In this document: positions 1 to 64,000 of the stretch, in pieces | Position numbering within the stretch: position 1 is the stretch's first letter | Layout of the letters: every line of letters starts with the position of its first letter | Source of the DNA: Thermoanaerobaculia bacterium | GTDB lineage: Bacteria; Acidobacteriota; Thermoanaerobaculia; Multivoradales; Multivoraceae | Assembly (NCBI GenBank): GCA_022823665.1 | Contig: JAJEHN010000037.1 | Span: forward strand, 115,439-179,438 | Length of the DNA stretch: 64,000 bases | Direction of reading: 5' to 3' | Notes under the pieces: generated by a model | Told to the model about the DNA's origin: nothing | Seen by the model: the letters and a program-made list of their open reading frames with translations, nothing else | The model's database searches: none | Translations under genes and position numbers: made by a program

Positions 1-788
1 GGCGCGAGCAGGCGGCCCTGCGGCGGGGAGCCGATGTCGTCGTCGGCACGCCGGGCCGGACGCTGGACCACCTGCGACAGGGGTCCCTCGATCTGGGCGC
101 GGTGCGGTTCCTCGTCCTGGACGAAGCGGACGAGATGCTGGACCAGGGTTTTGCCCGCGACGTCGAGGCGATCCTCAGCCGCACTCCCGCTTCAAGGCAG
201 ACGGCCCTGTTCTCGGCCACCATGCCGAACTGGGTGGCGAAGACGGCCAGGCAGTATCTGCGCAACCCGGTAAAGGTCGAGATCGACGCCGGGACGCAGG
301 AGTCGGCGGTGGAGCATCTCGTCTACTCGATCCAGAAGGACGACAAGATGGAGGCGCTACGGTCGCTGCTGGATGGCCGCAACGGCGACCCGATTCTCGT
401 CTTCGGTCGAACGAAACACGGGGTCAGGAAGCTGGCGAAGAAGCTCGATGCGCTCGGCTATCCGGTGGGGGCTCTGCAGGGCAACCTCAGCCAGGGCGCC
501 CGCGAGCGCGTGATGCGGGGTTTCCGTTCCGGCGCCGCGCCGATTCTGGTGGCGACGAATGTCGCCGCCCGCGGCATCGACGTCCAGGGCATCGGTCAGG
601 TCATCAACTTCGACCTGCCGGACTCCCAGCGGCTGTTCACCCACCGCGTGGGGCGAACCGGGCGGATGGGGAGTTCGGGCGAGGCGGTGACCTTCATCAC
701 GCCGGACGAAGAGCGGAAGTGGCGCGAGATCCAGCGGGGCCTGGGTCGACGGTTTCCCCGGCGGCCGTGGCGCGCACCGGCGCGCTGA
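1..788 (+). CDS. DEAD-box ATP-dependent RNA helicase (C-terminal part; 5' end lies outside window)
   Basis: Reading the frame from base 3 gives ...VVVGTPGRTLDHL... then VLDEADEML (motif II), SAT (motif III), HRVGRTGR (motif VI). No start codon before the window edge. Confidence 0.85.
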   Translation, partial: REQAALRRGADVVVGTPGRTLDHLRQGSLDLGAVRFLVLDEADEMLDQGFARDVEAILSRTPASRQTALFSATMPNWVAKTARQYLRNPVKVEIDAGTQESAVEHLVYSIQKDDKMEALRSLLDGRNGDPILVFGRTKHGVRKLAKKLDALGYPVGALQGNLSQGARERVMRGFRSGAAPILVATNVAARGIDVQGIGQVINFDLPDSQRLFTHRVGRTGRMGSSGEAVTFITPDEERKWREIQRGLGRRFPRRPWRAPAR

Positions 789-804
789 CCGACCGAGGTC
801 TTCG

Positions 805-1929
805 TCAGTCAGCCGCGGGTTCGGCCCGCCGGAGCTGCCTTGAGGACGATTCCCTGATGTGGATGTCGTGCTGGCTGAACGGGATCTCGATCCCGGCGGC
901 GGCGAACGCCTTGTGCGTCGCCTTGACCAGTTCGTGGGTGACGATGCCCCGAAGCACCGGCTCCTCGACCCAGCACAGCAGTTCGTAGTCGATGGACGAG
1001 GGGCCGAAGGTGCGGAACCGTACGCGAGGTTCGGGCTGTTTGCACACTTTGGGGTTGTCCGCGGCGACCTGGAGCTGGACCGCTTCGACGTGGTCCACGT
1101 CGCTGCCGTAGGCGACCCCGACGCGCACCCGGATCCGGTACTTGACGTGGGGCCCACCGCTTTCGTTGTTGATCTTCGCGTTCCCCATCACCGCGTTGGG
1201 GATCGTGACTTCGATGTCGTCGCGGGTCAGCAGGCGGGTGCTGCGGATGCCGATCTCGGTGACCATGCCGCGCTCGCCGCTGTCGAGGGTGATGAAGTCG
1301 CCGATCTTGTAGGGCCCGTCCGCGAAGATGAAGATGCCCGCGAACAGGTTCGCCAGCGTGTCGCGCGCCGCGAAGCCGACCGCCAGGCCGGCGATGCCGC
1401 CCGCCGCCAGGAGCCCCGAGACGTCGGCGCCCCAGGCGTTGATCACCAGGTAGGCCCCCAGGATCACGATCGCGACCTTGGCCAGGTTCTCGAACAGGGG
1501 CTCGGTGTGCCTGGAGACGAGAGCGCCCTCGCTCCTGCGCCGCGCCAGAGCCCGCAGCAGGACTCCCGAAGCGCGAAGCGCCGCGACGACCCAGAACACC
1601 AGCGCGACGGTCTGCAGCGCGTCGACGATCCTCTGCTCGGTGGCGCCGGCGAGCTGCAATCGAGCGACGCCCATCCGCAAGCCGATCAGGAAGACCGAGA
1701 TCCAGAGCGGCCAGTGGGCCGCCTCGAGCAGTCGGTCGTCGACTTCGGTCTTCGTCTTCCCGACGAGCTTCGTCGCGCCGAACTTGAGGATCCACCAGAC
1801 CACCCAGGCGCTCAGCGCGGAGACGAACGCGATTGCCAGCAACTGGAGCCACGCGCCCCAGAGCTCGTGCACGTAGATCGGAACCAGCTCTGCGAGCCGT
1901 TCCTCCAGTGCGGTCAGTTGCGCGTCCAC
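805..1929 (-). CDS. small-conductance mechanosensitive channel (MscS family)
   Basis: 374-aa ORF with N-terminal TM helices and a conserved MscS core (GGIAGLAVGFAARDTLANLFAGIFIFADGPYKIGDFI...GMVTEIGIRSTRL). Confidence 0.85.
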   Translation of the reverse strand: MDAQLTALEERLAELVPIYVHELWGAWLQLLAIAFVSALSAWVVWWILKFGATKLVGKTKTEVDDRLLEAAHWPLWISVFLIGLRMGVARLQLAGATEQRIVDALQTVALVFWVVAALRASGVLLRALARRRSEGALVSRHTEPLFENLAKVAIVILGAYLVINAWGADVSGLLAAGGIAGLAVGFAARDTLANLFAGIFIFADGPYKIGDFITLDSGERGMVTEIGIRSTRLLTRDDIEVTIPNAVMGNAKINNESGGPHVKYRIRVRVGVAYGSDVDHVEAVQLQVAADNPKVCKQPEPRVRFRTFGPSSIDYELLCWVEEPVLRGIVTHELVKATHKAFAAAGIEIPFSQHDIHIRESSSRQLRRAEPAAD

Positions 1930-1958
1930 CGGTTGCTACGATAGCCGACGGCTTGCCG

Positions 1959-2339
1959 ATGAACTGGCTGTTTGCGGGACTGTTGATGTGCGCCGCCTCG
2001 GTCGGCGCCGGTGCGTTCGGGGCTCACGGTTTGCGGTCCGCGCTGGACGCCGAGCACCTGGCGTTGTGGGAGACCGCGGCGCGCTACCTCATGTACGGCG
2101 GGGTGGTCGTCAGCCTCCTCGGTCTCGCCGGGCGGGTTTCGGCGGTCGACCTGCGGCTCGCCGGCTGGCTGCTGTTCGTTGGCTCCCTGATCTTCTCCGG
2201 CACCGTGGCGGTGATTGCCGTCGGCGGCCCCCGCTGGCTGGGCGCCATCACGCCGGTCGGCGGTACGTTGCTGATCGTCGGAATCCTCGTTTTCGCCTGG
2301 AGGATGCTGCAGGGTCCGGGGACTCCGGCCGGGTTCTGA
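1959..2339 (+). CDS. DUF423 (YgdD/TMEM256-like) small membrane protein
   Basis: ATG at 1959 (MNWLFAGLLM...) followed by four hydrophobic helices. The upstream part of ORF 1833..2339 is Arg/Pro-rich and was discarded. Confidence 0.65.
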   Translation: MNWLFAGLLMCAASVGAGAFGAHGLRSALDAEHLALWETAARYLMYGGVVVSLLGLAGRVSAVDLRLAGWLLFVGSLIFSGTVAVIAVGGPRWLGAITPVGGTLLIVGILVFAWRMLQGPGTPAGF

Positions 2340-2461
2340 AACAACGGGGGAATGCCGGTTCGACGCCGCGCGTTCGGACCATTCCCTACAGCCGCTGCGC
2401 GGTCTATGCTGCGGCCCCGGCCGCGCCCAGGCGGTCCTCACACTCCAGGAGATCAACTGAA

Positions 2462-4087
2462 ATGCCGAACGGCACCTTGCAAGTACCCGCGCCCCGCAAC
2501 GAACCCGTCCTCGACTACGCGCCCGGTTCCGCCGAGCGGGCCGCTCTCGAGGCACGGCTGAAGGAGATGCTCGGCGAGCGGGTCGAGATCCCGGTCCTGG
2601 CCGGCGGCCGCGAGATCCACACCGGCCGCACGCAGGACGTCGTCTGCCCTCACGATCACGGTCATGTTCTCGGCACCTGTCACCAGGCCGGCGCCGCGGA
2701 AGTCGAAGCGGCAGTGGCGGCCTCCCAGGAGGCCTGGCCGGCGTGGTCCGCGATGCCGTTCGAGGAGAGGGCGGCGATCTTCCTCCGCGCAGCCGAACTC
2801 CTGGCCGGTTCCTGGCGGCAGACGGTGAACGCCGCGACCATGCTGAACCAGTCGAAGACGTGCTACCAGGCCGAGATCGACTCGGCCTGCGAGCTGATCG
2901 ACTTCCTGCGCTTCAACGTCGCGTTCGCGGAGGAGCTCTACGGCCAGCAGCCGGTCTCGTCGCCCGGGATCTGGAACTACGTCGAGTACCGGGCTCTCGA
3001 GGGCTTCGTGTTCGCGGTCACGCCGTTCAACTTCACAGCGATCGCCGGCAACCTGCCGACGTCGGCGGCGATCATGGGCAACACGGTGCTGTGGAAGCCG
3101 GCATCGACGGCGCTGCTCTCGGGCTACTACGTGATGAAGCTGCTCGAAGAGGCGGGGTTGCCGCCGGGCGTGATCAACTTCGTGCCCGGCCCGGGCGCCA
3201 CGGTGGGCGATCCGGTCCTCGCCAGCCGCCACCTGGCGGGCATTCACTTCACCGGTTCGACGCCCGTGTTCCAGCGCATGTGGCGGACGATCGGCGACCG
3301 GATCCAGGGCTACGACACGTACCCGCGCATCGTCGGCGAAACCGGCGGCAAGGACTTCGTGTTCGCCCATCCGTCGGCGGACCCCGCGGCGCTGACGACG
3401 GCGTTGATCCGGGGCTCCTTCGAGTACCAGGGGCAGAAGTGCTCCGCGTCGTCCCGGGCCTATGTTCCGGCTTCGCTGTGGGGCGAGGTGCGCGAGCGGC
3501 TCTGCGCCGAGCTGGCGACTGTGTCGATGGGCTCTCCCGTCGACTTCTCGAACTTCATGGCCGCGGTCATCGACCAGTCGTCCTTCAACAACATCTCCGG
3601 CTACCTGGCCGACGCGGAGAACGGATCGCCGTACGAGATCGTCTCGGGAGGCGGACGGGACGATTCGGTCGGCTACTTCGTCGAGCCCACCGTCGTCCGC
3701 AGCGAGGACCCGCGCTCGCGCCTGATGAGCGAGGAGATCTTCGGACCGGTGCTGACTGTCTTCGTGTACGAGGACGGTGCGCTCGAGGAGACGCTGGAAC
3801 TCTGCGACACGACGAGCCCGTACGCGCTCACCGGCGCCGTGTTCGCCAACGACCGCGCGGCCGTCGCCCGCATCGGCGCCGCGCTGCGCAACGCCGCCGG
3901 CAACTTCTACATCAACGACAAGCCGACCGGCGCCGTCGTCGGCCAGCAGCCCTTCGGCGGCGCCCGGGCGTCCGGCACGAACGACAAGGCGGGCTCCATG
4001 GCGAACCTGATGCGCTGGACGTCCCAGCGGGCGGTCAAGGAGAACTTCGCCCCGCCGACGGACTACCGGTACCCGCACATGGGCTGA
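2462..4087 (+). CDS. pruA: L-glutamate gamma-semialdehyde (1-pyrroline-5-carboxylate) dehydrogenase
   Basis: ATG at 2462 (MPNGTLQVP...) verified. Aldehyde dehydrogenase family with FTGSTPVFQ, ETGGKDF, EYQGQKCSA and EEIFGPV motifs. The upstream 158 codons of ORF 1988..4087 are low complexity. Confidence 0.9.
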   Translation: MPNGTLQVPAPRNEPVLDYAPGSAERAALEARLKEMLGERVEIPVLAGGREIHTGRTQDVVCPHDHGHVLGTCHQAGAAEVEAAVAASQEAWPAWSAMPFEERAAIFLRAAELLAGSWRQTVNAATMLNQSKTCYQAEIDSACELIDFLRFNVAFAEELYGQQPVSSPGIWNYVEYRALEGFVFAVTPFNFTAIAGNLPTSAAIMGNTVLWKPASTALLSGYYVMKLLEEAGLPPGVINFVPGPGATVGDPVLASRHLAGIHFTGSTPVFQRMWRTIGDRIQGYDTYPRIVGETGGKDFVFAHPSADPAALTTALIRGSFEYQGQKCSASSRAYVPASLWGEVRERLCAELATVSMGSPVDFSNFMAAVIDQSSFNNISGYLADAENGSPYEIVSGGGRDDSVGYFVEPTVVRSEDPRSRLMSEEIFGPVLTVFVYEDGALEETLELCDTTSPYALTGAVFANDRAAVARIGAALRNAAGNFYINDKPTGAVVGQQPFGGARASGTNDKAGSMANLMRWTSQRAVKENFAPPTDYRYPHMG

Positions 4088-4117
4088 TGCGGTCGCCGCT
4101 TCGCGGCGCGTCTTCCT

Positions 4118-4164
4118 GGCCGCCTGCGGCGGCAGCGGGTCAGAAGACCCGCGCACCTACCGGA
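4118..4164. repeat. twin-hairpin REP-like element / probable bidirectional terminator (copy 1), between convergent pruA and fprA
   Basis: GCCGCC-tgc-GGCGGC (4119-4133) and GCGGGTC-agaa-GACCCGC (4135-4152), then GCACCTACCG. Its last bases supply the TAG stop of minus-strand fprA. A near-identical copy sits at 12186-12232. Confidence 0.7.
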
Positions 4165-5659
4165 GGCGGTTCACCGCCGCCATCATCGACTCGACGTCGG
4201 TGTACTTCTCGCGGACCTTGTTCTGGGCCTCTCCGAGGCGGACCTCGTCTTCGTCGAGCCGGTTCCAGTCGTCGAAGGTCACGAAGTCGACGCCGCGTTC
4301 GCGGAGCAGCTCGACGATCCTCTCCGGCGCCTTGTCGGGGTCGGCCGGCGCCGCTACGCCGTCGATGTCCTCGATCATCTTCTTGACCGTGGCGGTGGAG
4401 TCCGGGCTGTTCGTGCCAATCAGGCCGGTCGGGCCGCGCTTGGCCCAGCCGACGACGTACTGGCCCGGCACGACGTCGCCGTCCGGCTCTGTCTGCAGGC
4501 GGCCTTCGTCGTTGGGCAGGATGCCCCAGCGTTCATGGAACGGCACGCCCGGAAGGGGCACGCCGCGATAGCCGACCGCCTTGAACACGAGGTCGACGTC
4601 GAGGGTCTCGGTTTCGCCGGTGCCTCGTGGTCTCGGCGTGCCGTCGTCGGCGGCGTAGAGCTCGTTCTTCTCGATCACACACCGGCCAACCCGGCCGTCG
4701 TCGCCCGCCTGAAGGTCGATGGGTGAAACGAGGAACCGGCAGGTGACGAGGCGGTCGCCGTCGCCGGCTTGAGCGCCCGCGATCTCGCTCAGATAGGTCA
4801 CGTTGCGGCGTGCGCTGGGCGCGGCGCTTTCCTCGAGCCAGCTACTGCTGATCTCGTCGAGGTCCATCTCCGCTTCGGACACCAGCAGACTGGCGCCTTC
4901 GAGCGAACCGATCTCCTTGATCTCCTGGGGCGAGAACGCTGCCTGCGCCGGCCCACGGCGGCCGAGCAGGACGACCTCCTCGACCCCGCTCTCGCGGAGC
5001 ACGTCGAGCGATTCGGCGGTGATGTCGGTGGGAGCGAGCTCGTCCGTGTTCCGCACCAGGACGCGGGTCACGTCCATCGCCACGTTGCCGTTACCGACGA
5101 CGGCGACCCGCCGCGCCGAGGCCAGGTCGAAGCTGCGATCCTGGAAGTCGGGGTGGCCGTTGTACCAGCCGACGAACTCGGTCGCCGAGTGAACGCCCGG
5201 GAGGTCCTCGCCCGGAATCCCCATCTTGCGGTCCGACTCGTTGCCGGTGGCGTAGACGATGTGGTCGTAGTGCCGGCGGAGGTCATCGACCGAAATATCG
5301 CGGCCGAGTTCGACGTTGCCGAAGAAGCGGAAACGCTCATGCTGCGCGGTGCGGTTGTAGACCCTGATGACGTTCTTGATCTTCTGATGATCGGGGGCGA
5401 CGCCGCCCCGCACCAGGCCGAACGGAGTGGGCAGGCGGTCGAAGAGATCGACGTCGGCCTCGATGCCGTCGGCCTTGAACAGCGCGGCGATCGCGTAGAA
5501 ACCGCTCGGACCGGAGCCGATCACGGCGACGCGGAGGGGTCGTTCACTGCTGCCGAGAGGCCAGCTTTCTGAGGTCTCGTGCACTCGTTCCTCGCCTTCG
5601 CGCCCGGCCGACGCGATCTTCGTTCTGGTGTCGGGAAAGGTCGATCGGTCGGGAATCAT
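4157..5659 (-). CDS. fprA: ferredoxin--NADP+ reductase, FprA/adrenodoxin-reductase type
   Basis: N-terminal FAD fold VAVIGSGPSGFYA; second dinucleotide fold VAVVGNGNVAMD; C-terminal GWAKRGPTGLIGTN. Alternative GTG start at 5584 with an AAGGCGAGGA RBS would remove about 25 N-terminal residues. Confidence 0.8.
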   Translation of the reverse strand: MIPDRSTFPDTRTKIASAGREGEERVHETSESWPLGSSERPLRVAVIGSGPSGFYAIAALFKADGIEADVDLFDRLPTPFGLVRGGVAPDHQKIKNVIRVYNRTAQHERFRFFGNVELGRDISVDDLRRHYDHIVYATGNESDRKMGIPGEDLPGVHSATEFVGWYNGHPDFQDRSFDLASARRVAVVGNGNVAMDVTRVLVRNTDELAPTDITAESLDVLRESGVEEVVLLGRRGPAQAAFSPQEIKEIGSLEGASLLVSEAEMDLDEISSSWLEESAAPSARRNVTYLSEIAGAQAGDGDRLVTCRFLVSPIDLQAGDDGRVGRCVIEKNELYAADDGTPRPRGTGETETLDVDLVFKAVGYRGVPLPGVPFHERWGILPNDEGRLQTEPDGDVVPGQYVVGWAKRGPTGLIGTNSPDSTATVKKMIEDIDGVAAPADPDKAPERIVELLRERGVDFVTFDDWNRLDEDEVRLGEAQNKVREKYTDVESMMAAVNRLR

Positions 5660-5713
5660 AGCGTCGTACCGGCCGGCGCGGTTCCAGAGTGTGACAAGCC
5701 CGGTCGGCGGCAG

Positions 5714-5738
5714 TTGTCAATACGGCTAACTGTTGACA
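5714..5738. promoter_or_regulatory. inverted repeat TGTCAA-N12-TTGACA in the AT-rich divergent fprA / hypothetical-gene intergenic region; -35-like hexamers
   Basis: Sequence cagTTGTCAAtacggctaactgTTGACAtgattagacat. The only AT-rich patch in this GC-rich region. TTGTCA-N17-CATGAT is a possible sigma70-like promoter for the + strand gene. Confidence 0.4.
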
Positions 5739-5810
5739 TGATTAGACATACGCTGCTCCGGACCGCTCGGTCAAGCGGACCGCGGTGGGGAAACTCTGGG
5801 GGAGAATGCC

Positions 5811-7691
5811 ATGTCCCGTCCCTGTTGGCTCGCTGAGTACACCGCCCGCATCCCGGCGCGGTCGACCTTCGTTCTGTTTCTGCTGGGTGGCCTGATTCTG
5901 GGCGCCCTGCCCACCGCCGCGCAGCAGTGCGAGGGTGCGTCCGAGATCACCCGCCTCGGGGGCGCAAACCGATTCACGGCCCCCATAACGGACCAGGCGG
6001 GTCTGCAGGCCCTGTTCGTGGACCACCGGGACGAGATCCTGGCTCTCCTTGGCCAAGCCGGCTGGTCGGGCGACGCGGACGATCTGTTCGCCGCCGTCGC
6101 CGCGTGGCGAGGCGTCACATCGACGACGTTCGAACCCGGCCAGCGGATTCAGTGGATGTTCTTCCGTGAGCGTGGGCAGACGCCCACGGTCGGCACGAAC
6201 ATGTGCTGGGCCGGCGACGAGGCGTTCGCGGCCTGGGAGATCCGCTTCAACTCGAACGGGCGCTGGTACTCGATGATCGTGCCCGAGTCGTGCGGAAACC
6301 TGGCGCTCCTGGCCGAACGGCCGCTGCCGAAGGTCACGCTCGACCTGGACATCGGGGGCCTCTCCTGCGCGGACCAGACCTTCGACTTCCGGAGTTCCTG
6401 CACCGACGGTGACGCTTCGGTGACGGTGAGGATGCCGGACGGCACCGAGAGGGCGGCAGGCGACGGCAGCGTCTCCTTCCCCTTCGCGGATCAGGGCGAC
6501 TACACGGTCACGGCAACCTGCAACGCGATGTCGCCGCGCGGCGACCCGCTCGAGGACTCGATGAGCAGCGCCATCGCCGTCGGTTGTCCGAGTTGCCTGG
6601 TCGCCGCTGCCCCGGAGGAAGTCGATCTGGGGCAGTCATCGGTTCTGACGGTCGTTCCCAGGGCAGGGCACGGCGCCGAGGTGACCCGGGTCACGCTCGA
6701 CGGTCAGCCGCTTGCTTCGCCCTACACGAAGGAGATGACGCACGGAGGCGCGGACGCGTTCACCCACACGGTGACGGTCGAAACGAACACCGGTCAGAGC
6801 GCTCAGTGCTCGGCCGGGATGAAGGTTGCGCCGACGGTCACGGTGTCGATCGAGCCGGATCGCGTGTTGACCGGACAGACGGCGGTCGTCACGGTGGCGC
6901 CGGAGAATGGCGACGGTGCGCCGGTGACGGTCGCGCTGGACGGCCAGCCGCTGGCGGAGCCCTACGAACGCGCGGTCGCTCACGCGACGGATGGCGAGTT
7001 CACCCACACGGCGACAGTGGAGAACGCCGGCGGCAGTAACGAAGCGTCGGCGACGATGAAGGTCGATCGGCGGTGGACCCTGCTGCCGACGCTCAGCTTG
7101 CTGAGCGGTGACGACGTGCACATCTCGCTGCTGGGTCCGGACATGCGGGACAGGCTCAAGGCCTGCGTGGACGGAGTCGGCGTCGGCCTAGCCGCCGAGT
7201 ACCGCCTGAGCTATCCCATGGGGATCATGTTCGGGGCGGAGACGACCAACTGCGAAGTCGACTGGTATCTGCACCCGGGTGGCCGGACCGGCTACGACGG
7301 CGTTGACGTGGAGATGAAGAAGTTCTTCTTCGGGCTGAACTTCCATCTGACCCGCCCCGGCAGCCGTGTGGACTGGTGGCTGGGACCCCTGGTCGCCCAG
7401 CTCGACTACAGCTCTCCGACCCTCATGCCGACCGGGCTGGATGGCGTGTCGGTGGACGCCGTCTACCGTCCCCAGTGGTCCGGCGAGACGGTTCTCGGCG
7501 CCAACATGGGTCTGAAGATCCCGTTCAAGGCGGACTGCCCGGTCGGCCTGTACTTCGGCGCTTTCTGGCTCGACTCGTCGATGAAGGCGAAGAGTTCGGA
7601 GATCCGCGGCGAGGACGGGGCTCTCGCGCCCGCGTTCGAGCTGCGCAAGACGCCGGTCTACGTCAAGGCTGGAATCTCGATCGAGTTCTGA
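5811..7691 (+). CDS. hypothetical secreted protein: signal peptide, cysteine-rich N-domain, two tandem ~79-aa Ig-like repeats, C-terminal putative outer-membrane beta-barrel ending in Phe
   Basis: Hydrophobic N-terminus (FVLFLLGGLILGALPTAAQQ). Repeats VTLDGQPLASPY...FTHTVTVE / VALDGQPLAEPY...FTHTATVE. C-terminal 200 aa show alternating hydrophobic residues and end ...AGISIEF. Confidence 0.6.
   Translation: MSRPCWLAEYTARIPARSTFVLFLLGGLILGALPTAAQQCEGASEITRLGGANRFTAPITDQAGLQALFVDHRDEILALLGQAGWSGDADDLFAAVAAWRGVTSTTFEPGQRIQWMFFRERGQTPTVGTNMCWAGDEAFAAWEIRFNSNGRWYSMIVPESCGNLALLAERPLPKVTLDLDIGGLSCADQTFDFRSSCTDGDASVTVRMPDGTERAAGDGSVSFPFADQGDYTVTATCNAMSPRGDPLEDSMSSAIAVGCPSCLVAAAPEEVDLGQSSVLTVVPRAGHGAEVTRVTLDGQPLASPYTKEMTHGGADAFTHTVTVETNTGQSAQCSAGMKVAPTVTVSIEPDRVLTGQTAVVTVAPENGDGAPVTVALDGQPLAEPYERAVAHATDGEFTHTATVENAGGSNEASATMKVDRRWTLLPTLSLLSGDDVHISLLGPDMRDRLKACVDGVGVGLAAEYRLSYPMGIMFGAETTNCEVDWYLHPGGRTGYDGVDVEMKKFFFGLNFHLTRPGSRVDWWLGPLVAQLDYSSPTLMPTGLDGVSVDAVYRPQWSGETVLGANMGLKIPFKADCPVGLYFGAFWLDSSMKAKSSEIRGEDGALAPAFELRKTPVYVKAGISIEF
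6582..7067 (+). repeat. in-frame tandem duplication (~237 bp x 2) encoding two Ig-like repeats inside CDS 5811..7691
   Basis: DNA ctcgacggtcagccgcttgc...ttcacccacacggtgacggtcgaaacgaac vs ctggacggccagccgctggc...ttcacccacacggcgacagtggagaacgcc; protein period 79 aa. Confidence 0.7.
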
Positions 7692-7745
7692 CGGTTCCGG
7701 GACAGAGGCGGGCTGAGCCGCGCTTCCCGCCGCATCCGATGTAGT

Positions 7746-8960
7746 TTGGGGGCAGGCGGGGAACTTGCCGTGAAGCCGACGGAACTGGAAGAACGCTACG
7801 GCGCACGGAACTACGCGCCCCTCGACATCGTGATCGACCGCGCCGAGGGCGTGTGGGTCTGGGATGTCGACGGTCGCCGTTACCTCGACTGCCTCGCGGC
7901 CTACTCGGCGGTCAACCAGGGGCACTGCCATCCCCGGATCGTGGATGCCCTGATCCGGCAGAGCCGGAAGGTGGCGGTCACTTCGCGGGCGTTCCACAAC
8001 GCCGAACTCGGGGCGTTCTTTCGGGACGTCTGCGAACTGACCGGCTTCGAGCGGGCGCTGCCGATGAACACCGGCGCCGAGGCGGTGGAGACCGCGATCA
8101 AGCTGGCCAGAAAGTGGGCGTACACGCGCAAGGGCGTTTCTCCGGGACGAGCGGAGATCCTGGCGTTCGCCAACAACTTCCACGGCCGCACGACGACGAT
8201 CGTCGGCTTCTCGAGCGAGCCCCAGTACCGCGAGGGATTCGGCCCGTTCACGCCCGGCTTCGAGCTGCTGCCGTTCGGCGACGCCTCCGCCGCAAGGGCG
8301 GCGGTGGGTCCGGACACGGCGGCGGTCCTGATCGAGCCGATTCAGGGGGAGGGCGGCATCGTCGTGCCTCCAGACGGTTACCTTGCCGAACTGCGGGAGG
8401 TCTGCAGCGAGCGGAACGCGCTCCTGATCGTCGACGAGATCCAGTCCGGTCTGGGGCGGACAGGGCGGATGTTCGCGCATGAGCACGACGGCATACGGCC
8501 GGACGTGATGCTGCTCGGCAAGGCGCTCTCCGGCGGTCTGTATCCTGTGTCGGTGGTCGTGGCGGACGCGGAGATCATGGATGTCTTCCAGCCGGGCGAC
8601 CATGGCTCCACCTACGGCGGCAATCCGGTGGCGGCGGCGGTCGCGCGCGCCGCGCTGGCGGTGCTGCAGGACGAGGGCCTGATCGAGAACTCGGCGCGTC
8701 TCGGCGAGTACGCCCTGGGCCGGTTGCGAAGCGTCCGTTCGCCGCTGGTGCGCGAGGTCCGTGGCCGTGGACTGTGGATCGGAATCGAACTCGTTGAATC
8801 CGCCGGCGGCGCCCGTTCGTATTGCGAGAAACTGGCCGGGCAGGGACTGCTGTGCAAGGAAACCCATGATCACGTCATCCGATTCGCGCCGCCCCTGGTC
8901 ATCAGGCAGGAGGAACTGGACTGGGCGCTGGATCGCATCGAGGAAGTGCTGACGGCATGA
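7746..8960 (+). CDS. rocD: ornithine aminotransferase
   Basis: Near-collinear with known OATs: YGARNYAPL, AYSAVNQGHCHP, DEIQSGLGRTGRMFA, PDVMLLGKALSGG, HGSTYGGNP, LLCKETHDHVIRFAPPL. Confidence 0.9.
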   Translation: MGAGGELAVKPTELEERYGARNYAPLDIVIDRAEGVWVWDVDGRRYLDCLAAYSAVNQGHCHPRIVDALIRQSRKVAVTSRAFHNAELGAFFRDVCELTGFERALPMNTGAEAVETAIKLARKWAYTRKGVSPGRAEILAFANNFHGRTTTIVGFSSEPQYREGFGPFTPGFELLPFGDASAARAAVGPDTAAVLIEPIQGEGGIVVPPDGYLAELREVCSERNALLIVDEIQSGLGRTGRMFAHEHDGIRPDVMLLGKALSGGLYPVSVVVADAEIMDVFQPGDHGSTYGGNPVAAAVARAALAVLQDEGLIENSARLGEYALGRLRSVRSPLVREVRGRGLWIGIELVESAGGARSYCEKLAGQGLLCKETHDHVIRFAPPLVIRQEELDWALDRIEEVLTA

Positions 8961-9568
8961 CGGCCGACGCCGCGAGCGCGCCGCCGGCCGCGGCGTCGCC
9001 TCGGCCCGGGACTGTCGACGACCGGGTACGGGCGATCCGCCGGCCCCATCCGAAGCTGTTGCGTTACTACCTTCTCTTCTCGCTGATCACCGGACCGGCG
9101 TTCCCCGTCGTCTTCACCATCCTGTTCCTGCGCTATCGCACGCTGAGCTACGGCTTCGACGACGAAGGCGTGACGATGAGCTGGGGCGCCGTGTTCAAGC
9201 GCGAGATCAGCCTTACTTACAGCCGCATCCAGGACATCCACGTGCAGAGCAACGCGGTCGAGCGATGGTTCGGTCTCTCGCGTCTGCTGGTCCAGACGGC
9301 GAGCGGTTCGGCCAAGGCCGAGATGAAGGTCGAGGGCCTGCTGGAACTGTCGGCGGTTCGCAACTTCATGTACAGCCGGATGCGCGGCGCGCGTACGGTG
9401 GCCCCAACCGGTGCAGTTGCCGCTACGGCCGCTGGGCCCGGTGCCGCCGCGCCCGCGGCGACTTCCGACTCGGCCGCCCTCGCCGCGACTCTGCGAGAGA
9501 TCGCCCGCGAAGTCACCGCGATCCGTGGGGAACTGGAGCGGCGCGGGTTGGATGGACGCAACCGATGA
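8957..9568 (+). CDS. YdbS-like membrane protein with bacterial PH (bPH_2) domain
   Basis: ATGA overlap with the rocD stop. Hydrophobic hairpin LLRYYLLFSLITGPAFPVVFTILFL followed by PH-like GVTMSWGAVFKREISLTYSRIQDIHVQSNAVERWFGLSRLLVQTASG. Confidence 0.55.
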   Translation: MTADAASAPPAAASPRPGTVDDRVRAIRRPHPKLLRYYLLFSLITGPAFPVVFTILFLRYRTLSYGFDDEGVTMSWGAVFKREISLTYSRIQDIHVQSNAVERWFGLSRLLVQTASGSAKAEMKVEGLLELSAVRNFMYSRMRGARTVAPTGAVAATAAGPGAAAPAATSDSAALAATLREIAREVTAIRGELERRGLDGRNR

Positions 9569-10428
9569 CCGGCGAGCCCGCCGCCGGGGCAGCCGGCACC
9601 CGAATGCCCAGGGGCCTGAAGCGCCTTCTGCTCTGGCTGTTCCAGGTCGAAGAGCGTCCCGAGCCTCCCCCGGGATCGCCGGAGTCGCTCAGGGTGTTCC
9701 GCGCTTCGCCGCGGTTCTTCCGGTACAGCGTGCTCAAGTGGGCCATCGGGCAGATGTTCGCCCTGGTGGGCCTCGTCGGGTCGGCCATCGGGCTCGGTTT
9801 CGTCGAGATCGGGAACGAAGCCGGGAACGTGGTGGTCGAGCTCCTCGAAGAACGCGCCGCGGGCGCGGCTCTCTGGTTCAGGTTCACCGAGACGCTGGCG
9901 CCTTTCCTGATCGTCCTCTTCGTGGTTCAGTTCCTGACGTCGTTCTCCGTGCTTCGCCTGGGCTACGAGATGCGCTGGTACATGGTGAGCGACCGCGCCC
10001 TTCGCATCCGGTACGGCATCTACAGCCTCCGCGAACAGACGATGACGGTCGTGAACATCCAGAACATGGCGGTGAAACGCGGTCCCCTGCAGCGTCTGTT
10101 CGGCATCGCCGACCTGGAGATCCGCACCGCCAGCGGCGGCGGTTCGGACGATGACGACGAGGACAGCCTGAACCGCGGTCTGCTGCAGGGCCTGGACAAC
10201 GCGGAAGAGGTACGCAACCTGTTGCTGGCGTCGTTGCGGCAGAGTCGGGACGCCGGTCTCGGCGATCCCGACGACCGGCCGGCCGGGCCCGCGGTACCGG
10301 CGGCGTCAAGGGAGGATCGTGGTCCGGGCGGAGCGGAAGACGCTTCGGTTCTCATTGCCGCGGGTGACCTGCTCGCCGAGTGCCGGGCTCTGCGGCGAAC
10401 CGTGGCCGGGACGGCGGAAGCGCTGTGA
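9565..10428 (+). CDS. YdbT-like membrane protein with bPH_2 domain
   Basis: ATGA overlap with the previous gene (ATG 9565). TM hairpin WAIGQMFALVGLVGSAIGLGFVEI; PH-like MTVVNIQNMAVKRGPLQRLFGIADLEIRTASG; acidic tail. Confidence 0.5.
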   Translation: MTGEPAAGAAGTRMPRGLKRLLLWLFQVEERPEPPPGSPESLRVFRASPRFFRYSVLKWAIGQMFALVGLVGSAIGLGFVEIGNEAGNVVVELLEERAAGAALWFRFTETLAPFLIVLFVVQFLTSFSVLRLGYEMRWYMVSDRALRIRYGIYSLREQTMTVVNIQNMAVKRGPLQRLFGIADLEIRTASGGGSDDDDEDSLNRGLLQGLDNAEEVRNLLLASLRQSRDAGLGDPDDRPAGPAVPAASREDRGPGGAEDASVLIAAGDLLAECRALRRTVAGTAEAL

Positions 10429-10460
10429 CTCGTCCGACCCCTGTCGGCTCGTAACCTCCG

Positions 10461-11381
10461 ATGCCCGAGCTTCCGGACGTCGAGGTCTACCGCGAAGCGC
10501 TCGAGCAACGGGTCGCGGGCCGCGAACTCGTCCGCGTCCGCCTGCGGAGTCCGTTCCTGCTCCGTTCCGTGCGCCCGCCGCTTTCCGAGGCGGAAGGTCG
10601 CACGGTCGCGTCCGTGCGCCGCGTCGGCAAGCGGGTCGTCTTCGTTCTGGAGGGGGAGCTGTTCCTCGCCATCCACCTGATGGTCGCCGGCCGGTTCCGC
10701 TGGGGCGGACCGTCGGCGAAGGTGCCGGGCCGGGTGGGCCTGGCCGCCTTCGACTTCGGCTACGGCACCCTGCTGCTGACCGAGGCCGGCAGCAAGCGCA
10801 GGGCGGCGATGCACCTGGTCGCGGGTGAAGACGGTCTGGCTGCTCTGGACCGCGGGGGGCTGGAGGTGCTGCACGCCGGACCGGCGGCATTCAGGACGCG
10901 CCTCAAGGCGGAGAACCACACGCTGAAGCGGGCGCTCATCGACCCGCGGTTGTTCAGCGGTATCGGCAATGCCTACTCGGACGAGATCCTGCATCGCGCG
11001 CGCCTGTCGCCGATGCGCTGGACCACCCGGCTGACCGACGAGCAGGTCGATCGGCTGTATCGGTCCGCGAGAGACGTGCTGACGGAGTGGACGGAGCGCC
11101 TCAGGGAGCAGGCCGGCGGTCGGTTTCCGACCAAGGTGACCGCCTTCCACGAGGATATGGCGGTCCATGGCCGCTACCGCGAACCATGCCCGCGTTGCGC
11201 GGCGCCGGTGCAACGGATCGTCTACGCGGAGAACGAGTGCAACTACTGCGCTCGCTGCCAGACCGGTGGCCGGCTGCTCGCGGACCGGGCCCTCTCGCGC
11301 CTGCTGAAGAAGGACTGGCCGAGGACGGTCGAAGAACTGGAAGAGCGCCTGGGCGCTGGCGCCGGGGAGCCGGCCGGCTGA
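10461..11381 (+). CDS. Fpg/Nei-family DNA glycosylase/AP lyase (Fpg-like N-terminus)
   Basis: N-terminal MPELPDVEV (catalytic P2/E3), H2TH region (NAYSDEILHRARLSP), C-terminal zinc finger CPRC...CNYCARC. Confidence 0.85.
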   Translation: MPELPDVEVYREALEQRVAGRELVRVRLRSPFLLRSVRPPLSEAEGRTVASVRRVGKRVVFVLEGELFLAIHLMVAGRFRWGGPSAKVPGRVGLAAFDFGYGTLLLTEAGSKRRAAMHLVAGEDGLAALDRGGLEVLHAGPAAFRTRLKAENHTLKRALIDPRLFSGIGNAYSDEILHRARLSPMRWTTRLTDEQVDRLYRSARDVLTEWTERLREQAGGRFPTKVTAFHEDMAVHGRYREPCPRCAAPVQRIVYAENECNYCARCQTGGRLLADRALSRLLKKDWPRTVEELEERLGAGAGEPAG

Positions 11382-12187
11382 TGGGCGTTGCGCCCGGGTT
11401 GTCGGGCCTGACCGACTGTCATGCCCACCTCTGCGACGGCTCGTTCGCAGGCGATCTCGGCGACGTGCTCGCACGGGCCCGCGACGCCGGCGTCGAGGCG
11501 GTGGTCGCGGTCGGCGAGACGCGAGTGGACGCGGAGCGTAACCTCGAGTTGACGGAGGCCTATCCCGGCATCGTACGACCGACCGCCGGCCTCTATCCGA
11601 CCCATCTCGATCCGGCGGAAGCGGAGCAGGTCGCGGGCCTGATCCGCCGGGAACGTTGTCGTCTGGCGGCCATCGGCGAGGTCGGCCTCGACCGCTGGAA
11701 GGTGCGCGACGAGCGCGACCTGGCGGTTCAGCGGGAGATCTTCGCGCTGTTCATCGACTTGTCCATCGAACTCGATCTGCCGCTCAACGTCCATTCGCGT
11801 TCGGCCGGCCACTACGCGATCGACCTCTTGCGGGAGCGCGGGGCGACGCGGGTGCAGCTCCACGCCTTCGACGGCCGGGCGGCCCGGGCCGAGCCAGGGG
11901 TGGAAGCGGGCTACTTCTTCTCCGTGCCGCCGTCCGTCGTGCGTTCTCCCCAGAAGCAGAAGCTGGTGCGGCGCCTGCCGCTGTCCTGCCTGCTGCTGGA
12001 GACGGACAGCCCCGTGCTGGGACCGGAGAGGGATCAGCGCAACGAACCGGCGAACGCGGCCGTTTCGCTCGCGGCGATCGCGGAGATCAAGGGTCTGCCG
12101 GTGTCGGAGGTGGCCGCGGCGGTGAGAGAGAACACGGCGCGGCTGTACGGCAGAGCGGAGCCGGCCTCCGGCCGGCGCGTTTCCTAG
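11381..12187 (+). CDS. TatD-family metal-dependent hydrolase/DNase
   Basis: ATG 11381 overlaps the fpg stop (TGATG). Motifs LTDCHAHL, GEVGLD, NVHSRSA, LLETDSP. Confidence 0.85.
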   Translation: MGVAPGLSGLTDCHAHLCDGSFAGDLGDVLARARDAGVEAVVAVGETRVDAERNLELTEAYPGIVRPTAGLYPTHLDPAEAEQVAGLIRRERCRLAAIGEVGLDRWKVRDERDLAVQREIFALFIDLSIELDLPLNVHSRSAGHYAIDLLRERGATRVQLHAFDGRAARAEPGVEAGYFFSVPPSVVRSPQKQKLVRRLPLSCLLLETDSPVLGPERDQRNEPANAAVSLAAIAEIKGLPVSEVAAAVRENTARLYGRAEPASGRRVS

Positions 12188-12232
12188 CCGCCTTCGGCGG
12201 CAGCGGGTCGGAAGACCCGCGCACCTACCGAA
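12186..12232. repeat. twin-hairpin REP-like element / probable bidirectional terminator (copy 2), between convergent tatD and M23 peptidase
   Basis: GCCGCC-ttc-GGCGGC (12187-12201) and GCGGGTC-ggaa-GACCCGC (12203-12220), then GCACCTACCG. Supplies the TAG stop of the minus-strand M23 gene (…cgg tag). Confidence 0.7.
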
Positions 12233-13055
12233 CGGTGGCGATCGAGGCCGGCTCGCCGAGGAGCAGCGCCGGGTCGACGCGTTCGCCCTGCCAGCGGATG
12301 CCGAAGTGCAGGTGCGGTCCGGTGGATCGTCCGGTCGAGCCGACGGTGCCGATCCGGCGCCCGCGGGACACCTCGTCCCCCTGCTCGACGAACACCTCGT
12401 GCAGGTGGAAGTACATGCTGATCAGGCCGTTGCCGTGGTCGAGAAAGACCGCGTTGCCGGAGAAGAAGAACTCCCCGGCCAGGGCGACGACCGCGTCACC
12501 GGTGGCCAGTACCGGCGTGCCCTGGGGCACGGCGTAGTCGGCGCCGGTGTGGGGCGAGCGCGGCTCGCCGTTGATGATTCGCTTCGCGCCGAAGCGGCCG
12601 CCGGCCGGCATCTCCTCGAGCGGTGGCCCCAGCGGCAGCGAGAACCTCGGTCTGCCCTGCCGCCCCCACAGCTTGCCGATCAGGGCGTTCTCACGCTGCA
12701 CGCGAGCCAGGTTCTCGGGCGACAGGTCGACGCGGCTCCGGTCCTTGATCTCGAGTCGCTGCACGGAGTAGGGGTACTCGCCGAGGCCGATTTGCAGCTT
12801 CTCCCGGCGGCCGTCCCGGTCGCGCTCCGCGATCACGTCGGCGGTTCGGGTCAGGCCGACCGGCACCAGGCAGCCGGGCTCTCCGGCGACCACGGTGGGT
12901 GCGAAGGCGCGGTCGCGGACAAGGCAGCGTTCGATGCCTTCGCCCGGCCAGTGGACGAGGCTTCCGGGGGCCGCGGTCTGGGCGGCCAGCGGATGAGCGA
13001 TGACGGTGAAAACAGCGATGGCGCCAAGTGTGGCGATGGAGCGGAACGGGTCCAT
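12225..13055 (-). CDS. M23-family (LytM-type) metallopeptidase, secreted
   Basis: Signal peptide (IATLGAIAVFTVIAHPLAAQ). M23 motifs HTGADYAVPQGTPV and GPHLHFGIRW. Confidence 0.85.
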   Translation of the reverse strand: MDPFRSIATLGAIAVFTVIAHPLAAQTAAPGSLVHWPGEGIERCLVRDRAFAPTVVAGEPGCLVPVGLTRTADVIAERDRDGRREKLQIGLGEYPYSVQRLEIKDRSRVDLSPENLARVQRENALIGKLWGRQGRPRFSLPLGPPLEEMPAGGRFGAKRIINGEPRSPHTGADYAVPQGTPVLATGDAVVALAGEFFFSGNAVFLDHGNGLISMYFHLHEVFVEQGDEVSRGRRIGTVGSTGRSTGPHLHFGIRWQGERVDPALLLGEPASIATVR

Positions 13056-13079
13056 TGCACAACTATAGCCAATCGTGCA
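13056..13079. promoter_or_regulatory. palindrome TGCAC-N14-GTGCA in the divergent M23 peptidase / amidase intergenic region
   Basis: Sequence ttGCACaactatagccaatcGTGCAt, immediately upstream of the minus-strand start at 13055. Confidence 0.25.
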
Positions 13080-13174
13080 TAGGCGAGCCCGGATGCGAGG
13101 GCGGTCATGCGGGGAGGACGCGGTACGCTTGGCCTCTTGTGCGGCGATCGGTTGCCGCGTCGGAGAGGTGCTCC

Positions 13175-14629
13175 GTGAGTCTGAGAGCGACGTATCTGGC
13201 CAGCGACGGGCTGGCGCTGGCCGAACTGCTGAGGACCGGCGAGCTGGCCCCGGCCGAGGCGGTCGAGTGCGCGGCCGAGATCGCTTCGGAACTGAACGGA
13301 GACCTGAACGCGGTCGTCTGTTCGGACTTCGAGCGCGCCGCCGCCGGCGCGGCCGAGGCCGTGGCGGCGGGTGGGCCGTTCGCGGGCGTGCCCTACCTGC
13401 TGAAGGACCTCTATGCGAACGCGGTGGGCTTGCCGCTCACGAACGGCAGCCGGCTCTTCGAGGGCAGCGTGCCGGACCACGACTCGGAGATGGTGAGCCG
13501 CTACCGGCAGGCAGGGCTCCTGATCGCGGGACGGACGGCTTCGCCCGAGTTCGGGCTGACGACCAGCACCGAGTCCGCGGTCTTCGGGCAGACGCGCAAC
13601 CCCTGGAACCTGGAGCACATCGCCGGCGGTTCCTCGGGCGGCGCCGCGGCGGCCGTCGCCGCCGGCATCGTGCCGGCCGCCCACGCCAGCGACGGCGGCG
13701 GATCGATCCGCATCCCGGCCTCGTGCTGCGGACTCTTCGGACTCAAGCCGAGCCGGGCCCGGGTCTCGCTGGCGCCCGACGCCGGCGAGGGTTGGGCCGG
13801 ATTCTCGGTGCAGCACTGCGTGAGTCGCAGCGTTCGCGACAGCGCCGCGCTTCTCGATGCGGTTGCGGGTCCGGTGGCGGGAGATCCGTACTGCGCGCCG
13901 CCGCCCGAACGGAGCTTCCTCGAGGAAACCGGGCGCGAACCGGGACGGCTGCGGATCGCGCTGGCCCTGGAGGCGTTCAACGGCGCCCCGGTAGAGGAGG
14001 CGTGTGCCGCGGCGGCCCGCGGAGCGGCCGAGCTCTGCGTGCGACTCGGGCACGAGGTTGCCCACGCGGTGCCGGAGATCGACGCGAACGCGCTCGGCCT
14101 CGCGACCCGGCTGATCGTCGGCGCGAACGTGCGCGCCACGATCGCGGAGCGCTGCGAGGTTCTCGGCCGCGACGCCCGGGAGGACGAACTGGAGCCGCTC
14201 ACCTGGGCGACGGCCGCCACGGGCGAGCAGAGCGACGCCGCCGCCTACGCGCGGGCGACCCGCACGGTTCACGCCGTGGGACGCCGGCTGGCCGCGTTCT
14301 TCGACGAGGGCTTCGACGTGCTGCTGTCGCCGACGATGGCGGCGCCGCCGGCGAAGCTCGGCGTGCTGTCGCTTTCGAACCGGGGCGACGACTATCTACC
14401 GGCCTTGCTGCAGACGATCGGTTTCACCCAGTTGATGAACGTCTGTGGTAATCCCGCCGCCTCGGTGCCGCTCGGCTGGAGCGGGGCGAACGGCGGTCTG
14501 CCGGTCGGCGTCCAGATCGCCGCGCCGTTGGGCGGCGAGGGAGTGCTGCTCCGGCTGGCGGCGCAGCTCGAGCGGGAGCGTCCCTGGATCGACCGGAAGC
14601 CGCCCTGCTCGGCGTGGCGGAGCGGCTAG
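13175..14629 (+). CDS. amidase (amidase-signature family)
   Basis: GTG 13175 preceded by GGAGAGG. AS motifs GGSSGGAAAAVAAG and GGSIRIPAS; family Ser-cisSer-Lys residues present. Confidence 0.85.
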   Translation: MSLRATYLASDGLALAELLRTGELAPAEAVECAAEIASELNGDLNAVVCSDFERAAAGAAEAVAAGGPFAGVPYLLKDLYANAVGLPLTNGSRLFEGSVPDHDSEMVSRYRQAGLLIAGRTASPEFGLTTSTESAVFGQTRNPWNLEHIAGGSSGGAAAAVAAGIVPAAHASDGGGSIRIPASCCGLFGLKPSRARVSLAPDAGEGWAGFSVQHCVSRSVRDSAALLDAVAGPVAGDPYCAPPPERSFLEETGREPGRLRIALALEAFNGAPVEEACAAAARGAAELCVRLGHEVAHAVPEIDANALGLATRLIVGANVRATIAERCEVLGRDAREDELEPLTWATAATGEQSDAAAYARATRTVHAVGRRLAAFFDEGFDVLLSPTMAAPPAKLGVLSLSNRGDDYLPALLQTIGFTQLMNVCGNPAASVPLGWSGANGGLPVGVQIAAPLGGEGVLLRLAAQLERERPWIDRKPPCSAWRSG

Positions 14630-14635
14630 GGAGCC

Positions 14636-15517
14636 GTGGCGCGGCCGCGGCAGACGACCTTGAAGCCCGCGAGTCTCGCGGCGCCGGCGCTTCTCGTCGC
14701 CCTTGCATGGCCGGCCGCGGCCGCCGAACCCCCCTGGCAGCGACTCGAGTTCGAGGCGAAGAAGCTGTTCCTCTCGGCGGGCGCCGCGGTCGAGTTCGAG
14801 CCCGCCGCGGAGGTCCCGGTGGACGAGCGCTGCGGAGGCAAGCCGGCGATGCCCGGTTCGGCCGCGCGGATCCGGATCGAGTCCACGATGTTCGGCCGTC
14901 GCTCGGAGTCCTCCCTGTGGTTCGATCCGGGCAGCCTGAAGGCCCATCTTCGCGTCCAGGAAGAAAGGGGCAGCCGGAACCGCTACAAGCGGTACACGTT
15001 CTGTGAGGGAAGCGTCGAGGCCGAGCGCGCGACTCCCAATCCTGGCGAGGCCGGTCTTCCGGTCGCGGAATGGACCCATCGTTATCCGCTCCATCATCCC
15101 GTTCCGCAAGGACTCGAGGCGCCGCTGTCGGAGCCCTCGGCGCTGCTCCATCTCGTCGGACGGCTGGCGGCGCTACCGTCCGGAGCAGGGGCGGAAACCC
15201 CGTGGACGGTGCCGATGTTCTCGAACCAGAGGGTGCTGGCGGTGCGGATCGAACGAGACCCGGAGACTCTGACCGCGCCTCCATCGTTCTCGGTGGCCGG
15301 CGGCGAGGCGCCGGCGCAGTTGACGCTCGTTCGTTTTTCGATGACGCCGGTGGCCTACGGGCCCGAGGGCGGTGCGGAGGACTTCGAGTTGCTGGGGCTC
15401 GAGGGCGCGATCGAGATCGTGGCGGCGAAGGAACTCCAGGTGCCCGTGTCGATCAGCGGTCGCCTTCCGCCCGCGGGGCGGGTCGCGGTCCGGCTGCGCC
15501 ACGTGAAGTTGCGTTAG
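14636..15517 (+). CDS. hypothetical secreted protein
   Basis: Signal peptide LAAPALLVALAWPAAAAEP. No recognisable motifs. Packed between the amidase (6-bp gap) and the regulator (1-bp gap). Confidence 0.5.
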   Translation: MARPRQTTLKPASLAAPALLVALAWPAAAAEPPWQRLEFEAKKLFLSAGAAVEFEPAAEVPVDERCGGKPAMPGSAARIRIESTMFGRRSESSLWFDPGSLKAHLRVQEERGSRNRYKRYTFCEGSVEAERATPNPGEAGLPVAEWTHRYPLHHPVPQGLEAPLSEPSALLHLVGRLAALPSGAGAETPWTVPMFSNQRVLAVRIERDPETLTAPPSFSVAGGEAPAQLTLVRFSMTPVAYGPEGGAEDFELLGLEGAIEIVAAKELQVPVSISGRLPPAGRVAVRLRHVKLR

Positions 15518-15518
15518 G

Positions 15519-16187
15519 GTGCCGAGCGTGGGGGCTGAAGGCGCCGAGAGTGTGGATCGGGTTCGCGAGGAGTTCGTGCAACTCTGGGGCGCTCTGGGTA
15601 CTTTCTGGGGCGTGCCGCCGACGACCGCGCGCGTCTTCGGCTGGCTGATGTCCCGCAGCGAGCCCGCCGATGCGCAGGAGATCATGGCCGGTCTGGAACT
15701 CAGCCGCGGCGCCGTCTCCATGGCCTGCAGGGAGCTGCGGGAATGGAAGCTCATCGCGCCGGAGCGCGTTGCCGGCGCGCGCCGGGTGGTCTATCGGCCC
15801 GAGACCGACCTGGAGCGGGTCCTCCGGAACGTCGTCGAGATTCGCAAGCGGCGTGAGTGGGACCCGATACGTGAGAACATGCGGGACTGGATTCCGGCGC
15901 TGGAGGCCCAATCCTCCAGTGAGAGCGGACCCTCTCCCGAGAATGCGGTGTTCCTCAGACGCCTGCGGGCGATCGACCAGGTCATGGGACGGGTGGACTC
16001 GATCGCGGAGTTTCTCCTCAACGGAGGCACGGTGACGGACTTCGGGCTGAAAGCCCTGCTGGGGGCCGGGGCGGTCGCCGCGCGGCTCGGCAACCTCGCC
16101 CGCCGCGAGGCGCAGTCCTTCTCGGGCAAGTCCGCCCCGCCGGCGGAGCCGGTGCCGGAACTCGACCCGGAGGAGCAGAAGAGTTGA
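15519..16187 (+). CDS. winged-helix transcriptional regulator (GbsR/MarR-like)
   Basis: N-terminal pattern VREEFVQLWGALGTFWGVPPTTARVFGWLM...ADAQEIMAGLELSRGAVSMACRELREWKLI, typical of GbsR/MarR-type wHTH. Confidence 0.5.
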   Translation: MPSVGAEGAESVDRVREEFVQLWGALGTFWGVPPTTARVFGWLMSRSEPADAQEIMAGLELSRGAVSMACRELREWKLIAPERVAGARRVVYRPETDLERVLRNVVEIRKRREWDPIRENMRDWIPALEAQSSSESGPSPENAVFLRRLRAIDQVMGRVDSIAEFLLNGGTVTDFGLKALLGAGAVAARLGNLARREAQSFSGKSAPPAEPVPELDPEEQKS

Positions 16188-17356
16188 CGGTGCTCACGGA
16201 TCGCCCGGCTGGGCCCCTGTCGAGAAACACGGCCGTGGAAGACGAGGTGCTCGGACGCCTCCGCGACCTCTGCGACGTCGGCGGCCTCCAGGGCCTTGCC
16301 GCGACGATCGATGACCTGGTCGGTTTCGTCCGCGACGATCTCGCCGCGGTCGAGGAGGGACTGGCGGCCCTGTCGACGGGAGACACGCTGGTCGGCGAGG
16401 CCGGAGCCTCCCTTGTACACCTCGGCGGCAAACGGTTGCGTCCGCTGTGCGTTGTCCTGGCGTCGCGGGTCGGGTCCGCGCGGCCTTCGGCGGTGCGCGA
16501 CATCGCGGTGGCGGCCGAACTCGTCCACAATGCCACGCTGCTGCACGACGACGTCGTCGACCACGCGGACCGGCGTCGCGGACGGCCGACGGCGCGGGTC
16601 GAACTCGGCAACGCGGCTTCGATCTTCGCCGGCGACTACCTGTTGATCGAGGCTCTCAACAGGGTGCAGCGCGCCGCGGTCCCGGGCGTCATGGAAGGCC
16701 TGCTCGAGACGATCGCCGAGATGATCCGGGCCGAATCCCTTCAGCTCGAGAACCGCGGCTCTCTTGACGCCTCCGAGGACCTCTACTTCGAGGTGGCCCG
16801 CGGCAAGTCGGCGGCGCTGTTCAGTTGGGCACTGGGCGCCGGCGCCTTGAGTGGCGGAGCGCCGCCCGAACTCTGCCGGGCGCTTCGCGTGTACGGGGAG
16901 TCGATCGGGGTCGCGTTCCAGTTGATCGACGACCTGCTCGATCTGGTCGGACACCACAGCAACACGGGCAAGACCCTGTTCAGCGATCTCTCGGAGGGGA
17001 AGATCACCTATCCGCTGATCGTCGTGCTGGATCGCGAACCCGCGCTCGCCGACACGATCCGCGCGATAGCCGCCGAGGCGACTCCGGCGTGGGGCGCCGA
17101 TGGTCTCGGTCCGGGGTACTCCGGCTCGAACGGCGATGGTTCGGCGAACGGCCACCCGGGCGGCGCGAACGGGGCGGGCCGGGAGCGTGAGCGCGTGCTC
17201 GAGGCGATGGTCCGCCACAACGTCGAAGCGACTTGCCGGGACCTCGCCGCGAGCTACATAGACGAAGGGATCGAGGCGCTGGCAAAGGTCCCCGACGGCG
17301 CCGCGCGCCGTGCGCTGACGGTTGTTGCCCGGGCGAGCGTGCTGCGGGAACGATGA
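16184..17356 (+). CDS. trans-polyprenyl diphosphate synthase (menaquinone side chain; IspB/HepT-like)
   Basis: Two Asp-rich motifs LLHDDVVDH and FQLIDDLLD. Immediately upstream of menG. Confidence 0.85.
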   Translation: MTVLTDRPAGPLSRNTAVEDEVLGRLRDLCDVGGLQGLAATIDDLVGFVRDDLAAVEEGLAALSTGDTLVGEAGASLVHLGGKRLRPLCVVLASRVGSARPSAVRDIAVAAELVHNATLLHDDVVDHADRRRGRPTARVELGNAASIFAGDYLLIEALNRVQRAAVPGVMEGLLETIAEMIRAESLQLENRGSLDASEDLYFEVARGKSAALFSWALGAGALSGGAPPELCRALRVYGESIGVAFQLIDDLLDLVGHHSNTGKTLFSDLSEGKITYPLIVVLDREPALADTIRAIAAEATPAWGADGLGPGYSGSNGDGSANGHPGGANGAGRERERVLEAMVRHNVEATCRDLAASYIDEGIEALAKVPDGAARRALTVVARASVLRER

Positions 17357-18114
17357 TGGCGCTGGCTGAGCCGCTGGCGGGCCCGAGCGACGGTTCGGGC
17401 GCGATGTTCGACCGGATCGCCGCTCGCTACGACCTGCTGAATCGCCTCAACTCCCTGGGCTTCGATCAGGCGTGGCGCCGGATCGCAGCGGAGGCCCTGG
17501 CGCCGGCCGTGGCCGCCAACCGGCCCCCGCGCGTGCTCGATGTTGCCTCCGGAACCGGAGACCTTGCGATCGCGATCGCGCGACGGTTTCCCTCGGCGGT
17601 CGTCGAGGGTGTCGACACCTCGACCGCGATGACGGTGATCGGACGAGGGAAAGTGGAGCGCGCCGGCCTCGCCGACCGCGTCACGCTGGCTTCCGGCGAC
17701 GCTCACGAGCTTGGCTTCCCCGATCGCGCCTTCGACGCGGCGGCGATCGCGTTCGGCATCCGCAACGTCCCTGACCGGGTCCGGGCGCTGCGCGAAATGG
17801 CGAGGGTCACCCGGCCGGGCGGCCGGGTCGCGGTTCTCGAGTTGAACGAGCCGACTTCCGGCCTGCCTGCCGCTCTCGCGCGCTTCCACATCCGCGTCCT
17901 CGTGCCACTGATCGGGGCGCTTCTGGCCGGGAGCGAAGAGTACCGCTACCTGCGGCGGTCCATCCACGCCTTCCCGCCGCCGGACGAGTTCGCTGGCACG
18001 ATGGCCGCCGCCGGCCTGCAGCCGGTCGAGACGCGGCCTCTGACGTTCGGCGTGTGCAACCTGTTCCTGGCCAGTCCGGCGTTGGAACGTGCCACGGAAA
18101 GCGCCCGTTCGTGA
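17353..18114 (+). CDS. menG: demethylmenaquinone methyltransferase (UbiE/MenG)
   Basis: ATGATG overlap with the previous stop. SAM motif LDVASGTGDL. Family-typical N-terminus FDRIAARYDLLNRLNSLG. Confidence 0.85.
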   Translation: MMALAEPLAGPSDGSGAMFDRIAARYDLLNRLNSLGFDQAWRRIAAEALAPAVAANRPPRVLDVASGTGDLAIAIARRFPSAVVEGVDTSTAMTVIGRGKVERAGLADRVTLASGDAHELGFPDRAFDAAAIAFGIRNVPDRVRALREMARVTRPGGRVAVLELNEPTSGLPAALARFHIRVLVPLIGALLAGSEEYRYLRRSIHAFPPPDEFAGTMAAAGLQPVETRPLTFGVCNLFLASPALERATESARS

Positions 18115-19622
18115 CGTCTCCGGCGATCAGGCCGCGTTCGAGTCGCGAGACGCGTGCTCCGCGGTCCGGGCTCGTGGCGGTGGCCGTCGAGGCGCCGAAA
18201 GTAGCTCCCGAGGAGTTTCTCCGGATGGCCTCGCGGCGCTTCCGTGAGATCGGGCCGGTGGGCCACCTGTGGTCGCCGTCCGGCGGGATCCAGTGCGCCG
18301 GCTGGGGCGTGGCCCGGCGGTTCGAAATCGCCGGCCAGGCGCCGTCCGGCGGGTTCGCGGGCGGGAACGGCGATGGCGGTCCCGAGGCCCCCGCGGACGG
18401 TGTCGCGCTCGACCAGGTTGCGGCGCAGGCGTCCGGGCTGTTTCGCGAACTGGCCGGTGCGGACGATGTGCCGTTGCGGCTCTTCGGCGGGCTCGCGTTC
18501 GATCCTGGATCGGACCGCGCCGGCTCCAGGGCGTCCGACTGGACCGAGTTCGGCGCCGGGAGCTTCGTGCTGCCGCGGCTGGGCTACCTCGCTGACGGGG
18601 ACGCCGCACATCTGTATGCGGTCATTGACGGGACCGCGGTCGGGGCGTCGCCGGAGTGGCGCCGGCGTCTGCGGCGGCTGGCGGAAGACCTCGACCCCGC
18701 CGGCGGCCTCGGAAGCGGCGCGAACGGCAACGGGCACCTGGGAGAGTTGCCGGAAGCGGCCAGGACCCTGGAGGCCCTCCCTGGAATCCTGCGGAGCCTC
18801 GATCGCCCGGCAGCCTCGGAGTGGCTCCGGCGCGTTGAAGAGCTGCGCGGAGAAGTGCTCTCCGGACGGCTGCAGAAGGTCGTCGCGGCGCGCGCCGTCG
18901 AGCTCGACCTCGACCGGCAGTTCGGCATCGACGACCTGGCCCGGATCGCCGGGCGCCTGCGGCAGAGCATGCCGACATGCACCTGCTTCGCCTTCCTGCG
19001 AGGCGGCTCGATCTTCTTCGGAGCGACGCCGGAACTGCTGGTCCGTCGCCGGGGCCGCCGGATCGAGACACAGGCGCTGGCCGGTTCGATCGCTGGCGAC
19101 CCCTCGCCCGCGCGGCGGCGCGAGTTGGAGCGGCGTCTGCTGGAGAGCCGGAAGGACCGGCTGGAGCACGATGTCGTCGTGCGCTATCTCGTCGAGCGCC
19201 TCGACCGGAGCTGCGGCGCCGTAGCGCCGCCGGCCCCTCGGGGGGTGCGCGTCCTGCCGAACGTGATGCACCTGGAGACGCCGATTCGCGCCGCGCTGCC
19301 GGAGACCGTCGAGCCGCCGCACGTGCTGCGGCTGGTGCGGGCGCTCCACCCGACCCCCGCGGTCGCCGGCAGACCAACGCCTCTCGCCCTGGCCGCCATC
19401 CGACGTACCGAAGAGCGGGATCGGGGCTGGTACGCGGGTCCGGTCGGCTGGTTCGACGGCAGCGGCGATGGCGAGTTCTCGGTCGCTCTCCGTTCCTGTC
19501 TCGCGACCCGGCGTCGAGGCCTGCTCTACTCGGGCAACGGCATCGTCGCCGACTCCGATCCCGCGCGCGAGCTGGTTGAGACGAACCTCAAGCTGGACGC
19601 GATTCTCGGAGCATGGGGCTAG
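18111..19622 (+). CDS. menF: isochorismate synthase (menaquinone-specific)
   Basis: Chorismate-binding C-terminus GATPELLVRR, LHPTPAVAG, WYAGPVGW. Start is either GTG 18111 (GTGA overlap with menG) or ATG 18225. Confidence 0.75.
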   Translation: MTSPAIRPRSSRETRAPRSGLVAVAVEAPKVAPEEFLRMASRRFREIGPVGHLWSPSGGIQCAGWGVARRFEIAGQAPSGGFAGGNGDGGPEAPADGVALDQVAAQASGLFRELAGADDVPLRLFGGLAFDPGSDRAGSRASDWTEFGAGSFVLPRLGYLADGDAAHLYAVIDGTAVGASPEWRRRLRRLAEDLDPAGGLGSGANGNGHLGELPEAARTLEALPGILRSLDRPAASEWLRRVEELRGEVLSGRLQKVVAARAVELDLDRQFGIDDLARIAGRLRQSMPTCTCFAFLRGGSIFFGATPELLVRRRGRRIETQALAGSIAGDPSPARRRELERRLLESRKDRLEHDVVVRYLVERLDRSCGAVAPPAPRGVRVLPNVMHLETPIRAALPETVEPPHVLRLVRALHPTPAVAGRPTPLALAAIRRTEERDRGWYAGPVGWFDGSGDGEFSVALRSCLATRRRGLLYSGNGIVADSDPARELVETNLKLDAILGAWG

Positions 19623-21430
19623 CGGGAGCCGGCGCGGGCGAAGCGCAGTTTCAGCGAGCGCGGCTACTGGTCGGCGCCCTGATGCGGGCCGGCGTCCGGC
19701 GGGCCGTCACGAGCCCGGGTTCCCGCTCGACGCCGCTGGTGCTGGCGGCGCTCGATGCGGCGGCGGCCGGGCTGGACGTCGCCAGTGTCATCGACGAGCG
19801 GGCGGCCGGGTTCTTCGCGCTCGGTCAGGCACGGGCCACGGGCGTGCCGACGGTCCTGATCTGCACTTCGGGGACGGCGCCGGCCCACTACCTGCCGGCG
19901 ATGATGGAAGCCCGCGAGGCCGGGGTTCCGCTGATCGCCCTGACTGCCGACCGACCGATGGAGTTGATGGACTGCGGGGCGCCGCAGACGACCGACCAGA
20001 CGAAGATCTTCGGTTCGGTCGTCAGCCACTTCGCCGAGGTGGATCTAGCGGGTCCGGTCGATCCGCTGAGCCTGCGTGCGCTTCGTCGGACGGCCGTGCA
20101 GGCGGTGTTCCGTTCCCGCTTGCCGCGCGGTGGCGCGGTTCACCTGAACGTGCGGGCGCGCAAACCGCTGGAGCCGGAGGTGGATGCCAAGGACGGTGCG
20201 CTCGCGGCTGCCGTTGACGCTCTGCTCGAGGAGCCGGTCGAAGCGGCTGTGCCCGCGGCGCAACCGGATCCGGCGGCGCTGGATCGGGCGGCGGCGTTGT
20301 GCCGGCGAGCGGAGCGCGGGCTGATCGTCGCCGGTCCCTTGCCTCTTCCGTCGCCGGACTGCCGACGGGACGCTGACGCCTGGGGTCTGGCGAAGCTCGC
20401 GCGGCGGACAGGCTTCCCGCTACTCGCGGAAGCCACGAGTCAGGGCAGGTTCACGGAGGGAGACACCGCGGCCGACGCCGCGCGGCTCGGAGCGGCCTGG
20501 ATAGCCGACGGCGGAGAAGGCCTGCCTCTTCCGGACCTGGTTCTGCAGGTCGGAGCGCCGCCGGTCGCGGCGGGCGCTCAGCGCCTGATCGAGGCCGCGG
20601 GGGCGCGTCAGATCGTGCTGTCGGACGGTCCCTGGACCGATCCGGACGGACTCGCTTCGGTGTTTCTGTTCGGAGGTGTCGAACGCTCGGTTGCCGGACT
20701 CTGTCGACGACTCGGGGATGCGAAGCCGAGTACTGAGGCAGCCGGCTGGCGGGAGGAGGTTCTCGCATTGTGCGGGCGATTTCGGGCGGCGGTGGCGCGA
20801 CTTGACTCCGACGATCTCGGGTTTCATGACGGGGAAGCGGCCGGAACGGCGGTCGCGGCAACGCCGGCGGACACGCTCCTCATGCTGGGCAACAGCCTGC
20901 CCGTGCGCCTGGTCGAAACCTGGGCCGCGCGTCCGGGCCGCCGGATCTGGGTTGCGAGCCAGCGGGGGTTGAGCGGGATCGACGGGTTGGTTGCGGGCTT
21001 CCTTGGTTCGCTTGGTACCGGTGACTTCCCGGCCGGCCTGCTGCTCGCGGGCGACGTCAGCCTGCTGCACGATCTCGACGGTCTGGCGATCGCTCCCGAG
21101 TACGGCGACGGTCCGCCGGCCGTGGTCGTGGTGATCGACAACCAGGGCGGACGGATCTTCGACCGGCTCCCGATCGCGAAGGCCGGGATCTTCCGTGGCC
21201 CGGCAGGCAGGCACTGGTTGACGCCTCACGGGGTCGACTTCGGCGGCCTGGCGCGTGCGTTCGGCGTACCTTACGCACGAGTGGAAGATGCCCCGGCGCT
21301 CGCGCGGGAGATCGAGTCGGCCCTCGGTCGGAGAGGCGTTTCCCTGGTCGTAGCGGGGGTCGCCCCCGGGGCTCTGGCGACGGCGGAGGAGTCGCTGCGG
21401 CAGGCCATGGGTGCGTCGTCGTCGCGATGA
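19613..21430 (+). CDS. menD: 2-succinyl-5-enolpyruvyl-6-hydroxy-3-cyclohexene-1-carboxylate synthase
   Basis: Collinear with E. coli MenD: SPGSRSTPL, ICTSGTA, LTADRP, GNSLPVR, GASGIDG-like GLSGIDG, VIDNQGGRIF. Confidence 0.85.
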   Translation: MGLAGAGAGEAQFQRARLLVGALMRAGVRRAVTSPGSRSTPLVLAALDAAAAGLDVASVIDERAAGFFALGQARATGVPTVLICTSGTAPAHYLPAMMEAREAGVPLIALTADRPMELMDCGAPQTTDQTKIFGSVVSHFAEVDLAGPVDPLSLRALRRTAVQAVFRSRLPRGGAVHLNVRARKPLEPEVDAKDGALAAAVDALLEEPVEAAVPAAQPDPAALDRAAALCRRAERGLIVAGPLPLPSPDCRRDADAWGLAKLARRTGFPLLAEATSQGRFTEGDTAADAARLGAAWIADGGEGLPLPDLVLQVGAPPVAAGAQRLIEAAGARQIVLSDGPWTDPDGLASVFLFGGVERSVAGLCRRLGDAKPSTEAAGWREEVLALCGRFRAAVARLDSDDLGFHDGEAAGTAVAATPADTLLMLGNSLPVRLVETWAARPGRRIWVASQRGLSGIDGLVAGFLGSLGTGDFPAGLLLAGDVSLLHDLDGLAIAPEYGDGPPAVVVVIDNQGGRIFDRLPIAKAGIFRGPAGRHWLTPHGVDFGGLARAFGVPYARVEDAPALAREIESALGRRGVSLVVAGVAPGALATAEESLRQAMGASSSR

Positions 21431-22200
21431 CGACGGCCGTCCTGATCCACGGCTTCTCGGGTGGTCCGGCCAGCTGGCGGCAGGTGGAAGCGCTGCTCGA
21501 CGCGCCGAGCCACGCGCTGGCGGTCTGTGGTCATGGTGGCGAAAGTCCGCCGGCGATCTCCACGGGCTCGGCGGCGTTCGAGGTCGAGGTCGATCGGCTG
21601 GCGGCCGCCGTCGAGGCCGAAGTGCCGGCGCCTCGCCTCGTGGTTGGCTACTCCCTGGGGGGGCGGCTGGCTCTCGGCCTGCTGGTCCGTCGCCCGGACC
21701 TGTTTCGCGGCGGCGTTCTGATCGGCGCGAACCCGGGCATCGCCGGCGAGGACGTCCGCGTCGCTCGCCGGCGCGACGACGACCGCTGGGCTCGGCTCAT
21801 CGAGGAAGAGGGCCTCGCCTCCTTCGACAGCGGGTGGTCGGCCTTGCCTCTGTTCGCCAGTCAGCACGACCTGGATGCCGGACGGCTGGCGGAGCAGCGG
21901 CGTACTCGCCTCAGCCACGATCCCGCGGCCCTGGGGGCGGCGATGAGAGCGCTCGGTCTCGGCGCCATGCCGGACTACCGACCCTTCCTGTCCTCGATCT
22001 TCTGCCCGGTCGAATTGATCGTTGGCAGTCTGGACTCGAAGTTCGTCGGTCTGGCGCGACAGATGGCCGGACGCCTTCCGGTCGCCACGGTCCGCATCGT
22101 CGACGGAGTTGGCCACAATGTTCCACTGGAGGCGCCCGCCGAGCTGGCCCGGCTCCTGAACGCGACCCTGGGCAAGGTTGATCGGGACCGCCGGTGCTGA
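21427..22200 (+). CDS. menH: 2-succinyl-6-hydroxy-2,4-cyclohexadiene-1-carboxylate synthase (alpha/beta hydrolase)
   Basis: [15 protein letters not shown] nucleophile elbow, C-terminal GHN. Collinear with E. coli MenH. Confidence 0.8.
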
Positions 22201-22246
22201 TGGCGCGGCCCGTTGTAGTGTCGCCGATCGAAGGAGGCGGGAGGGG

Positions 22247-23095
22247 ATGAGCGGAGAATCGCACCAGGAATGGCGGAGCGGCGGTGACTACACGGACATC
22301 CGCTACGAGAAGTCATACGTCGACGGCGAGCCGGAGGGGATCGCCAAGATCACGATCAACCGGCCGGAGGTGCGCAACGCCTTTCGGCCGCTGACGGTCC
22401 AGGAGATGAGCGCGGCGGTCGACGTGGCCCGCGATGACGGCGAGGTCGGCGCGGTGATCCTGACCGGCGAAGGGCGCAGCGCCTTCTGTTCGGGTGGCGA
22501 CCAGCGCATCCGGGGCGATGCCGGCTACGTCGGCGACGACGGCGTGCCGCGCCTGAACGTCCTCGACCTGCAGCGTCAGATCCGCACGTTGCCCAAGCCG
22601 GTCGTGGCGATGGTCGCCGGCTACGCGATCGGCGGGGGCCATGTGCTGCACATGGTCTGCGATCTGACGATTGCCGCCGACAACGCCCGCTTCGGCCAGA
22701 CGGGGCCGCGGGTGGGCAGCTTCGACGGCGGTTACGGCGCCTCGTACATGGCGCGGATCGTGGGTCAGAAGAAGGCGCGGGAGATCTGGTTCCTGTGCCG
22801 CCAGTACAACGCCCGGCAGGCGCTGGACATGGGCCTCGTCAACACGGTCGTCCCGCTCGACCGGCTGGAACAGGAGACCCTTCAGTGGTGCCGGGAGATG
22901 CTGGCCAACAGCCCGATGGCGCTCCGCTGCCTGAAGGCGGCGATGAACGCCGACTGCGACGGTCAGGCCGGCCTCCAGGAGCTGGCGGGGAACGCGACCC
23001 TGCTGTTCTACATGACGCAGGAGGGCCAGGAGGGCCGGCAGGCGTTCCTGGAGAAGCGGAAGCCGGACTTCTCGAAGTTCCAGCGATACCCATGA
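22247..23095 (+). CDS. menB: 1,4-dihydroxy-2-naphthoyl-CoA synthase
   Basis: ATG 22247 after AAGGAGGCGGGAGGGG. Crotonase fold: [29 protein letters not shown], terminal [10 protein letters not shown]. Confidence 0.9.
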
Positions 23096-23994
23096 GCCCG
23101 GGCGAGCGCCGCCCCGGCAACCTGGGGGCGTGGGCGCAGGCGATTCGTCCGAAGACGCTGTGGGCGGCGGTGACGCCGGTTGTGGTCGGCTCAGCCTGCG
23201 CGATGTCCGTATCGGGCTTTCGGCTCGGTCCGGCCTTGGCCGCGCTGGGCGTCGGCGTCTTCATCCAGATCGGCACGAACCTGTCGAACGACGTGCTCGA
23301 CTTCGATCGCGGCGCCGACACGGAACGCCGGGTCGGGCCAGTGCGGGCGGTGCAATCGGGGCTGCTCGGCCGCGGCCAGGTGTGGGTCGGGGCGTGGATC
23401 GCCTTCGGTCTCTGCGTGGTTTGCGGGCTCTACCTGGCGGCGGTCGCGGGCTGGCCGGTGCTGGTAGTCGGCGCTGTTTCGATCGCATCGGGGCTGCTGT
23501 ACACGGCCGGCCCCTGGGCGCTGGCCTATGTCGGCCTGGGCGACCTGTTCGTCTTCCTGTTCTTCGGTCTGGCCGCCGTGGTCGGCACGGCGTACGTCCA
23601 GGCGCTGGAAGTCCCGGCCGTCGCCTGGTGGGCGGCGGTCGCCGTTGGCGCCCTGGCCACGGCGATCCTCGTCGTGAACAACCTTCGCGACCGCGAGACG
23701 GACGCGGCGGCCGGCAAGCGGACGCTGGCGGTGCGCTTCGGCGCGCGCTTCACGCGGCTGGAGTACGCGGCGCTGCTGCTGGCCGGGCATGCCGCTGCCC
23801 TGCCGCTGGTCGTCCGCTTCGGTCCGTGGCCCCTGCTGTCGTGGCTGGCTCTGCCGTTCGCGGTCGCCGTGCTGCGGTCCGTGTGGCACGGCGAGGGCGC
23901 GGCCCTCAACCTGGCGCTGGCGGCGACCGCCCGCCTGCTTCTCCTGTTCGGCGTCCTCCTGTCGATCGGCATCGTGCTGGGGGCCCGGCACTGA
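23092..23994 (+). CDS. menA: 1,4-dihydroxy-2-naphthoate polyprenyltransferase
   Basis: ATGA overlap with menB. UbiA-fold membrane protein: [11 protein letters not shown] and NNLRDRETD motifs, about 8 TM helices. Confidence 0.85.
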
Positions 23995-25448
23995 GCGACG
24001 CACTCTCGGTTCGGGCGGCAGGGCGTGAAGCACCCGCCGGGACGGCGCTGGTCGACGGTGGCCATCAGGTCGGCTGGGCGGAGCTTGCGGAGCGGGTGGA
24101 TCGGACGCGAGACGCGCTGCGTCCACGGCTCGACGAACTGGACGCGCCGGTCGTCGCCGTCGTTGGGGGCACGGGGCCCGACACCGTGGTCAACCTTCTC
24201 GCGCTGCTTGAGGACCGGGTCTCGTTCGTGCTGATCCATCCCCGGTGGACACGCGCCGAACGCGACCGCGCGATCGGGATGGCCGGAGCCTGCCTGTGCC
24301 TGGAGAGTGGCGGAGCCCTGGCCACGATGCCGGCGCCCGCCGCGGTCGGCAACCCGAGCGTCGGCCGGGGCGCTGCGATCGTCTTCACTTCCGGCACGAC
24401 GGGTCGGCCGCGGGGCGCGGTTCTCAGCCGGGCGGCGCTGCGCGCGTCGGCGCTCGCGCATGGACGGGTCCTGGGCTGGCGCGCCGGCGACCGCTGGGTC
24501 CTGAGCTTGCCGACGGCTCATGTGGGCGGCCTGATGATCGTCGTTCGCTGCCTCCACGCGCGGCGGACGGTGGTCGTGGGTGGACGTCGGGCTTCCGGGA
24601 GCTTCGATGTCGCCGAAACCCTTCGGGTCGTCGAACGCGACCGGATCACGCTTCTGTCCGTCGTGCCGACGATGCTCGCGCGGCTTCTTCATGCAACCAG
24701 GCGTCCGCCGCCGAGCCTGCGGGCCGTGCTCGTGGGCGGCGCCGGCGCTCCGCCGGCCCTGATGGAGCGGGCCAGAGAAAGCGGCTGGCCGGTGTTCGCG
24801 ACCTACGGGTTGACGGAGGCCTGTTCCCAGGTCGCGACGGAACGGCCGGGCGAGACGCCTGGAGGGGTGGGTGCGCCGCTGCCCGGGATCGAGGTGCGGG
24901 TTGCGGCTCCGGACGGGTTCGCCGGCACGATCCAGGTGCGGGGCCCCATTCAGGTCAGGGGAGAGAGCCTGTTCGACGGCTATCTGGGCGCGGAACCGGG
25001 GGCGCCGCTCGAACGGCCGTTCGAGGCGGACGGCTGGTTCGATACGGGCGACCTGGGTGCGATCGGCGAGGACGGCCGACTCCGGGTGGTGGGTCGAAGC
25101 TCCGACCGGATCGTGAGCGGGGGCGAGAACGTCGATCCCGCGGAAGTCGAAGCGGCCGTCGTGGAGTGGCCCGGCGCGGCGGCCGCCTGCGTGGTCGGTC
25201 TGGAGGACGAGGAGTGGGGCGAAACGGTGGGCGCCGTCCTGGTCCCGGCCGTCGGTTTCGAGTCCCTTGGCGGGCTGGCCGGACTCGGGAGGCACCTGGG
25301 GGGACGTCTCGCCGGGTTCAAGCGGCCGCGGTGCTGGCGTGTCGTGGATGGGCTGCCGATGGCCGCTTCGGGCAAGGTGGACCGAAGCGCCTGCGTTCGA
25401 CTCCTGGTCGAGTCGCCAGGCCCGCGGGCGGGGCGGGACGGACAGTGA
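23991..25448 (+). CDS. menE: o-succinylbenzoate--CoA ligase
   Basis: AMP-binding motifs TSGTTGRPRG, YGLTE, GWFDTGDLG, SGGENV, GKVDR. Region VGWAELAERVD aligns to the E. coli MenE N-terminus. No ATG/GTG/TTG upstream of it; nearest in-frame starts are CTG 23991 or GTG 24096. Confidence 0.75.
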   Translation: MSDALSVRAAGREAPAGTALVDGGHQVGWAELAERVDRTRDALRPRLDELDAPVVAVVGGTGPDTVVNLLALLEDRVSFVLIHPRWTRAERDRAIGMAGACLCLESGGALATMPAPAAVGNPSVGRGAAIVFTSGTTGRPRGAVLSRAALRASALAHGRVLGWRAGDRWVLSLPTAHVGGLMIVVRCLHARRTVVVGGRRASGSFDVAETLRVVERDRITLLSVVPTMLARLLHATRRPPPSLRAVLVGGAGAPPALMERARESGWPVFATYGLTEACSQVATERPGETPGGVGAPLPGIEVRVAAPDGFAGTIQVRGPIQVRGESLFDGYLGAEPGAPLERPFEADGWFDTGDLGAIGEDGRLRVVGRSSDRIVSGGENVDPAEVEAAVVEWPGAAAACVVGLEDEEWGETVGAVLVPAVGFESLGGLAGLGRHLGGRLAGFKRPRCWRVVDGLPMAASGKVDRSACVRLLVESPGPRAGRDGQ

Positions 25449-26836
25449 CTGTCGACGCCGCGGTCGCGGAGTTCCGGGACCGACTCGACCTCGAGCGGCG
25501 GCTCCGGCCCTTCGAAGCGCTTCGCTATCGGGCGAGCGACGCGGGGACCAGGGCCGTGCACCTGGACGACTTCGCCGCGATCCCGTTCCTCGACGGCGTG
25601 AGCGGCGTCGAGCACTACCAGCACAGGGCCCGGCTGCGGGCGCGGGGAGGCGACTGCTATGTAGCCTCGACGCCTGGGTCAGCCGGCTACGAGCGCTACT
25701 GCCGGGAGGTCCTCGGTCTCGGCGCGGTGGAGCTTCTGGCGGTCGACCCTGCGGGCGATCGGCTCGCGATCGCCCCCGCCTGCATGGAGAACCGCCCGCT
25801 TCTGGACCGGCTGGGAGCGCTTGCCCGCCGCGGGGGCCTCGTGGTCGAGCCCTTTCTCGGCGCCGAGGCGATCTGGGATCTGGCGGCGGCCGTTGCCGCC
25901 GAAACCGGCGCCCGGGTGCGGGTGCTGGCGCCGCCGCCGCCGGTGACCTGGATCGCCAACGACAAGGCGAACTTCGAGGACCTCGTCACCGCGGTCCTCG
26001 GTCCCGGCTTTCTGCCCGAAAGCCGCCGGTCGGCTTCGCCGGAAGCGCTGGCCCGCGCGCTGCTCGAGCTCTCGGAAACCGGTCCGTCCGTGGCGCTCAA
26101 GCGGCTGCGCTGCGCTTCGGCGATGGGCAACGAGGTGTTCGAGTCCGCGGCGCTGCGTCGCCGCGGACTCTCGGGCACATTGGACATCGTCCGGGATTTC
26201 CTCGAGAGGACCGGTTGGGAGGGCGGCGAGGACGTACTCGCGGTTCGCTGGGAGCAGGCGACATCGTCTCCTTCGACCCAGTGGTGGCTGCCGCCCCCTG
26301 GTGGCGGGGAGCCGACGCTCGACGGCGTCTACGAGCAGATCCTGGCCGGAGAGGAGGGTGTCTTCGTTGGCAGCCGGCCGAGTGGACTGGCGGCGGAGGT
26401 GGAGGAGCGGATCGTGTTCCAGTCGGGGCAGGTGGCGGACGCGCTGCAGCGGCTGGGCTACGTCGGCCGCTGTTCGTTCGACCACCTGGTGCTGGCGGAC
26501 GGACGAGTCGTGTTCACGGAGTGCAACGGCCGCTGGGGCGGCACGAGCACGCCGATGAGCCTGGTCGACCGGCTTTACCCGGGTGGCCGCCCGCCGTACC
26601 AGGCGCAGGCCTTCGTTCACCCGGGACTCACGGGGACCACGTTCGGGCAGCTCCTGGCGCGTTTGGGCGACGCCGTGCACGACCGCGGCTCGGGAGCCGG
26701 CCGGTTCCTGCTCTACAACGTGGGACCGCTGGCGCAGTTCGGCAAGTTCGATGTCGTGACGCTGGGCTCGAGCCGCGCCCACGTCGAGGAACTGATGACC
26801 CGGGAACTCCCGCGCCGGCTCGGGCTGGGAGCCTGA
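25445..26836 (+). CDS. hypothetical protein, ATP-grasp-like C-terminal half (ExNxR motif ECNGRWGG)
   Basis: GTGA overlap with the menE stop (GTG 25445). 463 aa, no men-pathway signature. ECNGRWGG fits the ATP-grasp Mg-binding E-x-N-x-R; GRCSFDHLVLADGRVVFTECN fits an ATP-grasp core strand. Confidence 0.5.
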   Translation: MTVDAAVAEFRDRLDLERRLRPFEALRYRASDAGTRAVHLDDFAAIPFLDGVSGVEHYQHRARLRARGGDCYVASTPGSAGYERYCREVLGLGAVELLAVDPAGDRLAIAPACMENRPLLDRLGALARRGGLVVEPFLGAEAIWDLAAAVAAETGARVRVLAPPPPVTWIANDKANFEDLVTAVLGPGFLPESRRSASPEALARALLELSETGPSVALKRLRCASAMGNEVFESAALRRRGLSGTLDIVRDFLERTGWEGGEDVLAVRWEQATSSPSTQWWLPPPGGGEPTLDGVYEQILAGEEGVFVGSRPSGLAAEVEERIVFQSGQVADALQRLGYVGRCSFDHLVLADGRVVFTECNGRWGGTSTPMSLVDRLYPGGRPPYQAQAFVHPGLTGTTFGQLLARLGDAVHDRGSGAGRFLLYNVGPLAQFGKFDVVTLGSSRAHVEELMTRELPRRLGLGA

Positions 26837-26864
26837 GCCGCGGGATGCAGCGCGGCGGGCCCGG

Positions 26865-27179
26865 CTAGCCGTCGTCGCGGAGGCTGCGGTCGAGCGCCTC
26901 GCTCATCTGGCGCAGGCGCTCCGCTTCGACTGGCGACAGTACGCCGCCGTCCTGGCAGGCCTCGATCGTCGAGGTCATCTCGTTCAGCCGGTCGAGCGCC
27001 TCGTCGGTCGACCCGCGTCGCTCGGGCGCCGCGTGAGCCGCCGCGAACAGCAGGGTCGACAGCGTGAGAGCAAGTCGGCGCAGACGCTGCCGCGGCGGCG
27101 CCGGGACGGATTCCGGCTCGGCGGTCGCGTCGTAGACGTCCGCCAGCAGGATGCGCGAGATCGCGTATGCGTCCTTCAC
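26865..27179 (-). CDS. small hypothetical protein (hydrophobic segment, C-terminal coiled region)
   Basis: GTG at 27179, 8 nt after the apaH TAA stop. RRLALTLSTLLFAAAHAAP hydrophobic stretch. Only the 3' end of a 334-aa GC-shadow ORF is considered real. Confidence 0.25.
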   Translation of the reverse strand: MKDAYAISRILLADVYDATAEPESVPAPPRQRLRRLALTLSTLLFAAAHAAPERRGSTDEALDRLNEMTSTIEACQDGGVLSPVEAERLRQMSEALDRSLRDDG

Positions 27180-27187
27180 CTCATTGG

Positions 27188-27997
27188 TTACAACGAACGG
27201 GAGGCCCGGTTGGTTTCCGGCAATCGATCGATCACCTTCTTCTGCAGGACGCGCCGGTCTTCGAGCCGGATTGCGGTGAGCCCCGCACCCCAGACGCAGC
27301 CGCTGTCGAGGGTAATCAGGTCGGGTCGCAGGCGGAGTCCGAGGGCGGCCCAGTGACCGGCGACGGCCGTATGGTCCGGGCAGCTCCGCGGCGCCACGTC
27401 GAACCAGGGTCGGAGTCCTGCCGGCGCTTCCTCGAGAGGGCCGCTGTAGTCGTGGGGTCGGCCTTTCCCGTCGAGCATCCGCATGCGGGTGAACGCCGCC
27501 AGCGACTTCTTGTTCCGGCGGCACAGCAGGCTCTTCGCCTTCGGGCCGCGGAGCTTTCGTTCGAGCCGCCTGGCCGCCTCGGTGACGTCCTCTCTGGACC
27601 AGCCGGGCCGCAGCCCCGCGTGGACGAGGACGTGGTCGCGTCCTGCGATCCGTTCGAAGTGAACGAAGGGCCGCCGGCGCAGCCAGTCGACCAGTTCGGG
27701 TGCGTCCGCCGCCTTGAGGGCCTTCTTCAGGGTGTCTCGCGGTTTCTTGCTGGTCACCCCAAGGTGCCGCGCGATCAGGTGCAGGTCGTGGTTTCCGAGC
27801 ACGACCTGGAACCGATCGCCCATCTCGGCGTCCAGCGTGCGCGCCCAGCGCAGCGTCTCGAGTGAGCACGGTCCCCTGTTCACCAGGTCGCCCACCATCC
27901 AGAGGCGGTCCCTCCGGACGTCGAACTCCATTCGGCCGAGCAGGGCCTGGAGCGTTCGGAAGCAGCCGTGGACGTCGCCGATCGCCCAGGTCGCCAC
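27188..27997 (-). CDS. apaH: bis(5'-nucleosyl)-tetraphosphatase, symmetrical
   Basis: GTG 27997 (VATWAIGDVHGCF...), 11 nt after the upstream gene stop. Metallophosphatase motifs GDVHG, GDLVNRGP, GNHD. The longer 508-aa ORF extension is rejected. Confidence 0.8.
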   Translation of the reverse strand: MATWAIGDVHGCFRTLQALLGRMEFDVRRDRLWMVGDLVNRGPCSLETLRWARTLDAEMGDRFQVVLGNHDLHLIARHLGVTSKKPRDTLKKALKAADAPELVDWLRRRPFVHFERIAGRDHVLVHAGLRPGWSREDVTEAARRLERKLRGPKAKSLLCRRNKKSLAAFTRMRMLDGKGRPHDYSGPLEEAPAGLRPWFDVAPRSCPDHTAVAGHWAALGLRLRPDLITLDSGCVWGAGLTAIRLEDRRVLQKKVIDRLPETNRASRSL

Positions 27998-28008
27998 CGG
28001 ATTCCCTG

Positions 28009-29340
28009 CTAGTCGACGATGGCCTGGTACGTCAGGCTCTGAAGATCCTGGCGGATGTTCAGGTGCGTGTACGGCCGGACCTGGGTCATCAGGATGCCGA
28101 TCAGTTCCTCTTCGGGATCGACCCAGAACACGGTGCAGAAGGCGCCGCCCCAGGAGTACGACCCGACCGATGCCGGCATGGCCGAGGCGCCCTTGTCCGT
28201 CACCACGCTGTAGCCGAGGCCGAAGCCGTAGCCGGGACCGCGCAGCCAGAGGCCGTGGTCGCCGGTGTGGTTCGACGTCATCAGTTCGATCGTCTTGCGG
28301 CCCAGGATGCGGTTGCCGTCCAGCTCGCCGCCGTTCAGCATCATCTGGTGGAAGCGGTAGTAGTCGGCGGCGGTGGAGACCAGGCCGCCGGAGCCGCTGA
28401 AGTACTTGTGCGGTTCGCGCACGTGCCGGGCGTTCACGTCCGGGGCCTCGGTGAGGACGATCCTGCCGTCCTCGCCGGGCCGGTAGAGCGCTGCGAAGCG
28501 GCCGACCTTCGACTCGGGCAGGTAGAAGTAGGTGTCGACCATGCCCAGAGGCTCGAAGATGCGCTCCTTCAGGTACTCGTCGAGAGTCCGGCCGGACAGC
28601 ACCTCGACCATTCGCCCGACGACGTCGACGGAAGGGCCATACTGCCAGGCGTCGCCGGGGTGGAACTCGAGTGGCAGTTCGGCGAGGGCGGTGACGAAGT
28701 CGCCGACGGTCCACTCGGGATCACGATTCGTCCGCAGCTTCGTGTAGTCCGCGTTGAGCAACCCGCGATAGTTGTTCGCGAAACCGGCGGTGTGGGTCAG
28801 GATGTGCTGCACCGTGATCGGCCGCGCGGCCTGGACCAGCTTGTACGGCGCGCCCAGGTACTCGTCGGCGTCCGGCACCACGGCGACCTGCATCTCGGCG
28901 AACTCGGGCAGGTACTTCGCGATCGGATCGCGGAGCTGGAACCGGCCCTCTTCGTAAAGGGTCATCAGCGCCACGGAAGCGATCGGCTTGGTCATCGACG
29001 CGATCCGGAAGATCGTGTCCCGGGTCATGGGGGCGCCCTGCTCGGGCCAGCGTTCGCCCTGGGCCTCGAAGTGAACGACCTTGCCGCGGCGGGCGACCAG
29101 GCTGACGGCGCCGGCGATCTGCTTGCGGTCGATGTAGCCGGCCATCGTTTCGGACAGACGCTCCAGGCGCTCGCTCGACATGCCGGCGCTCTCGGGCTCG
29201 GCGATCGGTAGCGGAGCAGGCGCGGACTGGTCGGCGGCTGTAGCCGGCGGAGCGGCCGCCAGGGCGCCGGCGAGGAAGCCTCCGAGGAGGAACGCGGCGG
29301 CGGACAGCATCGGGACACGGTTGCGTTGGTCGAGGTTCAT
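28009..29340 (-). CDS. serine hydrolase, beta-lactamase family (class C/PBP-like), secreted
   Basis: Signal peptide. SMTKP (SxxK), YGP (YxN-like) and HTGD motifs. Forms an operon with apaH. Confidence 0.85.
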   Translation of the reverse strand: MNLDQRNRVPMLSAAAFLLGGFLAGALAAAPPATAADQSAPAPLPIAEPESAGMSSERLERLSETMAGYIDRKQIAGAVSLVARRGKVVHFEAQGERWPEQGAPMTRDTIFRIASMTKPIASVALMTLYEEGRFQLRDPIAKYLPEFAEMQVAVVPDADEYLGAPYKLVQAARPITVQHILTHTAGFANNYRGLLNADYTKLRTNRDPEWTVGDFVTALAELPLEFHPGDAWQYGPSVDVVGRMVEVLSGRTLDEYLKERIFEPLGMVDTYFYLPESKVGRFAALYRPGEDGRIVLTEAPDVNARHVREPHKYFSGSGGLVSTAADYYRFHQMMLNGGELDGNRILGRKTIELMTSNHTGDHGLWLRGPGYGFGLGYSVVTDKGASAMPASVGSYSWGGAFCTVFWVDPEEELIGILMTQVRPYTHLNIRQDLQSLTYQAIVD

Positions 29341-29387
29341 GGTGCGCCCTCCTGGGAGTGTGGCGGTGGTTTTCGGGGCTGAGCGGT

Positions 29388-32267
29388 TCAGCGTCTCGCC
29401 CGGGGCGTCAGCGTCGTCGTATGCCGTTCGCCGTCGCGCATGTAGACGACTTCGATCGGCTCGTCGATCTTCACGGCGTCGAGGGCGTACGTGTAGTCGT
29501 AGATGTTGGCGATTACCTGGCCGGCGAACTCGACGATCACGTCCCCGGCCTGAAGACCGGCTTCGGCGGCCGGGCCGCCCTCCATCACGCCGCCCAGCAG
29601 CAGGCCTTCCACTTCGCTGGCGTAGTCCGGGATGGTGCCGGTGTAGGCGCGCACGGTGTCGCGGCTGCCGCCCTGCTGGAGGGTCCGCTCGACCTTCGTG
29701 AACTCGAGCGGCTCGGCCTGGTTCGCGGCGCGGCGGGTCAGCAGGGCGGCGAAGCGGGCCACGCGCTCCAGGTCGTCGTAGTTGATCAGGTCCGCCGTGT
29801 CGGTCGGCCGGTGATAGTCCTCGTGGGAGCCGCTGAACAGGTTGACGGTCGGAACGCCGGCATTGTTGAAGCTCGAGGTGTCGGTCGGCAGGTACGGGTC
29901 GGTCTGCACGCCGAGATCGAAGCCCACCGGGACGTTGGCGGCTTCGACCAGACCGGTCCAGTCGGGACTCGAGCCGACCGCCTGGACGGTCAGGCGGTTG
30001 TCGCGGACCCGGCCGACCATGTCCAGGTTGACGTAGGCCGCGATCCGGTCGGCCGGTATGACGGCGTCGGCGACGAACTCCGCCGAGCCCAGCAGCCCCA
30101 GCTCCTCGCCGGACCAGAAGGCGAGCGCGACGTTCCGGTGGTGGCCCATCTCGCGCAACTGGCGCGCGGCGTCGAGCACCGCCGCGGTGCCCGAGGCGTT
30201 GTCGTCGGCGCCGAGGTGAATGGCTTCCTTCTCGTCCGGCCGCGCCAGCGAGTTGCCGCCGCGGCCCCGCCCGAGGTGGTCGTAGTGGGCGCCGACGACG
30301 ACCCAGGGCTTGGCGAGGCTCTCCGCCTTGCTGCCGGGCAGGACGGCGACCACGTTTCGCGCCGTGCTGCGCTCCCGCTCGATCGCCGTCGTCAAGGTGA
30401 CTCGCGTGTCGGGGATCGGGAAGCCCGCGATGTGCGGGTTGCCGTCGTCGAAGCTCTTCTGGATCTCCTCGAGATCACGGCCGGTACCGCTGAACAGCGC
30501 CTCCGCGACCTCGCCGTCCACACTGGCGGCGGCGACTCCGGATCCGGCCGCGGCGGTGTCGAAAGCCATCGGGATCGTCTCGCCGGCGTTCGGTGAGCGC
30601 GGTCCGGTCAGGACGAGGAGCCCCGCGGCGCCCGCCTCGCGAGCTGTCAGTGCCTTGTAGCGGAGGCCCGAGTAGCGGTTGAGGATCGCCCGCGCCTCGC
30701 CCTCGACATCCTCGGGGACGTAGCGGAGGACGACGGCGATCTTGCCGGCCACGTCGAGCGTCGCGTAGCTGTCGTAGCCGAAGTCCTGGGAATCCGGCAC
30801 CCTGATGCCGTAGCCGGCGAACACCGCCTCGCCTTCGACTTCGGTCGAGTCGGAGAAGCCGAGTGCCTGGACCTGCGTGCGGTCGCTGAACGCGGCGGCG
30901 CCGTCCCCGGTCTCGATGCGGATCGTCGAGCCCGTATCGCGGGCGCCGGAGGTGAACTCGAAGTCGAGCAGCAGGTCGTCCTCGCCGGGCAGCGGCTCGG
31001 CGCCGAGCGCGGCGAGCTGCTCGGCGAGGTAGGCGGCGGCCCGCTGCTCGCCAGCCGTGCCCGTCAGCCGGCCGCCGAACTCGGGCGAGGCGAGGGTGGT
31101 GACGTGGCTCTCGAGCGCGTCTCGGGGATCAGGCGGCGCGTCCCGCCGGCCGCCCGCGACGCGCGCGGGAGCGGCCGCCAGCGCGTCAAGTGCCGCCTCG
31201 TGGTTCCAGTCGGCGATGTAGAGCTGGCCGCCGTCGCCGCCGTGGCGGCTGGAGGTCCAGACCAGCCGGCGGCCGTCCGGCGACGGCACCGGCAGGCCGT
31301 CGAAGCGGTCGGTGGTCGTGACCCGGACCGGTTCCTTCGCGCCCTCCGTGTCGACGATGAAGACCTCGAAGTTCTCGAAGCCGAGCTTGTTCGAGGCGAA
31401 GAAGATGTAGTCGCCCGAGGGGTGCTGGTACGGCGCCCAGCTCATCGAGCCGAAGTCGGTCAACTGGCGCTGGTCGGAGCCGTCGGGGTTCATCGACCAG
31501 ACGTCGGCGACCAGGCCGTCCTCGCTGAAGCGCCGCCAGACGATGCGGGAACCGTCGGCGAAGAAGAAGGGGCCGCCGTCGTAGCCGGGCACGTTGGTGA
31601 GCCGGGTCTGTTCGCTGCCGTCGGCGCGCATGACGTAGATCTCGCCGAAGTAGGCGGGGTCGATCTCCAGCAGGTTCGCTTCGCGCTCGGAGAGTTCGCG
31701 GTTGAAGGCGTCGCGGGTTGAAGAGAAGACGATCCACTCGCCGTCCGGGGAGTAGGCGCCTTCCGCGTCGTAGCCGCGCGCGTTCGTCAGCCGGCGCGGC
31801 TCGCCTCCGGCCGTTGACACGGCGTAGATCTCCATCTCCGGGTCGTAGTCCCAGGCGTAGCGCCGTTCCCGGCCCGAGGCGCGGAAGTCGAGTTCCTGCT
31901 GCTGCAGTTCGGCCGAGCGCGGGTCGTGGTGGGTCGATCCGTACAGGATCGCCGAGCCGTCCGGGTGAATGAAGGCGCAGGTCGTCTTGCCGATGCCGGT
32001 CGACACCTCGCGGGTGTCGCCCGTGGCGAGATCGAGCAGGTAGATCTGGTAGAAGGGATTCTCCGGCCGCCGTTCGCTCTGGAACACGAGCTGGCCGCCG
32101 TCGGCCGAGAAGTAGCCCTCGCCGGAGCGCTTTCCCTCGTAGATCAGGCGTCGGGTTCGGTCCAGGAACGTGCTCTCGTCGAGTGCGTCGTTCGCGGCGG
32201 CGGGAGTCGGGAGCGCGGCGAGGACCGCGGCTGCCAGCGTGGCGGTCCCGGGGTGAAGTTTCGGCAC
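29388..32267 (-). CDS. multidomain secreted protease: TolB-like beta-propeller + M28 (aminopeptidase) domain + C-terminal PDZ
   Basis: GTG 32267 (VPKLHPGTATLAAAVLAALPTPAAA signal). Propeller repeats (SPDGEWIVFSS, ADGSRIVW, SPDGRRLVWTS). M28 motifs HYDHLG, DDNASG, GEELGLLGS. C-terminal GLQAGDVIVEFAG PDZ. Confidence 0.8.
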   Translation of the reverse strand: MPKLHPGTATLAAAVLAALPTPAAANDALDESTFLDRTRRLIYEGKRSGEGYFSADGGQLVFQSERRPENPFYQIYLLDLATGDTREVSTGIGKTTCAFIHPDGSAILYGSTHHDPRSAELQQQELDFRASGRERRYAWDYDPEMEIYAVSTAGGEPRRLTNARGYDAEGAYSPDGEWIVFSSTRDAFNRELSEREANLLEIDPAYFGEIYVMRADGSEQTRLTNVPGYDGGPFFFADGSRIVWRRFSEDGLVADVWSMNPDGSDQRQLTDFGSMSWAPYQHPSGDYIFFASNKLGFENFEVFIVDTEGAKEPVRVTTTDRFDGLPVPSPDGRRLVWTSSRHGGDGGQLYIADWNHEAALDALAAAPARVAGGRRDAPPDPRDALESHVTTLASPEFGGRLTGTAGEQRAAAYLAEQLAALGAEPLPGEDDLLLDFEFTSGARDTGSTIRIETGDGAAAFSDRTQVQALGFSDSTEVEGEAVFAGYGIRVPDSQDFGYDSYATLDVAGKIAVVLRYVPEDVEGEARAILNRYSGLRYKALTAREAGAAGLLVLTGPRSPNAGETIPMAFDTAAAGSGVAAASVDGEVAEALFSGTGRDLEEIQKSFDDGNPHIAGFPIPDTRVTLTTAIERERSTARNVVAVLPGSKAESLAKPWVVVGAHYDHLGRGRGGNSLARPDEKEAIHLGADDNASGTAAVLDAARQLREMGHHRNVALAFWSGEELGLLGSAEFVADAVIPADRIAAYVNLDMVGRVRDNRLTVQAVGSSPDWTGLVEAANVPVGFDLGVQTDPYLPTDTSSFNNAGVPTVNLFSGSHEDYHRPTDTADLINYDDLERVARFAALLTRRAANQAEPLEFTKVERTLQQGGSRDTVRAYTGTIPDYASEVEGLLLGGVMEGGPAAEAGLQAGDVIVEFAGQVIANIYDYTYALDAVKIDEPIEVVYMRDGERHTTTLTPRARR

Positions 32268-32427
32268 GGTGGTCTCTCTCGACAGTTCTCGACGAACCCG
32301 CAGGCGGCAGGCTGTGCGCTGGACGCGAAGTCGGGTGAGTGTATCGGTGCTCCCGGGCGTCGCGTTTGTGTCATGATTCACGGGCCAACCTGGCCGTCGC
32401 CCCGGGCGCCTCGTGGAGGCAAGTGAG

Positions 32428-32631
32428 ATGACGACAGCAAACGTGACGACCGCGGGCCCGCCGCAGACCGAGGACTGGATCGCGTGGCGCGGCCGCGTCG
32501 ATGAACGCCTGGAGCACATGGCGACGAAGGCCGACCTGGCGGACCTCAAGATCTGGATGCTGAAGACGATGATCACGACGATGATCGGCTTCGGCGCCCT
32601 GATCGTCGCCGCGATCAGGTTGCTGCCGTAG
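32428..32631 (+). CDS. small hypothetical membrane protein (67 aa, C-terminal TM helix)
   Basis: ATG 32428 with GGAGG 8 nt upstream. Amphipathic DWIAWRGRVDERLEHMATKADLADLKIWMLKTM followed by ITTMIGFGALIVAAIRLL. Confidence 0.35.
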   Translation: MTTANVTTAGPPQTEDWIAWRGRVDERLEHMATKADLADLKIWMLKTMITTMIGFGALIVAAIRLLP

Positions 32632-32671
32632 CGCCGCCTGGCTGCGGGGCCGGCTGCTACCCTGCCGCTCC

Positions 32672-32812
32672 ATGTGGGCCGGCCTGCCGATCTCGACCTG
32701 GGTGCTGCTTGCGGTGTCGGCCGGCGCGGGACCCGCCCTGGTCCTGTTGCGATGGTGGTCTGAGGGACGGCGTCGTCGTGGCCGCGGGCCGGGACGGAGT
32801 TCTGCTGCGTGA
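32672..32812 (+). CDS. micro-ORF (46 aa, one TM helix + Arg/Gly tail) translationally coupled to the Na+/solute symporter
   Basis: ATG 32672 (MWAGLPISTWVLLAVSAGAGPALVLL...). TGA stop overlaps the GTG start of the symporter (GTGA at 32809-32812). Below the ORF-track size cutoff. Confidence 0.35.
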   Translation: MWAGLPISTWVLLAVSAGAGPALVLLRWWSEGRRRRGRGPGRSSAA

Positions 32813-34290
32813 CGGCTAGCGCGCTCGTCCTCGTCCCCCTGGGGCTCTACATGCTGGTCCTGATCGGGCTCGGCCTGTGGGGCCGGCGCGAGGGAGGGAC
32901 CCTCGAGGGCTACTACGTGGCCGGCAAGAAGCTGCCCTCCTGGGTCATCGCCTTCAGTTCGAACGCCACCGGCGAGAGTGGCTGGCTGCTGCTCGGACTG
33001 ACCGGGATGGGCTACGCGGTGGGCTTCCACGCGCTCTGGGTCGTGTTCGGCGAAGTAATGGGCGTCGCGATCGCCTGGACCCTCGTGTCGCGGCCGTTCA
33101 AGGAGTACACCGACCGATACCGGGCGATCACCGTGCCCGACTACCTGGAAGAACGGTTCCGGGACCGCCGGCAACTCCTGCGGAAGCTGAGCATCGCGAT
33201 CATCCTGTCGATGGTCGCGGTCTACTGCTGCGCGCAACTCGTGGCGACGGGCAAGGCGTTCTCGTCCTTCCTGGGGTTCAGCTACGTCCACGGCGTGTTC
33301 CTGGGCGCGGGCGTCACGATCGTCTACACGGCGGTCGGCGGCTTCAAGGCGGTCGCCTACTCGGACCTGGTGCAGGGCCTGTTGATGGTGGGCGGGCTCG
33401 TCATGCTGCCGATCGTTGGCGTAGCGGCCGCCGGCGGCTGGCACGAAGTGATCGGGGCGCTCCAGGCGGCCGATCCCGACCTGTTGCGCGCGATGGGCAG
33501 CCACGGAGCGACCTGGGCCGGGGTGCTTTCGGCCGCGAGCTTCGCCGGGATCGGTTTGGCCTTTCTGGGCGTTCCGCAGCTCCTGACCCGGTTCATGTCC
33601 GCGGCGTCGGGCCGCGAACTCGTACGGGGCGGCCGGGTCGCGGTCGTGTGCATGGTGCTGTTCGACATCGGCGCCGTGTTCACCGGGATAGCCGGGCGGG
33701 CTCTGTTCCCCTTGCTGGACGACCCGGAAACCGTGATGCCGACGATGAGCGCGGAGCTGTTCCCAGCCCTGTTCACCGGCATCTTCCTGGTCATCGTCCT
33801 GGGCGCGATCATGTCGACCGTCGATTCCCTGCTGATTCTCGCCTCGTCGGCCGTCGTCAGGGACTTCGGCCAGAAGATCCTCGGCGCCGCCCGCGGAGGC
33901 GGCCGCCTGTCGCGCTACGGCCGCATCGCCACCGCCCTGGTGGGCGCGGTGGCGATCCCGTTCGCCCTGTACGAGCCGCCGCTGCTGTTCTGGTTCATGC
34001 TGTTTGCCTGGTCGGGGCTCGGAGGCGCCTTCGTACCGGTCGTTCTCTGCTCTCTCTTCTGGAAGCGGACGACGTTGCCGGGCGCGCTGGCCGGGATGGC
34101 GGCAGGATTCGCTGTGACGGTGACCTGGGTCGTGTTCTTCAAGGCGTCCTACTACGACCTGTACGAGCTGATCCCGGGGCTCATCGCCGGGACGGCGGCG
34201 ACGGTGATCGTCAGTCTGTGGACGAGTCCGCCCGAGGGCGCCGCGGCGGAGTTCGACGACGTTCACGCAGCGGTGCGCCGCGGCGCGTAG
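32809..34290 (+). CDS. sodium:solute symporter (SSS family, PutP-like)
   Basis: 13-TM topology. SSS hallmarks GESGWLLLG...G, YTAVGGFKAVAYSDLVQG. GTG start so that TM1 is retained. Confidence 0.85.
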   Translation: MTASALVLVPLGLYMLVLIGLGLWGRREGGTLEGYYVAGKKLPSWVIAFSSNATGESGWLLLGLTGMGYAVGFHALWVVFGEVMGVAIAWTLVSRPFKEYTDRYRAITVPDYLEERFRDRRQLLRKLSIAIILSMVAVYCCAQLVATGKAFSSFLGFSYVHGVFLGAGVTIVYTAVGGFKAVAYSDLVQGLLMVGGLVMLPIVGVAAAGGWHEVIGALQAADPDLLRAMGSHGATWAGVLSAASFAGIGLAFLGVPQLLTRFMSAASGRELVRGGRVAVVCMVLFDIGAVFTGIAGRALFPLLDDPETVMPTMSAELFPALFTGIFLVIVLGAIMSTVDSLLILASSAVVRDFGQKILGAARGGGRLSRYGRIATALVGAVAIPFALYEPPLLFWFMLFAWSGLGGAFVPVVLCSLFWKRTTLPGALAGMAAGFAVTVTWVVFFKASYYDLYELIPGLIAGTAATVIVSLWTSPPEGAAAEFDDVHAAVRRGA

Positions 34291-34314
34291 AACGGCCGCG
34301 TTGAGTGCGACGGG

Positions 34315-34593
34315 ATGATCCGGAGCTTCCGGTGCAAGGACACCGAGCGGCTTGCCGCTGGCTACCGGGTGCGCCGTTTCGCTAGCATCGAACGTGTGGC
34401 GCGGCGCAAGCTTGCTCAGTTGGATGCCGCGGCCACACTCGCGTTCCTTCAGGTCCCGCCCGGCAACCGGCTCGAGCCGTTGAAAGGCGACCGGCGTGGC
34501 TCGTACAGCATCCGGATCAACGATCAGTGGCGACTCTGCTTCCGCTTCACCGGCGGAGATGCGTACGATGCCGAGATCGTTGACTATCACTAG
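34315..34593 (+). CDS. higB: HigB toxin (RelE/ParE superfamily)
   Basis: Matches the HigB pattern ...LKGDRRGSYSIRINDQWRLCFRFTGGDAYDAEIVDYH. Confidence 0.8.
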   Translation: MIRSFRCKDTERLAAGYRVRRFASIERVARRKLAQLDAAATLAFLQVPPGNRLEPLKGDRRGSYSIRINDQWRLCFRFTGGDAYDAEIVDYH

Positions 34594-34613
34594 GTTGATT
34601 CGAGGAATCCCCC

Positions 34614-34907
34614 ATGACCCGACTTGATCCGGTCCATCCCGGCGAAGTGTTGAAGCACGACTTCATGGAACCCTTCGCCCTGTCGGCCGCGGCGTTAGCG
34701 AAGGCGATCGGCGTGACGCCGACGAGGGTCAGCGAGATTATTCGGGGGCGGCGCGGAATCACGGCAGAGACGGCGCTGCGCCTGGCCAGGTTCTTCAACA
34801 CCGACGCCCGGAGTTGGATGAACCTCCAGCACCGCTACGAACTTGAAGTTGCGGCGCGGGACAACGCCGACGCCTTGCGCGCCATTCGTCCGCTCGAAGT
34901 GGCTTGA
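34614..34907 (+). CDS. higA: HigA antitoxin (XRE-family HTH)
   Basis: HPGEVLKHDFMEPFALSAAALAKAIGVTPTRVSEIIRGRRGITAETALRLARFF is the canonical HigA HTH. Sits 20 bp after higB. Confidence 0.8.
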   Translation: MTRLDPVHPGEVLKHDFMEPFALSAAALAKAIGVTPTRVSEIIRGRRGITAETALRLARFFNTDARSWMNLQHRYELEVAARDNADALRAIRPLEVA

Positions 34908-34958
34908 AGGAGTAGGTCCTCGGCCGTTGCTGCTGGCGCCAGGACCGTGACCTGCTCT

Positions 34959-43741: not shown

Positions 43742-46700
43742 TCACCGGTCGCTCCGTCCTTTTGATGCGGTGCTCAGCTTCTCGACGTCGAGATAGTAGT
43801 GCTGCACCTTCCTCACCTCGACCCACGGCCTTTCCGCCGGGTTCGGGACCGGGTCCCGGAGGACGGGATTTGTGGCGCAGTCGGTTACGACGTACAGCCA
43901 GTAGCAGTCTGGCCGGTCCTCGGCGACACGGCGTTCGTTCGGCGTCAGCAAAACCGTGCCACTCCGGGCGGCCAGCCCCTTGACCTCGATGAGGCGCAGA
44001 TCGCCGGAGTTGGGGTCCAAGCTGGTGATGTCGTAACCGAGGTTCTTTGCGCTCACATCCTCAACGCGCCGCCCCTGGCCCTCCTCGTGCTCCATCACGA
44101 CCCGCATGGCCGTCATCTCGGTCGCCGGGTCCGGCCGATGGCGCCTGACGTCGGCGGCGCCGCGTTCCGGGTGCGGCAGGACGAGCACGCTCGTGATCCG
44201 TTCCACGCCCTGGAGAGTGAGGGAGCGCTGGCGTTCTAACTCCTCGAGTCGGCGCGTGCGGCGGGCGGACAGTTCGTCGTGCCGGAGCTCGGCTCTCTTG
44301 AGGCGTCCCTCGGCACCGCGACGGCCTGCCTCTACCTCAAGCGCCGCGCGGCCTATCTCTTCGTCGGCCCGGTTCAAGAGTTCGGTGAGGGACCTCCGCA
44401 CATAGTCGGCGACGCGCCCTACCTCGGCGACTCGTTCGGCGCGGGTTTCCTCGAGCAGGGGGCCGAGCACCTGTTCATGCAGCCAGGCTTCGGGAGCGGG
44501 CTCGAAGGTCATGGCCGGGAACTCCTCGGGCGGCGGTGCCGGCGTCAGGTTGCCGAGCACGCCGGGTTCGCGGCGCACCGGGCTCTCGCCGTCTGCGCGG
44601 AGCTCCACGGCGAGCAGCTTGTCCTGCACCACGGCGGGCATCCCGTCGACGACCTGGGCGCGGTAGAAGTCGATGCGGGCGGGTTCCGCGTGATCCAGGG
44701 AGTGGAACGTGGCACCGGCTCGCAGCGAGTCAGCCGCTTCGTCGCGAGTGTGCCGGCGGACAGCCTCGAACAGCGGATGGCCGGGGGTGACCCACTCGAG
44801 ATTGTGGCTTTGAGCGGTATCGCGGTCGGTGGTGCAGCGGGGATACCGTGTGGCGAGATCGGCCAGTCGCCAGTCCTCGTCGCGCTGGTAGCGTCGCAGG
44901 CCGGCGGGAGTTCGCCCGGGCTCGAACGCGTGTCGTAGCTTGACGCCGCGCAGGAAGCGAAGGTCGAGGCCCGTCCGCGGCGCGGCTTCACGAAGGAAGC
45001 GGGCGATCGTCTCCGGGACCACGCGGCGCTCGCGGGCGCGAGCACGGCGCTCGACGAGCATTTCCAGGTTCAGCTTCTTCGAGGCGAGGCCTTCCAGAGC
45101 GTTTCGGCAAATGTCGCGGAAGCGCGACTCTTCCATTGGGCGCAGGATGCGTTCTTCCAGGTCTTCCTGGCCGAGACGACCCGCGTAGTAGTCGCGCATG
45201 AGCCGGTCCATCCGGGACGCCGGAAGCACCTGGCCGACTACGTTGAACACGGCGTCGTCGTCGAGCGCGTTGCGAATCTCCTTTAGCTTCTCGAGCAGGC
45301 GCTCCAGGACGTGGCCCTCGACGGTGTTGGTGGCCACGAAGTTGAAGATGAGGCAATCCTTCTGCTGTCCGTAGCGGTGGATGCGCCCCATCCGCTGTTC
45401 CAGACGGTTCGGGTTCCACGGAATGTCGTAGTTGAAGAGCACATTGCAGACTTGGAGGTTGATGCCTTCGCCGGCCGCCTCCGTTGCCGCGAGTACCTGC
45501 ACGGCGCCTTCGCGGAACTGCTGCTCGGCGTGCAGCCTGGTGCCCGTCTCGTCGCGGCTGCCTGGCTTCATGCCGCCGTGAATCGTGGCGACCCGGAAGC
45601 CCCAGGCCCGGAGCCTCTCGACCAGGTAGTCCAGCGTGTCCTTGAACTCCGTGAACAGCACCAGGCGCTGGTCCGGGCGTTCGAAGAACCCGTCCCTCCG
45701 CAGGAGCCGCTCGAGTCTGGTCAGCTTCGCTTCGACGCCCTGCCGTTCAACGGCCTCCGCGCGGACGGCGAGCGCGCGCAACTCGGCGATCTCCTCGCGA
45801 ATCGCGTCCGCATTGTCCGTGAGGGAGATGGCCTCGATGAGTTCCAGCACCCTCTCGCGCTCCTGTTCCTCCATCTCGTCGAGCTCTTCGAGGTCGTCGA
45901 TGCTTGGCAGATCGGGGGGTGCGGCGCTGGCCAGATCGTGCGCCCTCGCAAGCGCCTGTTCGAGTCTGTCCGCTCGGTTGCCCAGGCTCCGGAAGAGGGC
46001 GCGCGTGCTGGACGCCAGGCGGCGTTGGTAGAGGGCCATCAGGAAGCCCATGGCGCGACCCCGTGGGTCGTCGCGTTCGGCTGCCAGTCGGCTCTGTCGC
46101 TTCACGAACTCGGTGACTTCCCGGTAGAGCTCGTGCTCGGCGCCTTCGATGGAGAAGCCCGCTGTGCTCGGGATTCGCCGCGTGAAGATCGGCCGCACGA
46201 CCCACTCGCCGTTCGCGTCGCGCTGCGGGAAGTGAACCATCGCCTCCTTCGTGCGGCGGAGGTAGAACGGTGCTCGTCCCTGGTGCAATGCGTGGCGGAT
46301 GGACGTGACGTTGGCGTAGGCGTCGCGGTCGAGAAGCTGGAGGAAGAGGGAGAAGTTCTCCGGGTCGCCCTTGTGCGGCGTCGCGGTCAGCAACAACAGG
46401 TGGTCGGACGTGTCGCGCAGCAACTCTCCCAGCTTGTAGCGCAGGCTCTTGTGGGACTCGTCGCGGGCCGACATCCGGTGCGCCTCGTCAACGATGACCA
46501 GGTCCCAGCGCGCCTGCTTCAGGCCGGGGAGGATCTCGTCCCGCTTCGCCAAGTCGAGCGAGGTGATGATCCGGTCGCGCTCCATCCACTGATTGACGCC
46601 GTACTGGGCCCGCAGCTCGGCGCCCTTCAGTACGACGAAGCTCTGGTCGAACTTCTCGCGCAGCTCCCGTTGCCATTGAAACGTCAGGTTGGACGGGGCG

Positions 46701-47107
46701 ACGATCAGGATGCGCTCGGCGAGACCGCGCAACTGGAGCTCGCGAAGGAGCAGACCCGACATGATCGTCTTGCCGGCACCAGCATCGTCCGCGAGCAGGA
46801 AGCGCACCCGCGCCGGTTTGAGCAGGTGGTCGTACACGGCTTCGAGTTGGTGGGGCAGCGGGTCGACCCGGGACACTGACAGCCCGAAGTACGGGTCGAA
46901 CTCCCAGGCGATGCCGAGCGCATGGGCGTCGAGGCCGAGCCGAAGCAGCTCGCCGTCGCCGTCGTAGCGGAACACGCTGTCGGTCGCAGACAGCTCGGAG
47001 AGCTGCGCGGCGTCGAGCGTCACCTGCCGGAAGAGCTGGGTCCGCGTGCCGACGAGGCCGAGCTTCCAGCCGCCCAGACCGTTGCCCGCCACGGTTACCA
47101 CGCGCAT
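43742..47107 (-). CDS. SNF2-family helicase with C-terminal DUF3883-like (PD-(D/E)xK-like) domain
   Basis: Motif I DDAGAGKT, II VIVDEAHRM, III LLLTATP, VI QRMGRIHRYGQ. C-terminus GYDITSLDP...LRLIEVKG...YWLYVV. Confidence 0.8.
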   Translation of the reverse strand: MRVVTVAGNGLGGWKLGLVGTRTQLFRQVTLDAAQLSELSATDSVFRYDGDGELLRLGLDAHALGIAWEFDPYFGLSVSRVDPLPHQLEAVYDHLLKPARVRFLLADDAGAGKTIMSGLLLRELQLRGLAERILIVAPSNLTFQWQRELREKFDQSFVVLKGAELRAQYGVNQWMERDRIITSLDLAKRDEILPGLKQARWDLVIVDEAHRMSARDESHKSLRYKLGELLRDTSDHLLLLTATPHKGDPENFSLFLQLLDRDAYANVTSIRHALHQGRAPFYLRRTKEAMVHFPQRDANGEWVVRPIFTRRIPSTAGFSIEGAEHELYREVTEFVKRQSRLAAERDDPRGRAMGFLMALYQRRLASSTRALFRSLGNRADRLEQALARAHDLASAAPPDLPSIDDLEELDEMEEQERERVLELIEAISLTDNADAIREEIAELRALAVRAEAVERQGVEAKLTRLERLLRRDGFFERPDQRLVLFTEFKDTLDYLVERLRAWGFRVATIHGGMKPGSRDETGTRLHAEQQFREGAVQVLAATEAAGEGINLQVCNVLFNYDIPWNPNRLEQRMGRIHRYGQQKDCLIFNFVATNTVEGHVLERLLEKLKEIRNALDDDAVFNVVGQVLPASRMDRLMRDYYAGRLGQEDLEERILRPMEESRFRDICRNALEGLASKKLNLEMLVERRARARERRVVPETIARFLREAAPRTGLDLRFLRGVKLRHAFEPGRTPAGLRRYQRDEDWRLADLATRYPRCTTDRDTAQSHNLEWVTPGHPLFEAVRRHTRDEAADSLRAGATFHSLDHAEPARIDFYRAQVVDGMPAVVQDKLLAVELRADGESPVRREPGVLGNLTPAPPPEEFPAMTFEPAPEAWLHEQVLGPLLEETRAERVAEVGRVADYVRRSLTELLNRADEEIGRAALEVEAGRRGAEGRLKRAELRHDELSARRTRRLEELERQRSLTLQGVERITSVLVLPHPERGAADVRRHRPDPATEMTAMRVVMEHEEGQGRRVEDVSAKNLGYDITSLDPNSGDLRLIEVKGLAARSGTVLLTPNERRVAEDRPDCYWLYVVTDCATNPVLRDPVPNPAERPWVEVRKVQHYYLDVEKLSTASKGRSDR

Positions 47108-47232
47108 GGGTTCGCTGAACTAAGGGCCGGTCAGGACCTGGCCTTCTTCGGGCGGCGGGGGCGGGTTCATCGGAAGCGGCACATTGTACGCCCGTCGCCG
47201 GGCGAGCGCGGTGCGGCGGCTACACTCGCGCG

Positions 47233-49905
47233 ATGCCTGATCGACGCACGCGCATTGCCTCATTCGCCGTTCTCGTCGCGCTGCTCGCCTCGCCCGCCGC
47301 GGCCGAAGAGCTCTCCTACTACCTGCCGGACGCCGGCGACCCGGCAGCCTACGACCCGGACGTGCCCCGGCCGTCCGCGGTGCTCGGCTACGAGGTGGGC
47401 GAGTGGCACGTTCGTCCCGATCAGCTCAACGCCTACATGCGGGCCGTGGCCGCGTCCTCGCCGCGGGTGACCATTTCGGTGCAGGGGCACACCCACGAAC
47501 AGCGTCCGCAGCTCCTGCTGACGATCACGTCGCCGCGCAACCATGCCCGGCTCGCCGAGATCCGTGAACAGCGACGCGGCCTGGTCGACCCCCGGGAACC
47601 CCTGGCGGAACTCGACGGCCTGCCGGTCGTCATCTGGCTCGGCTACAGCATCCACGGCAACGAGCCGAGCGGAGCGAACGCCTCGATGCTCGTCGCCTAC
47701 CACCTGGCCGCGTCGCTCTCCGGCGTGGTCGCCGAGCAACTGGAGCAGGCCGTCATCCTCCTGGATCCGAGCCTCAATCCGGACGGGATCGGCCGCTTCG
47801 CACATTGGGCGAACACGAACCGGGGCATGGTGCTGAATGCCGACCCCGCCCACCGGGAACACCGGGAGCCGTGGCCGGGCGGCCGCACGAACCACTACTG
47901 GTTCGACCTGAACCGGGACTGGCTGCTACTGCAGCACCCCGAGTCGCGGAACCGGATGGCGACCTGGAAGGCCTGGCAGCCGAACCTGGTTGGCGATTTC
48001 CACGAGATGGGCTCGGACGCCACGTTCTTCTTTCAGCCGGGCGTCCCGAGCCGGCGCAATCCGCTGATTCCCGAACGCAACGTGGAGTTGACGGAAGCGA
48101 TCGCGGCCCACCACGCCGCCGTGTTCGACGGCGCGGGCCGGCTCTACTACAGCCGGGAGGGTTTCGATGACTTTTACCTCGGCAAGGGCTCGACCTACCC
48201 GGACGCTCACGGCGCGGTCGGCTTCCTGTTCGAGCAGGCGAGCGCCGAGGGGCACCGGATCGAGACGGCGAACGGCGAACTGGCGTTCGTCTTCGGGATC
48301 AAGAACCAGTTGATGGCCTCGCTGTCGATGGTCGAGGGCGGCGTGGCGAAGCGCCTGGAACTGCTGGAGCACCAGCGGGACTTCTTCCGCGGCGCTCTGG
48401 CCGCGGCGGAGGATTCGGGCCCGGCCGCCTACGTGTTCCATGTCGACGGCGACCGCGGCCGCGCTCACCGCATGCTCGACCTGCTGCTGAGGCACGAGAT
48501 CGAGGTCTACGGGACGGCCGGGGAGATCGCGATCGAGGACCGCGTCTACCCGCCTGGCGCGTCGTGGCTGGTGCCGCTGGCGCAGCCCCAGTCGACCCTG
48601 GTCCGTTCCTTCTTCGAGAAGGTGACCGAGTTCAACGACTCCGTGTTCTACGACGTCTCGGCGTGGACGCTGCCGCTAGCCTTCGGCGCGGAGTACGACC
48701 TCCTCGAAGGCGGCGCCTACCGCCCCGAGCTGCTTGCAACGGCGGTCACCGACGCCGCGATCGAGACCGGCGCGTTCGGCGTCCCTCCCCGGGATACGTC
48801 GACCTACGCCTACGCCTTCTCCTGGGACGGCTACTTCTCGGCCCGCACCCTCAACCGCCTGCAGCGTGCGGGCGCACGGGCCCGAGCCGCGACGGCTTCG
48901 TTCATCGCGGAGACACCCGACGGCCCTCAGGCTTTCGAACCGGGAGCGATCGTCGTACCGGTCGGCAGGGACGCCGAACCGGGCGCCAACGCGGAGATCG
49001 AGTTGGAGGCGCTGTTCGCGGAGGCTGCGGCCGCGGACGGTGTCGATGTCCATCGTCTGATCGGCGGCCAGACCACGGCCGGGATCGACCTCGGCAGTCC
49101 GAGCCTGCGGCCCCTGGTTGCGCCGCGCCCCCTGCTCGTCACCGGCCGCGGCGTTCCTTCGTACCGGGTCGGCGAGGCCTGGCATCTGCTCGACCAACGC
49201 TTCGGTGTCGAGGCGTCCCTGGTCGATCTCGGAGCGCTCGGCAGCGTGGACCTGGACCGCTACACGCATGTCGTGCTGGCCCTCGGCGGCTTCGGCGGCG
49301 GGGCGCCCCGGGAAGAGGTTCGGGACCGCCTGCGGGCCTGGGTGCGCAGGGGCGGCGCCGTCGTGGCCATCGGCTCGGCGAGCCGCTGGGCAGGCGCCGA
49401 GCTCCTGGGCCGCGAGGCGGAGGCCGAGGATGCGGCTGCCGGCGCCGGCGACGAGGGTGCTTCCGAAGACGCGGATGCGTCCGGGACGGCGGAGCGCCAC
49501 CGCTACGCCGACTACCGCGACCAGCGAGCCGAGCAACTCATGGCCGGCACGATCGTCAGCGCCGAGCTGGATCTGACGCATCCGCTGGCCTACGGCTACG
49601 AGCGGTCGACCCTCGCCGTGATTCGCACCGGCGAACTGGTCCTGCCGCCCAGTTCCAACCCCTTCGAGAACGTCGCCCTGTACCAGGACCCGCCGCGCCT
49701 CTCCGGCTGGATTTCGCCTGAGAACCAGCGTCGCCTGGCCGGCAAACCGGCCGTCATCGCCAGCCGCATGGGACGCGGCGTCGTGATTCAGCTTCTCGAC
49801 AATCCGAACTTCCGCGCCTACTTCTACGGCTCGAACCGGCTGTTCCTGAACTCGATCTTCCTCTCCGGCCTGATCGACTCGACTTCGGCGCCGGATACCT
49901 GGTAG
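47233..49905 (+). CDS. M14-family zinc carboxypeptidase, secreted
   Basis: Signal peptide. HGNEPSG zinc-ligand motif, then FHEMG-type second His region. Large C-terminal extension. Confidence 0.75.
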   Translation: MPDRRTRIASFAVLVALLASPAAAEELSYYLPDAGDPAAYDPDVPRPSAVLGYEVGEWHVRPDQLNAYMRAVAASSPRVTISVQGHTHEQRPQLLLTITSPRNHARLAEIREQRRGLVDPREPLAELDGLPVVIWLGYSIHGNEPSGANASMLVAYHLAASLSGVVAEQLEQAVILLDPSLNPDGIGRFAHWANTNRGMVLNADPAHREHREPWPGGRTNHYWFDLNRDWLLLQHPESRNRMATWKAWQPNLVGDFHEMGSDATFFFQPGVPSRRNPLIPERNVELTEAIAAHHAAVFDGAGRLYYSREGFDDFYLGKGSTYPDAHGAVGFLFEQASAEGHRIETANGELAFVFGIKNQLMASLSMVEGGVAKRLELLEHQRDFFRGALAAAEDSGPAAYVFHVDGDRGRAHRMLDLLLRHEIEVYGTAGEIAIEDRVYPPGASWLVPLAQPQSTLVRSFFEKVTEFNDSVFYDVSAWTLPLAFGAEYDLLEGGAYRPELLATAVTDAAIETGAFGVPPRDTSTYAYAFSWDGYFSARTLNRLQRAGARARAATASFIAETPDGPQAFEPGAIVVPVGRDAEPGANAEIELEALFAEAAAADGVDVHRLIGGQTTAGIDLGSPSLRPLVAPRPLLVTGRGVPSYRVGEAWHLLDQRFGVEASLVDLGALGSVDLDRYTHVVLALGGFGGGAPREEVRDRLRAWVRRGGAVVAIGSASRWAGAELLGREAEAEDAAAGAGDEGASEDADASGTAERHRYADYRDQRAEQLMAGTIVSAELDLTHPLAYGYERSTLAVIRTGELVLPPSSNPFENVALYQDPPRLSGWISPENQRRLAGKPAVIASRMGRGVVIQLLDNPNFRAYFYGSNRLFLNSIFLSGLIDSTSAPDTW

Positions 49906-50020
49906 GCCGGCGATCCGAGGTCAACTCGCGATCTGGCCAGGAATCTTGCGCTCCCTTGCGGGGTTGTGCTGAGATCCTGCGTCGAAAACCGGTGTCCACT
50001 GTTCACGGAGAACGTCGAGA

Positions 50021-51046
50021 GTGACCGAAACCGACCACCCCGACTCCGTCCCGCCCGAAGTAGCGGCGGAGACCGAGGCCGCAGCGCCCGAGGCCACACC
50101 TCCCGAGACAGATGGGCCTGGCGAGGTCCTGATCTCCGTCGCCGACCTGACCAAGCACTACGGCGCCATCCGCGCCGTCGACGGCATCAGCTTCCAGGTG
50201 CGCCGCGGCGACGTGCTCGGCTTCCTGGGGCCGAACGGCGCCGGAAAGACGACGGCGATGAAGATGATCACCGGTTTCCTGGAGCCGGACCGGGGTTCGA
50301 TCGAGGTCGCCGGCATCGATGTCGCCGCCGACCGCCTGGCCGTCAGCCGACGGATCGGCTACCTGCCGGAGGACGCCCCCGCCTACGGCGAGATGGCCGT
50401 CGAGGCTTTCCTGCGGTTCATCGCCGAGGCCCGGGAGCTGGAGGCGGCGGACGAGGCGATCGAGACGGTGCTCGAGACGGCCCACCTGCGGAGCGTGCGC
50501 GGCCAGACGATCGAGACCCTGTCCAAGGGCTACAAGCGCCGCGTCGGTCTGGCGCAGGCGCTGATCCATGATCCGGACGTGCTGATCCTGGACGAACCGA
50601 CGGATGGCCTCGACCCGAACCAGAAGGCGGTGGTCCAGGACCTGATCTCCAGCCTTTCCGCCAATCGCTGCATCGTCCTCTCGACCCACATCCTCGACGA
50701 GGCCGAGCGGGTGTGCAACCGCGCGGTCATCCTGTCCGAGGGCCGCATTCTGGTCGACTCGACGCCGGAGGCGCTGGTCGCCCGGGCGCCGGGCCACAAC
50801 GCCGTCCGCTTCCGGGTTACCGAGGGCGACGCGGCCGACGTGGCGGCGACCCTGTCGGCCGCCGACTGGTGCGCCGGCGCCCGCGTGTTGCCGGGCGGCG
50901 AGGTCGAGGCGGAGCCCAGGGACGGCCAGAACCGGCTCAACGACGTGCTGGCGGCGGTCGGCGAGCACCGGGTCGCCGATGTCAGGGTGCGGGAAGGCCG
51001 GCTCGACGAGCTCTTCCGCGACGTGACCAGGGGAGTGGCGGCATGA
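50021..51046 (+). CDS. ABC transporter ATP-binding protein (GldA-like)
   Basis: Walker A GPNGAGKTT, signature LSKGYKRRV, Walker B LILDEPT. GTG 50021. Confidence 0.8.
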   Translation: MTETDHPDSVPPEVAAETEAAAPEATPPETDGPGEVLISVADLTKHYGAIRAVDGISFQVRRGDVLGFLGPNGAGKTTAMKMITGFLEPDRGSIEVAGIDVAADRLAVSRRIGYLPEDAPAYGEMAVEAFLRFIAEARELEAADEAIETVLETAHLRSVRGQTIETLSKGYKRRVGLAQALIHDPDVLILDEPTDGLDPNQKAVVQDLISSLSANRCIVLSTHILDEAERVCNRAVILSEGRILVDSTPEALVARAPGHNAVRFRVTEGDAADVAATLSAADWCAGARVLPGGEVEAEPRDGQNRLNDVLAAVGEHRVADVRVREGRLDELFRDVTRGVAA

Positions 51047-51804
51047 GCGGTCTGGCACGCCGGTTCACCGGCATGAGAGCGGTGCTGCGCCGGGAGTTCC
51101 ACGGCTACTTCGCCTCGCCGCTGGGGTACATCTTCATCGTCATCTTCCTGATTGCCAGCGGCTATCTCATGGTGTCGCGAGACTTCGGCCGGTTCCTGGA
51201 GCTGCGCGAGGCGAATCTCGACGCGCTGTTCAGCTACCTCCCGTGGATCTTCGTCGTGCTGGTGCCGGCGGTGGCGATGCGGCTCTGGGCGGAGGAGCGG
51301 CGATCCGGCACGGTCGAGCTGCTGCTCACCCTGCCGATCACGCTCGAGGGTTCCTACCTCGGGAAGTTCCTGGCCGGCTGGGCCTTTCTGGCCGTCTCCG
51401 TGCTCCTGACGTGGCCGGCGGTGTTCCAGGTGGCCCGGCTCGGCGATCCGGACTGGGGCGCGATCTTCGCGAGCTACGTCGCGACCCTGCTGGCGGCGGC
51501 GGTGCTGCTGGCGATCGGCCTCCTGTTCTCGGCGCTGTCGAAGAACCAGGTGGTGGCGTTCATCCTGGCCGTGGCGGCGTCGGTCGGCTTCCTGCTGATC
51601 GGCGTGCCGCAGACCCAGGAGTTCGTGGGCAAGTGGTTCGGCGGGTACGTCGAGCGGGTCGTCTCGTCGCTGAGCCTGCTCGATCACTTCGAGACGCTGA
51701 CCCGGGGTCTGTTGCAGTTGAACTCGTTGCTGTTTTTCGTGTTGTTCACCGTCGGCTGGCTGGTCTGCGGCATGTTGGTGCTCGGCCAGACGAAGACGAA
51801 CTGA
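51043..51804 (+). CDS. ABC-2 type permease (GldF-like)
   Basis: ATGA overlap with the ATPase gene. Six TM helices, ABC-2 pattern. Confidence 0.75.
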   Translation: MSGLARRFTGMRAVLRREFHGYFASPLGYIFIVIFLIASGYLMVSRDFGRFLELREANLDALFSYLPWIFVVLVPAVAMRLWAEERRSGTVELLLTLPITLEGSYLGKFLAGWAFLAVSVLLTWPAVFQVARLGDPDWGAIFASYVATLLAAAVLLAIGLLFSALSKNQVVAFILAVAASVGFLLIGVPQTQEFVGKWFGGYVERVVSSLSLLDHFETLTRGLLQLNSLLFFVLFTVGWLVCGMLVLGQTKTN

Positions 51805-51814
51805 GGGTTGGCGG

Positions 51815-53899
51815 ATGACTGACGAACCGAGGACTAAGCAGAGCCGGATCCTGACCCTGGCCCTGATCGGGCTGATGACCGTGCTCTCGATTCACGTCGC
51901 GAACGAGTGGCTCGAGGGTTTCCGCGTCGACCTGACCGGCGACGACCTCTACTCGCTGACGGACGGCAGTCACGCCATCCTCGACCGCATGCAGGAGGAG
52001 GGGGTCAAGCCGCTCGATATCCGGCTCTACTTCTCCGAGACGACGGGCAAGACGCTGCCGAAGTTCGTCAAGGACTTCATTGGATACGAGCGCTACCTGC
52101 GGAGCCTGCTCGGCGAGTACGAGCGGGCCGCGGCGGGGAAGATCCAGGTCGAGACGATCGATCCGATTCCGGACAGCGACGCCGCCGACCAGGCCGCCGA
52201 GGACGGTCTCGACGGCAAGCTGATCAACCAGAACGGCGACCTCTTCTACTTCGGGCTCGCCCTGGAGACCCAGACCGGCAGCAGGGAAACGATCGAGTTC
52301 CTGTGGCCGCAGGAGCAGGAGAACATCGAGTACGAGATCTCGAAGAAGATCCACGGCCTGCTCTGGCCGACCCGTCAGCGGGTGGGAGTCCTTTCGAGCC
52401 TGGAGATCTTCGGCGGCGCCCAGGACCCGATCATGGCCCAGATGCTGGCCGCCCAGGGACGGACGCCTTCGCAGAAGTGGATCCTCGTCCAGGTGCTGGA
52501 GGATCTCTACGACGTCTCCCAGGTCGCGGCCGACGTCGACGAGATCTCGCCCGAGGACTACGACCTCCTGGTGGTGATCCACCCCAAGGCGCTGCCGGAC
52601 AAGACCGTCTTCGCGATCGACCAGTGGGTGGCCGGGGGCGGCAACACCCTGGTCTTCATCGATCCCTATGCGCTCGGCGACACGCCGCCCCAGAACCCGC
52701 AGCAGCCGTGGGCGGCGCTCCAGTACCAGCCGGCCTCCAACCTCGCGCCGTTGCTCGACGCCTGGGGGCTGGAGCTGCTGGACAACGAGTTCGCGGCCGA
52801 CTTCGAGCTGGCGGCCCGGCGGCCGATGAGCCAGTTCGGCGCGTCGGAGTCGGTGATCATCGATCTGGTGGTCGACTCGACGCAGCACGAAGGCGTTCTG
52901 GATGTGGAGAGCCCCATGCTGAGGGGCCTGTCCGAGCTGCGTTTCTTCCTGTCCGGAGTGCTGCGCGAGAGCGAGAGTCGCGGGGAGGCGGTCGCGGACG
53001 CCGGCGCCGCCGAGGGCCAAGAGGGCGCCGCGGAGGTCGTCGACGCGGCCGGAGACATCGAGCGCCGTCCCCTGATCTCGACCACGGCCGCCGGCAACAC
53101 CCTGGAGGTGCTGCCCGGCTTCGGCGGCGGCGATGCCCTCGCCTACACCGACCTGAACGACGGGGCCAGGCTGCGCGACGCCTTCACGCCGGGCGAGGAG
53201 CCCCTGGTCCTCGCCTACGTGGTGCGCGGCAAGCTGCCGACGGCCTTCCCGGACGGCGTGGACTACCCCGACAAGGAGGCGGTGCGGCCGCCGAACCTGC
53301 CGCCGGAAATCGAGGTGCCGCCGCCCGACGACGTCGAGATCATCCACCGCGATCCGCTGCCGGACGAGGAGCGGGGAGAGGCGGCGGTCGTCGTGTTCGC
53401 GGACGTCGACTTCGTGCACGACCAGATCGCGTTCCTGCAGAACCCGTTCGGCATCGTCCAGGCCCAGAACGACAACCACAAGGTCGTGCTGAACAGCATC
53501 GACTACCTGCTGGGCTCCCAGGACCTGATGACGGTCCGCGCGAAGAGCGGCATGAGCCGGCCCTTCCTCCGGTTCGACGAGATCGAGGCTCAGGCGGAAC
53601 TCGACACGCTCGACCGCGAGCGCCAGATCCGCGAAGAGATCGAGAGCTTCCAGGAGGAGCTTCGGGAGAAGCAGGGCGAGATCACGCAACGGAACGCGGC
53701 CCTGTTCGAGCGGAAGCTGCAGGACGAGGTCGACGAGCTGAACGAGCGGATCCTCGAGGCGAACCGGGAACTGCGGGACATCCGCAAGGGCCGCCGCGAG
53801 GCCCTGGAGCGCGAAGAGTCGGCGGTGCGCTTCGCCGTCATCGGCTGGATGCCGATCGTCGTGCTGCTGGTCGGCCTCTACCGCGCCCGCCGCCGCTGA
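51815..53899 (+). CDS. ABC transporter auxiliary component (GldG-like)
   Basis: N- and C-terminal TM anchors, large periplasmic domain with C-terminal coiled coil. Sits after the ABC-2 permease. Confidence 0.7.
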   Translation: MTDEPRTKQSRILTLALIGLMTVLSIHVANEWLEGFRVDLTGDDLYSLTDGSHAILDRMQEEGVKPLDIRLYFSETTGKTLPKFVKDFIGYERYLRSLLGEYERAAAGKIQVETIDPIPDSDAADQAAEDGLDGKLINQNGDLFYFGLALETQTGSRETIEFLWPQEQENIEYEISKKIHGLLWPTRQRVGVLSSLEIFGGAQDPIMAQMLAAQGRTPSQKWILVQVLEDLYDVSQVAADVDEISPEDYDLLVVIHPKALPDKTVFAIDQWVAGGGNTLVFIDPYALGDTPPQNPQQPWAALQYQPASNLAPLLDAWGLELLDNEFAADFELAARRPMSQFGASESVIIDLVVDSTQHEGVLDVESPMLRGLSELRFFLSGVLRESESRGEAVADAGAAEGQEGAAEVVDAAGDIERRPLISTTAAGNTLEVLPGFGGGDALAYTDLNDGARLRDAFTPGEEPLVLAYVVRGKLPTAFPDGVDYPDKEAVRPPNLPPEIEVPPPDDVEIIHRDPLPDEERGEAAVVVFADVDFVHDQIAFLQNPFGIVQAQNDNHKVVLNSIDYLLGSQDLMTVRAKSGMSRPFLRFDEIEAQAELDTLDRERQIREEIESFQEELREKQGEITQRNAALFERKLQDEVDELNERILEANRELRDIRKGRREALEREESAVRFAVIGWMPIVVLLVGLYRARRR

Positions 53900-53921
53900 G
53901 GATCGAGGGAGTCATACCGGC

Positions 53922-54983
53922 ATGAACCAGATGAACCAGCGACTTGCGATCGCCGCGGCCGTGCTGCTCGCGCTTTCCGCTTTCAGCTACTGGAACAGCG
54001 TGTCGCGCGCGGAGCGCTTCGAGAGCGGGCAGAAGTTCCTGCCCAACCTGAACCCGGACGAGATCGCCCAGGTAGAGGTGATCCAGGGCGGTGAGCAGGT
54101 GACTCTGACCCGTGACGGCGACCGCTACGTCGTCGAGGAGGTCCACGACTACCAGGCGAGGAACGAGGGAGTGAACCGGCTGGTGCGCAACCTGCTCGAC
54201 ATCGAGCTGGCCAAGGAGGTCGGCTCCGGCGAGAGTCTGGCCGCGGAACTCGGGATCGAACCGCCCGGTGAGGACACGGTCGAGGTGGCCCTCAGAAACG
54301 CGGCCGGCAGCGACATGGTGCGGCTGCGGGTCGGCGACCGGTTCGCCGATGGCAGCGGAAACTACGTGCGGCGGCTCGACGGCGAGGACAATCCGATCTA
54401 CCTGACCGACGCGACCGTGCTGATCGACAGCACCGCCGACCAGTTCCTGCAGAAGGAGATCGTCGACGTCGCCTCAGGGGACGTGGTGCGCATCGAGGGT
54501 CCCGACTTCACGTTCAGCAAGGACGGCGAAGAGGGCGCGGACCTCGCGCTCGAGCGGGTGCCGTCCGGGCGGCGCGAGAAGACGAGCGAGGTCGGCCGCG
54601 TCAAGAACTTCCTGTCCCGCCTGCGGTTCTCCGAGGCCCACCTCGCCGACGACGAGGAAGTAGCCGATCTCACCTTCGACGGCGAGTTCCGGTACGAGCT
54701 GGAAGACGGTTCCGGCTACGCCGTCGCGGTCGCCGCGCGCGAGGACGACCGCTACATCAGGATCGGCGGCTACCACACGGTGCAGCAGGTGGAGATCGAG
54801 CGCGACACGCCCGAGGAGGAACTCCAGGAGAAGGCGGACATCCTGAACCGGGCGGAAGAGATGCAGGAGTTCAATGACTACCACGGCTCCTGGGTCTACA
54901 AGCTGGACAGTTTCACCGGCGAGAAGCTCGACCTGCGCCGCGCCGACCTGATCGAGGACGTCGGAAGCGACGAGGAAAGCTGA
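53922..54983 (+). CDS. hypothetical exported protein (DUF4340-like, typically follows GldG-type genes)
   Basis: Signal/anchor LAIAAAVLLALSAFSYW, acidic periplasmic domain. Identification is from context and memory of the family. Confidence 0.45.
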   Translation: MNQMNQRLAIAAAVLLALSAFSYWNSVSRAERFESGQKFLPNLNPDEIAQVEVIQGGEQVTLTRDGDRYVVEEVHDYQARNEGVNRLVRNLLDIELAKEVGSGESLAAELGIEPPGEDTVEVALRNAAGSDMVRLRVGDRFADGSGNYVRRLDGEDNPIYLTDATVLIDSTADQFLQKEIVDVASGDVVRIEGPDFTFSKDGEEGADLALERVPSGRREKTSEVGRVKNFLSRLRFSEAHLADDEEVADLTFDGEFRYELEDGSGYAVAVAAREDDRYIRIGGYHTVQQVEIERDTPEEELQEKADILNRAEEMQEFNDYHGSWVYKLDSFTGEKLDLRRADLIEDVGSDEES

Positions 54984-55095
54984 GCGTCCCACTCGTGGCG
55001 GGCGCCTGGTGCGCGGTCGCGTTTCGGGCTGCTATCTTCCGGCTCCGCACGTCGCGGCTGGTTGCGACGGTAGCGATTTCAAGGGAGCACTCTCG

Positions 55096-55464
55096 ATGCT
55101 GGGATACTGCACGATCGGCGTGAACGACATGGACCGGGCGACGGCCTTTTACGATGCCCTGCTCGGCGAGCTGGGCGCGAAGACGATGTTCGACATGGGT
55201 CGGATCAAGGGTTACGGCGTCGCCCCCGGACAGCCGATGCTCGCCATCTGCATCCCCTACAACGAGGAGCCGCAGGTACCCGGGAACGGGAACATGGTGG
55301 CGATCGCCGCGGCTTCGCAGGAGCAGGTCAACCAGCTCCACTCCAGGGCGCTCGAGCTGGGCGGCACCGACGAGGGCGCACCCGGAACGCGGGTGCCTAC
55401 GTTCTACGGCGGCTACGTCCGGGATCTGGACGGCAACAAGCTCTGCTTCTTCAAGATGGGCTGA
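55096..55464 (+). CDS. VOC (glyoxalase/bleomycin-resistance fold) family protein
   Basis: ATG 55096 after AAGGGAG. MLGYCTIGVNDMDRATAFY... is a typical VOC N-terminus; GGYVRDLDGNKLCF is a typical VOC C-terminus. Confidence 0.65.
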   Translation: MLGYCTIGVNDMDRATAFYDALLGELGAKTMFDMGRIKGYGVAPGQPMLAICIPYNEEPQVPGNGNMVAIAAASQEQVNQLHSRALELGGTDEGAPGTRVPTFYGGYVRDLDGNKLCFFKMG

Positions 55465-55533
55465 AGCCCGGACGACCAGCGGGCGATTCGGCTGGTAGCG
55501 CGTCGAACCCGGCGGTTATTCGGCTTCACGCAG

Positions 55534-55566
55534 TTGATTTTTCGTAGAAACTAAAAATAAGATTCG
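55534..55566. promoter_or_regulatory. AT-rich putative promoter upstream of the TonB-dependent receptor
   Basis: Sequence TTGATTtttcgtagaaactaaaaATAAGAttcg: a unique ~65% AT island; TTGATT-N17-ATAAGA. Confidence 0.4.
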
Positions 55567-57881
55567 TGGCCATGGAATGGCCGCGGATGTCTGAGCTTGT
55601 GCCGAGCCGCGCTGCCGCCGTGGCGGCCGGCGCGCTGGCGCTTCTGGCCACCGGGCGGGCGATGGCGACGGTGTGTCCGGCCGACGGCGGAGTTCACGGG
55701 ACGGTGAAGTCGCTCCACGGGCAGCCCGTGGCCCGCGCCGCGGTGACATTGACCACGTCGTCCGCCATGGCGGTGACGTCGGAGGATGGTCGGTTCTGCC
55801 TCCACCCGGTGACCGCGGGCGAACACCGGCTGGTGGTCTACGCGGAGGGTTACGGCCTCGCCGAGCAGGGATTCCGGATCGAGGACCGGCAACCGGTTCA
55901 GCTCCACATCCAACTTCGACCCGCCTTCGGTGCGGAGGTCGTGATCAGCGCAACGCGGACGGAGAAGCGATTGGCGGACGTGCCGCTCCAGGTGCAGACG
56001 GTGTCGCGCTCGCGAATCGAGAGCGTTGCCGCCCGGACACTGGCTGACGCCGTCGAGTGGACGCGCGGCGTGCGCGTGGAGTCGACGTGCCAGAGCTGCA
56101 ACGCCTCGCAGATCCGGCTGCTCGGACTCCAGGGGCCGTACTCCCAACTGCTGGTCGACGGTCAGCCGGCGCTCTCGTCGCTTGCGATGGTCTACGGCAT
56201 CGAGCAGTTGCCGGCGCGCCTGATCGACAGTATCGAGGTGGTCAAGGGCGGCGGTTCGCCGGCCTATGGCGCCGGCGCCGTCGCGGGCGTGATCAACCTG
56301 ATTCCTCACCATCCGGACCACACCCACATCGAGGCGGACGCCCGCTCGGAGAGGATGGGCGGCGCAGCCGGTACCGCCGAGACGCCGTCGTACAGCCTGG
56401 TCGCGGACTGGACTCCGGGCGAAGGGACTCCCGGTTCAGGGCGTGCCGCGACGTTTCATGGCCAGGTCGACCGGGTGGCGCCGGTTGACGTGGACGGCGA
56501 CGGCTTCAGCGAGGTGTCGATCCGCGATCTCGACGCCGCCGGTGCGAGCTACCACGAGTTCTTCCTGGACGGCTCGGCGCGGCTCGCGGCCGAGGTCAGC
56601 TACTTGTCCGAGTTCCGGCGAGGCGGTGACCGGTTTCACCTGCCGCCCGAGCAGGCCGAGGTCGCCGAGCAGTTGGACTCGAACCGGCGCAGCGGCGCTG
56701 TCTCCTGGCTGCACACCGTGTCGTCTCTCTGGGACTGGCGCGCCACCGTGTCCCATGCCGCCACCGGGCGCGCCAGCTACTACGGTGCGGGCGGGGATCC
56801 CGGCGCCTTCGGCGCTACGCGCAACCCGCTCTGGATGTTCGACTCCCACGTCAACCGCGGCGGCGACCGGGGCACCGTCAGCTTCGGCGTCCAGGCCGGG
56901 CGCGACCTGATCGACGACCGGCAACCGGCCTACGGGCGCCTGATCCGGGAGACCTACCGGAGCGTCTCCGGCTTCGTTCAGGACGACCGCGGGATCGGCG
57001 ACCACGTGACCTTGCTCTACGGGCTGCGGGTGGACCGGCACAGCGCGGTCGACGGGTCGATCGTCTCGCCGCGGGCGGCACTGATGTGGACGCCCCGAAG
57101 CGACCTGACCCTGCGCGTCTCCCACAGCGCCGGCTTCCTTCCGCCCGCGGTGTTCGACGAGGAGCTTCACATCGCTCTCCTGGGCGGCAAGGCGATGGTC
57201 GTGCGCGACGACCCCGGCCTGCGCGAGGAGACGTCGGCCTCGCGCATGGCGAGCCTGGAGTGGCGGCCGACCGTGGGCCGGCGCGCGTCGATGGCGTTCG
57301 ACGCGACCGTCTTCGACACCCGGATCGACGACCTGTTTCGCCGCCTGGAGGCCGACGATCCGGCGACCGCGGAACTCGAGTTCCTGCGGACGAACTTCGG
57401 CCGCGCGCGCGTGCGCGGCCTGGAGGTCGGCTGGGGGCTCCGCCGCGGCGGCCTGACGGTGGACGCGGGCTACGCCTGGCAACGGACGGAGTTGGGCGAG
57501 GCGGAGCCGGACTTCGGCAGCACGACGATGTTCCGGACCCCCGGGGAGTACGGCACGGCGAGCGTGCAATGGCCGCTGGCGCGCGAACTCAGCGTCTTCG
57601 CGGGGCTCCGGTACACCGGCTCGATGCTGGCGCCTCACTACGCGGGTTTCATCGCCGAGGACCGGCTGGAAGTCACCGCGAGCTTCCTGACGTGGGATCT
57701 CGGCCTGTCTCGCCGGTTCGCACTCGGCGGCGAGCGCCGGCTCACCGCCACGGTGGCGCTCAGGAACCTGACCGACGAGTACCAGCGCGACCTGGACCGC
57801 GGGCCGTTCAGGGATGCGGGTTACGTCTACGGCCCCCGGTTCCCCCGGAGCCTCGTCGTCGGCCTGAAGGTGGATCTGTAG
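55566..57881 (+). CDS. TonB-dependent outer-membrane receptor (N-terminal carboxypeptidase-regulatory-like domain + plug + barrel)
   Basis: Signal peptide. CarbopepD_reg-like GTVKSLHGQPVARAAVTL..EDGRFCL. Plug segment (VVISATRTEKRLADVPLQVQTV) and barrel. Start could be ATG 55587. Confidence 0.8.
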   Translation: MAMEWPRMSELVPSRAAAVAAGALALLATGRAMATVCPADGGVHGTVKSLHGQPVARAAVTLTTSSAMAVTSEDGRFCLHPVTAGEHRLVVYAEGYGLAEQGFRIEDRQPVQLHIQLRPAFGAEVVISATRTEKRLADVPLQVQTVSRSRIESVAARTLADAVEWTRGVRVESTCQSCNASQIRLLGLQGPYSQLLVDGQPALSSLAMVYGIEQLPARLIDSIEVVKGGGSPAYGAGAVAGVINLIPHHPDHTHIEADARSERMGGAAGTAETPSYSLVADWTPGEGTPGSGRAATFHGQVDRVAPVDVDGDGFSEVSIRDLDAAGASYHEFFLDGSARLAAEVSYLSEFRRGGDRFHLPPEQAEVAEQLDSNRRSGAVSWLHTVSSLWDWRATVSHAATGRASYYGAGGDPGAFGATRNPLWMFDSHVNRGGDRGTVSFGVQAGRDLIDDRQPAYGRLIRETYRSVSGFVQDDRGIGDHVTLLYGLRVDRHSAVDGSIVSPRAALMWTPRSDLTLRVSHSAGFLPPAVFDEELHIALLGGKAMVVRDDPGLREETSASRMASLEWRPTVGRRASMAFDATVFDTRIDDLFRRLEADDPATAELEFLRTNFGRARVRGLEVGWGLRRGGLTVDAGYAWQRTELGEAEPDFGSTTMFRTPGEYGTASVQWPLARELSVFAGLRYTGSMLAPHYAGFIAEDRLEVTASFLTWDLGLSRRFALGGERRLTATVALRNLTDEYQRDLDRGPFRDAGYVYGPRFPRSLVVGLKVDL

Positions 57882-58447
57882 TGCAACGGACCGACGTTTT
57901 CCGACTGGCGCTTGTGGCAGCGCTGGGTGTGGCAGTGGCGACGCCGGCGGCGTCGGCCCTGGACGGCGGAGAGACTCCGGCGAGCGTCGAATCGCCGGCG
58001 CCACGGGAACTGCGCGGGGTTCGGCTTGCCGACCTCTGGTCGGACCTGGAGGCGCGCGACATCGACGGCCGGGCATGGACAGGCGCCGACCTGGAGGATC
58101 GCGTCGTCCTGCTCGACTTCTGGGCCACCTGGTGCGCTCCCTGCCTCGCCGACTTTCCCCATCTCGAGCAGGCCCGGGCGGCCTACGCCGATCGGGGACT
58201 CGTGATCGTCTCCGTCTCGCTGGACCGCTCCTCGCGCCGCAGCCTGCGGAGTTTCGGCCGGCGGCAGGGCATCACCTGGCCTGTCCTCTTCGACGGGCTC
58301 GGCGCGGCCGGCGCCGTAGCCAGGCGCTTCCAGGTGGAGTATCCGCCGCGCTCCCTGCTGTTCGACCGGGAGGGCCGGCTGGTCGCTCTCGATCCTCGCG
58401 GAGAGATGCTCGACGCGGCGCTGAGGGTCCTTTTCGCCGCGGAGTGA
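57881..58447 (+). CDS. TlpA/ResA-like thiol:disulfide oxidoreductase (thioredoxin fold)
   Basis: GTG 57881 overlaps the receptor TAG. Signal peptide. WATWCAPC active site. Confidence 0.75.
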   Translation: MQRTDVFRLALVAALGVAVATPAASALDGGETPASVESPAPRELRGVRLADLWSDLEARDIDGRAWTGADLEDRVVLLDFWATWCAPCLADFPHLEQARAAYADRGLVIVSVSLDRSSRRSLRSFGRRQGITWPVLFDGLGAAGAVARRFQVEYPPRSLLFDREGRLVALDPRGEMLDAALRVLFAAE

Positions 58448-58459
58448 CTGCTACGCTGA

Positions 58460-59902
58460 ATGGCCGTGTCCGGGCCAGCCGCCAAACCCGTCGCAGGCTC
58501 CGTGCCCGGCCTCGGCCGCGCGTCGGTCCTGCGGTGCGGCCTCGTGGCGGTCCTTCTCGTGGGCGCCGCCGTGCCGGTGGCACCCGGATGGACCGTTCCC
58601 GGTGAGGGTGAATCGGCAGCGCGCGATCCGGTCGAGTCCCTGGCGCAGGCCCGTGCGGCGGTCGAGCGCGCGCCCTCGGAGTTCGGGCCGGCCCTGGCGC
58701 TGGCTCGGGCCTTGCTGACGCTTGGCCGCGCGGACGATGCTCTGGCGGCGTTCTCCCGGGCGCGAGAGCTTGAACCGGATGCTGCGGGAGCCGGCGGTAG
58801 CGAAGTGGCCCGCGACGTCGCGTCGGCCTACCTGGCGCCGGCGCTGCTGCTTCGCGACCTGGACCGAACCGGCGAAGCGATCGGGCTGCTGGAGCAGGGT
58901 GCGGCACGGCGGCTAGGCAGCGCCGACGTCTACGAGCAACTGGCCCTCCTGCGGCTGGCGGACGGTCAGACGGGGGAGGCGCTGGCGGCCGTGTCGGCGG
59001 CCGCGGCCGAGAACGTCACGAGTCCCGGCCTCGACCTCGCCCGGGGTTTGGCGCTGGCGCGCGATCCGGGCCGCCGCGTGGAGGCCCTGGGCTATCTGCA
59101 GCGAGCTCTCGACGTTGGTGTGGGCGACGCGGTCGTCGTGCGTCTGGAAGCGGCGGACCTTCTCGTGGCCGAAGCGCGCTACCCGGAAGCGCTCGAACAC
59201 TTGCGGGCCGCCGCGGAACTGGCGCCGGAGGAACCGGAAGTGGCCTACCGGCTCGGGCGGACACTTGCCGCCGCCGGAGACCGGGAAGCCGCACGGGCGG
59301 CGCTCGAACGCTACCGGTCGCTCGAGGAGGACCGGGAGCGCGCGGCGGAGAGCGAACGCCTGTCTTCCGCGGGGACGGTGTCGGTCCTGTCGGAGGCGCA
59401 ACGGCTGGCGGCGGCGGGCGACCTGGAAGCCGCTCTCGAACGCCTGGCGGGCCTGCCGGGACGTCTGGACGATCCGCGTGCGGCGGACGTCCACTCCCTG
59501 CGGGCCAAGGTGCTGTTCTCACTGGGTCGGGCCGCCGATGCCGCAGCCAGCGCTCGTGAGGCGCGGCGACTTGAACCGAACCGGGTCGAGCACCATTACC
59601 TGGAGGGGATGTTCCTGCACACGAGCGGGCGTGCCGAAGACGCCGCGCCCGCGCTCGAACGGGCCGCGGCCCTCGATCCCGATCTCGGCGAGGCTCAGGC
59701 CCTCCTCGGCATGATCGCCGCGGAGGCCGGCCGACACGCCGAGGCCGCCGAGCGGATGGAGCGGGCGTTCGACCTCGGGCTCGACGGCAACGCGCCGCTC
59801 CGTTTCAACTATGCCCGGGTGCTCGAGGCTCTTGGGCGCAGCGACGAGGCGAGGGTCCAGATGGAAGCGTACGAGCGCTTGCGAGCAGAGGGGCCGCCGT
59901 AG
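58460..59902 (+). CDS. TPR-repeat protein, exported
   Basis: N-terminal hydrophobic segment, multiple Ala/Leu-rich TPR-like repeats. Confidence 0.55.
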   Translation: MAVSGPAAKPVAGSVPGLGRASVLRCGLVAVLLVGAAVPVAPGWTVPGEGESAARDPVESLAQARAAVERAPSEFGPALALARALLTLGRADDALAAFSRARELEPDAAGAGGSEVARDVASAYLAPALLLRDLDRTGEAIGLLEQGAARRLGSADVYEQLALLRLADGQTGEALAAVSAAAAENVTSPGLDLARGLALARDPGRRVEALGYLQRALDVGVGDAVVVRLEAADLLVAEARYPEALEHLRAAAELAPEEPEVAYRLGRTLAAAGDREAARAALERYRSLEEDRERAAESERLSSAGTVSVLSEAQRLAAAGDLEAALERLAGLPGRLDDPRAADVHSLRAKVLFSLGRAADAAASAREARRLEPNRVEHHYLEGMFLHTSGRAEDAAPALERAAALDPDLGEAQALLGMIAAEAGRHAEAAERMERAFDLGLDGNAPLRFNYARVLEALGRSDEARVQMEAYERLRAEGPP

Positions 59903-59914
59903 CGGTTCGCGGCT

Positions 59915-62461
59915 CTACTCGCAGGCGAACGCCTGGTTGTTGGCGACCGGCTGAAACAGCTCGCCCAGCGGATTCGTGATGACGCGTCGCCGCTGGGTCA
60001 CCGGGTCGGCGACTTCGAGCTCGACCTCGACGTCGGTGAGGCCGGTGGCGTAGAGCCAGTACCGGTCGTTCAGCTCGCAGCCGTCGAGGACCTTCAGCAC
60101 GATCTCGATGTTCTCCGGGTCGAAGAAGGTGAAGTAGCCGGTGTCCCCGGTCAGGCGGGTGCCGGCGGCTGAGGCGTGGTCCTCGCCGGCGGCTGTGGCG
60201 AAGCGGGCCCGGACCCGGAAGCGGCCGTCGTTGAGGCAGAGCGTGCTCGCGTCCGGGACGCATTCCGCGATCGGCCCGGTCGGAACGTCCGACTCGTCCT
60301 CGACCGTGACCACCATGCGGCGCTCGCCGAGGGCCGCGCCGCCCAGTGGATCGTGAAGCTCGAGGTCGATCGTCTCCGGTCCCTCGCCGGCGTCGTCCTC
60401 GAGCAGCCGGAGCGTGAACGTCCGGCTGGCCGAATCGCCGTGAGCCCAGGCGAGTGTGCGGGCGATCGGCTCGTAGTCGGTTCCCGCCGTGGCGGTGCCT
60501 CCGGAGGTCCGCACGGAGGCGGCGACCGCCCCGTCGCTGCCGCCGGCACGGACGACGCTCAGCGTGATCTCGCCGTCCGTCTCCCGGGCCGTCACGGACG
60601 GCAGGGAGAAGCCCAGGGCGCCGGGATGCTGCTCCGGCAGGTCCGAGGCCAGGGAAAGGGCGACGAGTTCGGCGTCGAAGGACCCGGCGCCGACCGCGAC
60701 GACGACGTACTGGCGGCTGTCCACGGTGTAGCTCATCGGAGCGCCGGAGGCTGCCGCGGGCAGAGGGATCGTGCGGAGCACGTCGCCGTCCCCGGGGTCG
60801 AGGACGGTCAGCGAGGGCCGGGACCGGTTGGCGTAGAAGAGCAGATCCTGGGTGGCGAGCAGGGACGAGGTGCCGGCGTAGCCGTTCACTCCGTCGTTGG
60901 CCCGCTGCCAGAGGAACTCGCCGCGGTCGAGATCGTAGGCCGCGACGTGTCCCCAGGGCGGCTTCAGCAGGTAGCGGTTGCCGGAGGCCCACAGAATTCC
61001 GGATTCGTACAGGTAGTAGCCGGAGATGGCGGTCTGGTAGAGGCGAATCCAGAAGGGAACGACCCCCTGGACCGGGACGTAGAGCCGCGAGCGGGTCGGA
61101 TCGACCGCGGCGCCGCCCCAGTTCGCGCCGCCGCCGAGGCCCGGGTAGATGACGGCGCCGCGGGTCGACAGGGGTGTGTAGATCGGCCCCCAGTCGAGAT
61201 CGGCGAGCACCTCCTCGGCGCCATCGCCCAGATCCTCGCGCGTGATCCCCGGCCGGTCGAACGGCGGCGGTTTCGTCGGCCGCGGCTGGGTCAGCGCGGT
61301 TCGCTCGCCCGGCACGGTCGACTGCGGGACCGGAACCTCGTGGATCGGCCACACCGGCCTGCCGTTCCGCCGGTCGAACACGAAGACCCAGCCCTGTTTC
61401 GTGACCTGCGCGACCGCGGGGATCTCGCGGCCTCCGACCGTGATGTCGACCAGGTTGGGCGGCGCCGGCAGGTCGAAGTCCCAGATGTCGTGGTGGACGA
61501 TCTGGTAGTGCCAGACGCGGCGGCCGGTCCTGGCGTCGAGGCAGACGATGCTGTTGGCGAACAGGTTGTCGCCCTTGCGGTGGCCGCCGTAGAAGTGGTT
61601 CGACGGGGCGCTCACCGGCAGGTAGACGTAGCCGAGCTCCAGGTCGGCGGTCATCGGCGCCCAGACGTTGGCCCCGCCGACCCGTTCGGCGGAGCCGTCT
61701 TCCCAGGTCGAGTAACCGAACTGTCCACGGCGCGGCACGGTGTGGAAGGTCCAGAGCAATCGTCCCGTGCGGGCGTGGTAGCCGCGGACGTCGCCCGGCG
61801 GCCATTCCGGCTGCGGCGCCCAGTCCATGACCGAGGAGCCGACGACGACCACGTCGCCGACCACGGTCGGCGGCGAGGTGTGGCCGTACTGGTCGGATCT
61901 GCCGCTCAGGGAGCGGATGCCGGCTGTGAGGTCCACGGTGCCGCGGTTGCCGAACTCCCGCCGGGGCGTGCCGGTCGCCGGATCGAGCGCGATCAGACGC
62001 GCGTCGCCGGTTGCCAGGTAGACCGACTCCGTCTCGCCGTCCGTCCACCAGGCGAGCCCGCGGTGGAGGAAGCCGTTGTTCGGAGGGCGTCCCGACTCGT
62101 AGCTCCTCGGGTCGTAAAGCCAGAGCTGCCGGCCGGTCGCGGCGTCGATCGCTGCGGCCTGGCTGAACGATGTGCTGGTGTAGAGGACGCCGCCTCTCAT
62201 CAGCGGGGTCGACTCGAAGGCGACGTTGTCGAGACCGGCGTCGGGGTCCGCGATCGCGTTGTCCGGGGACTCCCAGCGCCAGCGGATCTCCAGATCGTCG
62301 ACGTTGCCGCGGTGGATCTGGCCGAGCGGCGCGTACTTCGTGCCGCCGGCGTCGCCGCCGTACTCCTGCCATTCGCCGCCGATCGCGCCGTGCTGTCCGG
62401 CCGCCGGCGCTGCGGTCGCCGCGGCGGCGAGCAGGATGGCGGCGGCCGGCGTGCGGGTCAC
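59915..62461 (-). CDS. PQQ-dependent dehydrogenase (8-bladed quinoprotein) with C-terminal Calx-beta domain
   Basis: Signal peptide. Repeated W-motif propeller (GGANW, VWHYQ...DIWDFD). C-terminal Calx-beta-like SVVRAGGSDGAVAASVRTSGGTATAGTDYEP. Confidence 0.75.
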   Translation of the reverse strand: MTRTPAAAILLAAAATAAPAAGQHGAIGGEWQEYGGDAGGTKYAPLGQIHRGNVDDLEIRWRWESPDNAIADPDAGLDNVAFESTPLMRGGVLYTSTSFSQAAAIDAATGRQLWLYDPRSYESGRPPNNGFLHRGLAWWTDGETESVYLATGDARLIALDPATGTPRREFGNRGTVDLTAGIRSLSGRSDQYGHTSPPTVVGDVVVVGSSVMDWAPQPEWPPGDVRGYHARTGRLLWTFHTVPRRGQFGYSTWEDGSAERVGGANVWAPMTADLELGYVYLPVSAPSNHFYGGHRKGDNLFANSIVCLDARTGRRVWHYQIVHHDIWDFDLPAPPNLVDITVGGREIPAVAQVTKQGWVFVFDRRNGRPVWPIHEVPVPQSTVPGERTALTQPRPTKPPPFDRPGITREDLGDGAEEVLADLDWGPIYTPLSTRGAVIYPGLGGGANWGGAAVDPTRSRLYVPVQGVVPFWIRLYQTAISGYYLYESGILWASGNRYLLKPPWGHVAAYDLDRGEFLWQRANDGVNGYAGTSSLLATQDLLFYANRSRPSLTVLDPGDGDVLRTIPLPAAASGAPMSYTVDSRQYVVVAVGAGSFDAELVALSLASDLPEQHPGALGFSLPSVTARETDGEITLSVVRAGGSDGAVAASVRTSGGTATAGTDYEPIARTLAWAHGDSASRTFTLRLLEDDAGEGPETIDLELHDPLGGAALGERRMVVTVEDESDVPTGPIAECVPDASTLCLNDGRFRVRARFATAAGEDHASAAGTRLTGDTGYFTFFDPENIEIVLKVLDGCELNDRYWLYATGLTDVEVELEVADPVTQRRRVITNPLGELFQPVANNQAFACE

Positions 62462-64000
62462 GGCGAGTGGAGCACGTAGCGGATCAGGTCCTGGACTTCG
62501 GATGGCTGGAGGGTGCTGAGCAGGCCGCTCGGCATGGGCGAGAGAGACGACTCGTCGAGACTCTCGATCTCCTCGCGTGGAATCGTCTCGACGTGGTTCG
62601 GGTCCAGCGGGTTCGAGCGGATGCGCACTGCTTCGTCGTTCGATTCGACCAGCAGACCGGAGTAGAAGCGGCCGTCGCGGGTCTCCACCAGGCTCGTGCG
62701 GTAGTCCTCGGCCACCTCGTCGGAGGGCTCCAGGATGTGCCGCAGGGTGTCCAGCGCGCCGAGGCGCTCGCGCACGTCGTCGAGGGCCGGGCCGATCTCG
62801 CCGCCGGCGCCGCCGAGCTGGTGGCAGGTGGCGCAGCCGGCCTCGAGGAAGAGCAGCCGGCCGCGCTCGAGCTCCTCGTCGCTTGCCGGCGGCGCGGCGT
62901 CCAGGGGAGCGACGTCGGTCTCCAGCATCTCGTACTTCCAGTCGGCGACGAAGGCGCGCTGTGGAACGTCCGGGGCGAGCCGGGGGGCGGCGTAGCGGGT
63001 GATCGCCGAGCCGTCGAGCCGTTCTACGACCCGCATCGTGCCCTTCATCAGGATCCAGTGGCCGGGGAAGGTGCAGACGAAGGGATAGAGGCCGGGTTCC
63101 CTTGGGGCGTTGAAGCTCAGAACCTCCGTTTCGCCCGGCTGGACCAGGCCGGTGCGGAACAGGACCAGGCGCGTCTTCGGGACGTAGCCGGAGGCCTCGG
63201 CCCCGGCCGGGTTGCGCTCCGCCTCGGCGTCGGCGGCGCGGCCGACTTCTTCCAGTGCCCCTGGCCTCGTCACGACGACGTTGTGGGGCATCACGTCGAT
63301 GTTCTCGAAGGTGATCTCGACCGGCCCGCCGGCGCGCACCGTGAACTCCTCGAGGTCGAACAGCATCTGGTGGGGGACGGGTCGGAGCGTGACGATCGCG
63401 GCGCCGAGGTTCACGATCTCTTCCCGGAGGTCGCCGCCGCCCTCGCCGCCGCTGCGATCGATCCGCCGGTCGGCGAGGCGCAGGCCCAGGTCGTGGATGC
63501 GCCGGTAGCGCGGCGAGGTCAGTTCGCGGGGCGGCGCGTCGCGGAGGGCGGCCAGGATCGGACCGGCGAGCGCGTCCTCATCGCCGGCCGCGGGCCAGGC
63601 GTCGGAGGCCTCGGCGGTCAGTTGGCCGAGGCCTTCGAGCGCCGCCAGCCCGATCGCGGGATCGGAGACGAGGTCGGCCAGTCTCCGGAAACTGCGGCCG
63701 GCGTCCCGGGTGATGCCCGCAAGCGTTCGCACCGCCGCGTCGAGCACGCTCCGGTCGCGCCTCTGGCGGTCGTCGAACAGGGATGAGACGTCAGTGTAGG
63801 CCTCCGTCCGGAGCGCGGCCGGCAGGTGGTCTATGGCGCGCAGCCAGTCGATCAACTGGTCCTCGGTCCGCCGGCGGGGCAGGACGTTGCCCGTCGACGG
63901 GTCGCCGGCGGCGACGATCAACGCGGCGATGGCGGCGCTCCGTGTGCGTCGCTGGACGCCGTTACCGGCCAGCGCTTCGAACTCGCTGCTGGCGGCGAGC
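62458..64000 (-). CDS. cupredoxin (plastocyanin/azurin-like) + cytochrome c domain protein, probably extending beyond window end
   Basis: Type-1 copper ligands ...MPHN...CTFPGHWILMKGTM. Heme site CATCHQ. 4-bp overlap with the PQQ dehydrogenase start. N-terminal helical repeats suggest the real start is beyond 64000. Confidence 0.65.
   Translation of the reverse strand, partial: LAASSEFEALAGNGVQRRTRSAAIAALIVAAGDPSTGNVLPRRRTEDQLIDWLRAIDHLPAALRTEAYTDVSSLFDDRQRRDRSVLDAAVRTLAGITRDAGRSFRRLADLVSDPAIGLAALEGLGQLTAEASDAWPAAGDEDALAGPILAALRDAPPRELTSPRYRRIHDLGLRLADRRIDRSGGEGGGDLREEIVNLGAAIVTLRPVPHQMLFDLEEFTVRAGGPVEITFENIDVMPHNVVVTRPGALEEVGRAADAEAERNPAGAEASGYVPKTRLVLFRTGLVQPGETEVLSFNAPREPGLYPFVCTFPGHWILMKGTMRVVERLDGSAITRYAAPRLAPDVPQRAFVADWKYEMLETDVAPLDAAPPASDEELERGRLLFLEAGCATCHQLGGAGGEIGPALDDVRERLGALDTLRHILEPSDEVAEDYRTSLVETRDGRFYSGLLVESNDEAVRIRSNPLDPNHVETIPREEIESLDESSLSPMPSGLLSTLQPSEVQDLIRYVLHSP

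Follow-up and report, generated by a model that had tools for sequence, protein, structure and literature searches.

A REP-like, GTAG-tagged hairpin cassette at two convergent gene junctions in a narrow clade of Thermoanaerobaculia, with a putative role at RNA 3′ ends

The DNA analyzed here (the window) is a stretch of 64,000 nucleotides that forms part of a 669-kb MAG scaffold (ENA ERZ23491513), and its nearest named relatives are a Candidatus Multivorans sp. and a Thermoanaerobaculia MAG (Acidobacteriota). Two of its convergent gene junctions carry copies of one hairpin-forming element. At the first, a plus-strand gene with an Aldedh domain (pruA-like, ending at 4087) faces a minus-strand gene with a Pyr_redox_2 domain (fprA-like, 4157–5659); at the second, a plus-strand TatD gene (ending at 12187) faces a minus-strand Peptidase_M23 gene (12225–13055). 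The first-pass annotation had placed the element between convergent genes, pruA against fprA and tatD against an M23 peptidase, which holds at the level of Pfam families except that copy 2 partly codes for the end of TatD. Both copies lie 0 nt from the minus-strand gene between the convergent ORFs. The other convergent junctions in the window are 12–16 nt long or overlapping, and most have no such element. The mechanical ORF of the aldehyde dehydrogenase (1988–4087, plus strand) has 699 aa where relatives have 541 aa, and its Pfam domain begins at residue 214; translation probably starts ~158 codons further in, counted from 1988.

The two copies form a same-strand repeat of 59 nt with 93% identity and one indel, of which an ungapped part of 50 nt (4113–4162 and 12181–12230) is 94% identical. 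The 35-nt pattern proposed at first pass matches at 4128–4162 and 12196–12230 only, with 0 mismatches, and matches none of 100 shuffles. The repeat is far beyond chance, and the element reported to recur at 4118–4164 and 12186–12232 is present at both places, though it is longer than had been claimed. Comparison of alleles that hold the insertion (filled) with alleles that lack it (empty) gives the approximate extent of the whole inserted block, which at copy 1 extends from the G that precedes TAG as far as the last base ahead of the pruA stop. The cassette measures ~73–76 nt in the window and up to ~100 nt in one allele.

4088–4160, minus strand: complete insertion of copy 1 between the fprA-like and pruA-like genes, type I allele (from filled versus empty alleles)
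4104–4162, minus strand: copy 1 of the 59-nt repeat core (blastn-short; covariance model, 104.7 bits)
12153–12228, minus strand: complete insertion of copy 2 between the M23 and tatD genes (from filled versus empty alleles)
12173–12230, minus strand: copy 2 of the repeat core (blastn-short; covariance model, 91.6 bits)

The copies differ at four places: one base in each of two loops, a G/A difference that makes the tatD TAG, and one indel in a T-rich linker. That the stems are the same and the loops different, as first described, is borne out, since both stems are exact in both copies; the count of 0 stem differences has, taken alone, p~0.1. A third hairpin upstream of each copy, here called hairpin 0, differs in sequence between the copies and was overlooked at first pass. 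Read on the minus strand, the order is GTAG, 7-bp hairpin, 6-bp hairpin, A-rich linker and third hairpin.

4094–4108: hairpin 0 of copy 1 (type I form), CGCCGC-ttc-GCGGCG, after which the plus strand has the T-richer linker GTCTTCCT
4119–4133: hairpin 1 of copy 1, GCCGCC-tgc-GGCGGC (stem arms 4119–4124/4128–4133)
4135–4152: hairpin 2 of copy 1, GCGGGTC-agaa-GACCCGC (stem arms 4135–4141/4146–4152)
12160–12176: hairpin 0 of copy 2 (type II-like form), GCCGGCC-tcc-GGCCGGC, within the TatD tail
12187–12201: hairpin 1 of copy 2, GCCGCC-ttc-GGCGGC (stem arms 12187–12192/12196–12201)
12203–12220: hairpin 2 of copy 2, GCGGGTC-ggaa-GACCCGC (stem arms 12203–12209/12214–12220)

RNA folding, a check proposed in the first-pass annotation, predicts that either strand forms two or three stable hairpins (z-scores of −2 to −3.5 relative to shuffled sequences). 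Among the short intergenic gaps of the window, as delimited by a rough gene call, none folds as strongly as the fprA/pruA spacer, at −0.53 kcal/mol per nt where the others range from −0.17 to −0.38. No allele shows a change in the stems of hairpins 1 and 2, while loops and linkers vary, and stems without variation give no information on covariation. In hairpin 0 the position and the GAA loop are constant, but four stem pairs differ, on both sides each, between type I and type II or copy 2; such two-sided changes could reflect selection for pairing or a swap of the entire hairpin. In folds of minus-strand RNA of the 59-nt core the two hairpins are closed by a 5-bp helix, GGUGC/GCGCC, which uses G-U pairs and so forms on the minus strand only; type II keeps the pairing via one more G-U pair. 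Since the helix competes with hairpin 0 and is gone in folds of longer sequence, it is not relied on here. An alternative single long hairpin, CGGUAGGUG...UGCCGCCG, was dropped because the type II allele breaks it.

The proposal that the element doubles as a bidirectional intrinsic terminator fails the canonical test. On the minus strand no T/U run follows the hairpins, whose tails are UGCCGCC and CAGGAAGAC, and on the plus strand a weak run follows hairpin 0 only (GUCUUCCU / GCGUUUCCU). A terminator scan of positions 1–20000 found five sites, none of them at the element, against 7.3 expected from shuffles. Canonical bidirectional intrinsic terminators likewise consist of a GC-rich hairpin module common to two convergent genes in a very short spacer, but their hairpin lies between an A-tract and a U-tract so that a U-run is present on both strands, and they are not normally 93% identical at unrelated loci, as these two copies are. 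A putative non-canonical 3′-end function is nonetheless plausible. Rfam gave no gathering-level match over the whole 64-kb window, and around copy 1 at E≤10 the best match reached ≤19 bits compared with gathering scores of 37–94. No promoter-like site was found in or near the element.

The effect of the element on its flanking genes can be read directly from their ends. In both minus-strand genes the 3′ end of the repeat supplies the last Arg codon and the stop (CGG TAG), as had been noted at first pass, and at copy 2 the insertion also supplies a new C-terminus to the gene on the other strand, in place of the ...LYG(S/A/AGS) with which TatD ends in relatives.

4157–4160, minus strand: GTAG tag of copy 1, with TAG 4157–4159 the stop of the Pyr_redox_2 (fprA-like) gene
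12225–12228, minus strand: GTAG tag of copy 2, with TAG 12225–12227 the stop of the M23 peptidase gene
12152–12187, plus strand: insertion-encoded TatD C-terminal tail RAEPASGRRVS (11 codons) and its TAG stop (12185–12187)
12244–12254: native M23 coding 11-mer GAGGCCGGCTC, perfectly complementary to 12158–12168 at the far end of the insertion

Syntenic loci, each taken with flanks of 10 kb, were collected via M23 and TatD homologues, the M23 proteins being 78% to 99% identical to that of the window. At each junction, eight to ten relatives retain the gene order M23-tatD-fpg-bPH-bPH-aminotransferase-626-aa protein-fprA-pruA. The idea that the two direct repeats delimit an 8-kb island was rejected, as the interval is housekeeping synteny found in all relatives and has no integrase. 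At M23/tatD the insertion is found in the window and in L038/L039, which have the same sequence from a different sample. Eight relatives (L034–L037, L009–L011 and L006) are empty at this junction, with stops that overlap as CTAG; L008 has a 10-nt spacer and L007 two inserted genes. The fprA/pruA junction holds a type I allele in the window, L034, L035, L004 and L005 and a type II allele in L010 and L037, the latter with a 13-nt tandem duplication, GGTGCGCGGGTCT, and the third hairpin GCCGGCC-GAA-GGCCGGC. It is empty in L008 (4-nt spacer) and in L036 and L038 (12-nt spacer), and is occupied by other sequence in L006, L007, L009 and L011. Empty alleles read CGC TGA CCCC TCA (L008) and CGC TGA CCCG TCA (L036), whereas filled ones read CGG TAG, then 69 nt, then TCA.

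All four combinations (fprA/pruA only, M23/tatD only, both, as in the window, and neither) occur in strains that are ~92–99% identical in most 500-nt windows. Because filled and empty alleles are found in near-identical strains, the difference is an insertion/deletion polymorphism. The allele comparison indicates that both junctions are ancestrally empty, with M23/tatD stops overlapping as CTAG and fprA/pruA stops 4 nt apart. Relative to the empty alleles, 76 nt take the place of 6 nt (CTAGGN) at M23/tatD, and 73 nt the place of ~8 nt at fprA/pruA; neither junction shows a target-site duplication between filled and empty alleles. Both target sites end ..YTCG|CTRR, a likeness that proves nothing because there are only two sites. 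L038 has CGG TAG at its fprA end although the element is absent there, so part of the GTAG tag may be native sequence. The insertion was assembled identically from two samples, and the reading frames are intact on both sides.

The fprA/pruA junction is an insertion hot spot. L006, whose M23 is 91% identical, has a HigB-like toxin and HTH_3 antitoxin pair (18844–19445) there instead of the hairpin element, and L007 has an unrelated 200-nt spacer (20318–20517). In L036 the final ~40 nt of fprA recur in decayed form past the present stop (~18550–18620), and in L011 the spacer holds a decayed copy of the pruA 3′ end (~18720–18810). These gene 3′-end remnants look like signs of allele replacement by recombination at the junction. 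In L009 (18844–20828) fprA is followed by an SNF2/ResIII helicase gene and not by pruA, a rearranged locus. At the other junction, the two small genes between M23 and tatD in L007 (10835–12284) include one with a Type_ISP_C domain (a restriction-enzyme fragment).

Several lines of evidence bear on how copy 2 arrived. The window is 98–99% identical overall to L034/L035 but 91–96% identical over 11000–12500, so that this stretch is a recombinant patch and the tatD/junction segment came from an unsampled lineage via homologous recombination. Over window positions 2000–23000 identity to L034/L035 alternates between ~99–100% and 91–96% in blocks of 0.5–1.5 kb (for example 10001–10500, 11001–12500 and 21001–22000), and these blockwise jumps indicate frequent homologous recombination within the population. 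A TatD protein of 91% identity (P0122) has the variant tail RAEPVSGRRVS, which at the protein level shows the M23/tatD insertion in another lineage as well. A further TatD (P0139/L040) with a tail of the same length, RVPPRPAGVVS, was set aside: its coding sequence is different and its contig stops 26 nt past the stop codon, which makes it uninformative. Copy 2 is itself a mosaic, having no 13-nt duplication (as in type I) and a loop, linker and third hairpin as in type II, so its donor is not the resident copy 1 of this genome and is not among the alleles compared. The best reading is that the fprA/pruA copy is the older one and that the M23/tatD copy would be a secondary duplicative insertion. 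The case for mobility is essentially that of one duplication event, with two loci only.

The 11-nt inverted match GAGCCGGCCTC (12158–12168 and 12244–12254), of a kind found in ~0.6% of random 141-nt windows, puts an ‘EPAS’ motif in the tails of both TatD and M23, and it may be a template-switch microhomology or a TIR-like arm. Two independent Logan assemblies stop at the same base in the element, after ..GCTGCCGCC (L002, 3826–3860; L039, 10419–10453). This break point is the exact base at which the two copies part, as is typical where a repeat cuts a contig short.

The first-pass annotation had further suggested a repeat family, and here the searches speak against it. Neither blastn-short nor a covariance model (R1, filters off) found a third copy in the 64-kb window; the next best match of the model after the two copies, at 17.7 bits, lies inside an amidase gene. 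The same model found no diverged extra copies in 17 related loci (269 kb). In species-representative genomes the pattern GTAGGTGCGCGGGTC-N3-6-GACCCGC matched only the orthologous fprA/pruA site in L004 and L005, with one exact match each; a match in a Myxococcales MAG (L003) was discarded as chance. In JGI metagenomes the pattern GACCCGCTNCCGCCGNAGGCGGC gave 22 matches (L012–L033), all unrelated. The other half of hairpin 2 is missing from every one of them, and by eye many look like Gly/Ser-rich or lipobox-like coding sequence. This pattern was poorly chosen, because GCCGCCTGCGGCGG is a common lipobox coding string. The palindrome GCCGCCTGCGGCGGC is likewise a frequent coding string in GC-rich genomes. 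Viral contigs (pattern scan) and plasmid and phage records (BLAST) gave no match. The collection pattern scans need exact matches of 20–22 specified bases, so that diverged copies are missed, and for the source genome the scope is 64 kb. The genome-wide pattern search suggested at first pass, as carried out over the window and the public collections, thus returned for the most part no further copies, and in place of a repeat family the element is a low-copy, ordinary strain-level insertion with two loci.

The closest likeness is to the GTAG-tagged REPs, such as Pseudomonas GTAG-1 and Stenotrophomonas SMAG, in which GTAG also adjoins a GC-rich palindrome and which also lie 3′ of ORFs, tightly between convergent ORFs, give a TAG that serves as stop, and vary in presence between strains (Di Nocera et al. 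2013, PMC3733652; Nunvar et al. 2010, PMC2817692). These REPs have stems of 6–9 bp, lie mostly between unidirectional or convergent ORFs, are <20 bp from both ORFs when these are convergent, and often provide the TAG stop (PMC3733652); RNA 3′-end stabilization or termination have been proposed as their roles. In the present element hairpin 2 is a 7-bp perfect stem in both copies and all alleles, minus-strand GGTAG-GTGC precedes the stem in every filled allele with a 4-nt gap (GTGC) between tag and stem, and the element adjoins ORF 3′ ends with the TAG of the tag as the minus-strand stop. It departs from REPs in having one or two copies per genome (two in the 64 kb) instead of tens to hundreds dispersed, three different hairpins whose order is fixed, where REPs form single units or inverted dimers (BIME/REPIN), the 4-nt tag-to-stem distance, and a host among the Thermoanaerobaculia. 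No Y1/HUH (RAYT) transposase domain turned up among the scanned ORFs of the window or the genes called at the related loci, a scope of <5% of the genome. The element is REP-like in anatomy and behavior and is not assigned as a member of a REP family.

Of the earlier label ‘REP/MITE-like’, therefore, the REP-like anatomy and the insertion behavior stand and the MITE hallmarks do not. The terminator-forming MITEs (Neisseria Correia, enterobacterial ERIC/IRU, pneumococcal RUP/BOX) are likewise small, non-autonomous and strain-polymorphic, and likewise fold in mRNA 3′ regions, where they can terminate or stabilize transcripts, but they occur in many copies, with terminal inverted repeats and target-site duplications, and this element shows none of the three. 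Its inverted repeats are those of the internal hairpins, and the 11-nt inverted match of copy 2 has no counterpart at copy 1. The in-frame absorption of a palindrome, here as 11 codons at the TatD C-terminus, also recalls the Rickettsia palindromic elements (RPE) and intragenic REPs; RPEs, in contrast, are 100–150 bp long, multi-copy and usually internal to ORFs, whereas here the extreme C-terminus is replaced at one locus.

We favor the interpretation that this is a REP-like, GTAG-tagged hairpin cassette present at two loci in a narrow clade, whose role as a 3′-end insulator or stabilizer is inferred, and assign it a probability of about 0.5. In the collections searched, the cassette was confined to one narrow clade, the Candidatus Multivorans-like Thermoanaerobaculia (Acidobacteriota). 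On this reading it was inserted exactly at the stop codons of convergent pairs whose stops formerly overlapped or lay 4–10 nt apart, and the minus-strand TAG of the GTAG tag serves as the stop of the fprA-like and M23 genes. The fprA/pruA copy, which has two allelic forms, would have come first, with the M23/tatD copy a later duplicative insertion that the window strain carries inside a recombinant patch. The copying itself may have been a REP-like single-strand transposition or a microhomology-guided template switch. Once transcribed, the cassette would form the 3′ end of the flanking mRNAs, and its hairpins would part genes that otherwise transcribe straight into each other, presumably via non-canonical termination or pausing together with the shielding of RNA 3′ ends from exonucleases. 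Such a 3′-end role (insulation, pausing, stabilization) appears the most plausible function, with neutrality a serious rival: in many close strains one junction or both are free of the cassette, which leaves room for no more than a small or conditional benefit and allows that the element may have no effect on fitness.

A functionless origin is possible, though on balance doubtful. In that case a one-off microhomology template switch or illegitimate recombination would have copied the fprA/pruA spacer, the hairpins would be quasi-palindromes perfected by template-switch mutation, and neutral alleles would since have been shuffled by recombination. The restriction to two loci is what such an accident would leave, as are the short junction identities (CG..TAGG, at the left) and the perfect match between M23 coding sequence and the far end of the insertion. 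The coexistence of filled and empty alleles in near-identical strains, the visibly mosaic window and the unrelated junk at the same junctions elsewhere (the gene-end remnants of L011 and L036, the long spacer of L007) are in keeping with it too. Less easily accommodated are stems of hairpins 1 and 2 that stay constant as loops and linkers change, a hairpin 0 altered on both arms with pairing kept, retention of the fprA/pruA element in strains with flanks ~1–8% different (500-nt windows), and the clean in-frame stop that TatD gained within the insertion. These features suggest at least weak selection. A genuine GTAG REP, which a RAYT transposase encoded elsewhere would have copied via single-stranded DNA and which would be of very low copy number or newly founded, is unlikely. 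A GTAG lying 4 nt upstream of a 7-bp stem at convergent ORF 3′ ends and giving a TAG stop (as in PMC3733652), target sites that end alike (..YTCG|CTRR) and the presence/absence among strains that is typical of mobile DNA all speak for it. High copy number, on the other hand, defines REPs, and here there are two loci, with one exact match per related genome; the window ORFs scanned hold no Y1 transposase; three different hairpins do not make a REP unit or an inverted REP pair; and the CGG TAG of L038, which lacks the element, leaves room for a partly native GTAG.

Three further readings depart more strongly from the favored one. A new minimal mobile element aimed at convergent overlapping or abutting stops (~YTCG^CTRR), which would bring its own stop and an insulating block and be moved by a putative enzyme, is quite improbable; if it were true, the cassette would be a self-contained ‘gene-separator’ that gives a stop to one gene and can give an in-frame tail and stop to the other. 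The prospects are slimmer still for a specific regulatory RNA (a 3′UTR-derived sRNA) or a protein site (for a recombinase or regulator) common to both loci. The minus-strand-only closing helix would favor such a role and would explain the conserved GCACC tail, but it competes with hairpin 0 and is lost in longer folds, Rfam is silent even at E≤10, no promoter-like site is present, the flanking genes are functionally unlinked and element-free strains are common. The motif GGTGCGC resembles the XerC arm of E. coli dif; a dif/Xer-like site was rejected on anatomy, since the centre is 4 nt long, an AT-rich core is missing and there are two copies. That the cassette is a decayed coding remnant or an assembly artefact is hardly credible. 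On the plus strand 4113–4160, across hairpins 1–2, reads F-L-A-A-C-G-G-S-G-S, lipobox-like as are many of the 22 JGI matches, but a lipoprotein or small ORF was rejected there (no start codon, no signal-peptide architecture). The remnant reading falters likewise on the lack of a start codon and of an n-/h-region upstream, and the frame continues antisense to fprA; copy 2, moreover, has Phe where the lipobox has Cys, and the 14 fprA/pruA junctions compared contain no intact homologous lipoprotein gene. An artefact might be suspected from the two Logan contigs that end inside the element, yet breaks within a repeat are what a real repeat gives, and against it stand the identical assembly from two samples and the intact frames.

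Read as a REP-like cassette, the element is a natural example of how spacers and 3′-end hairpins arise between convergent genes that originally overlapped at their stop codons. One species-level population offers all four allele combinations, a TatD C-terminus remodelled in frame and spread borne by recombination. A REP-like anatomy, with a GTAG tag that donates a TAG stop, is thereby found in Thermoanaerobaculia at a copy number far below that which defines REPs, and it could be a family at birth or a one-off duplication. No major question is opened by it; in practical terms it is useful chiefly as a strain marker and as a modest case of genome micro-evolution.

Elsewhere in the window, a run of defence-type genes occupies 34959–47107 on the minus strand. 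ARAGORN calls a 94-nt tRNA-Gly (anticodon ACC) on the plus strand at 41599–41692, opposite the 3′ part of the GmrSD-like ORF of that run; Rfam gives no gathering-level tRNA at these positions, and the call is probably a false positive. The run itself comprises DUF499 (34959–37775) and DUF1156 (37836–40910) genes, a gene for a protein with GmrSD_N and Schlafen AlbA_2 domains (41561–43678) and an SNF2/ResIII helicase gene with a NOV_C domain (43742–47107), and looks like a restriction or anti-phage island.

Follow-up and report, generated by a model that had tools for sequence, protein, structure and literature searches.

The gene at positions 5811–7691 of the window, which is the 64,000-nucleotide stretch of DNA that was analysed, probably encodes an outer-membrane protein (a probability of roughly 0.6) in which a small OmpW-like barrel is the anchor, three Ig-like modules are spacers and the head is most likely located in the periplasm. 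The data demonstrate the domain anatomy and the barrel class of this protein, its conservation and the age of its repeat duplication, and from standard outer-membrane topology we infer that its N-terminal 380 residues are periplasmic. The host, which we take to be a Candidatus Multivorans-type acidobacterium of the class Thermoanaerobaculia, belongs to a lineage that is presumably sponge- or host-associated, to judge from MAG names. A limited literature search on the genus found no paper. The features of the gene and of its product are the following.

5714–5742, forward strand: promoter-like site TTGTCA-17-CATGAT with a TG extension, a consensus match only.
5798–5804, forward strand: Shine-Dalgarno-like GGGGGAG, 6 nt 5′ of the ATG, read from the sequence.
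5811–7691, forward strand: complete coding sequence with an ATG start, 626 aa and a stop codon; full-length homologues are 57–95% identical.
5811–5924, forward strand: predicted Sec-type signal peptide (aa 1–38), with a charged n-region, a hydrophobic FVLFLLGGLILGAL, a TAA/AQ cleavage region and no lipobox.
5925–6326, forward strand: head domain (aa 39–172), three helices and a six-stranded antiparallel sheet, with no Pfam family and no PDB fold match.
6291–6293, forward strand: codon of Cys161 in the motif VPESCGN (PxxCxN), invariant and apparently unpaired.
6327–6593, forward strand: Ig-like module 0 (aa 173–261), divergent, with 5 Cys including the CPSC at 259–262 and beta-sandwich strands in the model.
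6594–6833, forward strand: Ig-like (PKD-like) repeat 1 (aa 262–341).
6834–7070, forward strand: Ig-like (PKD-like) repeat 2 (aa 342–420), matched by Pfam PKD at aa 343–418 with E 2.8e-4 and 21.3 bits, short of the gathering score of 23.5.
7071–7688, forward strand: predicted eight-stranded OmpW/OmpA-like outer-membrane beta-barrel (aa 421–626), with strands at about 422–442, 445–465, 470–489, 494–512, 521–533, 559–571, 578–587 and 616–625 and long loops at 534–558 and 588–615.
7659–7688, forward strand: beta-signal strand YVKAGISIEF, in which KAGISIEF fits the pattern polar-x-G-x-x-hydrophobic-x-aromatic.

The promoter-like site lies in the 151-nt intergenic region upstream of the coding sequence, where one such site was found against 0.1 expected from shuffles. 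Residues 1–38 have a model pLDDT below 50, and distant homologues carry AxA/Q sites at the same place as the predicted cleavage region. A lipoprotein identity was rejected because no lipobox precedes Cys40 (AAQQC) and the relatives have such signal-peptidase-I sites. Each of 37 genomes carries a single copy of the gene, always located between the genes for an FprA-like reductase and an ornithine aminotransferase. In the most distant of these genomes the protein is 57% identical, against 81–85% for its neighbours, and it therefore evolves 2–3 times faster. No NCBIfam entry matched the 626-aa protein, and a profile search of PDB sequences returned only a chance match to FlgG (E 0.73). The high-GC DNA of this region also contains many spurious long ORFs in other frames.

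In the structure model, the C-terminal block is predicted to close as an antiparallel eight-stranded barrel, and 178 of the 183 residues of OmpW align to aa 422–625. The strand count and the inward or outward facing of residues were deduced from DSSP strings and sequence periodicity, as were the disulfide partners considered below. DSSP splits the first strand at Gly433-Asp434, which on the model was read as a bulge and not as a hairpin. The protein itself does not match the Pfam barrel profiles (PF03922 and PF13505) even at E ≤ 10, and only homologues retrieved with its profile do so: P0046 and P0088 pass OMP_b-brl with 33.6 and 35.5 bits against 28.7, and P0088 passes OmpW with 26.5 bits against 24. 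Family membership is therefore transitive and not direct. The terminal F626 is invariant in 28 homologues, and the C-terminal residue in the wider family is F in 77 and W in 10 of the 148 listed representatives, typically within G-x-x-Y/F-x-F. Judged from the sequence, this aromatic beta-signal and the predicted N-terminal signal peptide together point to an outer-membrane barrel. The original prediction of a secreted protein, with tandem Ig-like (PKD-like) modules ahead of a C-terminal beta-barrel that ends in GISIEF, was thus borne out by the N-terminal hydrophobic segment with its A-x-A-type site, by the modules and by the modelled barrel with its canonical terminal Phe.

Once the protein has been exported by Sec and its signal peptide removed, BAM would insert the C-terminal 206 residues, and its recognition of the KAGISIEF beta-signal would yield an eight-stranded barrel of the OmpW/OmpA-like kind. 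The strands are joined alternately by loops (2, 4, 25 and 28 residues) and by turns (4, 8 and 6 residues), and the two long loops would lie at the positions expected for the extracellular L3 and L4. Since the strand number is even, the last strand ends at the periplasmic face and the long loops correspond to L3 and L4, residue 421 is placed in the periplasm; and since both termini of an eight-stranded barrel face the periplasm and it lacks a pore through which a linker could pass, a periplasmic location is predicted for the N-terminal modules. Trp422, Tyr464 and Trp522/523 are found at the presumed periplasmic rim, and these rim aromatics and the topology agree with the general rules for outer-membrane proteins (PMC13067283). 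Entropy is 0.87 at the predicted extracellular tips and loops, against 0.57 in the membrane and periplasmic parts and 0.55 in the head, and model confidence likewise falls at precisely these tips. In such an arrangement, the barrel would be mainly a membrane anchor and the Ig-like modules would act as spacers, forming a stalk of about 10–12 nm that would hold the N-terminal head in the periplasm, where it could, more speculatively, serve as the functional tip. The inter-domain arrangement in the model is uncertain (pTM 0.54).

Known barrels share parts of this architecture. The OmpW family (E. coli OmpW, PDB 2f1t; PF03922) and the OMP_b-brl superfamily (PF13505, comprising OmpA-N, OmpX, NspA and OprF-N) are single-domain, whereas the protein described here adds a 380-aa N-terminal extension. 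OmpA and OprF likewise have a small barrel of the anchor type with a covalently attached periplasmic module and so span two compartments; however, the putative periplasmic part is here N-terminal and consists of three Ig-like modules and an unmatched head, without OmpA_C. The same order, with N-terminal periplasmic modules followed by a BAM-inserted C-terminal barrel, occurs in BamA/TamA (POTRA), LptD, PgaA/BcsC and SLH-OmpM. The barrels of BamA/TamA, LptD, PgaA/BcsC and OmpM have 16–26 or more strands and are combined with known types of periplasmic domain, whereas the present barrel has eight strands and is combined with a distal domain that had no Pfam or PDB match.

The original prediction had proposed a surface-displayed adhesin, which is disfavoured because both termini of an eight-stranded barrel are periplasmic and no pore is available for a linker. 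It is accordingly unlikely that the C-terminal barrel brings the head and the Ig stalk to the cell surface or anchors them there, by an autotransporter-like or other non-canonical type-5-like mechanism, and that the exposed head binds a ligand from a host (a sponge) or a matrix. A distal head on an Ig-like stalk is a classic surface-adhesin design, and the succession of head, Ig/PKD stalk and barrel follows its logic; a variable number of stalk modules is typical of adhesins, and the faster evolution of the protein and the sponge association of the lineage, which we presume from MAG names, would also suit such a role. However, the classical, trimeric and inverse classes of autotransporter all rely on 12-stranded pores whose lumen is traversed by a linker, and here the barrel is OmpW-like, its strands are all contiguous and C-terminal, and Ig repeat 2 continues directly into strand 1, at the periplasmic rim. 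In addition, no part of the protein varies less within the clade than the head, which is unusual for an exposed adhesin tip.

The comparison with type 5 secretion can be made class by class. The likeness consists in a single polypeptide that combines a barrel with an elongated passenger, the Ve passengers being Ig-like strings and the Vf barrels having eight predicted strands. In inverse autotransporters a 12-stranded barrel at the N-terminus is followed by an Ig passenger at the C-terminus, and Hop-type (Vf) proteins carry the passenger in an extracellular loop after the N-terminal strand of barrels predicted to be eight-stranded (PMC8151025). The inverse-autotransporter-like label given to the protein earlier does not hold, because its barrel is C-terminal, eight-stranded and OmpW-like and so differs from the Ve (intimin/invasin) plan of an N-terminal 12-stranded barrel with a C-terminal Ig passenger. 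The type Va combination of a 12-stranded C-terminal barrel, a pore linker and a Pfam Autotransporter domain was not found either; in both Va and Ve the barrel has 12 strands and its lumen holds a linker. Unlike in Vf, the barrel is not split by a passenger, its eight strands being contiguous within aa 422–625 without a predicted linker helix or segment. Display of the head and Ig stalk on such a contiguous C-terminal barrel, through a further, unexplained type-5-like route and with the cysteine-bearing head of new fold as the ligand-binding tip in sponge symbionts, is quite improbable. If the head were surface-exposed, it would challenge the current rules on passengers crossing the outer membrane. 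A less radical reading is that the head may represent a new family of periplasmic thiol-dependent domains that a tether holds at a fixed distance from the outer membrane.

An OmpW/AlkL-type uptake channel for small hydrophobic molecules, in which the Ig modules and the head would receive or hand over the substrate, is another reading to which we give little credence; its periplasmic domain would be loosely comparable to that of LptD. Some relatives exceed the Pfam OmpW threshold, strands 1–4 are long (19–21 residues) and in the model appear to protrude as in OmpW, and the head is rich in conserved aromatic and Met residues (W115, M116, W133, F139, W142 and W152). However, the OmpW channel has a hydrophobic interior, and the presumed interior of the present barrel is polar: among the residues assigned to it, Gly and polar or charged ones predominate (E463, E477, N510, H512, E559, N565, K569, Y617 and K619), which resembles the anchor-type OmpA and OmpX more closely. 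Moreover, catabolic genes for hydrophobic substrates are not consistently adjacent.

A tether between the outer membrane and the cell wall, or a periplasmic spacer, represents a sub-case of the periplasmic-head arrangement preferred here, in which the head would attach to peptidoglycan or to a partner in the inner membrane, at a distance set by the Ig modules, with a function like that of OmpA, Pal or OmpM and a domain order reversed with respect to OmpA. The distance between outer membrane and peptidoglycan is comparable to the length of the predicted stalk, the gene is conserved and single-copy in a core-genome context, and the anchor-type barrel is combined with a spacer-like variable number of modules. 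This specific function is nevertheless very doubtful, since the head shows no similarity to known peptidoglycan-binding domains: OmpA_C, LysM, SPOR, SLH and PG_binding were absent from its Pfam results and fold matches. Finally, an assembly artefact or a spurious ORF at 5811–7691, with artefactual repeats as the outcome that the original prediction itself had named as able to overturn it, can be practically dismissed, as independent assemblies, including closed chromosomes of 3.7–5.4 Mb, carry the same 620–650-aa protein with both repeats, the structure models are confident, synteny is conserved and no point in favour was found.

The two adjacent repeats of about 80 aa are real, and their limits (nt 6594–7070) lie within 12 nt of those first proposed (6582–7067). 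Their local alignment scored 173, against 28.5 ± 5.3 for shuffles (z = 27), and they share 40 of 78 residues (51%) at the protein level and 58% of nucleotides in a codon-based alignment. At third positions identity is 41%, against 39% expected from GC3 composition, and synonymous sites between the repeats are therefore saturated. Tandem Repeats Finder detected no repeat in 5000–8500, and at the DNA level only three short stretches match (37, 27 and 17 nt, 81–85% identical), at a spacing of 240/237 nt. Consequently, the claim that the duplication is recent because it is still recognisable in the DNA fails. Nor does copy number vary between strains, as had been supposed: exactly two copies were found in all 43 full-length homologues (57–95% identical) and in all 37 species-level genomes. 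Orthologous repeats are 56–86% identical, against 38–51% for the two repeats within one protein, so that by sequence comparison the duplication is old and predates the family-level radiation.

Module 0 has no significant sequence similarity to repeat 1 or repeat 2 (z −0.1 and 1.0) and gave a weak PKD_4 match at aa 186–237 (E 0.009). The PKD and bacterial Ig-like profiles (PF00801 and PF18911) both remained below their gathering thresholds, with 21.3 against 23.5 bits and 16.5 against 27 bits. Variation in module number, from none to three, occurs only across the much wider family, this clade having three. In 57 full-length relatives, head and barrel are separated by about 25 to about 250 aa, with a mode of 150–190 aa, i.e., two modules.

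The head is modelled with high confidence on its own (pLDDT 97.4), and this head-only model, from which the barrel is absent, also contains with high confidence the short N-terminal strand at aa 44–46. Neither a comparison of its fold with solved structures in the PDB nor a Pfam search returned a match. Of the 148 representatives listed for the 645 related clusters, nearly all contain this head, head-only proteins among them. In the homologue alignment M116, P158, C161 and N163 are invariant, and the PxxCxN motif is found in 113 of 115 heads, which supports the head as a conserved functional unit.

The original description of the head as Cys-rich was correct only in that a Cys-rich segment exists, namely module 0; the 134-aa head itself has three Cys. 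In 47 of the 115 heads there is no Cys other than C161, and the Cys count is odd in all 57 full-length distant relatives. The invariant lone cysteine suggests a thiol-dependent activity, or a covalent or metal-mediated contact with a periplasmic partner. Since the mature protein in this clade has an even number of cysteines (12), Cys161 might here be paired, possibly with the clade-specific Cys576. The CPSC sequence (aa 259–262) was rejected as a thioredoxin-like CxxC of the family, being absent in nearly all distant relatives; covariation analysis linked Cys259 with Cys186, and Cys262 with the position that matches Cys333 through the repeat alignment.

The barrel and the Ig modules are ordinary, and what stands is a so far uncharacterised family that comprises at least 645 clusters (50% identity) and in which an unmatched head with an invariant lone cysteine is joined through 0–3 Ig spacers to an outer-membrane anchor. 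If the head is periplasmic, a phylum that has been little studied would gain a new type of periplasmic module tethered to the outer membrane, and in either location determining the structure of the head and creating a Pfam entry for it would be reasonable aims. A word-indexed protein search with the head profile retrieved only 14 proteins. Outside the clade, the gene neighbourhood gave no functional clue: the surroundings of the gene in three distant relatives have nothing in common with the window and little among themselves, and therefore no guilt-by-association inference was drawn for the gene. In two of these three relatives (L040 and L041), genes for a PQQ-propeller, an Fe-ADH and a radical-SAM protein lie upstream.

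The protein was modelled over its full length with AlphaFold2 on the basis of 28 homologues (mean pLDDT 83), and the following segments were delimited from the model:

aa 1-38, signal peptide, disordered in the model and with signal-peptide sequence features
aa 39-172, head, three helices against a six-stranded antiparallel sheet
aa 173-261, Ig-like module 0, a divergent beta-sandwich
aa 262-341, Ig-like repeat 1, a beta-sandwich
aa 342-420, Ig-like repeat 2, a beta-sandwich
aa 421-626, barrel, an all-beta domain

According to DSSP, the last domain consists of eight long strands (422-442, 445-465, 470-489, 494-512, 521-533, 559-571, 578-587 and 616-625), connected in order by 2, 4, 4, 8, 25, 6 and 28 residues, and the break at Gly433-Asp434 in the first strand is read from the model as a bulge. 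The connections of 25 and 28 residues are of low confidence, are the most variable and coincide in position with extracellular loops L3 and L4. The alternating hydrophobic pattern is found, as expected, in the membrane-proximal strand halves, with Trp422, Tyr464, Trp522/523 and Tyr533 as rim residues. The final strand, ending in ...KAGISIEF, matches the beta-signal pattern and its F626 is invariant; these features conform to the general hallmarks listed for BAM substrates (PMC13067283). The C-terminal beta-barrel ending in Phe, as proposed in the original prediction, was thus confirmed. The window protein itself matched none of the Pfam barrel families, but its profile retrieved more remote relatives that score above gathering for OMP_b-brl and OmpW. 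The protein represents a new architectural version of the eight-stranded outer-membrane barrel protein, one with an N-terminal extension; the type of barrel protein is already known, and the head is the sole unfamiliar element.

A review of type 5 secretion (PMC8151025) describes classical autotransporters with a C-terminal 12-stranded barrel and a linker in its lumen, inverse autotransporters in which a 12-stranded barrel at the N-terminus precedes a C-terminal Ig passenger, and Hop-type proteins in which an 8-stranded barrel is interrupted by a passenger forming an extracellular loop. The window protein differs from the first in having eight strands, from the second in carrying its eight-stranded barrel at the C-terminus, and from the third in that its barrel is not split, Ig repeat 2 joining strand 1 directly at Arg421-Trp422. 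It therefore fits none of these three classes, and the inverse-autotransporter-like adhesin originally suggested was not upheld, although what had been observed in the sequence was largely right. Since the strand number is even and the last strand ends in the periplasm, the barrel should also start there and, as an OmpW-sized barrel offers no polypeptide pore, the best-supported inference from the model is that the N-terminal 380 residues remain in the periplasm. Additionally, entropy within the clade is highest at the predicted external barrel tips and loops (0.87), the head being among the least variable parts (0.55), a pattern weakly consistent with a periplasmic head and external barrel loops. 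An N-terminal periplasmic part followed by a C-terminal barrel is the arrangement of BamA, LptD, PgaA and SLH-OmpM, and the reverse of that of OmpA.

Repeats 1 and 2 are adjacent, of about 80 aa each (nt 6594-7070), and their coordinates had been predicted correctly to within about 12 nt. Their tandem duplication is real: they align with a score of 173 (28.5 +/- 5.3 after shuffling, z = 27), and 40 of 78 aligned residues are identical (51%). However, it is not recent, contrary to what had been supposed. Tandem Repeats Finder reported no repeat, and the repeat finder returned only three short blocks (37, 27 and 17 nt, 81-85% identity, 240/237-nt offset), matching two conserved motifs of the peptide, LDGQPLA-PY and FTHT-TVE. 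When the repeats were aligned by codon, identity at positions 1, 2 and 3 was 65%, 67% and 41%, and the latter is close to the 39% expected by chance given 87% GC3, indicating that synonymous sites are saturated. Both repeats are present in 43/43 full-length homologues; in comparisons with four orthologues from among the most divergent, repeat 1 of the window protein shares 65-86% identity with their repeat 1 and its repeat 2 shares 56-71% with theirs, whereas the two repeats inside any single protein share only 38-51%. Therefore, from these sequence comparisons, the duplication is older than the divergence of the clade as a whole, in which copy number is fixed. In sequence, module 0 is not significantly similar to either repeat (z about 0-1); the Ig-like modules thus number three, with recognisable paralogy confined to the last two. 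Searches of the window protein gave no NCBIfam match and, in Pfam, only sub-threshold PKD matches (PF00801, E 2.8e-4, 21.3 bits, below the cutoff of 23.5; PF18911, E 0.009).

Module number does vary, but across deep evolutionary distances rather than from strain to strain, as had been thought possible. Among 57 full-length distant relatives, the head-to-barrel segment ranges from ~25 to ~245 aa, most commonly 150-190 aa, equivalent to two Ig-like modules; in the window protein it is 248 aa, equivalent to three, and the additional module is a signature of the Multivoraceae clade. Such variability supports a role of the Ig modules as a spacer.

The head is the module common to nearly all relatives inspected. 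Modelled alone from 55 diverse sequences, it reached pLDDT 97.4 and pTM 0.91; Foldseek found nothing in the PDB better than E 0.25 or TM 0.25, a sequence profile search of the PDB was empty, and the 55 sequences matched no Pfam family above noise. When 1.84 billion cluster representatives were searched with a profile, 645 matched at E <= 1e-3 (284 at E <= 1e-10, 49 at E <= 1e-30), the best 148 of which are mostly head...barrel or head-only architectures, some of the latter being fragments. Met116, Pro158, Cys161 and Asn163 are invariant in the diverse alignment, and Gly50, Trp115, Trp133 and Gly135 nearly so. Cys40 and Cys132 occur together in 45/48 sequences, the pattern expected of a disulfide. 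The PxxCxN motif of Cys161 is present in 113/115 heads, with Cys161 the sole head cysteine in 47/115, and 57/57 full-length distant relatives have an odd cysteine count once the signal peptide is set aside. Together these counts are strong statistical evidence, pointing to Cys161 as a free thiol that is conserved in a domain exported from the cytoplasm. Conserved unpaired thiols in exported domains are usually functional, serving in catalysis, in metal binding or as a covalent link. In the Multivoraceae clade the same count is 12 (11 in the homologue P0043, which lacks Cys576), and repeat alignment and covariation tentatively pair 40-132, 186-259, 197-237, 262-333 and 452-481, leaving Cys161 and the clade-specific Cys576, a residue of the barrel's periplasmic turn 3. 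A Cys161-Cys576 link, which needs both cysteines to be periplasmic, is speculation.

In the preferred reading, the barrel would be the anchor, the Ig modules the stalk and the head a periplasmic functional tip that carries a reactive cysteine and has a partner. Less favoured alternatives are that the N-terminal part is displayed at the surface, that the protein is an OmpW-like channel for hydrophobic substrates with a periplasmic accessory, or that it tethers the envelope.

The gene and its surroundings comprise the following features:

2462-4087 (+), P5C-dehydrogenase-type aldehyde dehydrogenase, upstream neighbour
4157-5659 (-), FprA-like NAD(P)H flavin oxidoreductase, divergent to the outer-membrane protein gene
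5714-5742 (+), promoter-like TTGTCA-17-CATGAT, by sequence pattern match
6 nt 5' of the ATG (+), GGGGGAG motif
5811-7691 (+), CDS of 626 codons with ATG start, by ORF call
6291-6293 (+), codon of Cys161 in PxxCxN
7746-8960 (+), ornithine aminotransferase, next gene downstream
8957-9568 and 9265-10428 (+), two consecutive bPH_2 (bacterial PH domain, YdbS/YdbT-like) membrane proteins, 3' of the aminotransferase
7188-8873 (-), 6636-7121 (-) and 6584-7039 (+), ORFs in other frames without homologue support, overlapping real genes

The last three are typical high-GC artefacts (window G+C 69.5%), not for annotation. The listed starts of the bPH_2 genes overlap, and the second probably begins downstream of 9265. 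The aminotransferase starts 54 nt after the stop codon of the outer-membrane protein gene and a search found no terminator-like site, so co-transcription of the two genes is possible. No second copy of head or barrel was found within the 64-kb window.

A scan of one genome per species gave 37 loci, each with the gene once, all in MAGs labelled Candidatus Multivorans, Ca. Multivoraceae, Thermoanaerobaculia, 'Holophagales' or Acidobacteriota (Acidobacteriota; Thermoanaerobaculia; Ca. Multivoradales), several being closed chromosomes of 3.7-5.4 Mb; names such as SB06xx, RHO1 and COS1/3 resemble what we take to be sponge-metagenome bins. The 43 full-length homologues share 57-95% identity over 619-672 aa, and the protein diverges faster than its neighbours (57% versus 81-85% in the most distant genomes). 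In all clade loci in which flanking sequence suffices, the gene is flanked by the divergent oxidoreductase and the aminotransferase, with the aldehyde dehydrogenase kept in the same cluster, and the bPH_2 pair follows in all clade loci; the aldehyde dehydrogenase and aminotransferase both belong to the ornithine/proline-to-glutamate route. The context of distant relatives is unrelated to this fixed one, and the neighbours therefore give no functional clue. Two distant family members from different assemblies (L040 1-5835, L041 1-5827) agree in the genes that lie upstream (two for PQQ-type beta-propeller proteins, then one each for an iron alcohol dehydrogenase, a protein lacking annotation and a radical-SAM/HemN-like protein) and differ in those downstream, reflecting either genome relatedness or a functional link.

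Some orthologues carry an in-frame 69-nt element in the signal-peptide n-region (locus L023 ~4905-4975, also L026, L028 and L029; proteins P0017, P0028, P0037 and P0039, with two tandem copies in P0038). Short-word BLAST found no copy in the window. Two GC-rich hairpins, GGGTGGCGCGATCTTGCGCCACCC and CCGAGCGCCCGTCATCGGGCGCTCGG, make up the element, which contributes 23 residues (TRVARSCATRDPxRAPVxGRSG), leaving the protein undisrupted. It also has partial matches elsewhere in loci L008, L011 and L018, which hints at a REP/MITE-like repeat dispersed in these genomes.

Follow-up and report, generated by a model that had tools for sequence, protein, structure and literature searches.

A ligase gene at the end of the men operon

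The window (the whole stretch of DNA that was analysed, 64,000 nucleotides) contains a men operon with the gene order MarR-IspB-MenG-MenF-MenD-MenH-MenB-MenA-MenE-ligase, as assigned with Pfam and NCBIfam. The first-pass annotation had listed the genes upstream of the ligase as polyprenyl synthase-menG-menF-menD-menH-menB-menA-menE, and the profile matches bear this out; a MarR gene precedes them. Gene calls for a 95%-identical locus (L082) give the same operon order as in the window.

15519-16187, + strand: MarR (Pfam)
16184-17356, + strand: polyprenyl synthase, IspB (Pfam)
to 18114, + strand: UbiE/MenG (Pfam)
to 19622, + strand: MenF (Pfam)
19613-21430, + strand: MenD (Pfam)
21427-22200, + strand: MenH (Pfam; best NCBIfam match MenH)
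about 22250-23095, + strand: MenB (Pfam; NCBIfam above cut-off)
to 23994, + strand: MenA (Pfam)
24096-25448, + strand: menE, o-succinylbenzoate-CoA ligase, exact start uncertain (Pfam AMP-binding and AMP-binding_C)
25445-25448, + strand: GTGA overlap of the ligase start codon GTG (25445-25447) with the menE stop codon TGA (25446-25448), read from the sequence
25445-26836, + strand: ATP-grasp ligase gene, 463 aa, final cistron of the men operon
26865-29340, - strand: convergent genes marking the operon end, namely a 104-aa ORF, a Metallophos gene and a beta-lactamase-family gene (L082 gene calls)

The best NCBIfam match for menE is TIGR01923, below its cut-off, and menE homologues are 450 aa long. 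The convergent genes downstream are conserved as judged by tblastn, and the beta-lactamase was confirmed in the window with Pfam. Between positions 15000 and 27500 we found no promoter-like sites, and the only match to a terminator-like consensus is a weak one inside the operon (23538-23554), such matches being fewer than in shuffled sequence. Co-transcription of the ligase with the men genes is predicted from the GTGA overlap with menE, the shared strand and the convergent genes downstream. Within the Ca. Multivorans clade (70-96% identity), 32 of about 38 loci have retained the overlap in the form RTGA; as far as can be judged from sequence, this supports the earlier proposal of translational coupling between menE and the gene that ends the operon. 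As the terminal cistron of the men operon, coupled to menE, the ligase would be made alongside the menaquinone enzymes.

The ORF itself encodes 463 aa with no internal stops and includes ECNGRWGG at residues 359-366, both as first described, with GRCSFDHLVLADGRVVFTECN at residues 341-361. Extending the frame upstream to 24245 would add R/G/P-rich nonsense that runs over menE in a different frame, so that 25445 is the sensible start; the start position is the same in close-clade homologues. The window has a GC content of 69% and is rich in long overlapping ORFs, which lends some credit to the view that there is no functional gene here, only an ORF that arose by chance from the high GC or a pseudogene in decay. 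However, the codon-position GC (0.76/0.53/0.87) is like that of the operon genes in both GC and GC3, and homologues number more than 1000, about 100 alignment columns being invariant among those down to 50% identity; we therefore conclude that the ORF is not a chance frame of the GC-rich genome. Together with the invariant catalytic residues and the confident fold described below, this effectively refutes a chance origin or decay, the probability of which we put at practically nil. The gene is real, has kept its catalytic residues and is a member of the operon.

Fold and catalytic residues

The protein had been called ATP-grasp-like, of a pre-ATP-grasp/PGM1-like type, with the suggestion that an HMM search and a structure prediction be used to check this; both agree with the assignment. 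PF18604 matches with an E-value of 1.6e-8 and 35.4 bits (Pfam cut-off 27.5), and the predicted model is a confident ATP-grasp fold whose nearest structural neighbours are BesA, PGM1 and 8YND, other ATP-grasp clades being clearly apart. The three-part ATP-grasp architecture is present, with a pre-ATP-grasp N-domain, a RAGNYA central domain and a protein-kinase-like C-domain. The following features were located in the gene:

25622-25894, + strand: pre-ATP-grasp domain, residues 60-150 (Pfam PF18604)
25964-25966, + strand: codon of K174 (ANDK), the linker lysine between the pre-ATP-grasp and RAGNYA domains
26090-26137, + strand: VALKRLRCASAMGNEV, with the strand-2 lysine K219 and a flexible loop with glycine
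26456-26542, + strand: GYVGRCSFD...FTECNGRWGG, with D346, E359, N361 (ExN) and R363; D346, E359 and N361 are the predicted Mg-ATP ligands

A lysine in the linker between the pre-ATP-grasp and RAGNYA domains is a criterion for ATP-grasp proteins (PMC4431377). We judged invariance on 20 aligned sequences, down to 50% identity. N172, D173 and K174 are invariant in this alignment, as are K219 (in VALKRLRCASAMGN), R220, R222, S225, G228 and N229, and likewise D346, E359, N361 and R363; the family-invariant catalytic set thus comprises K174, K219, D346 and E359-x-N361. The ExN region could be aligned with HMMER to the ExN of 8YND and of PGM1. In an hhalign alignment with E. coli DdlB, which is statistically non-significant, the K219 stretch is paired with VIVKPSREGSSVGM, which contains K144, and the D346/E359 region with the RID...LLEAN motifs, which comprise D257, E270 and N272; in this same non-significant alignment, the spacing of 13 residues between D346 and E359 equals that of the paired DdlB residues. 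Eleven arginines are also invariant among the 20 sequences, which suggests an anionic substrate.

Searches of NCBIfam, PADLOC and PDB sequences for a named family gave only a weak match to PRK06849 and a 55-residue match to 8YND/PGM1. Homology to the known Men enzymes (MenA-I) was not found, in line with the earlier remark that the protein has no classical Men enzyme signature. The protein falls within the PGM1/BesA structural clade as a complete ATP-grasp ligase and is not a core Men enzyme.

Distribution of the family and its genomic partners

The family comprises about 290 clusters at 50% identity, annotated only as "hypothetical", mainly from Acidobacteriota and Myxococcota-type MAGs with a few from Planctomycetota. 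Among 185,579 species representatives only about 330 were found to have a member, a number that menaquinone-making species are expected to exceed by far. Fusions to hemerythrin or to a B12-radical SAM domain occur among distant members. The host of the window is a Ca. Multivorans-like member of the Thermoanaerobaculia, a sponge-symbiont acidobacterium. Complete chromosomes on which the operon occurs include OZ242353.1, OZ246956.1, OY762911.1 and OZ220742.1. Across the deeper Multivorans clade the ligase is about 70-75% identical, compared with medians of 65-70% for MenF, MenD, MenH and MenG and 94% for MenB; only MenB is therefore clearly better conserved than the ligase.

Outside this clade, two independently assembled Holophagae MAGs, among them GCA_032124835.1, carry a 981-aa in-frame MenE-ligase fusion within a UbiE-MenF-MenD-MenH-MenA operon, and at a further locus (L054, chromosome CAWKPF010000002.1) the men operon is followed by a DUF4407 gene and then by the ligase. 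The ligase is thus found after menE in three acidobacterial lineages (Multivorans and two others), whose ligases are only about 54% identical and fall in separate places in an NJ tree. A 937-aa single ORF (L030) was not counted as a third fusion, as a frameshift error is possible in this chromosome-level MAG assembly; its MenE-ligase junction still carries GTGA. Men genes within 10 kb were seen at only 3 of about 120 non-Multivorans loci, from two lineages, leaving about 97% without them, and a sister acidobacterial operon of identical order, MarR-IspB-UbiE-MenFDHBAE (L089), has no ligase.

No universally conserved neighbour of the ligase emerged across 170 loci; its neighbours are lineage-specific. 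One recurrent partner is a TIGR01891-type M20 amidohydrolase: in most of 19 Vicinamibacterales-type loci it follows the ligase on the same strand after a gap of 17-50 nt, while two outliers show an 11-nt overlap and a 124-nt gap; in a Proteobacteria-labelled MAG an M20 amidohydrolase is adjacent to the ligase in divergent orientation. One group of loci has bactofilin-like, M20 and rhodanese genes nearby, and another has alpha/beta hydrolase, fatty-acid hydroxylase, MR_MLE and TrpB-like genes. The MR_MLE gene, found in marine Myxococcota-type loci, was considered as a link to MenC and set aside, its NCBIfam scores being sugar-acid-dehydratase-like. Neighbourhoods of more than 170 loci contained no natural-product cluster, precursor peptide or unusual-amino-acid genes.

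MenC and the ligase

Every ORF of the window with a plausible size for MenC was among those scanned, and none of the scanned ORFs belongs to the enolase superfamily; MenC is likewise missing from the other two ligase-bearing men operons (L081 and L054). Conversely, two men operons (L091 and L172) and a MenC-MenE pair (L090) have MenC directly upstream of MenE and no ligase. We found no operon carrying both genes, while L089 carries neither; the resulting counts for ligase only, MenC only, neither and both are 3, 3, 1 and 0, which is statistically non-significant. The best 120 of 1046 MenC-homologue matches include none on Multivorans chromosomes. The L081 and L054 operons lack MenB too, which indicates that men genes are scattered there and that MenC may lie elsewhere. 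Some relatives have additional ORFs between menH and menB; these are neither MenC nor a recognisable thioesterase, and gave no Pfam match.

Proposed function

We suggest, with a probability of roughly 45%, that the protein is a catalytically complete carboxylate-amine ligase of the PGM1/BesA clade, forming a distinct uncharacterised family, with a lineage-specific accessory ligation near the MenE step. We infer the chemistry from the superfamily: Mg-ATP would be held by K174, K219, D346, E359 and N361, the substrate carboxylate would be phosphorylated to an acyl phosphate, and this would be attacked by an amine, most likely an amino acid, to yield an amide, ADP and Pi. Our best guess for the substrate is an anionic carboxylate of aromatic or succinyl type, used at the MenE step or close to it, and the product might, for example, be an o-succinylbenzoate- or naphthoate-amino acid conjugate, which the M20 amidohydrolase of other lineages could reverse. 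The substrate identities and any effect on the quinone are speculative, the substrate being proposed from gene neighbourhood only.

An accessory role at the MenE step in some lineages is plausible, as three acidobacterial lineages link the gene to menE and one MenE fusion exists. Against any role in the men pathway speak the roughly 97% of non-Multivorans loci without men neighbours, the L089 operon without the gene, and contexts elsewhere that are unrelated to quinones. The classical men pathway is considered to have its full set of enzymes, and to our knowledge none of its steps needs ATP-grasp chemistry; a literature search returned no paper tying ATP-grasp to menaquinone, and nothing relevant on Ca. 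Multivorans, 8YND or BesA. As most relatives lie far from menaquinone genes, we place a role in quinone synthesis no higher than possible, and the same grade applies to the modified quinone head group or alternative activation step put forward in the first-pass annotation. The more specific idea that the ligase and MenE act on one men-pathway carboxylate, either as an ATP-driven, non-orthologous substitute for MenC or by making an M20-reversible amino-acid conjugate of o-succinylbenzoate, DHNA or isochorismate, we consider doubtful.

It is quite conceivable that the ligase is a free-standing housekeeping enzyme with substrates unrelated to quinones (a dipeptide ligase, an N-acyl-amino-acid ligase or a modifier of protein C-termini), which landed behind menE in an acidobacterial ancestor. 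The scarcity of men genes around other family members, the way in which neighbours vary by lineage and the matching L089 operon without the ligase all fit such an enzyme, and identities of 50% across phyla with about 100 invariant columns would suit a universal substrate. Yet the position after menE recurs in three lineages whose ligases are only about 54% identical and ungrouped in the tree, the in-frame fusion to MenE is present in two assemblies, and the 4-nt overlap has been retained through 70-96% divergence; gene order seldom lasts over such divergence without selection.

A replacement of the missing MenC (o-succinylbenzoate synthase), or some other way of feeding MenE, is in our view improbable. 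The ligase might in this case phosphorylate SHCHC, at its carboxylate or 6-OH, and so drive aromatisation to OSB; the absence of MenC from all three ligase-bearing operons, its presence without the ligase at L091, L172 and L090, and the fusion to MenE, the enzyme that consumes OSB, are all in keeping with this. However, SHCHC dehydration requires no ATP, the non-significant counts include an operon with neither gene, men genes are scattered in the L081 and L054 genomes so that MenC is perhaps elsewhere, and the majority of the family is not men-linked. Least likely among the functional readings, and very improbable, is a PGM1-like ligase of natural-product or RiPP biosynthesis that extends a ribosomal peptide by an acyl or amino-acid unit. 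Its appeal comes from the nearest structures, PGM1 and the Streptomyces "ATP-grasp peptide ligase" 8YND, and from the distant members fused to a B12-radical SAM domain or hemerythrin, but the ligase shares only 16-20% identity with PGM1, significant similarity being confined to about 55 residues, and such strong conservation across phyla is atypical for secondary metabolism. Nor did any lineage have a conserved adjacent precursor peptide or biosynthetic cluster, so that the fallback of the first-pass annotation, a neighbouring peptide-modification gene, finds no support beside the ligase.

If either the substitution for MenC or the amino-acid conjugation proves true, classical menaquinone biosynthesis would have a variant or branch in Acidobacteriota that was not known before. 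This phylum, uncultured and poorly studied, counts abundant sponge symbionts among its members. A conserved ATP-grasp ligase coupled to MenE, and in one lineage fused to it, would suggest that an accessory or replacement step has been overlooked, or that a naphthoate or succinylbenzoate conjugate is made. Even if it has nothing to do with quinones, a sizeable unannotated family with a full catalytic set has been defined, and its two recurrent partners, MenE and the M20 amidohydrolase, lead to concrete substrate hypotheses.

Comparison with known systems

Among characterised enzymes, BesA, the L-propargylglycine-L-glutamate ligase of Streptomyces cattleya (PDB 8YI6), is 16% identical with no significant sequence match, and belongs to a terminal-alkyne amino-acid cluster, whereas the present ligase is found in a men operon or alone. 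The pheganomycin peptide ligase PGM1 (PDB 3WVQ/3WVR) and Streptomyces 8YND are 16-20% identical; only residues 326-379 (about 55) of the ligase match 8YND (E 1.8e-4) and PGM1 (profile E 5e-3), and no significant full-length homology was found. PGM1 uses ribosomal-peptide nucleophiles and lies in a biosynthetic cluster, while nothing comparable surrounds the present gene. The S. aureus ATP-grasp protein SAOUHSC_02373, crystallised with ADP and citrate (PDB 7R8P/7R8Q), is 13% identical and, like the present family, uncharacterised. The graspetide macrocyclases MdnC, PsnB and CdnC are set apart as well, since the ligase shows neither close similarity to them nor an adjacent precursor peptide. MenC fills the equivalent slot beside menE in the sister acidobacterial operons (L091, L172 and L090), but is unrelated in fold and chemistry, being a metal-assisted dehydratase that works without ATP.

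Plant GH3 acyl-acid amido synthetases are adenylate-forming enzymes, one of which, PBS3, conjugates isochorismate to glutamate, and ILR1-type enzymes are M20 amidohydrolases. GH3 and ILR1-type M20 enzymes form a pair that makes and breaks aryl-carboxylate-amino-acid conjugates, one substrate being the product of a MenF-type enzyme. By analogy, which serves here as a lead only, the present ATP-grasp ligase, which pairs with MenE and men genes or with a TIGR01891 M20 amidohydrolase, could play the part of GH3, although unlike GH3 it would not be adenylate-forming.

Gene structure and operon position

The gene for the 463-aa ATP-grasp-type protein, here called the ligase, is real and conserved. 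Its ORF runs without interruption for 463 codons at window 25445-26836 (+), and its GTG start overlaps the TGA that ends the AMP-binding gene before it (GTGA, 25445-25448). The men genes that the first-pass annotation had placed upstream lie on the same strand and are backed by Pfam and NCBIfam:

15519-16187 (+), MarR (Pfam/NCBIfam)
16184-17356 (+), polyprenyl synthase (Pfam/NCBIfam)
between polyprenyl synthase and MenF (+), UbiE/MenG (Pfam/NCBIfam)
between UbiE/MenG and MenD (+), MenF (Pfam/NCBIfam)
19613-21430 (+), MenD (Pfam/NCBIfam)
21427-22200 (+), MenH (Pfam/NCBIfam)
after MenH (+), MenB (NCBIfam score above cut-off)
after MenB (+), MenA, UbiA family (Pfam/NCBIfam)
directly before the ligase (+), MenE (TIGR01923 menE the best match)

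On the 3' side follow, in convergent orientation, a 104-aa ORF, a Metallophos gene, a beta-lactamase-family gene and a large peptidase; the ligase ORF is therefore the terminal cistron, and with the GTGA overlap this bears out its annotation as coupled to menE at the operon end. A chance frame in this 69% GC genome is ruled out by codon-position GC (0.76/0.53/0.87, like the operon genes), by more than 1000 homologues, and by ~100 invariant columns in an alignment of homologues down to 50% identity. A start upstream of 25445 was rejected as well, the in-frame extension being R/G/P-rich junk overlapping menE.

In the 28 nt that separate the stops of the ligase and the convergent gene lies a 6-bp GC hairpin (GCCGCG / CGCGGC, 8-nt loop; 26837-26856) without a T-run, which a consensus scan did not call a terminator. 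Directly 5' of the MarR gene, two ORFs (13010-14629 and 14630-15517, both +) carry a coding GC3 signature and have no Pfam match. Elsewhere in the window, PADLOC identifies an Hma (helicase-methylase-ATPase) anti-phage system at 34959-47119 (-):

34959-37793 (-), HmaC/DUF499 (PADLOC E 3e-94)
37836-40916 (-), HmaB/DUF1156 adenine methylase (PADLOC E 1e-108)
41561-43678 (-), GmrSD_N plus Schlafen/AlbA_2 gene (HEC-05-like), inserted between HmaB and HmaA
43742-47119 (-), HmaA SNF2 helicase with NOV_C (PADLOC E 6e-172)

Fold and catalytic residues

In fold, the ligase is an ATP-grasp protein of the PGM1/BesA type, and its catalytic set is complete. In line with the initial ATP-grasp assignment, an HMM search matched the pre-ATP-grasp domain PF18604 above cut-off (residues 60-150), the only Pfam domain found, while NCBIfam gave nothing useful; the motifs quoted at first pass are present, GRCSFDHLVLADGRVVFTECN at residues 341-361 and ECNGRWGG at 359-366. 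Similarity to the known structures 8YND (E 1.8e-4) and PGM1 (E 5e-3) is confined to ~55 residues around the ExN motif, and the ligase family is therefore a separate one inside the PGM1/BesA structural clade. All residues listed as defining ATP-grasp catalysis (PMC4431377) are present and invariant in the ligase alignment:

K174 (ANDK), linker lysine, invariant
K219, strand-2 lysine, with the small-residue/glycine loop LKRLRCASAMGN, invariant
D346, invariant
E359-C-N361, invariant

In a profile alignment to the reference enzyme E. coli DdlB, which is not statistically significant, the K219 stretch pairs with VIVKPSREGSSVGM, and D346, E359 and N361 pair with the RID and LLEAN motifs. The DdlB residues concerned are presumably K144, D257, E270 and N272, and the pairing looks sensible. 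Eleven arginines are invariant across the family, which suggests an anionic substrate. Judged by these residues, the ligase is very probably an active enzyme that forms an acyl phosphate, and its activity would be acyl-phosphate/amide-ligase chemistry on an anionic carboxylate.

Linkage to MenE

With the window's Men proteins as queries, we searched 80 loci from genomes, 80 from metagenomes and several more. MAGs of Ca. Multivorans / Thermoanaerobaculia match the window at 95% identity, and the same men operon is found at all loci (~40, the Multivorans clade) whose ligase is at least 70% identical, the deeper members having ~70-75%. Median identities in this clade are 65-70% for MenF, MenD, MenH and MenG, and 94% for MenB. 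Here the ligase is transcribed together with menE and coupled to it in translation, the RTGA overlap being found in 32 of ~38 loci.

The MenE association recurs in two more acidobacterial lineages, once as a fusion. Men genes lie nearby in only 3 of ~120 loci with a ligase 46-56% identical. Two of these (L047, L081) represent one Holophagae population assembled twice independently (99.8% nucleotide identity), in which MenE is fused in frame to the ligase as a single 981-aa protein (L081 6081-9026, L047 1390-4884), encoded last in a UbiE-MenF-MenD-MenH-MenA operon; MenB and MenC are absent from this operon. At the third (L054), the ligase comes after the men operon, separated from it by a DUF4407 gene. 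In an NJ tree, whose deep branches are poorly resolved, these lineages cluster neither with the Multivorans clade nor with each other.

Several loci show further variation. One Ca. Multivorans chromosome (L030 8576-11389) has a single 937-aa ORF across menE and the ligase with GTGA kept at the junction, which may be an assembly frameshift error or a second fusion. Between menH and menB, L023 carries a ~4-kb block with a 1390-aa ORF (~2500-6670, Multivorans chromosome), and L009, L022 and L024 carry ORFs of 131-155 aa without a Pfam match. The genes that follow the ligase are themselves separated by an insertion of variable size, 3-5 kb, at L001, L007, L011, L012, L021-L024, L028, L030, L031 and L033, where the beta-lactamase-region match moves from ~12.6 kb to ~16.5 kb in locus coordinates.

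Family distribution and other neighbours

Clustered at 50% identity, the family comprises 883 clusters at an E limit of 1e-3 and 291 at a limit of 1e-30; a pattern scan found relatives in at least 330 of 185,579 GTDB species representatives. Among the best 80 loci, the Acidobacteriota are Thermoanaerobaculia/Ca. Multivorans, Vicinamibacterales and Holophagae, the remainder being Myxococcota-type MAGs and a few Planctomycetota. Some distant members on short contigs (P0143, P0223, P0152) are fused to an N-terminal B12-binding radical SAM domain (983 aa) or to an N- or C-terminal hemerythrin.

Outside the men-linked loci, neighbours are lineage-specific. Vicinamibacterales-type loci have a bactofilin-like gene 5' of the ligase, and in 19 of them (L038-L078, L098, L102) a TIGR01891-type M20 amidohydrolase lies 3' on the same strand, mostly after 17-50 nt, with a rhodanese gene next. 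An M20 gene also adjoins the ligase divergently in a Proteobacteria-labelled MAG (L174 8732-9880). The M20 amidohydrolase is thus, besides MenE, the second recurrent partner of the family. Marine Myxococcota-type loci carry an alpha/beta hydrolase, an unknown 155-aa protein, a fatty-acid hydroxylase, a sugar-acid-dehydratase-like MR_MLE gene and a TrpB-like gene; the remaining contexts resemble none of these sets.

Possible role

Other acidobacterial men operons were reached via MenE homologues. One (L089) has the identical order MarR-IspB-UbiE-MenF-MenD-MenH-MenB-MenA-MenE with neither ligase nor MenC, two (L091, L172) end in MenH-MenA-MenC-MenE without the ligase, and L090 has a MenC-MenE pair. 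By lineage, three have the ligase without MenC, three MenC without the ligase, one neither and none both; the two thus appear mutually exclusive next to MenE, a suggestive pattern whose counts are not significant. Scanning ORFs of the window turned up no MenC. That the ligase replaces MenC is nonetheless unlikely; MenB, too, is absent from two of the operons with a ligase, which means that the men genes of those genomes are dispersed. Just 3' of menE in L172, a Holophagales MAG, two tandemly spaced ~70-nt GC-rich copies (~4230-4440; GTGTCCTCCCAC.CCTCCGAGGGAGCGCCGGCGTCTCGCCGGCATCTGGG...) may be a REP-like intergenic repeat.

The ligase is not a core Men enzyme, since the family is rare and mostly unlinked to men and one sister operon lacks it. 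We tentatively favour (probability about 0.45) an accessory role, specific to the lineage, at the MenE/OSB step, because the ligase sits behind MenE repeatedly and is once fused to it, more than would be expected of a pure passenger. This puts the accessory role only slightly ahead of the ligase being a hitch-hiker behind menE, which is quite possible. A PGM1-like peptide ligase is very improbable: neither it nor the peptide-modification gene offered as a fallback in the first-pass annotation finds support in the genomic context.

The fold and general mechanism are already known. All homologues seen are named "hypothetical protein" in their sources, which give no functional annotation for the family, and our literature search found no paper linking ATP-grasp enzymes with men operons; it therefore appears that neither the coupling of the ligase to MenE nor the fusion has been described. 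The most far-reaching reading, in which the ligase adds a new step to the classical menaquinone pathway, be it accessory, a replacement or a branch, is rather doubtful. We speculate that the ligase would make an aroyl- or succinyl-amino-acid conjugate, because both recurrent partners fit: MenE binds an aryl-succinyl carboxylate, and enzymes that hydrolyse hippurate and aryl-acyl-amino acids belong to the TIGR01891-type amidohydrolase family. Such a ligase/M20 pair would have a functional analogy in plant GH3/PBS3 ligases with ILR1-type hydrolases.

What the first reader, a model, noticed from the sequence alone, without database searches (positions are those of the whole stretch)
43742..47107. 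SNF2 helicase carries a C-terminal PD-(D/E)xK-like (DUF3883-type) domain
After a complete SF2/SNF2 motor (GxGKT, DEAH, QRMGRIHRYGQ) and a long coiled-coil, the last ~110 aa read GYDITSLDP...GDLRLIEVKG...ERRVAEDRPDCYWLYVV. This is the DUF3883 pattern I associate with restriction-endonuclease-like folds. A translocase tethered to a nuclease is the logic of type I/III R-M and DISARM, which supports a restriction role for the cassette.
Basis: partly seen in the sequence, partly recalled or inferred. Interest (0 to 1): 0.5.

Follow-up and report, generated by a model that had tools for sequence, protein, structure and literature searches.

The report
HmaA helicase–nuclease of an Hma defence system

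Summary
The 1121-codon ORF lies on the minus strand (47107→43742). It encodes an intact Swi2/Snf2 motor, a ~90-residue helical hairpin and a C-terminal NOV_C domain (PF13020, formerly DUF3883; E=6.8e-22).

The nuclease reading is supported:
- The AlphaFold model of the tail has the α-β-β-β-α-β PD-(D/E)xK core.
- D1026, E1041-x-K1043 and E1058 are invariant in 46 homologues. They are 90–95% conserved in 150 cluster representatives.

None of this is new. The protein matches PADLOC HmaA end to end (E=5.6e-172). It sits with HmaB (DUF1156 N6-adenine methylase) and HmaC (DUF499 ATPase). This is the Hma system, also called the "Type-1 BREX-related" system. The SNF2–DUF3883 fusion was noted in 2013, and nickase-dependent defence was shown for Halomonas HmaA in 2024.

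Two genes are embedded between hmaA and hmaB, as is usual for Hma loci:
- a DUF262–His-Me–Schlafen gene, of a kind already known;
- an unannotated 212-aa gene.

One feature is specific to this copy.

The parts
43742..47107 (-). hmaA ORF as given in the finding (1121 aa from an internal Met, plus TGA stop): Swi2/Snf2 helicase with a C-terminal NOV_C nuclease
   Evidence: PADLOC HmaA E=5.6e-172 over residues 38-1074. Pfam domains.
47108..47170 (-). Ancestral 5' end of hmaA: ATG at 47170-47168, then 16 sense codons, amber TAG at 47122-47120 (CAG in the orthologue), then 4 codons up to the Met at 47107
   Evidence: The N-terminal 21 residues are conserved in the family (consensus).
46958..47107 (-). 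N-terminal beta-rich module (residues 1-~50; strands 2-9, 13-19, 26-32). The literature calls this a TUDOR domain. Here it would lack its first ~21 residues.
   Evidence: Secondary structure of the AF2 model. Domain name from PMC12839542. I did not test the fold myself.
46301..46864 (-). Swi2/Snf2 ATPase lobe 1 (residues 82-269; Walker A GAGKT 110-114, DEAH 207-210, TATP 241)
   Evidence: Motif residues are invariant in A1.
45368..45727 (-). Helicase_C lobe 2 (residues 461-580, with motif VI QRMGRIHRYGQ at 571-581)
44216..44491 (-). Long helical hairpin (helices 873-926 and 932-964) that tethers the nuclease to the motor
   Evidence: AF2 full-length model, pLDDT about 62-84 in this stretch.
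43775..44128 (-). C-terminal PD-(D/E)xK nuclease domain (residues 994-1111; Pfam NOV_C 997-1083). Catalytic residues: D1026 (44032-44030), E1041 (43987-43985), K1043 (43981-43979), E1058 (43936-43934).
41561..43678 (-). Embedded gene 1: 705-aa GmrSD/BrxU-like protein. It has a DUF262 domain (DGQQR at 78), a His-Me finger (HHVFP at 433) and a C-terminal Schlafen AlbA_2 domain (550-687).
   Evidence: HEC-05 E=5.5e-41; BrxU 7p9k E=2e-13. Homologues sit inside Hma loci L015, L017, L034, L053, L061, L063 and L071.
40888..41526 (-). Embedded gene 2: 212-aa ORF with no family match
   Evidence: Gene call in the source scaffold. No Pfam or PADLOC hit. The only homologue among 84 loci is in the orthologous locus L001, at 65% identity.
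37836..40817 (-). hmaB: DUF1156 N6-adenine DNA methyltransferase (993 aa from the called start; an upstream ATG at 40910 would give 1024 aa). Motif I DPFAGGG at 138, motif IV DPPY at 533.
   Evidence: (HmaB E=1e-108).
34959..37775 (-). hmaC: DUF499 AAA+ ATPase (938 aa; P-loop FGGGKTH about 87-93, Walker B LLLFDE at 191)
   Evidence: (HmaC E=2.6e-94).

Best explanation
The ORF is hmaA, the helicase-nuclease effector of an Hma anti-phage system (HmaA-HmaB-HmaC, renamed 'Type-1 DUF499-centred BREX-related system' in 2026). An ATP-driven Swi2/Snf2 double-strand-DNA translocase is joined by a long helical hairpin to a small Hjc-like PD-(D/E)xK domain (NOV_C/DUF3883). The active site of that domain is D1026, E1041-V-K1043 and E1058. 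The domain most likely nicks, and on prolonged action linearises, invading DNA in a metal-dependent way while the motor tracks along it. HmaB (an N6-adenine methylase with intact DPFAGGG and DPPY motifs) is inferred to mark host DNA. HmaC (an ORC/Cdc6-like DUF499 ATPase) is inferred to sense the target or assemble the complex. Shown here: the domain architecture, the fold, conservation of the catalytic residues, the three-gene context and the embedded cargo. Shown elsewhere, on the Halomonas meridiana homologue: Mn2+-dependent nicking of supercoiled plasmid by the isolated C-terminal domain, and loss of T4 defence in the D/E/K/E quadruple mutant and in a motif VI mutant. Inferred only: methylation-based self-protection and the role of HmaC. 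In this copy a CAG→TAG change at ancestral codon 17 means the protein is either made from Met22, lacking 21 conserved N-terminal residues, or not made at all.
Against: There is no biochemical or genetic data for this particular protein. The amber codon at ancestral codon 17 may abolish or alter expression. The only published test of HmaB as a protective methylase was negative, on T4. HmaA alone sufficed for defence in E. coli, so the R-M-like division of labour is unproven. The full-length AF2 model has low confidence (pLDDT 63.9, pTM 0.35), so the way the domains pack is unknown. Sequence search of the C-terminal domain against solved structures found nothing; the fold assignment therefore rests on a predicted model plus the Pfam clan membership.
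Confidence: 0.85

Rival explanations
1. The helicase-nuclease here is a freshly inactivated pseudogene. The amber codon at ancestral codon 17 silences hmaA. The locus is then only a carrier ('hotspot') for the embedded DUF262-Schlafen defence gene and the orphan methylase and ATPase.
For: TAG replaces CAG at 47122-47120, whereas three orthologues (93-97% identity) read through. The lost 21 residues are conserved family-wide. There is no obvious Shine-Dalgarno sequence before Met22. In the orthologous locus L001 it is hmaB that is broken into three frames, which suggests that such loci do decay.
Against: It is the only defect in 3429 nt. There are no indels, and dN/dS is 0.088 against the orthologue, so any inactivation is very recent. 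The sequence comes from a metagenome scaffold, and a single-base error cannot be excluded. An ATG lies 4 codons after the stop, and that Met is nearly invariant in the family, so re-initiation could give a nearly full-length protein.
Confidence: 0.25
2. HmaA acts on its own as an abortive-infection-like nickase that infection triggers. Methylation-based self/non-self discrimination plays no part, and HmaB and HmaC are accessory or regulatory.
For: Halomonas HmaA alone protects E. coli from T4, with growth arrest at intermediate MOI. T4 grown on an HmaB-expressing host is not protected. 15-20% of hmaA loci lack hmaB or hmaC.
Against: In 64 of the 80 genome loci from the scan, hmaB lies downstream of hmaA; most of the remaining contigs end soon after hmaA. 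The HmaB catalytic motifs are intact here. T4 DNA is hypermodified, so the published HmaB test is weak. The 2026 comparative study reads the triad as R-M-like.
Confidence: 0.3
3. The C-terminal domain is a catalytically dead PD-(D/E)xK fold, used only to bind DNA or branched structures. This would resemble the inactive REase domain reported in the middle of these helicases.
For: Inactive REase-fold domains are common, and one is reported elsewhere in the same protein family. The closest structural neighbours also include non-catalytic tRNA-splicing-endonuclease subunits such as Sen15.
Against: All four acidic/lysine residues of the active site are present and 90-100% conserved. The homologous domain nicks DNA in vitro, and mutation of these residues abolishes that activity.
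Confidence: 0.04
4. The gene is the SNF2 helicase of a DISARM (DrmD) or type 3 BREX (BrxHII) system, or the R subunit of a type I/III R-M system.
For: Strong partial hits to DrmD (1e-122) and BrxHI/II (7.7e-107) PADLOC models, to NCBIfam DISARM_DrmD (343.8 bits) and to Pfam ResIII.
Against: Those hits cover only the motor (residues ~76-682) and are weaker than the HmaA hit. The NCBIfam DrmD score is below its cut-off (343.8 < 610). No DrmA, DrmB (DUF1998), DrmC, PglZ, BrxA, BrxB, BrxL, HsdS or Mod genes lie within ±15 kb; the flanking genes are peptidases, an ABC transporter, a TonB receptor and an SSF symporter. DrmD and ZorD lack NOV_C.
Confidence: 0.03

Closest known systems
HmaA of Halomonas meridiana Hm43005 (Liu et al. 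2024, PMC11232893)
   Same: Same Pfam architecture: SNF2-rel_dom, Helicase_C and a C-terminal NOV_C. Same catalytic set, D…ExK…E, with identical K-to-E spacing (15 residues) and the same placement on beta2, beta3 and alpha2. Same hmaA-(cargo)-hmaB-hmaC layout, with foreign defence genes inserted.
   Different: D-to-E spacing is 15 residues here and 20 there. The cargo differs: a DUF262-Schlafen gene plus a 212-aa ORF here, Septu there. This copy has an amber codon at ancestral codon 17. I did not have the Halomonas sequence, so the residue correspondence is inferred from motifs and secondary structure.
Type-1 'BR' (DUF499-centred BREX-related) helicase-nuclease (PMC12839542, 2026), and the SNF2-DUF3883 fusion noted by Anantharaman et al. 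2013 (PMC3710099)
   Same: A tripartite core of DUF499 ATPase, DUF1156 N6-MTase and a Swi2/Snf2 helicase with a C-terminal active PD-(D/E)xK domain. This fusion is present in 79% of Type-1 taxa. Nuclease genes such as GmrSD-type HNH and Schlafen are often placed inside the locus.
   Different: HmaC here has no N-terminal HEPN domain (the 938-aa 'canonical' form). I did not verify the TUDOR and internal inactive-REase domains reported for the family.
DISARM DrmD and type 3 BREX BrxHII SNF2 helicases; E. coli RapA
   Same: Homologous Swi2/Snf2 motor. RapA is the closest solved structure by sequence (E=2.9e-36). DrmD and BrxH profiles match residues ~76-680.
   Different: They lack the C-terminal NOV_C nuclease, and their partner genes (DrmABC, PglZ and so on) are absent here.
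Archaeal Holliday-junction resolvase Hjc (PDB 2wcw, 1gef, 2eo0)
   Different: Only 14% sequence identity. Hjc is a free-standing dimeric junction resolvase, not a domain tethered to a translocase. No evidence bears on junction specificity here.
BrxU / HEC-05 GmrSD-like type IV enzymes and the DUF262-Schlafen fusion EcoSlfn7 (for the embedded 705-aa gene)
   Same: DUF262 with DGQQR, a His-Me finger, and a body that matches BrxU (7p9k E=2e-13; HEC-05 E=5.5e-41). Located inside an Hma locus. [quoted passage not shown]
   Different: BrxU/HEC-05 profiles are ~600 residues long and match only residues 66-524 here, short of the AlbA_2 domain (550-687). Pfam does not detect DUF1524 in this protein. 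Its relation to EcoSlfn7 was not tested by alignment.

Membership tests
Hma system / Type-1 DUF499-centred BREX-related system | HmaA: a Swi2/Snf2 helicase carrying a C-terminal NOV_C (DUF3883) domain | tested here: met
   Pfam SNF2-rel_dom, Helicase_C and NOV_C (E=6.8e-22). PADLOC HmaA E=5.6e-172 over 38-1074 of 1121 residues.
Hma system / Type-1 DUF499-centred BREX-related system | HmaB: a DUF1156-type DNA methyltransferase on the same strand | tested here: met
   Pfam DUF1156 E=4.7e-22. PADLOC HmaB E=1e-108. DPFAGGG and DPPY motifs present.
Hma system / Type-1 DUF499-centred BREX-related system | HmaC: a DUF499 AAA+ ATPase on the same strand | tested here: met
   Pfam DUF499. PADLOC HmaC E=2.6e-94. 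P-loop and Walker B present.
Hma system / Type-1 DUF499-centred BREX-related system | All three genes co-oriented, with at most three embedded genes between neighbouring hma genes (PADLOC rule quoted) | tested here: met
   Two embedded genes lie between hmaA and hmaB (41561-43678 and 40888-41526). None lies between hmaB and hmaC; the gap is 60 bp.
Hma system / Type-1 DUF499-centred BREX-related system | No hma gene is a pseudogene (curation rule) | tested here: inconclusive
   There is an amber codon at ancestral codon 17 of hmaA. The rest is intact, with dN/dS 0.088. Whether the base call is real, and whether Met22 is used as a start, cannot be decided here.
Hma system / Type-1 DUF499-centred BREX-related system | Confers protection against phage | not testable with these tools
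   Shown only for Halomonas HmaA against T4.
PD-(D/E)xK nuclease superfamily (Pfam clan CL0236; family NOV_C PF13020) | Core alpha-beta-beta-beta-alpha-beta fold | tested here: met
PD-(D/E)xK nuclease superfamily (Pfam clan CL0236; family NOV_C PF13020) | Catalytic D…(D/E)-x-K on strands beta2/beta3, plus an auxiliary acidic residue, conserved in homologues | tested here: met
   D1026, E1041-V-K1043 and E1058. They are invariant in 46 homologues. Among 150 representatives the counts are D 110/117, E 124/130, K 126/132 and E 109/121.
PD-(D/E)xK nuclease superfamily (Pfam clan CL0236; family NOV_C PF13020) | Metal-dependent phosphodiester cleavage | not testable with these tools
   Shown for the Halomonas CTR (Mn2+, nicking of pUC19).
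DISARM class 1 (DrmD) | Score above the NCBIfam DISARM_DrmD equivalog cut-off | tested here: not met
   343.8 bits against a cut-off of 610; DrmD_b 202.5 against 950.
DISARM class 1 (DrmD) | Neighbouring drmA, drmB (DUF1998) and drmC (PLD) | tested here: not met
   None found among the ORFs scanned within about ±15 kb.
BREX type 3 (BrxHII) | PglZ phosphatase and BrxA/BrxB/BrxC partners in the locus | tested here: not met
   No PglZ or Brx hits in the neighbouring ORFs. The ATPase is DUF499/HmaC, not BrxC.
Type I / type III restriction-modification | HsdR with HsdS and HsdM, or Res with Mod | tested here: not met
   Only the generic ResIII helicase-lobe profile matches. The EcoAI R hit is 23 bits against a cut-off of 550. 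There is no specificity subunit, and the methylase is of the DUF1156 type.

The most novel reading that the evidence does not exclude
The amber codon at ancestral codon 17 of hmaA is real. On this reading the locus is caught in the act of switching its helicase-nuclease off, or of re-tuning it to a Met22-start form that lacks the first strand of its Tudor-like domain. The embedded DUF262-His-Me-Schlafen gene, the lineage-specific 212-aa ORF and the HmaB/HmaC pair stay intact. That would be a natural example of effector loss or turnover within a 'defence-embedding' scaffold. A weaker variant of this reading is that the 212-aa ORF immediately upstream of hmaB is a new accessory or regulator of the methylase.
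Probability: 0.3. Interest if true: 0.25.

Novelty: already known. Interest (0 to 1): 0.12.

Why it matters
It matters little beyond correct annotation. The window carries a complete Hma (Type-1 BREX-related) defence locus whose helicase-nuclease architecture was predicted in 2013 and validated experimentally in 2024. Three modest points of value remain. First, the fold and catalytic-residue checks done here independently support the nuclease assignment for a distant (probably acidobacterial) member. Second, the locus is a clean illustration of cargo swapping: an orthologous locus with a 97%-identical hmaA carries MNT/HEPN genes where this one carries a DUF262-Schlafen gene. Third, annotation pipelines will call the 1121-aa ORF without noticing that its conserved N-terminus is cut off by a nonsense codon.

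Tried and rejected
- **+ strand reading.** I translated the given coordinates on the + strand. The frame is full of stops, so the gene is on the − strand.
- **Sequence search of the tail against solved structures.** A phmmer search of the last 157 residues gave only a chance cadherin hit at E=0.93. No solved NOV_C structure was found by sequence, so a structure prediction was needed.
- **Full-length AlphaFold model.** It has pLDDT 63.9 and pTM 0.35. That is too poor to discuss domain packing or to search by fold. I used only its secondary structure and the well-predicted C-terminal part.
- **The 739-aa ORF at 32371-34590 (−).** I considered it as a possible fourth cassette gene and rejected it. 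It has no family hit. It lies antisense to a real SSF symporter gene, a HigB gene and an HTH gene on the + strand.
- **DISARM, BREX and type I/III R-M membership.** Rejected, for the reasons in the membership table.
- **Promoter and terminator scan around the hmaA start.** No consensus sites were found. A TACAAT hexamer 13 nt upstream of the ancestral ATG is visible by eye and is conserved in the orthologue, but it was not tested.
- **The 212-aa ORF.** Pfam and PADLOC scans returned nothing.
- **Literature search for 'DUF262' plus 'AlbA_2'.** No papers were found. 'Schlafen' plus 'DUF262' found the pSlfn paper.
- **Independent confirmation of the amber codon.** Not obtained. The second assembly that carries the neighbouring genes (L084) begins inside hmaA and does not reach its 5' end.
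Full report
**1. What is at the coordinates**

The interval 43742-47107 holds one long ORF, but on the minus strand. The plus-strand translation is broken by stops. The product is 1121 aa.

- GAGKT at residue 110
- DEAH at 207
- QRMGRIHRYGQ at 571
- GYDITS at 1024
- IEVKG at 1040
- NERRVAE at 1057
- CYWLYVV at 1068

Pfam assigns the following domains:

| Domain | Residues | Statistics |
|---|---|---|
| SNF2-rel_dom / ResIII | 82-269 | SNF2-rel_dom E=2e-15; ResIII E=1.7e-12 |
| Helicase_C | 461-580 | E=8.1e-24 |
| NOV_C (PF13020, formerly DUF3883) | 997-1083 | E=6.8e-22; 77.8 bits against a cut-off of 22.1 |

Database names for homologues still read "DUF3883 domain-containing protein". The "long coiled-coil" is a pair of long helices, 873-926 and 932-964, in the AlphaFold model.

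**2. Is the tail a PD-(D/E)xK nuclease?**

A sequence search of the last 157 residues against solved structures found nothing. I therefore predicted structures.

The full-length model is poor overall (pLDDT 63.9), but residues 990-1100 are well predicted. A separate model of residues 960-1121 has a core pLDDT of 83-96. Both give the order α(994-1010)-β-β(1027-1030)-β(1037-1044)-β-α(1056-1064)-β(1069-1075). D1026 lies just before β2, E1041-V-K1043 in β3 and E1058 in α2.

The fold searches agree:
- Next come restriction endonuclease NhoI (8.6), homing endonuclease I-Ssp6803I (8.5), VRR_NUC (7.9), FAN1 and many type II restriction enzymes.
- Foldseek also ranks Hjc first, at probability 1.00.

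The four putative catalytic residues are invariant in an alignment of 46 homologues of 68-97% identity. In an exhaustive HMMER search of 1.84 billion cluster representatives with the domain alone, 1982 proteins matched at E ≤ 0.001. Among the best 150, the residues at the aligned positions are D 110/117, E 124/130, K 126/132 and E 109/121.

**3. What system it belongs to**

PADLOC's HmaA profile matches the protein from residue 38 to 1074 (E=5.6e-172). DrmD and BrxH profiles match only the motor.

The following genes lie downstream on the same strand:

| Window coordinates | Product | Evidence |
|---|---|---|
| 43678-41561 | 705-aa DUF262/GmrSD_N plus Schlafen AlbA_2 protein | HEC-05 E=5.5e-41 |
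| 41526-40888 | 212-aa ORF with no family | |
| 40817-37836 | HmaB, DUF1156 methylase; DPFAGGG and DPPY motifs intact | PADLOC 1e-108 |
| 37775-34959 | HmaC, DUF499 ATPase | PADLOC 2.6e-94 |

The 739-aa ORF that follows (32371-34590, minus strand) is a high-GC shadow ORF. The real genes there lie on the + strand: an SSF symporter, HigB and an HTH antitoxin.

Nothing within about ±15 kb resembles DrmA/B/C, PglZ, BrxA/B/L, HsdS or Mod. The neighbours are peptidases, an ABC transporter, a TonB receptor, a β-lactamase-family protein and TPR proteins. The NCBIfam DrmD score is below its cut-off (343.8 < 610).

The cassette is therefore an Hma system, not DISARM, BREX or type I/III R-M.

**4. What is already known about it**

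- Anantharaman et al. [quoted passage not shown]
- Payne et al. 2021 named the triad Hma and found it in 26 phyla (PMC8565338).
- Liu et al. 2024 worked on Halomonas meridiana HmaA (PMC11232893). They showed that:
  - HmaA alone protects E. coli from T4;
  - its isolated NOV_C domain nicks supercoiled plasmid with Mn2+;
  - a D1084A/E1104A/K1106A/E1121A mutant loses both nicking and defence;
  - a motif VI mutant loses defence;
  - HmaB expression did not alter T4 sensitivity.
- A 2026 comparative study renamed these loci "Type-1 DUF499-centred BREX-related systems". It describes the helicase as TUDOR + Swi2/Snf2 + inactive REase + α+β + an active C-terminal PD-(D/E)xK domain, present in 79% of taxa (PMC12839542).
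- Payne et al. 2024 showed that 62.7% of Hma loci carry embedded genes, among them GmrSD-like HEC-05/BrxU.
- A 2026 paper showed that a DUF262-Schlafen fusion (EcoSlfn7) defends against many phages (PMC13056530).

The spacing K→E is 15 residues both here (K1043→E1058) and in the Halomonas protein (K1106→E1121). The placement of the residues on secondary structure is also the same. I therefore equate the two active sites by inference; I did not have the Halomonas sequence to align.

**5. Comparative context obtained here**

A scan of one genome per species kept 80 loci encoding relatives of 52-76% identity over essentially the full length. The contig labels span many phyla: Acidobacteriota (Vicinamibacterales are the closest, at 74-76%), Gemmatimonadota, Latescibacterota, Planctomycetota, Chloroflexota, Nitrospirota, Bacillota, Cloacimonadota and several proteobacterial classes. 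This is a very conserved, horizontally mobile gene.

In the 64 loci where both genes were matched, hmaB lies downstream of hmaA. More than 400 bp is inserted between hmaA and hmaB in 53 of these 64. More than 400 bp is inserted between hmaB and hmaC in 25 of 40. Seven loci carry a full-length homologue (58-67%) of the 705-aa embedded protein inside the Hma locus. That protein belongs to a large family of ~700-aa proteins; nearly all of the 120 best-scoring clusters carry both PF03235 and PF04326.

The nearest orthologous locus is L001, where hmaA is 97% and hmaC 95% identical at the protein level. It sits next to the same M14 peptidase gene, but it carries MNT/HEPN genes instead of the DUF262-Schlafen gene. 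Its hmaB is split over three reading frames. Nucleotide identity between the two loci is 93-94% in hmaA, the 3' half of hmaB, hmaC and the flanks. It drops to 79-80% over the 212-aa ORF and the 5' half of hmaB. The locus is therefore mosaic around the cargo site.

**6. The one peculiarity of this copy**

Orthologues of 93-97% identity start MNPPPPPEEGQVLTGPQFSEPMRVV…. The window reads MNPPPPPEEGQVLTGP*FSEPMRVV…, with the ATG at 47170-47168 and TAG at 47122-47120.

The DNA alignment shows a single C→T change; the ATG and the upstream TACAAT are conserved. The lost 21 residues are conserved across the family (consensus EGQILTGPLFNEPMRV). According to the literature they belong to the N-terminal Tudor-like module.

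The rest of the gene has no indel and no other stop, and dN/dS against the orthologue is 0.088. Three readings remain:
- the change is very recent;
- it is tolerated through re-initiation at Met22, which is nearly invariant in the family;
- it is a base-calling or assembly error in this metagenome scaffold.

I could not find an independent assembly that covers the site.

**7. Mechanism, and how sure each step is**

- **Shown here.** The architecture (motor, helical tether, Hjc-like nuclease), an intact and conserved active site, intact helicase motifs, intact methylase and ATPase motifs, and the Hma gene context.
- **Shown elsewhere, on a homologue.** Nickase activity, and the need for the nuclease and for motor motif VI in defence.
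- **Inferred.** The motor translocates on foreign dsDNA and delivers the nickase. HmaB's m6A mark spares host DNA. HmaC senses the target or assembles the complex.

The main mechanistic rival is an HmaA-only, abortive-infection-like action without discrimination by methylation. The published data cannot exclude it.

**8. Verdict**

Interest is low. The amber codon, the DUF262-His-Me-Schlafen cargo, the unannotated 212-aa ORF and the mosaic divergence are minor points, recorded as noticed in passing.

Noticed in passing
window 47120-47122 (minus strand); ancestral ATG at 47168-47170: An in-frame amber codon (CAG→TAG) at codon 17 of the ancestral hmaA reading frame. It removes 21 conserved N-terminal residues, so the annotated 1121-aa ORF starts at an internal Met. 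It is the only defect in the gene (dN/dS 0.088 against a 97%-identical orthologue).
   Followed up: yes
window 41561-43678 (minus strand): Embedded 705-aa gene: DUF262 (DGQQR at 78), a His-Me finger (HHVFP at 433) and a C-terminal Schlafen AlbA_2 domain. It is BrxU/HEC-05-like, but those profiles match only residues 66-524, short of the AlbA_2 domain (550-687). It belongs to a widespread ~700-aa family. Homologues lie inside 7 other Hma loci. The DUF262-Slfn architecture was recently shown to defend against phages (EcoSlfn7).
   Followed up: partly
window 40888-41526 (minus strand): A 212-aa ORF immediately upstream of hmaB with no Pfam or PADLOC match. Its only homologue among the 84 fetched loci is in the orthologous locus L001 (14669-15304), at 65% identity. 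That is much more diverged than the flanking hmaA (97%) and hmaC (95%).
   Followed up: partly
window 39561-41528 compared with L001 14667-16814: Mosaic divergence between the two orthologous loci. Nucleotide identity is 93-94% in hmaA, the 3' half of hmaB, hmaC and the flanks, but only 79-80% over the 212-aa ORF and the 5' half of hmaB. The cargo is swapped: DUF262-Schlafen here, MNT/HEPN genes in L001. In L001 hmaB is split over three reading frames.
   Followed up: partly
window 34315-34593 (+) and 34614-34907 (+): A HigB-like toxin gene and an HTH_3 antitoxin gene (type II TA pair), convergent with and directly adjacent to the end of hmaC.
   Followed up: partly
window 32371-34590 (minus strand): A 739-aa ORF with no family match. 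It is a high-GC shadow ORF antisense to a real sodium:solute symporter gene (32809-34290 +, Pfam SSF E=2e-79) and to the HigB gene. It is not part of the cassette.
   Followed up: yes
window 40817 / 40910 (minus strand): The hmaB start is ambiguous. The first ATG gives 1024 aa and overlaps the 212-aa ORF by 23 nt. The gene call in the source scaffold gives 993 aa, and homologues mostly align from residue 36 of the longer form.
   Followed up: partly
L001 9594-9957: In the orthologous locus, the DNA between the M14 peptidase gene and hmaA contains an extra NTP_transf_2 gene. It also holds a 230-bp copy (89% identity) of the HTH_3 antitoxin region and a second copy of 135 bp from the 5' end of the peptidase gene. 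This suggests an insertion or duplication scar at the island border.
   Followed up: no
loci L002-L081: HmaA is unusually conserved for a defence protein. It is 60-76% identical over ~1100 residues across contigs labelled as more than a dozen phyla, which implies frequent horizontal transfer under strong constraint.
   Followed up: partly
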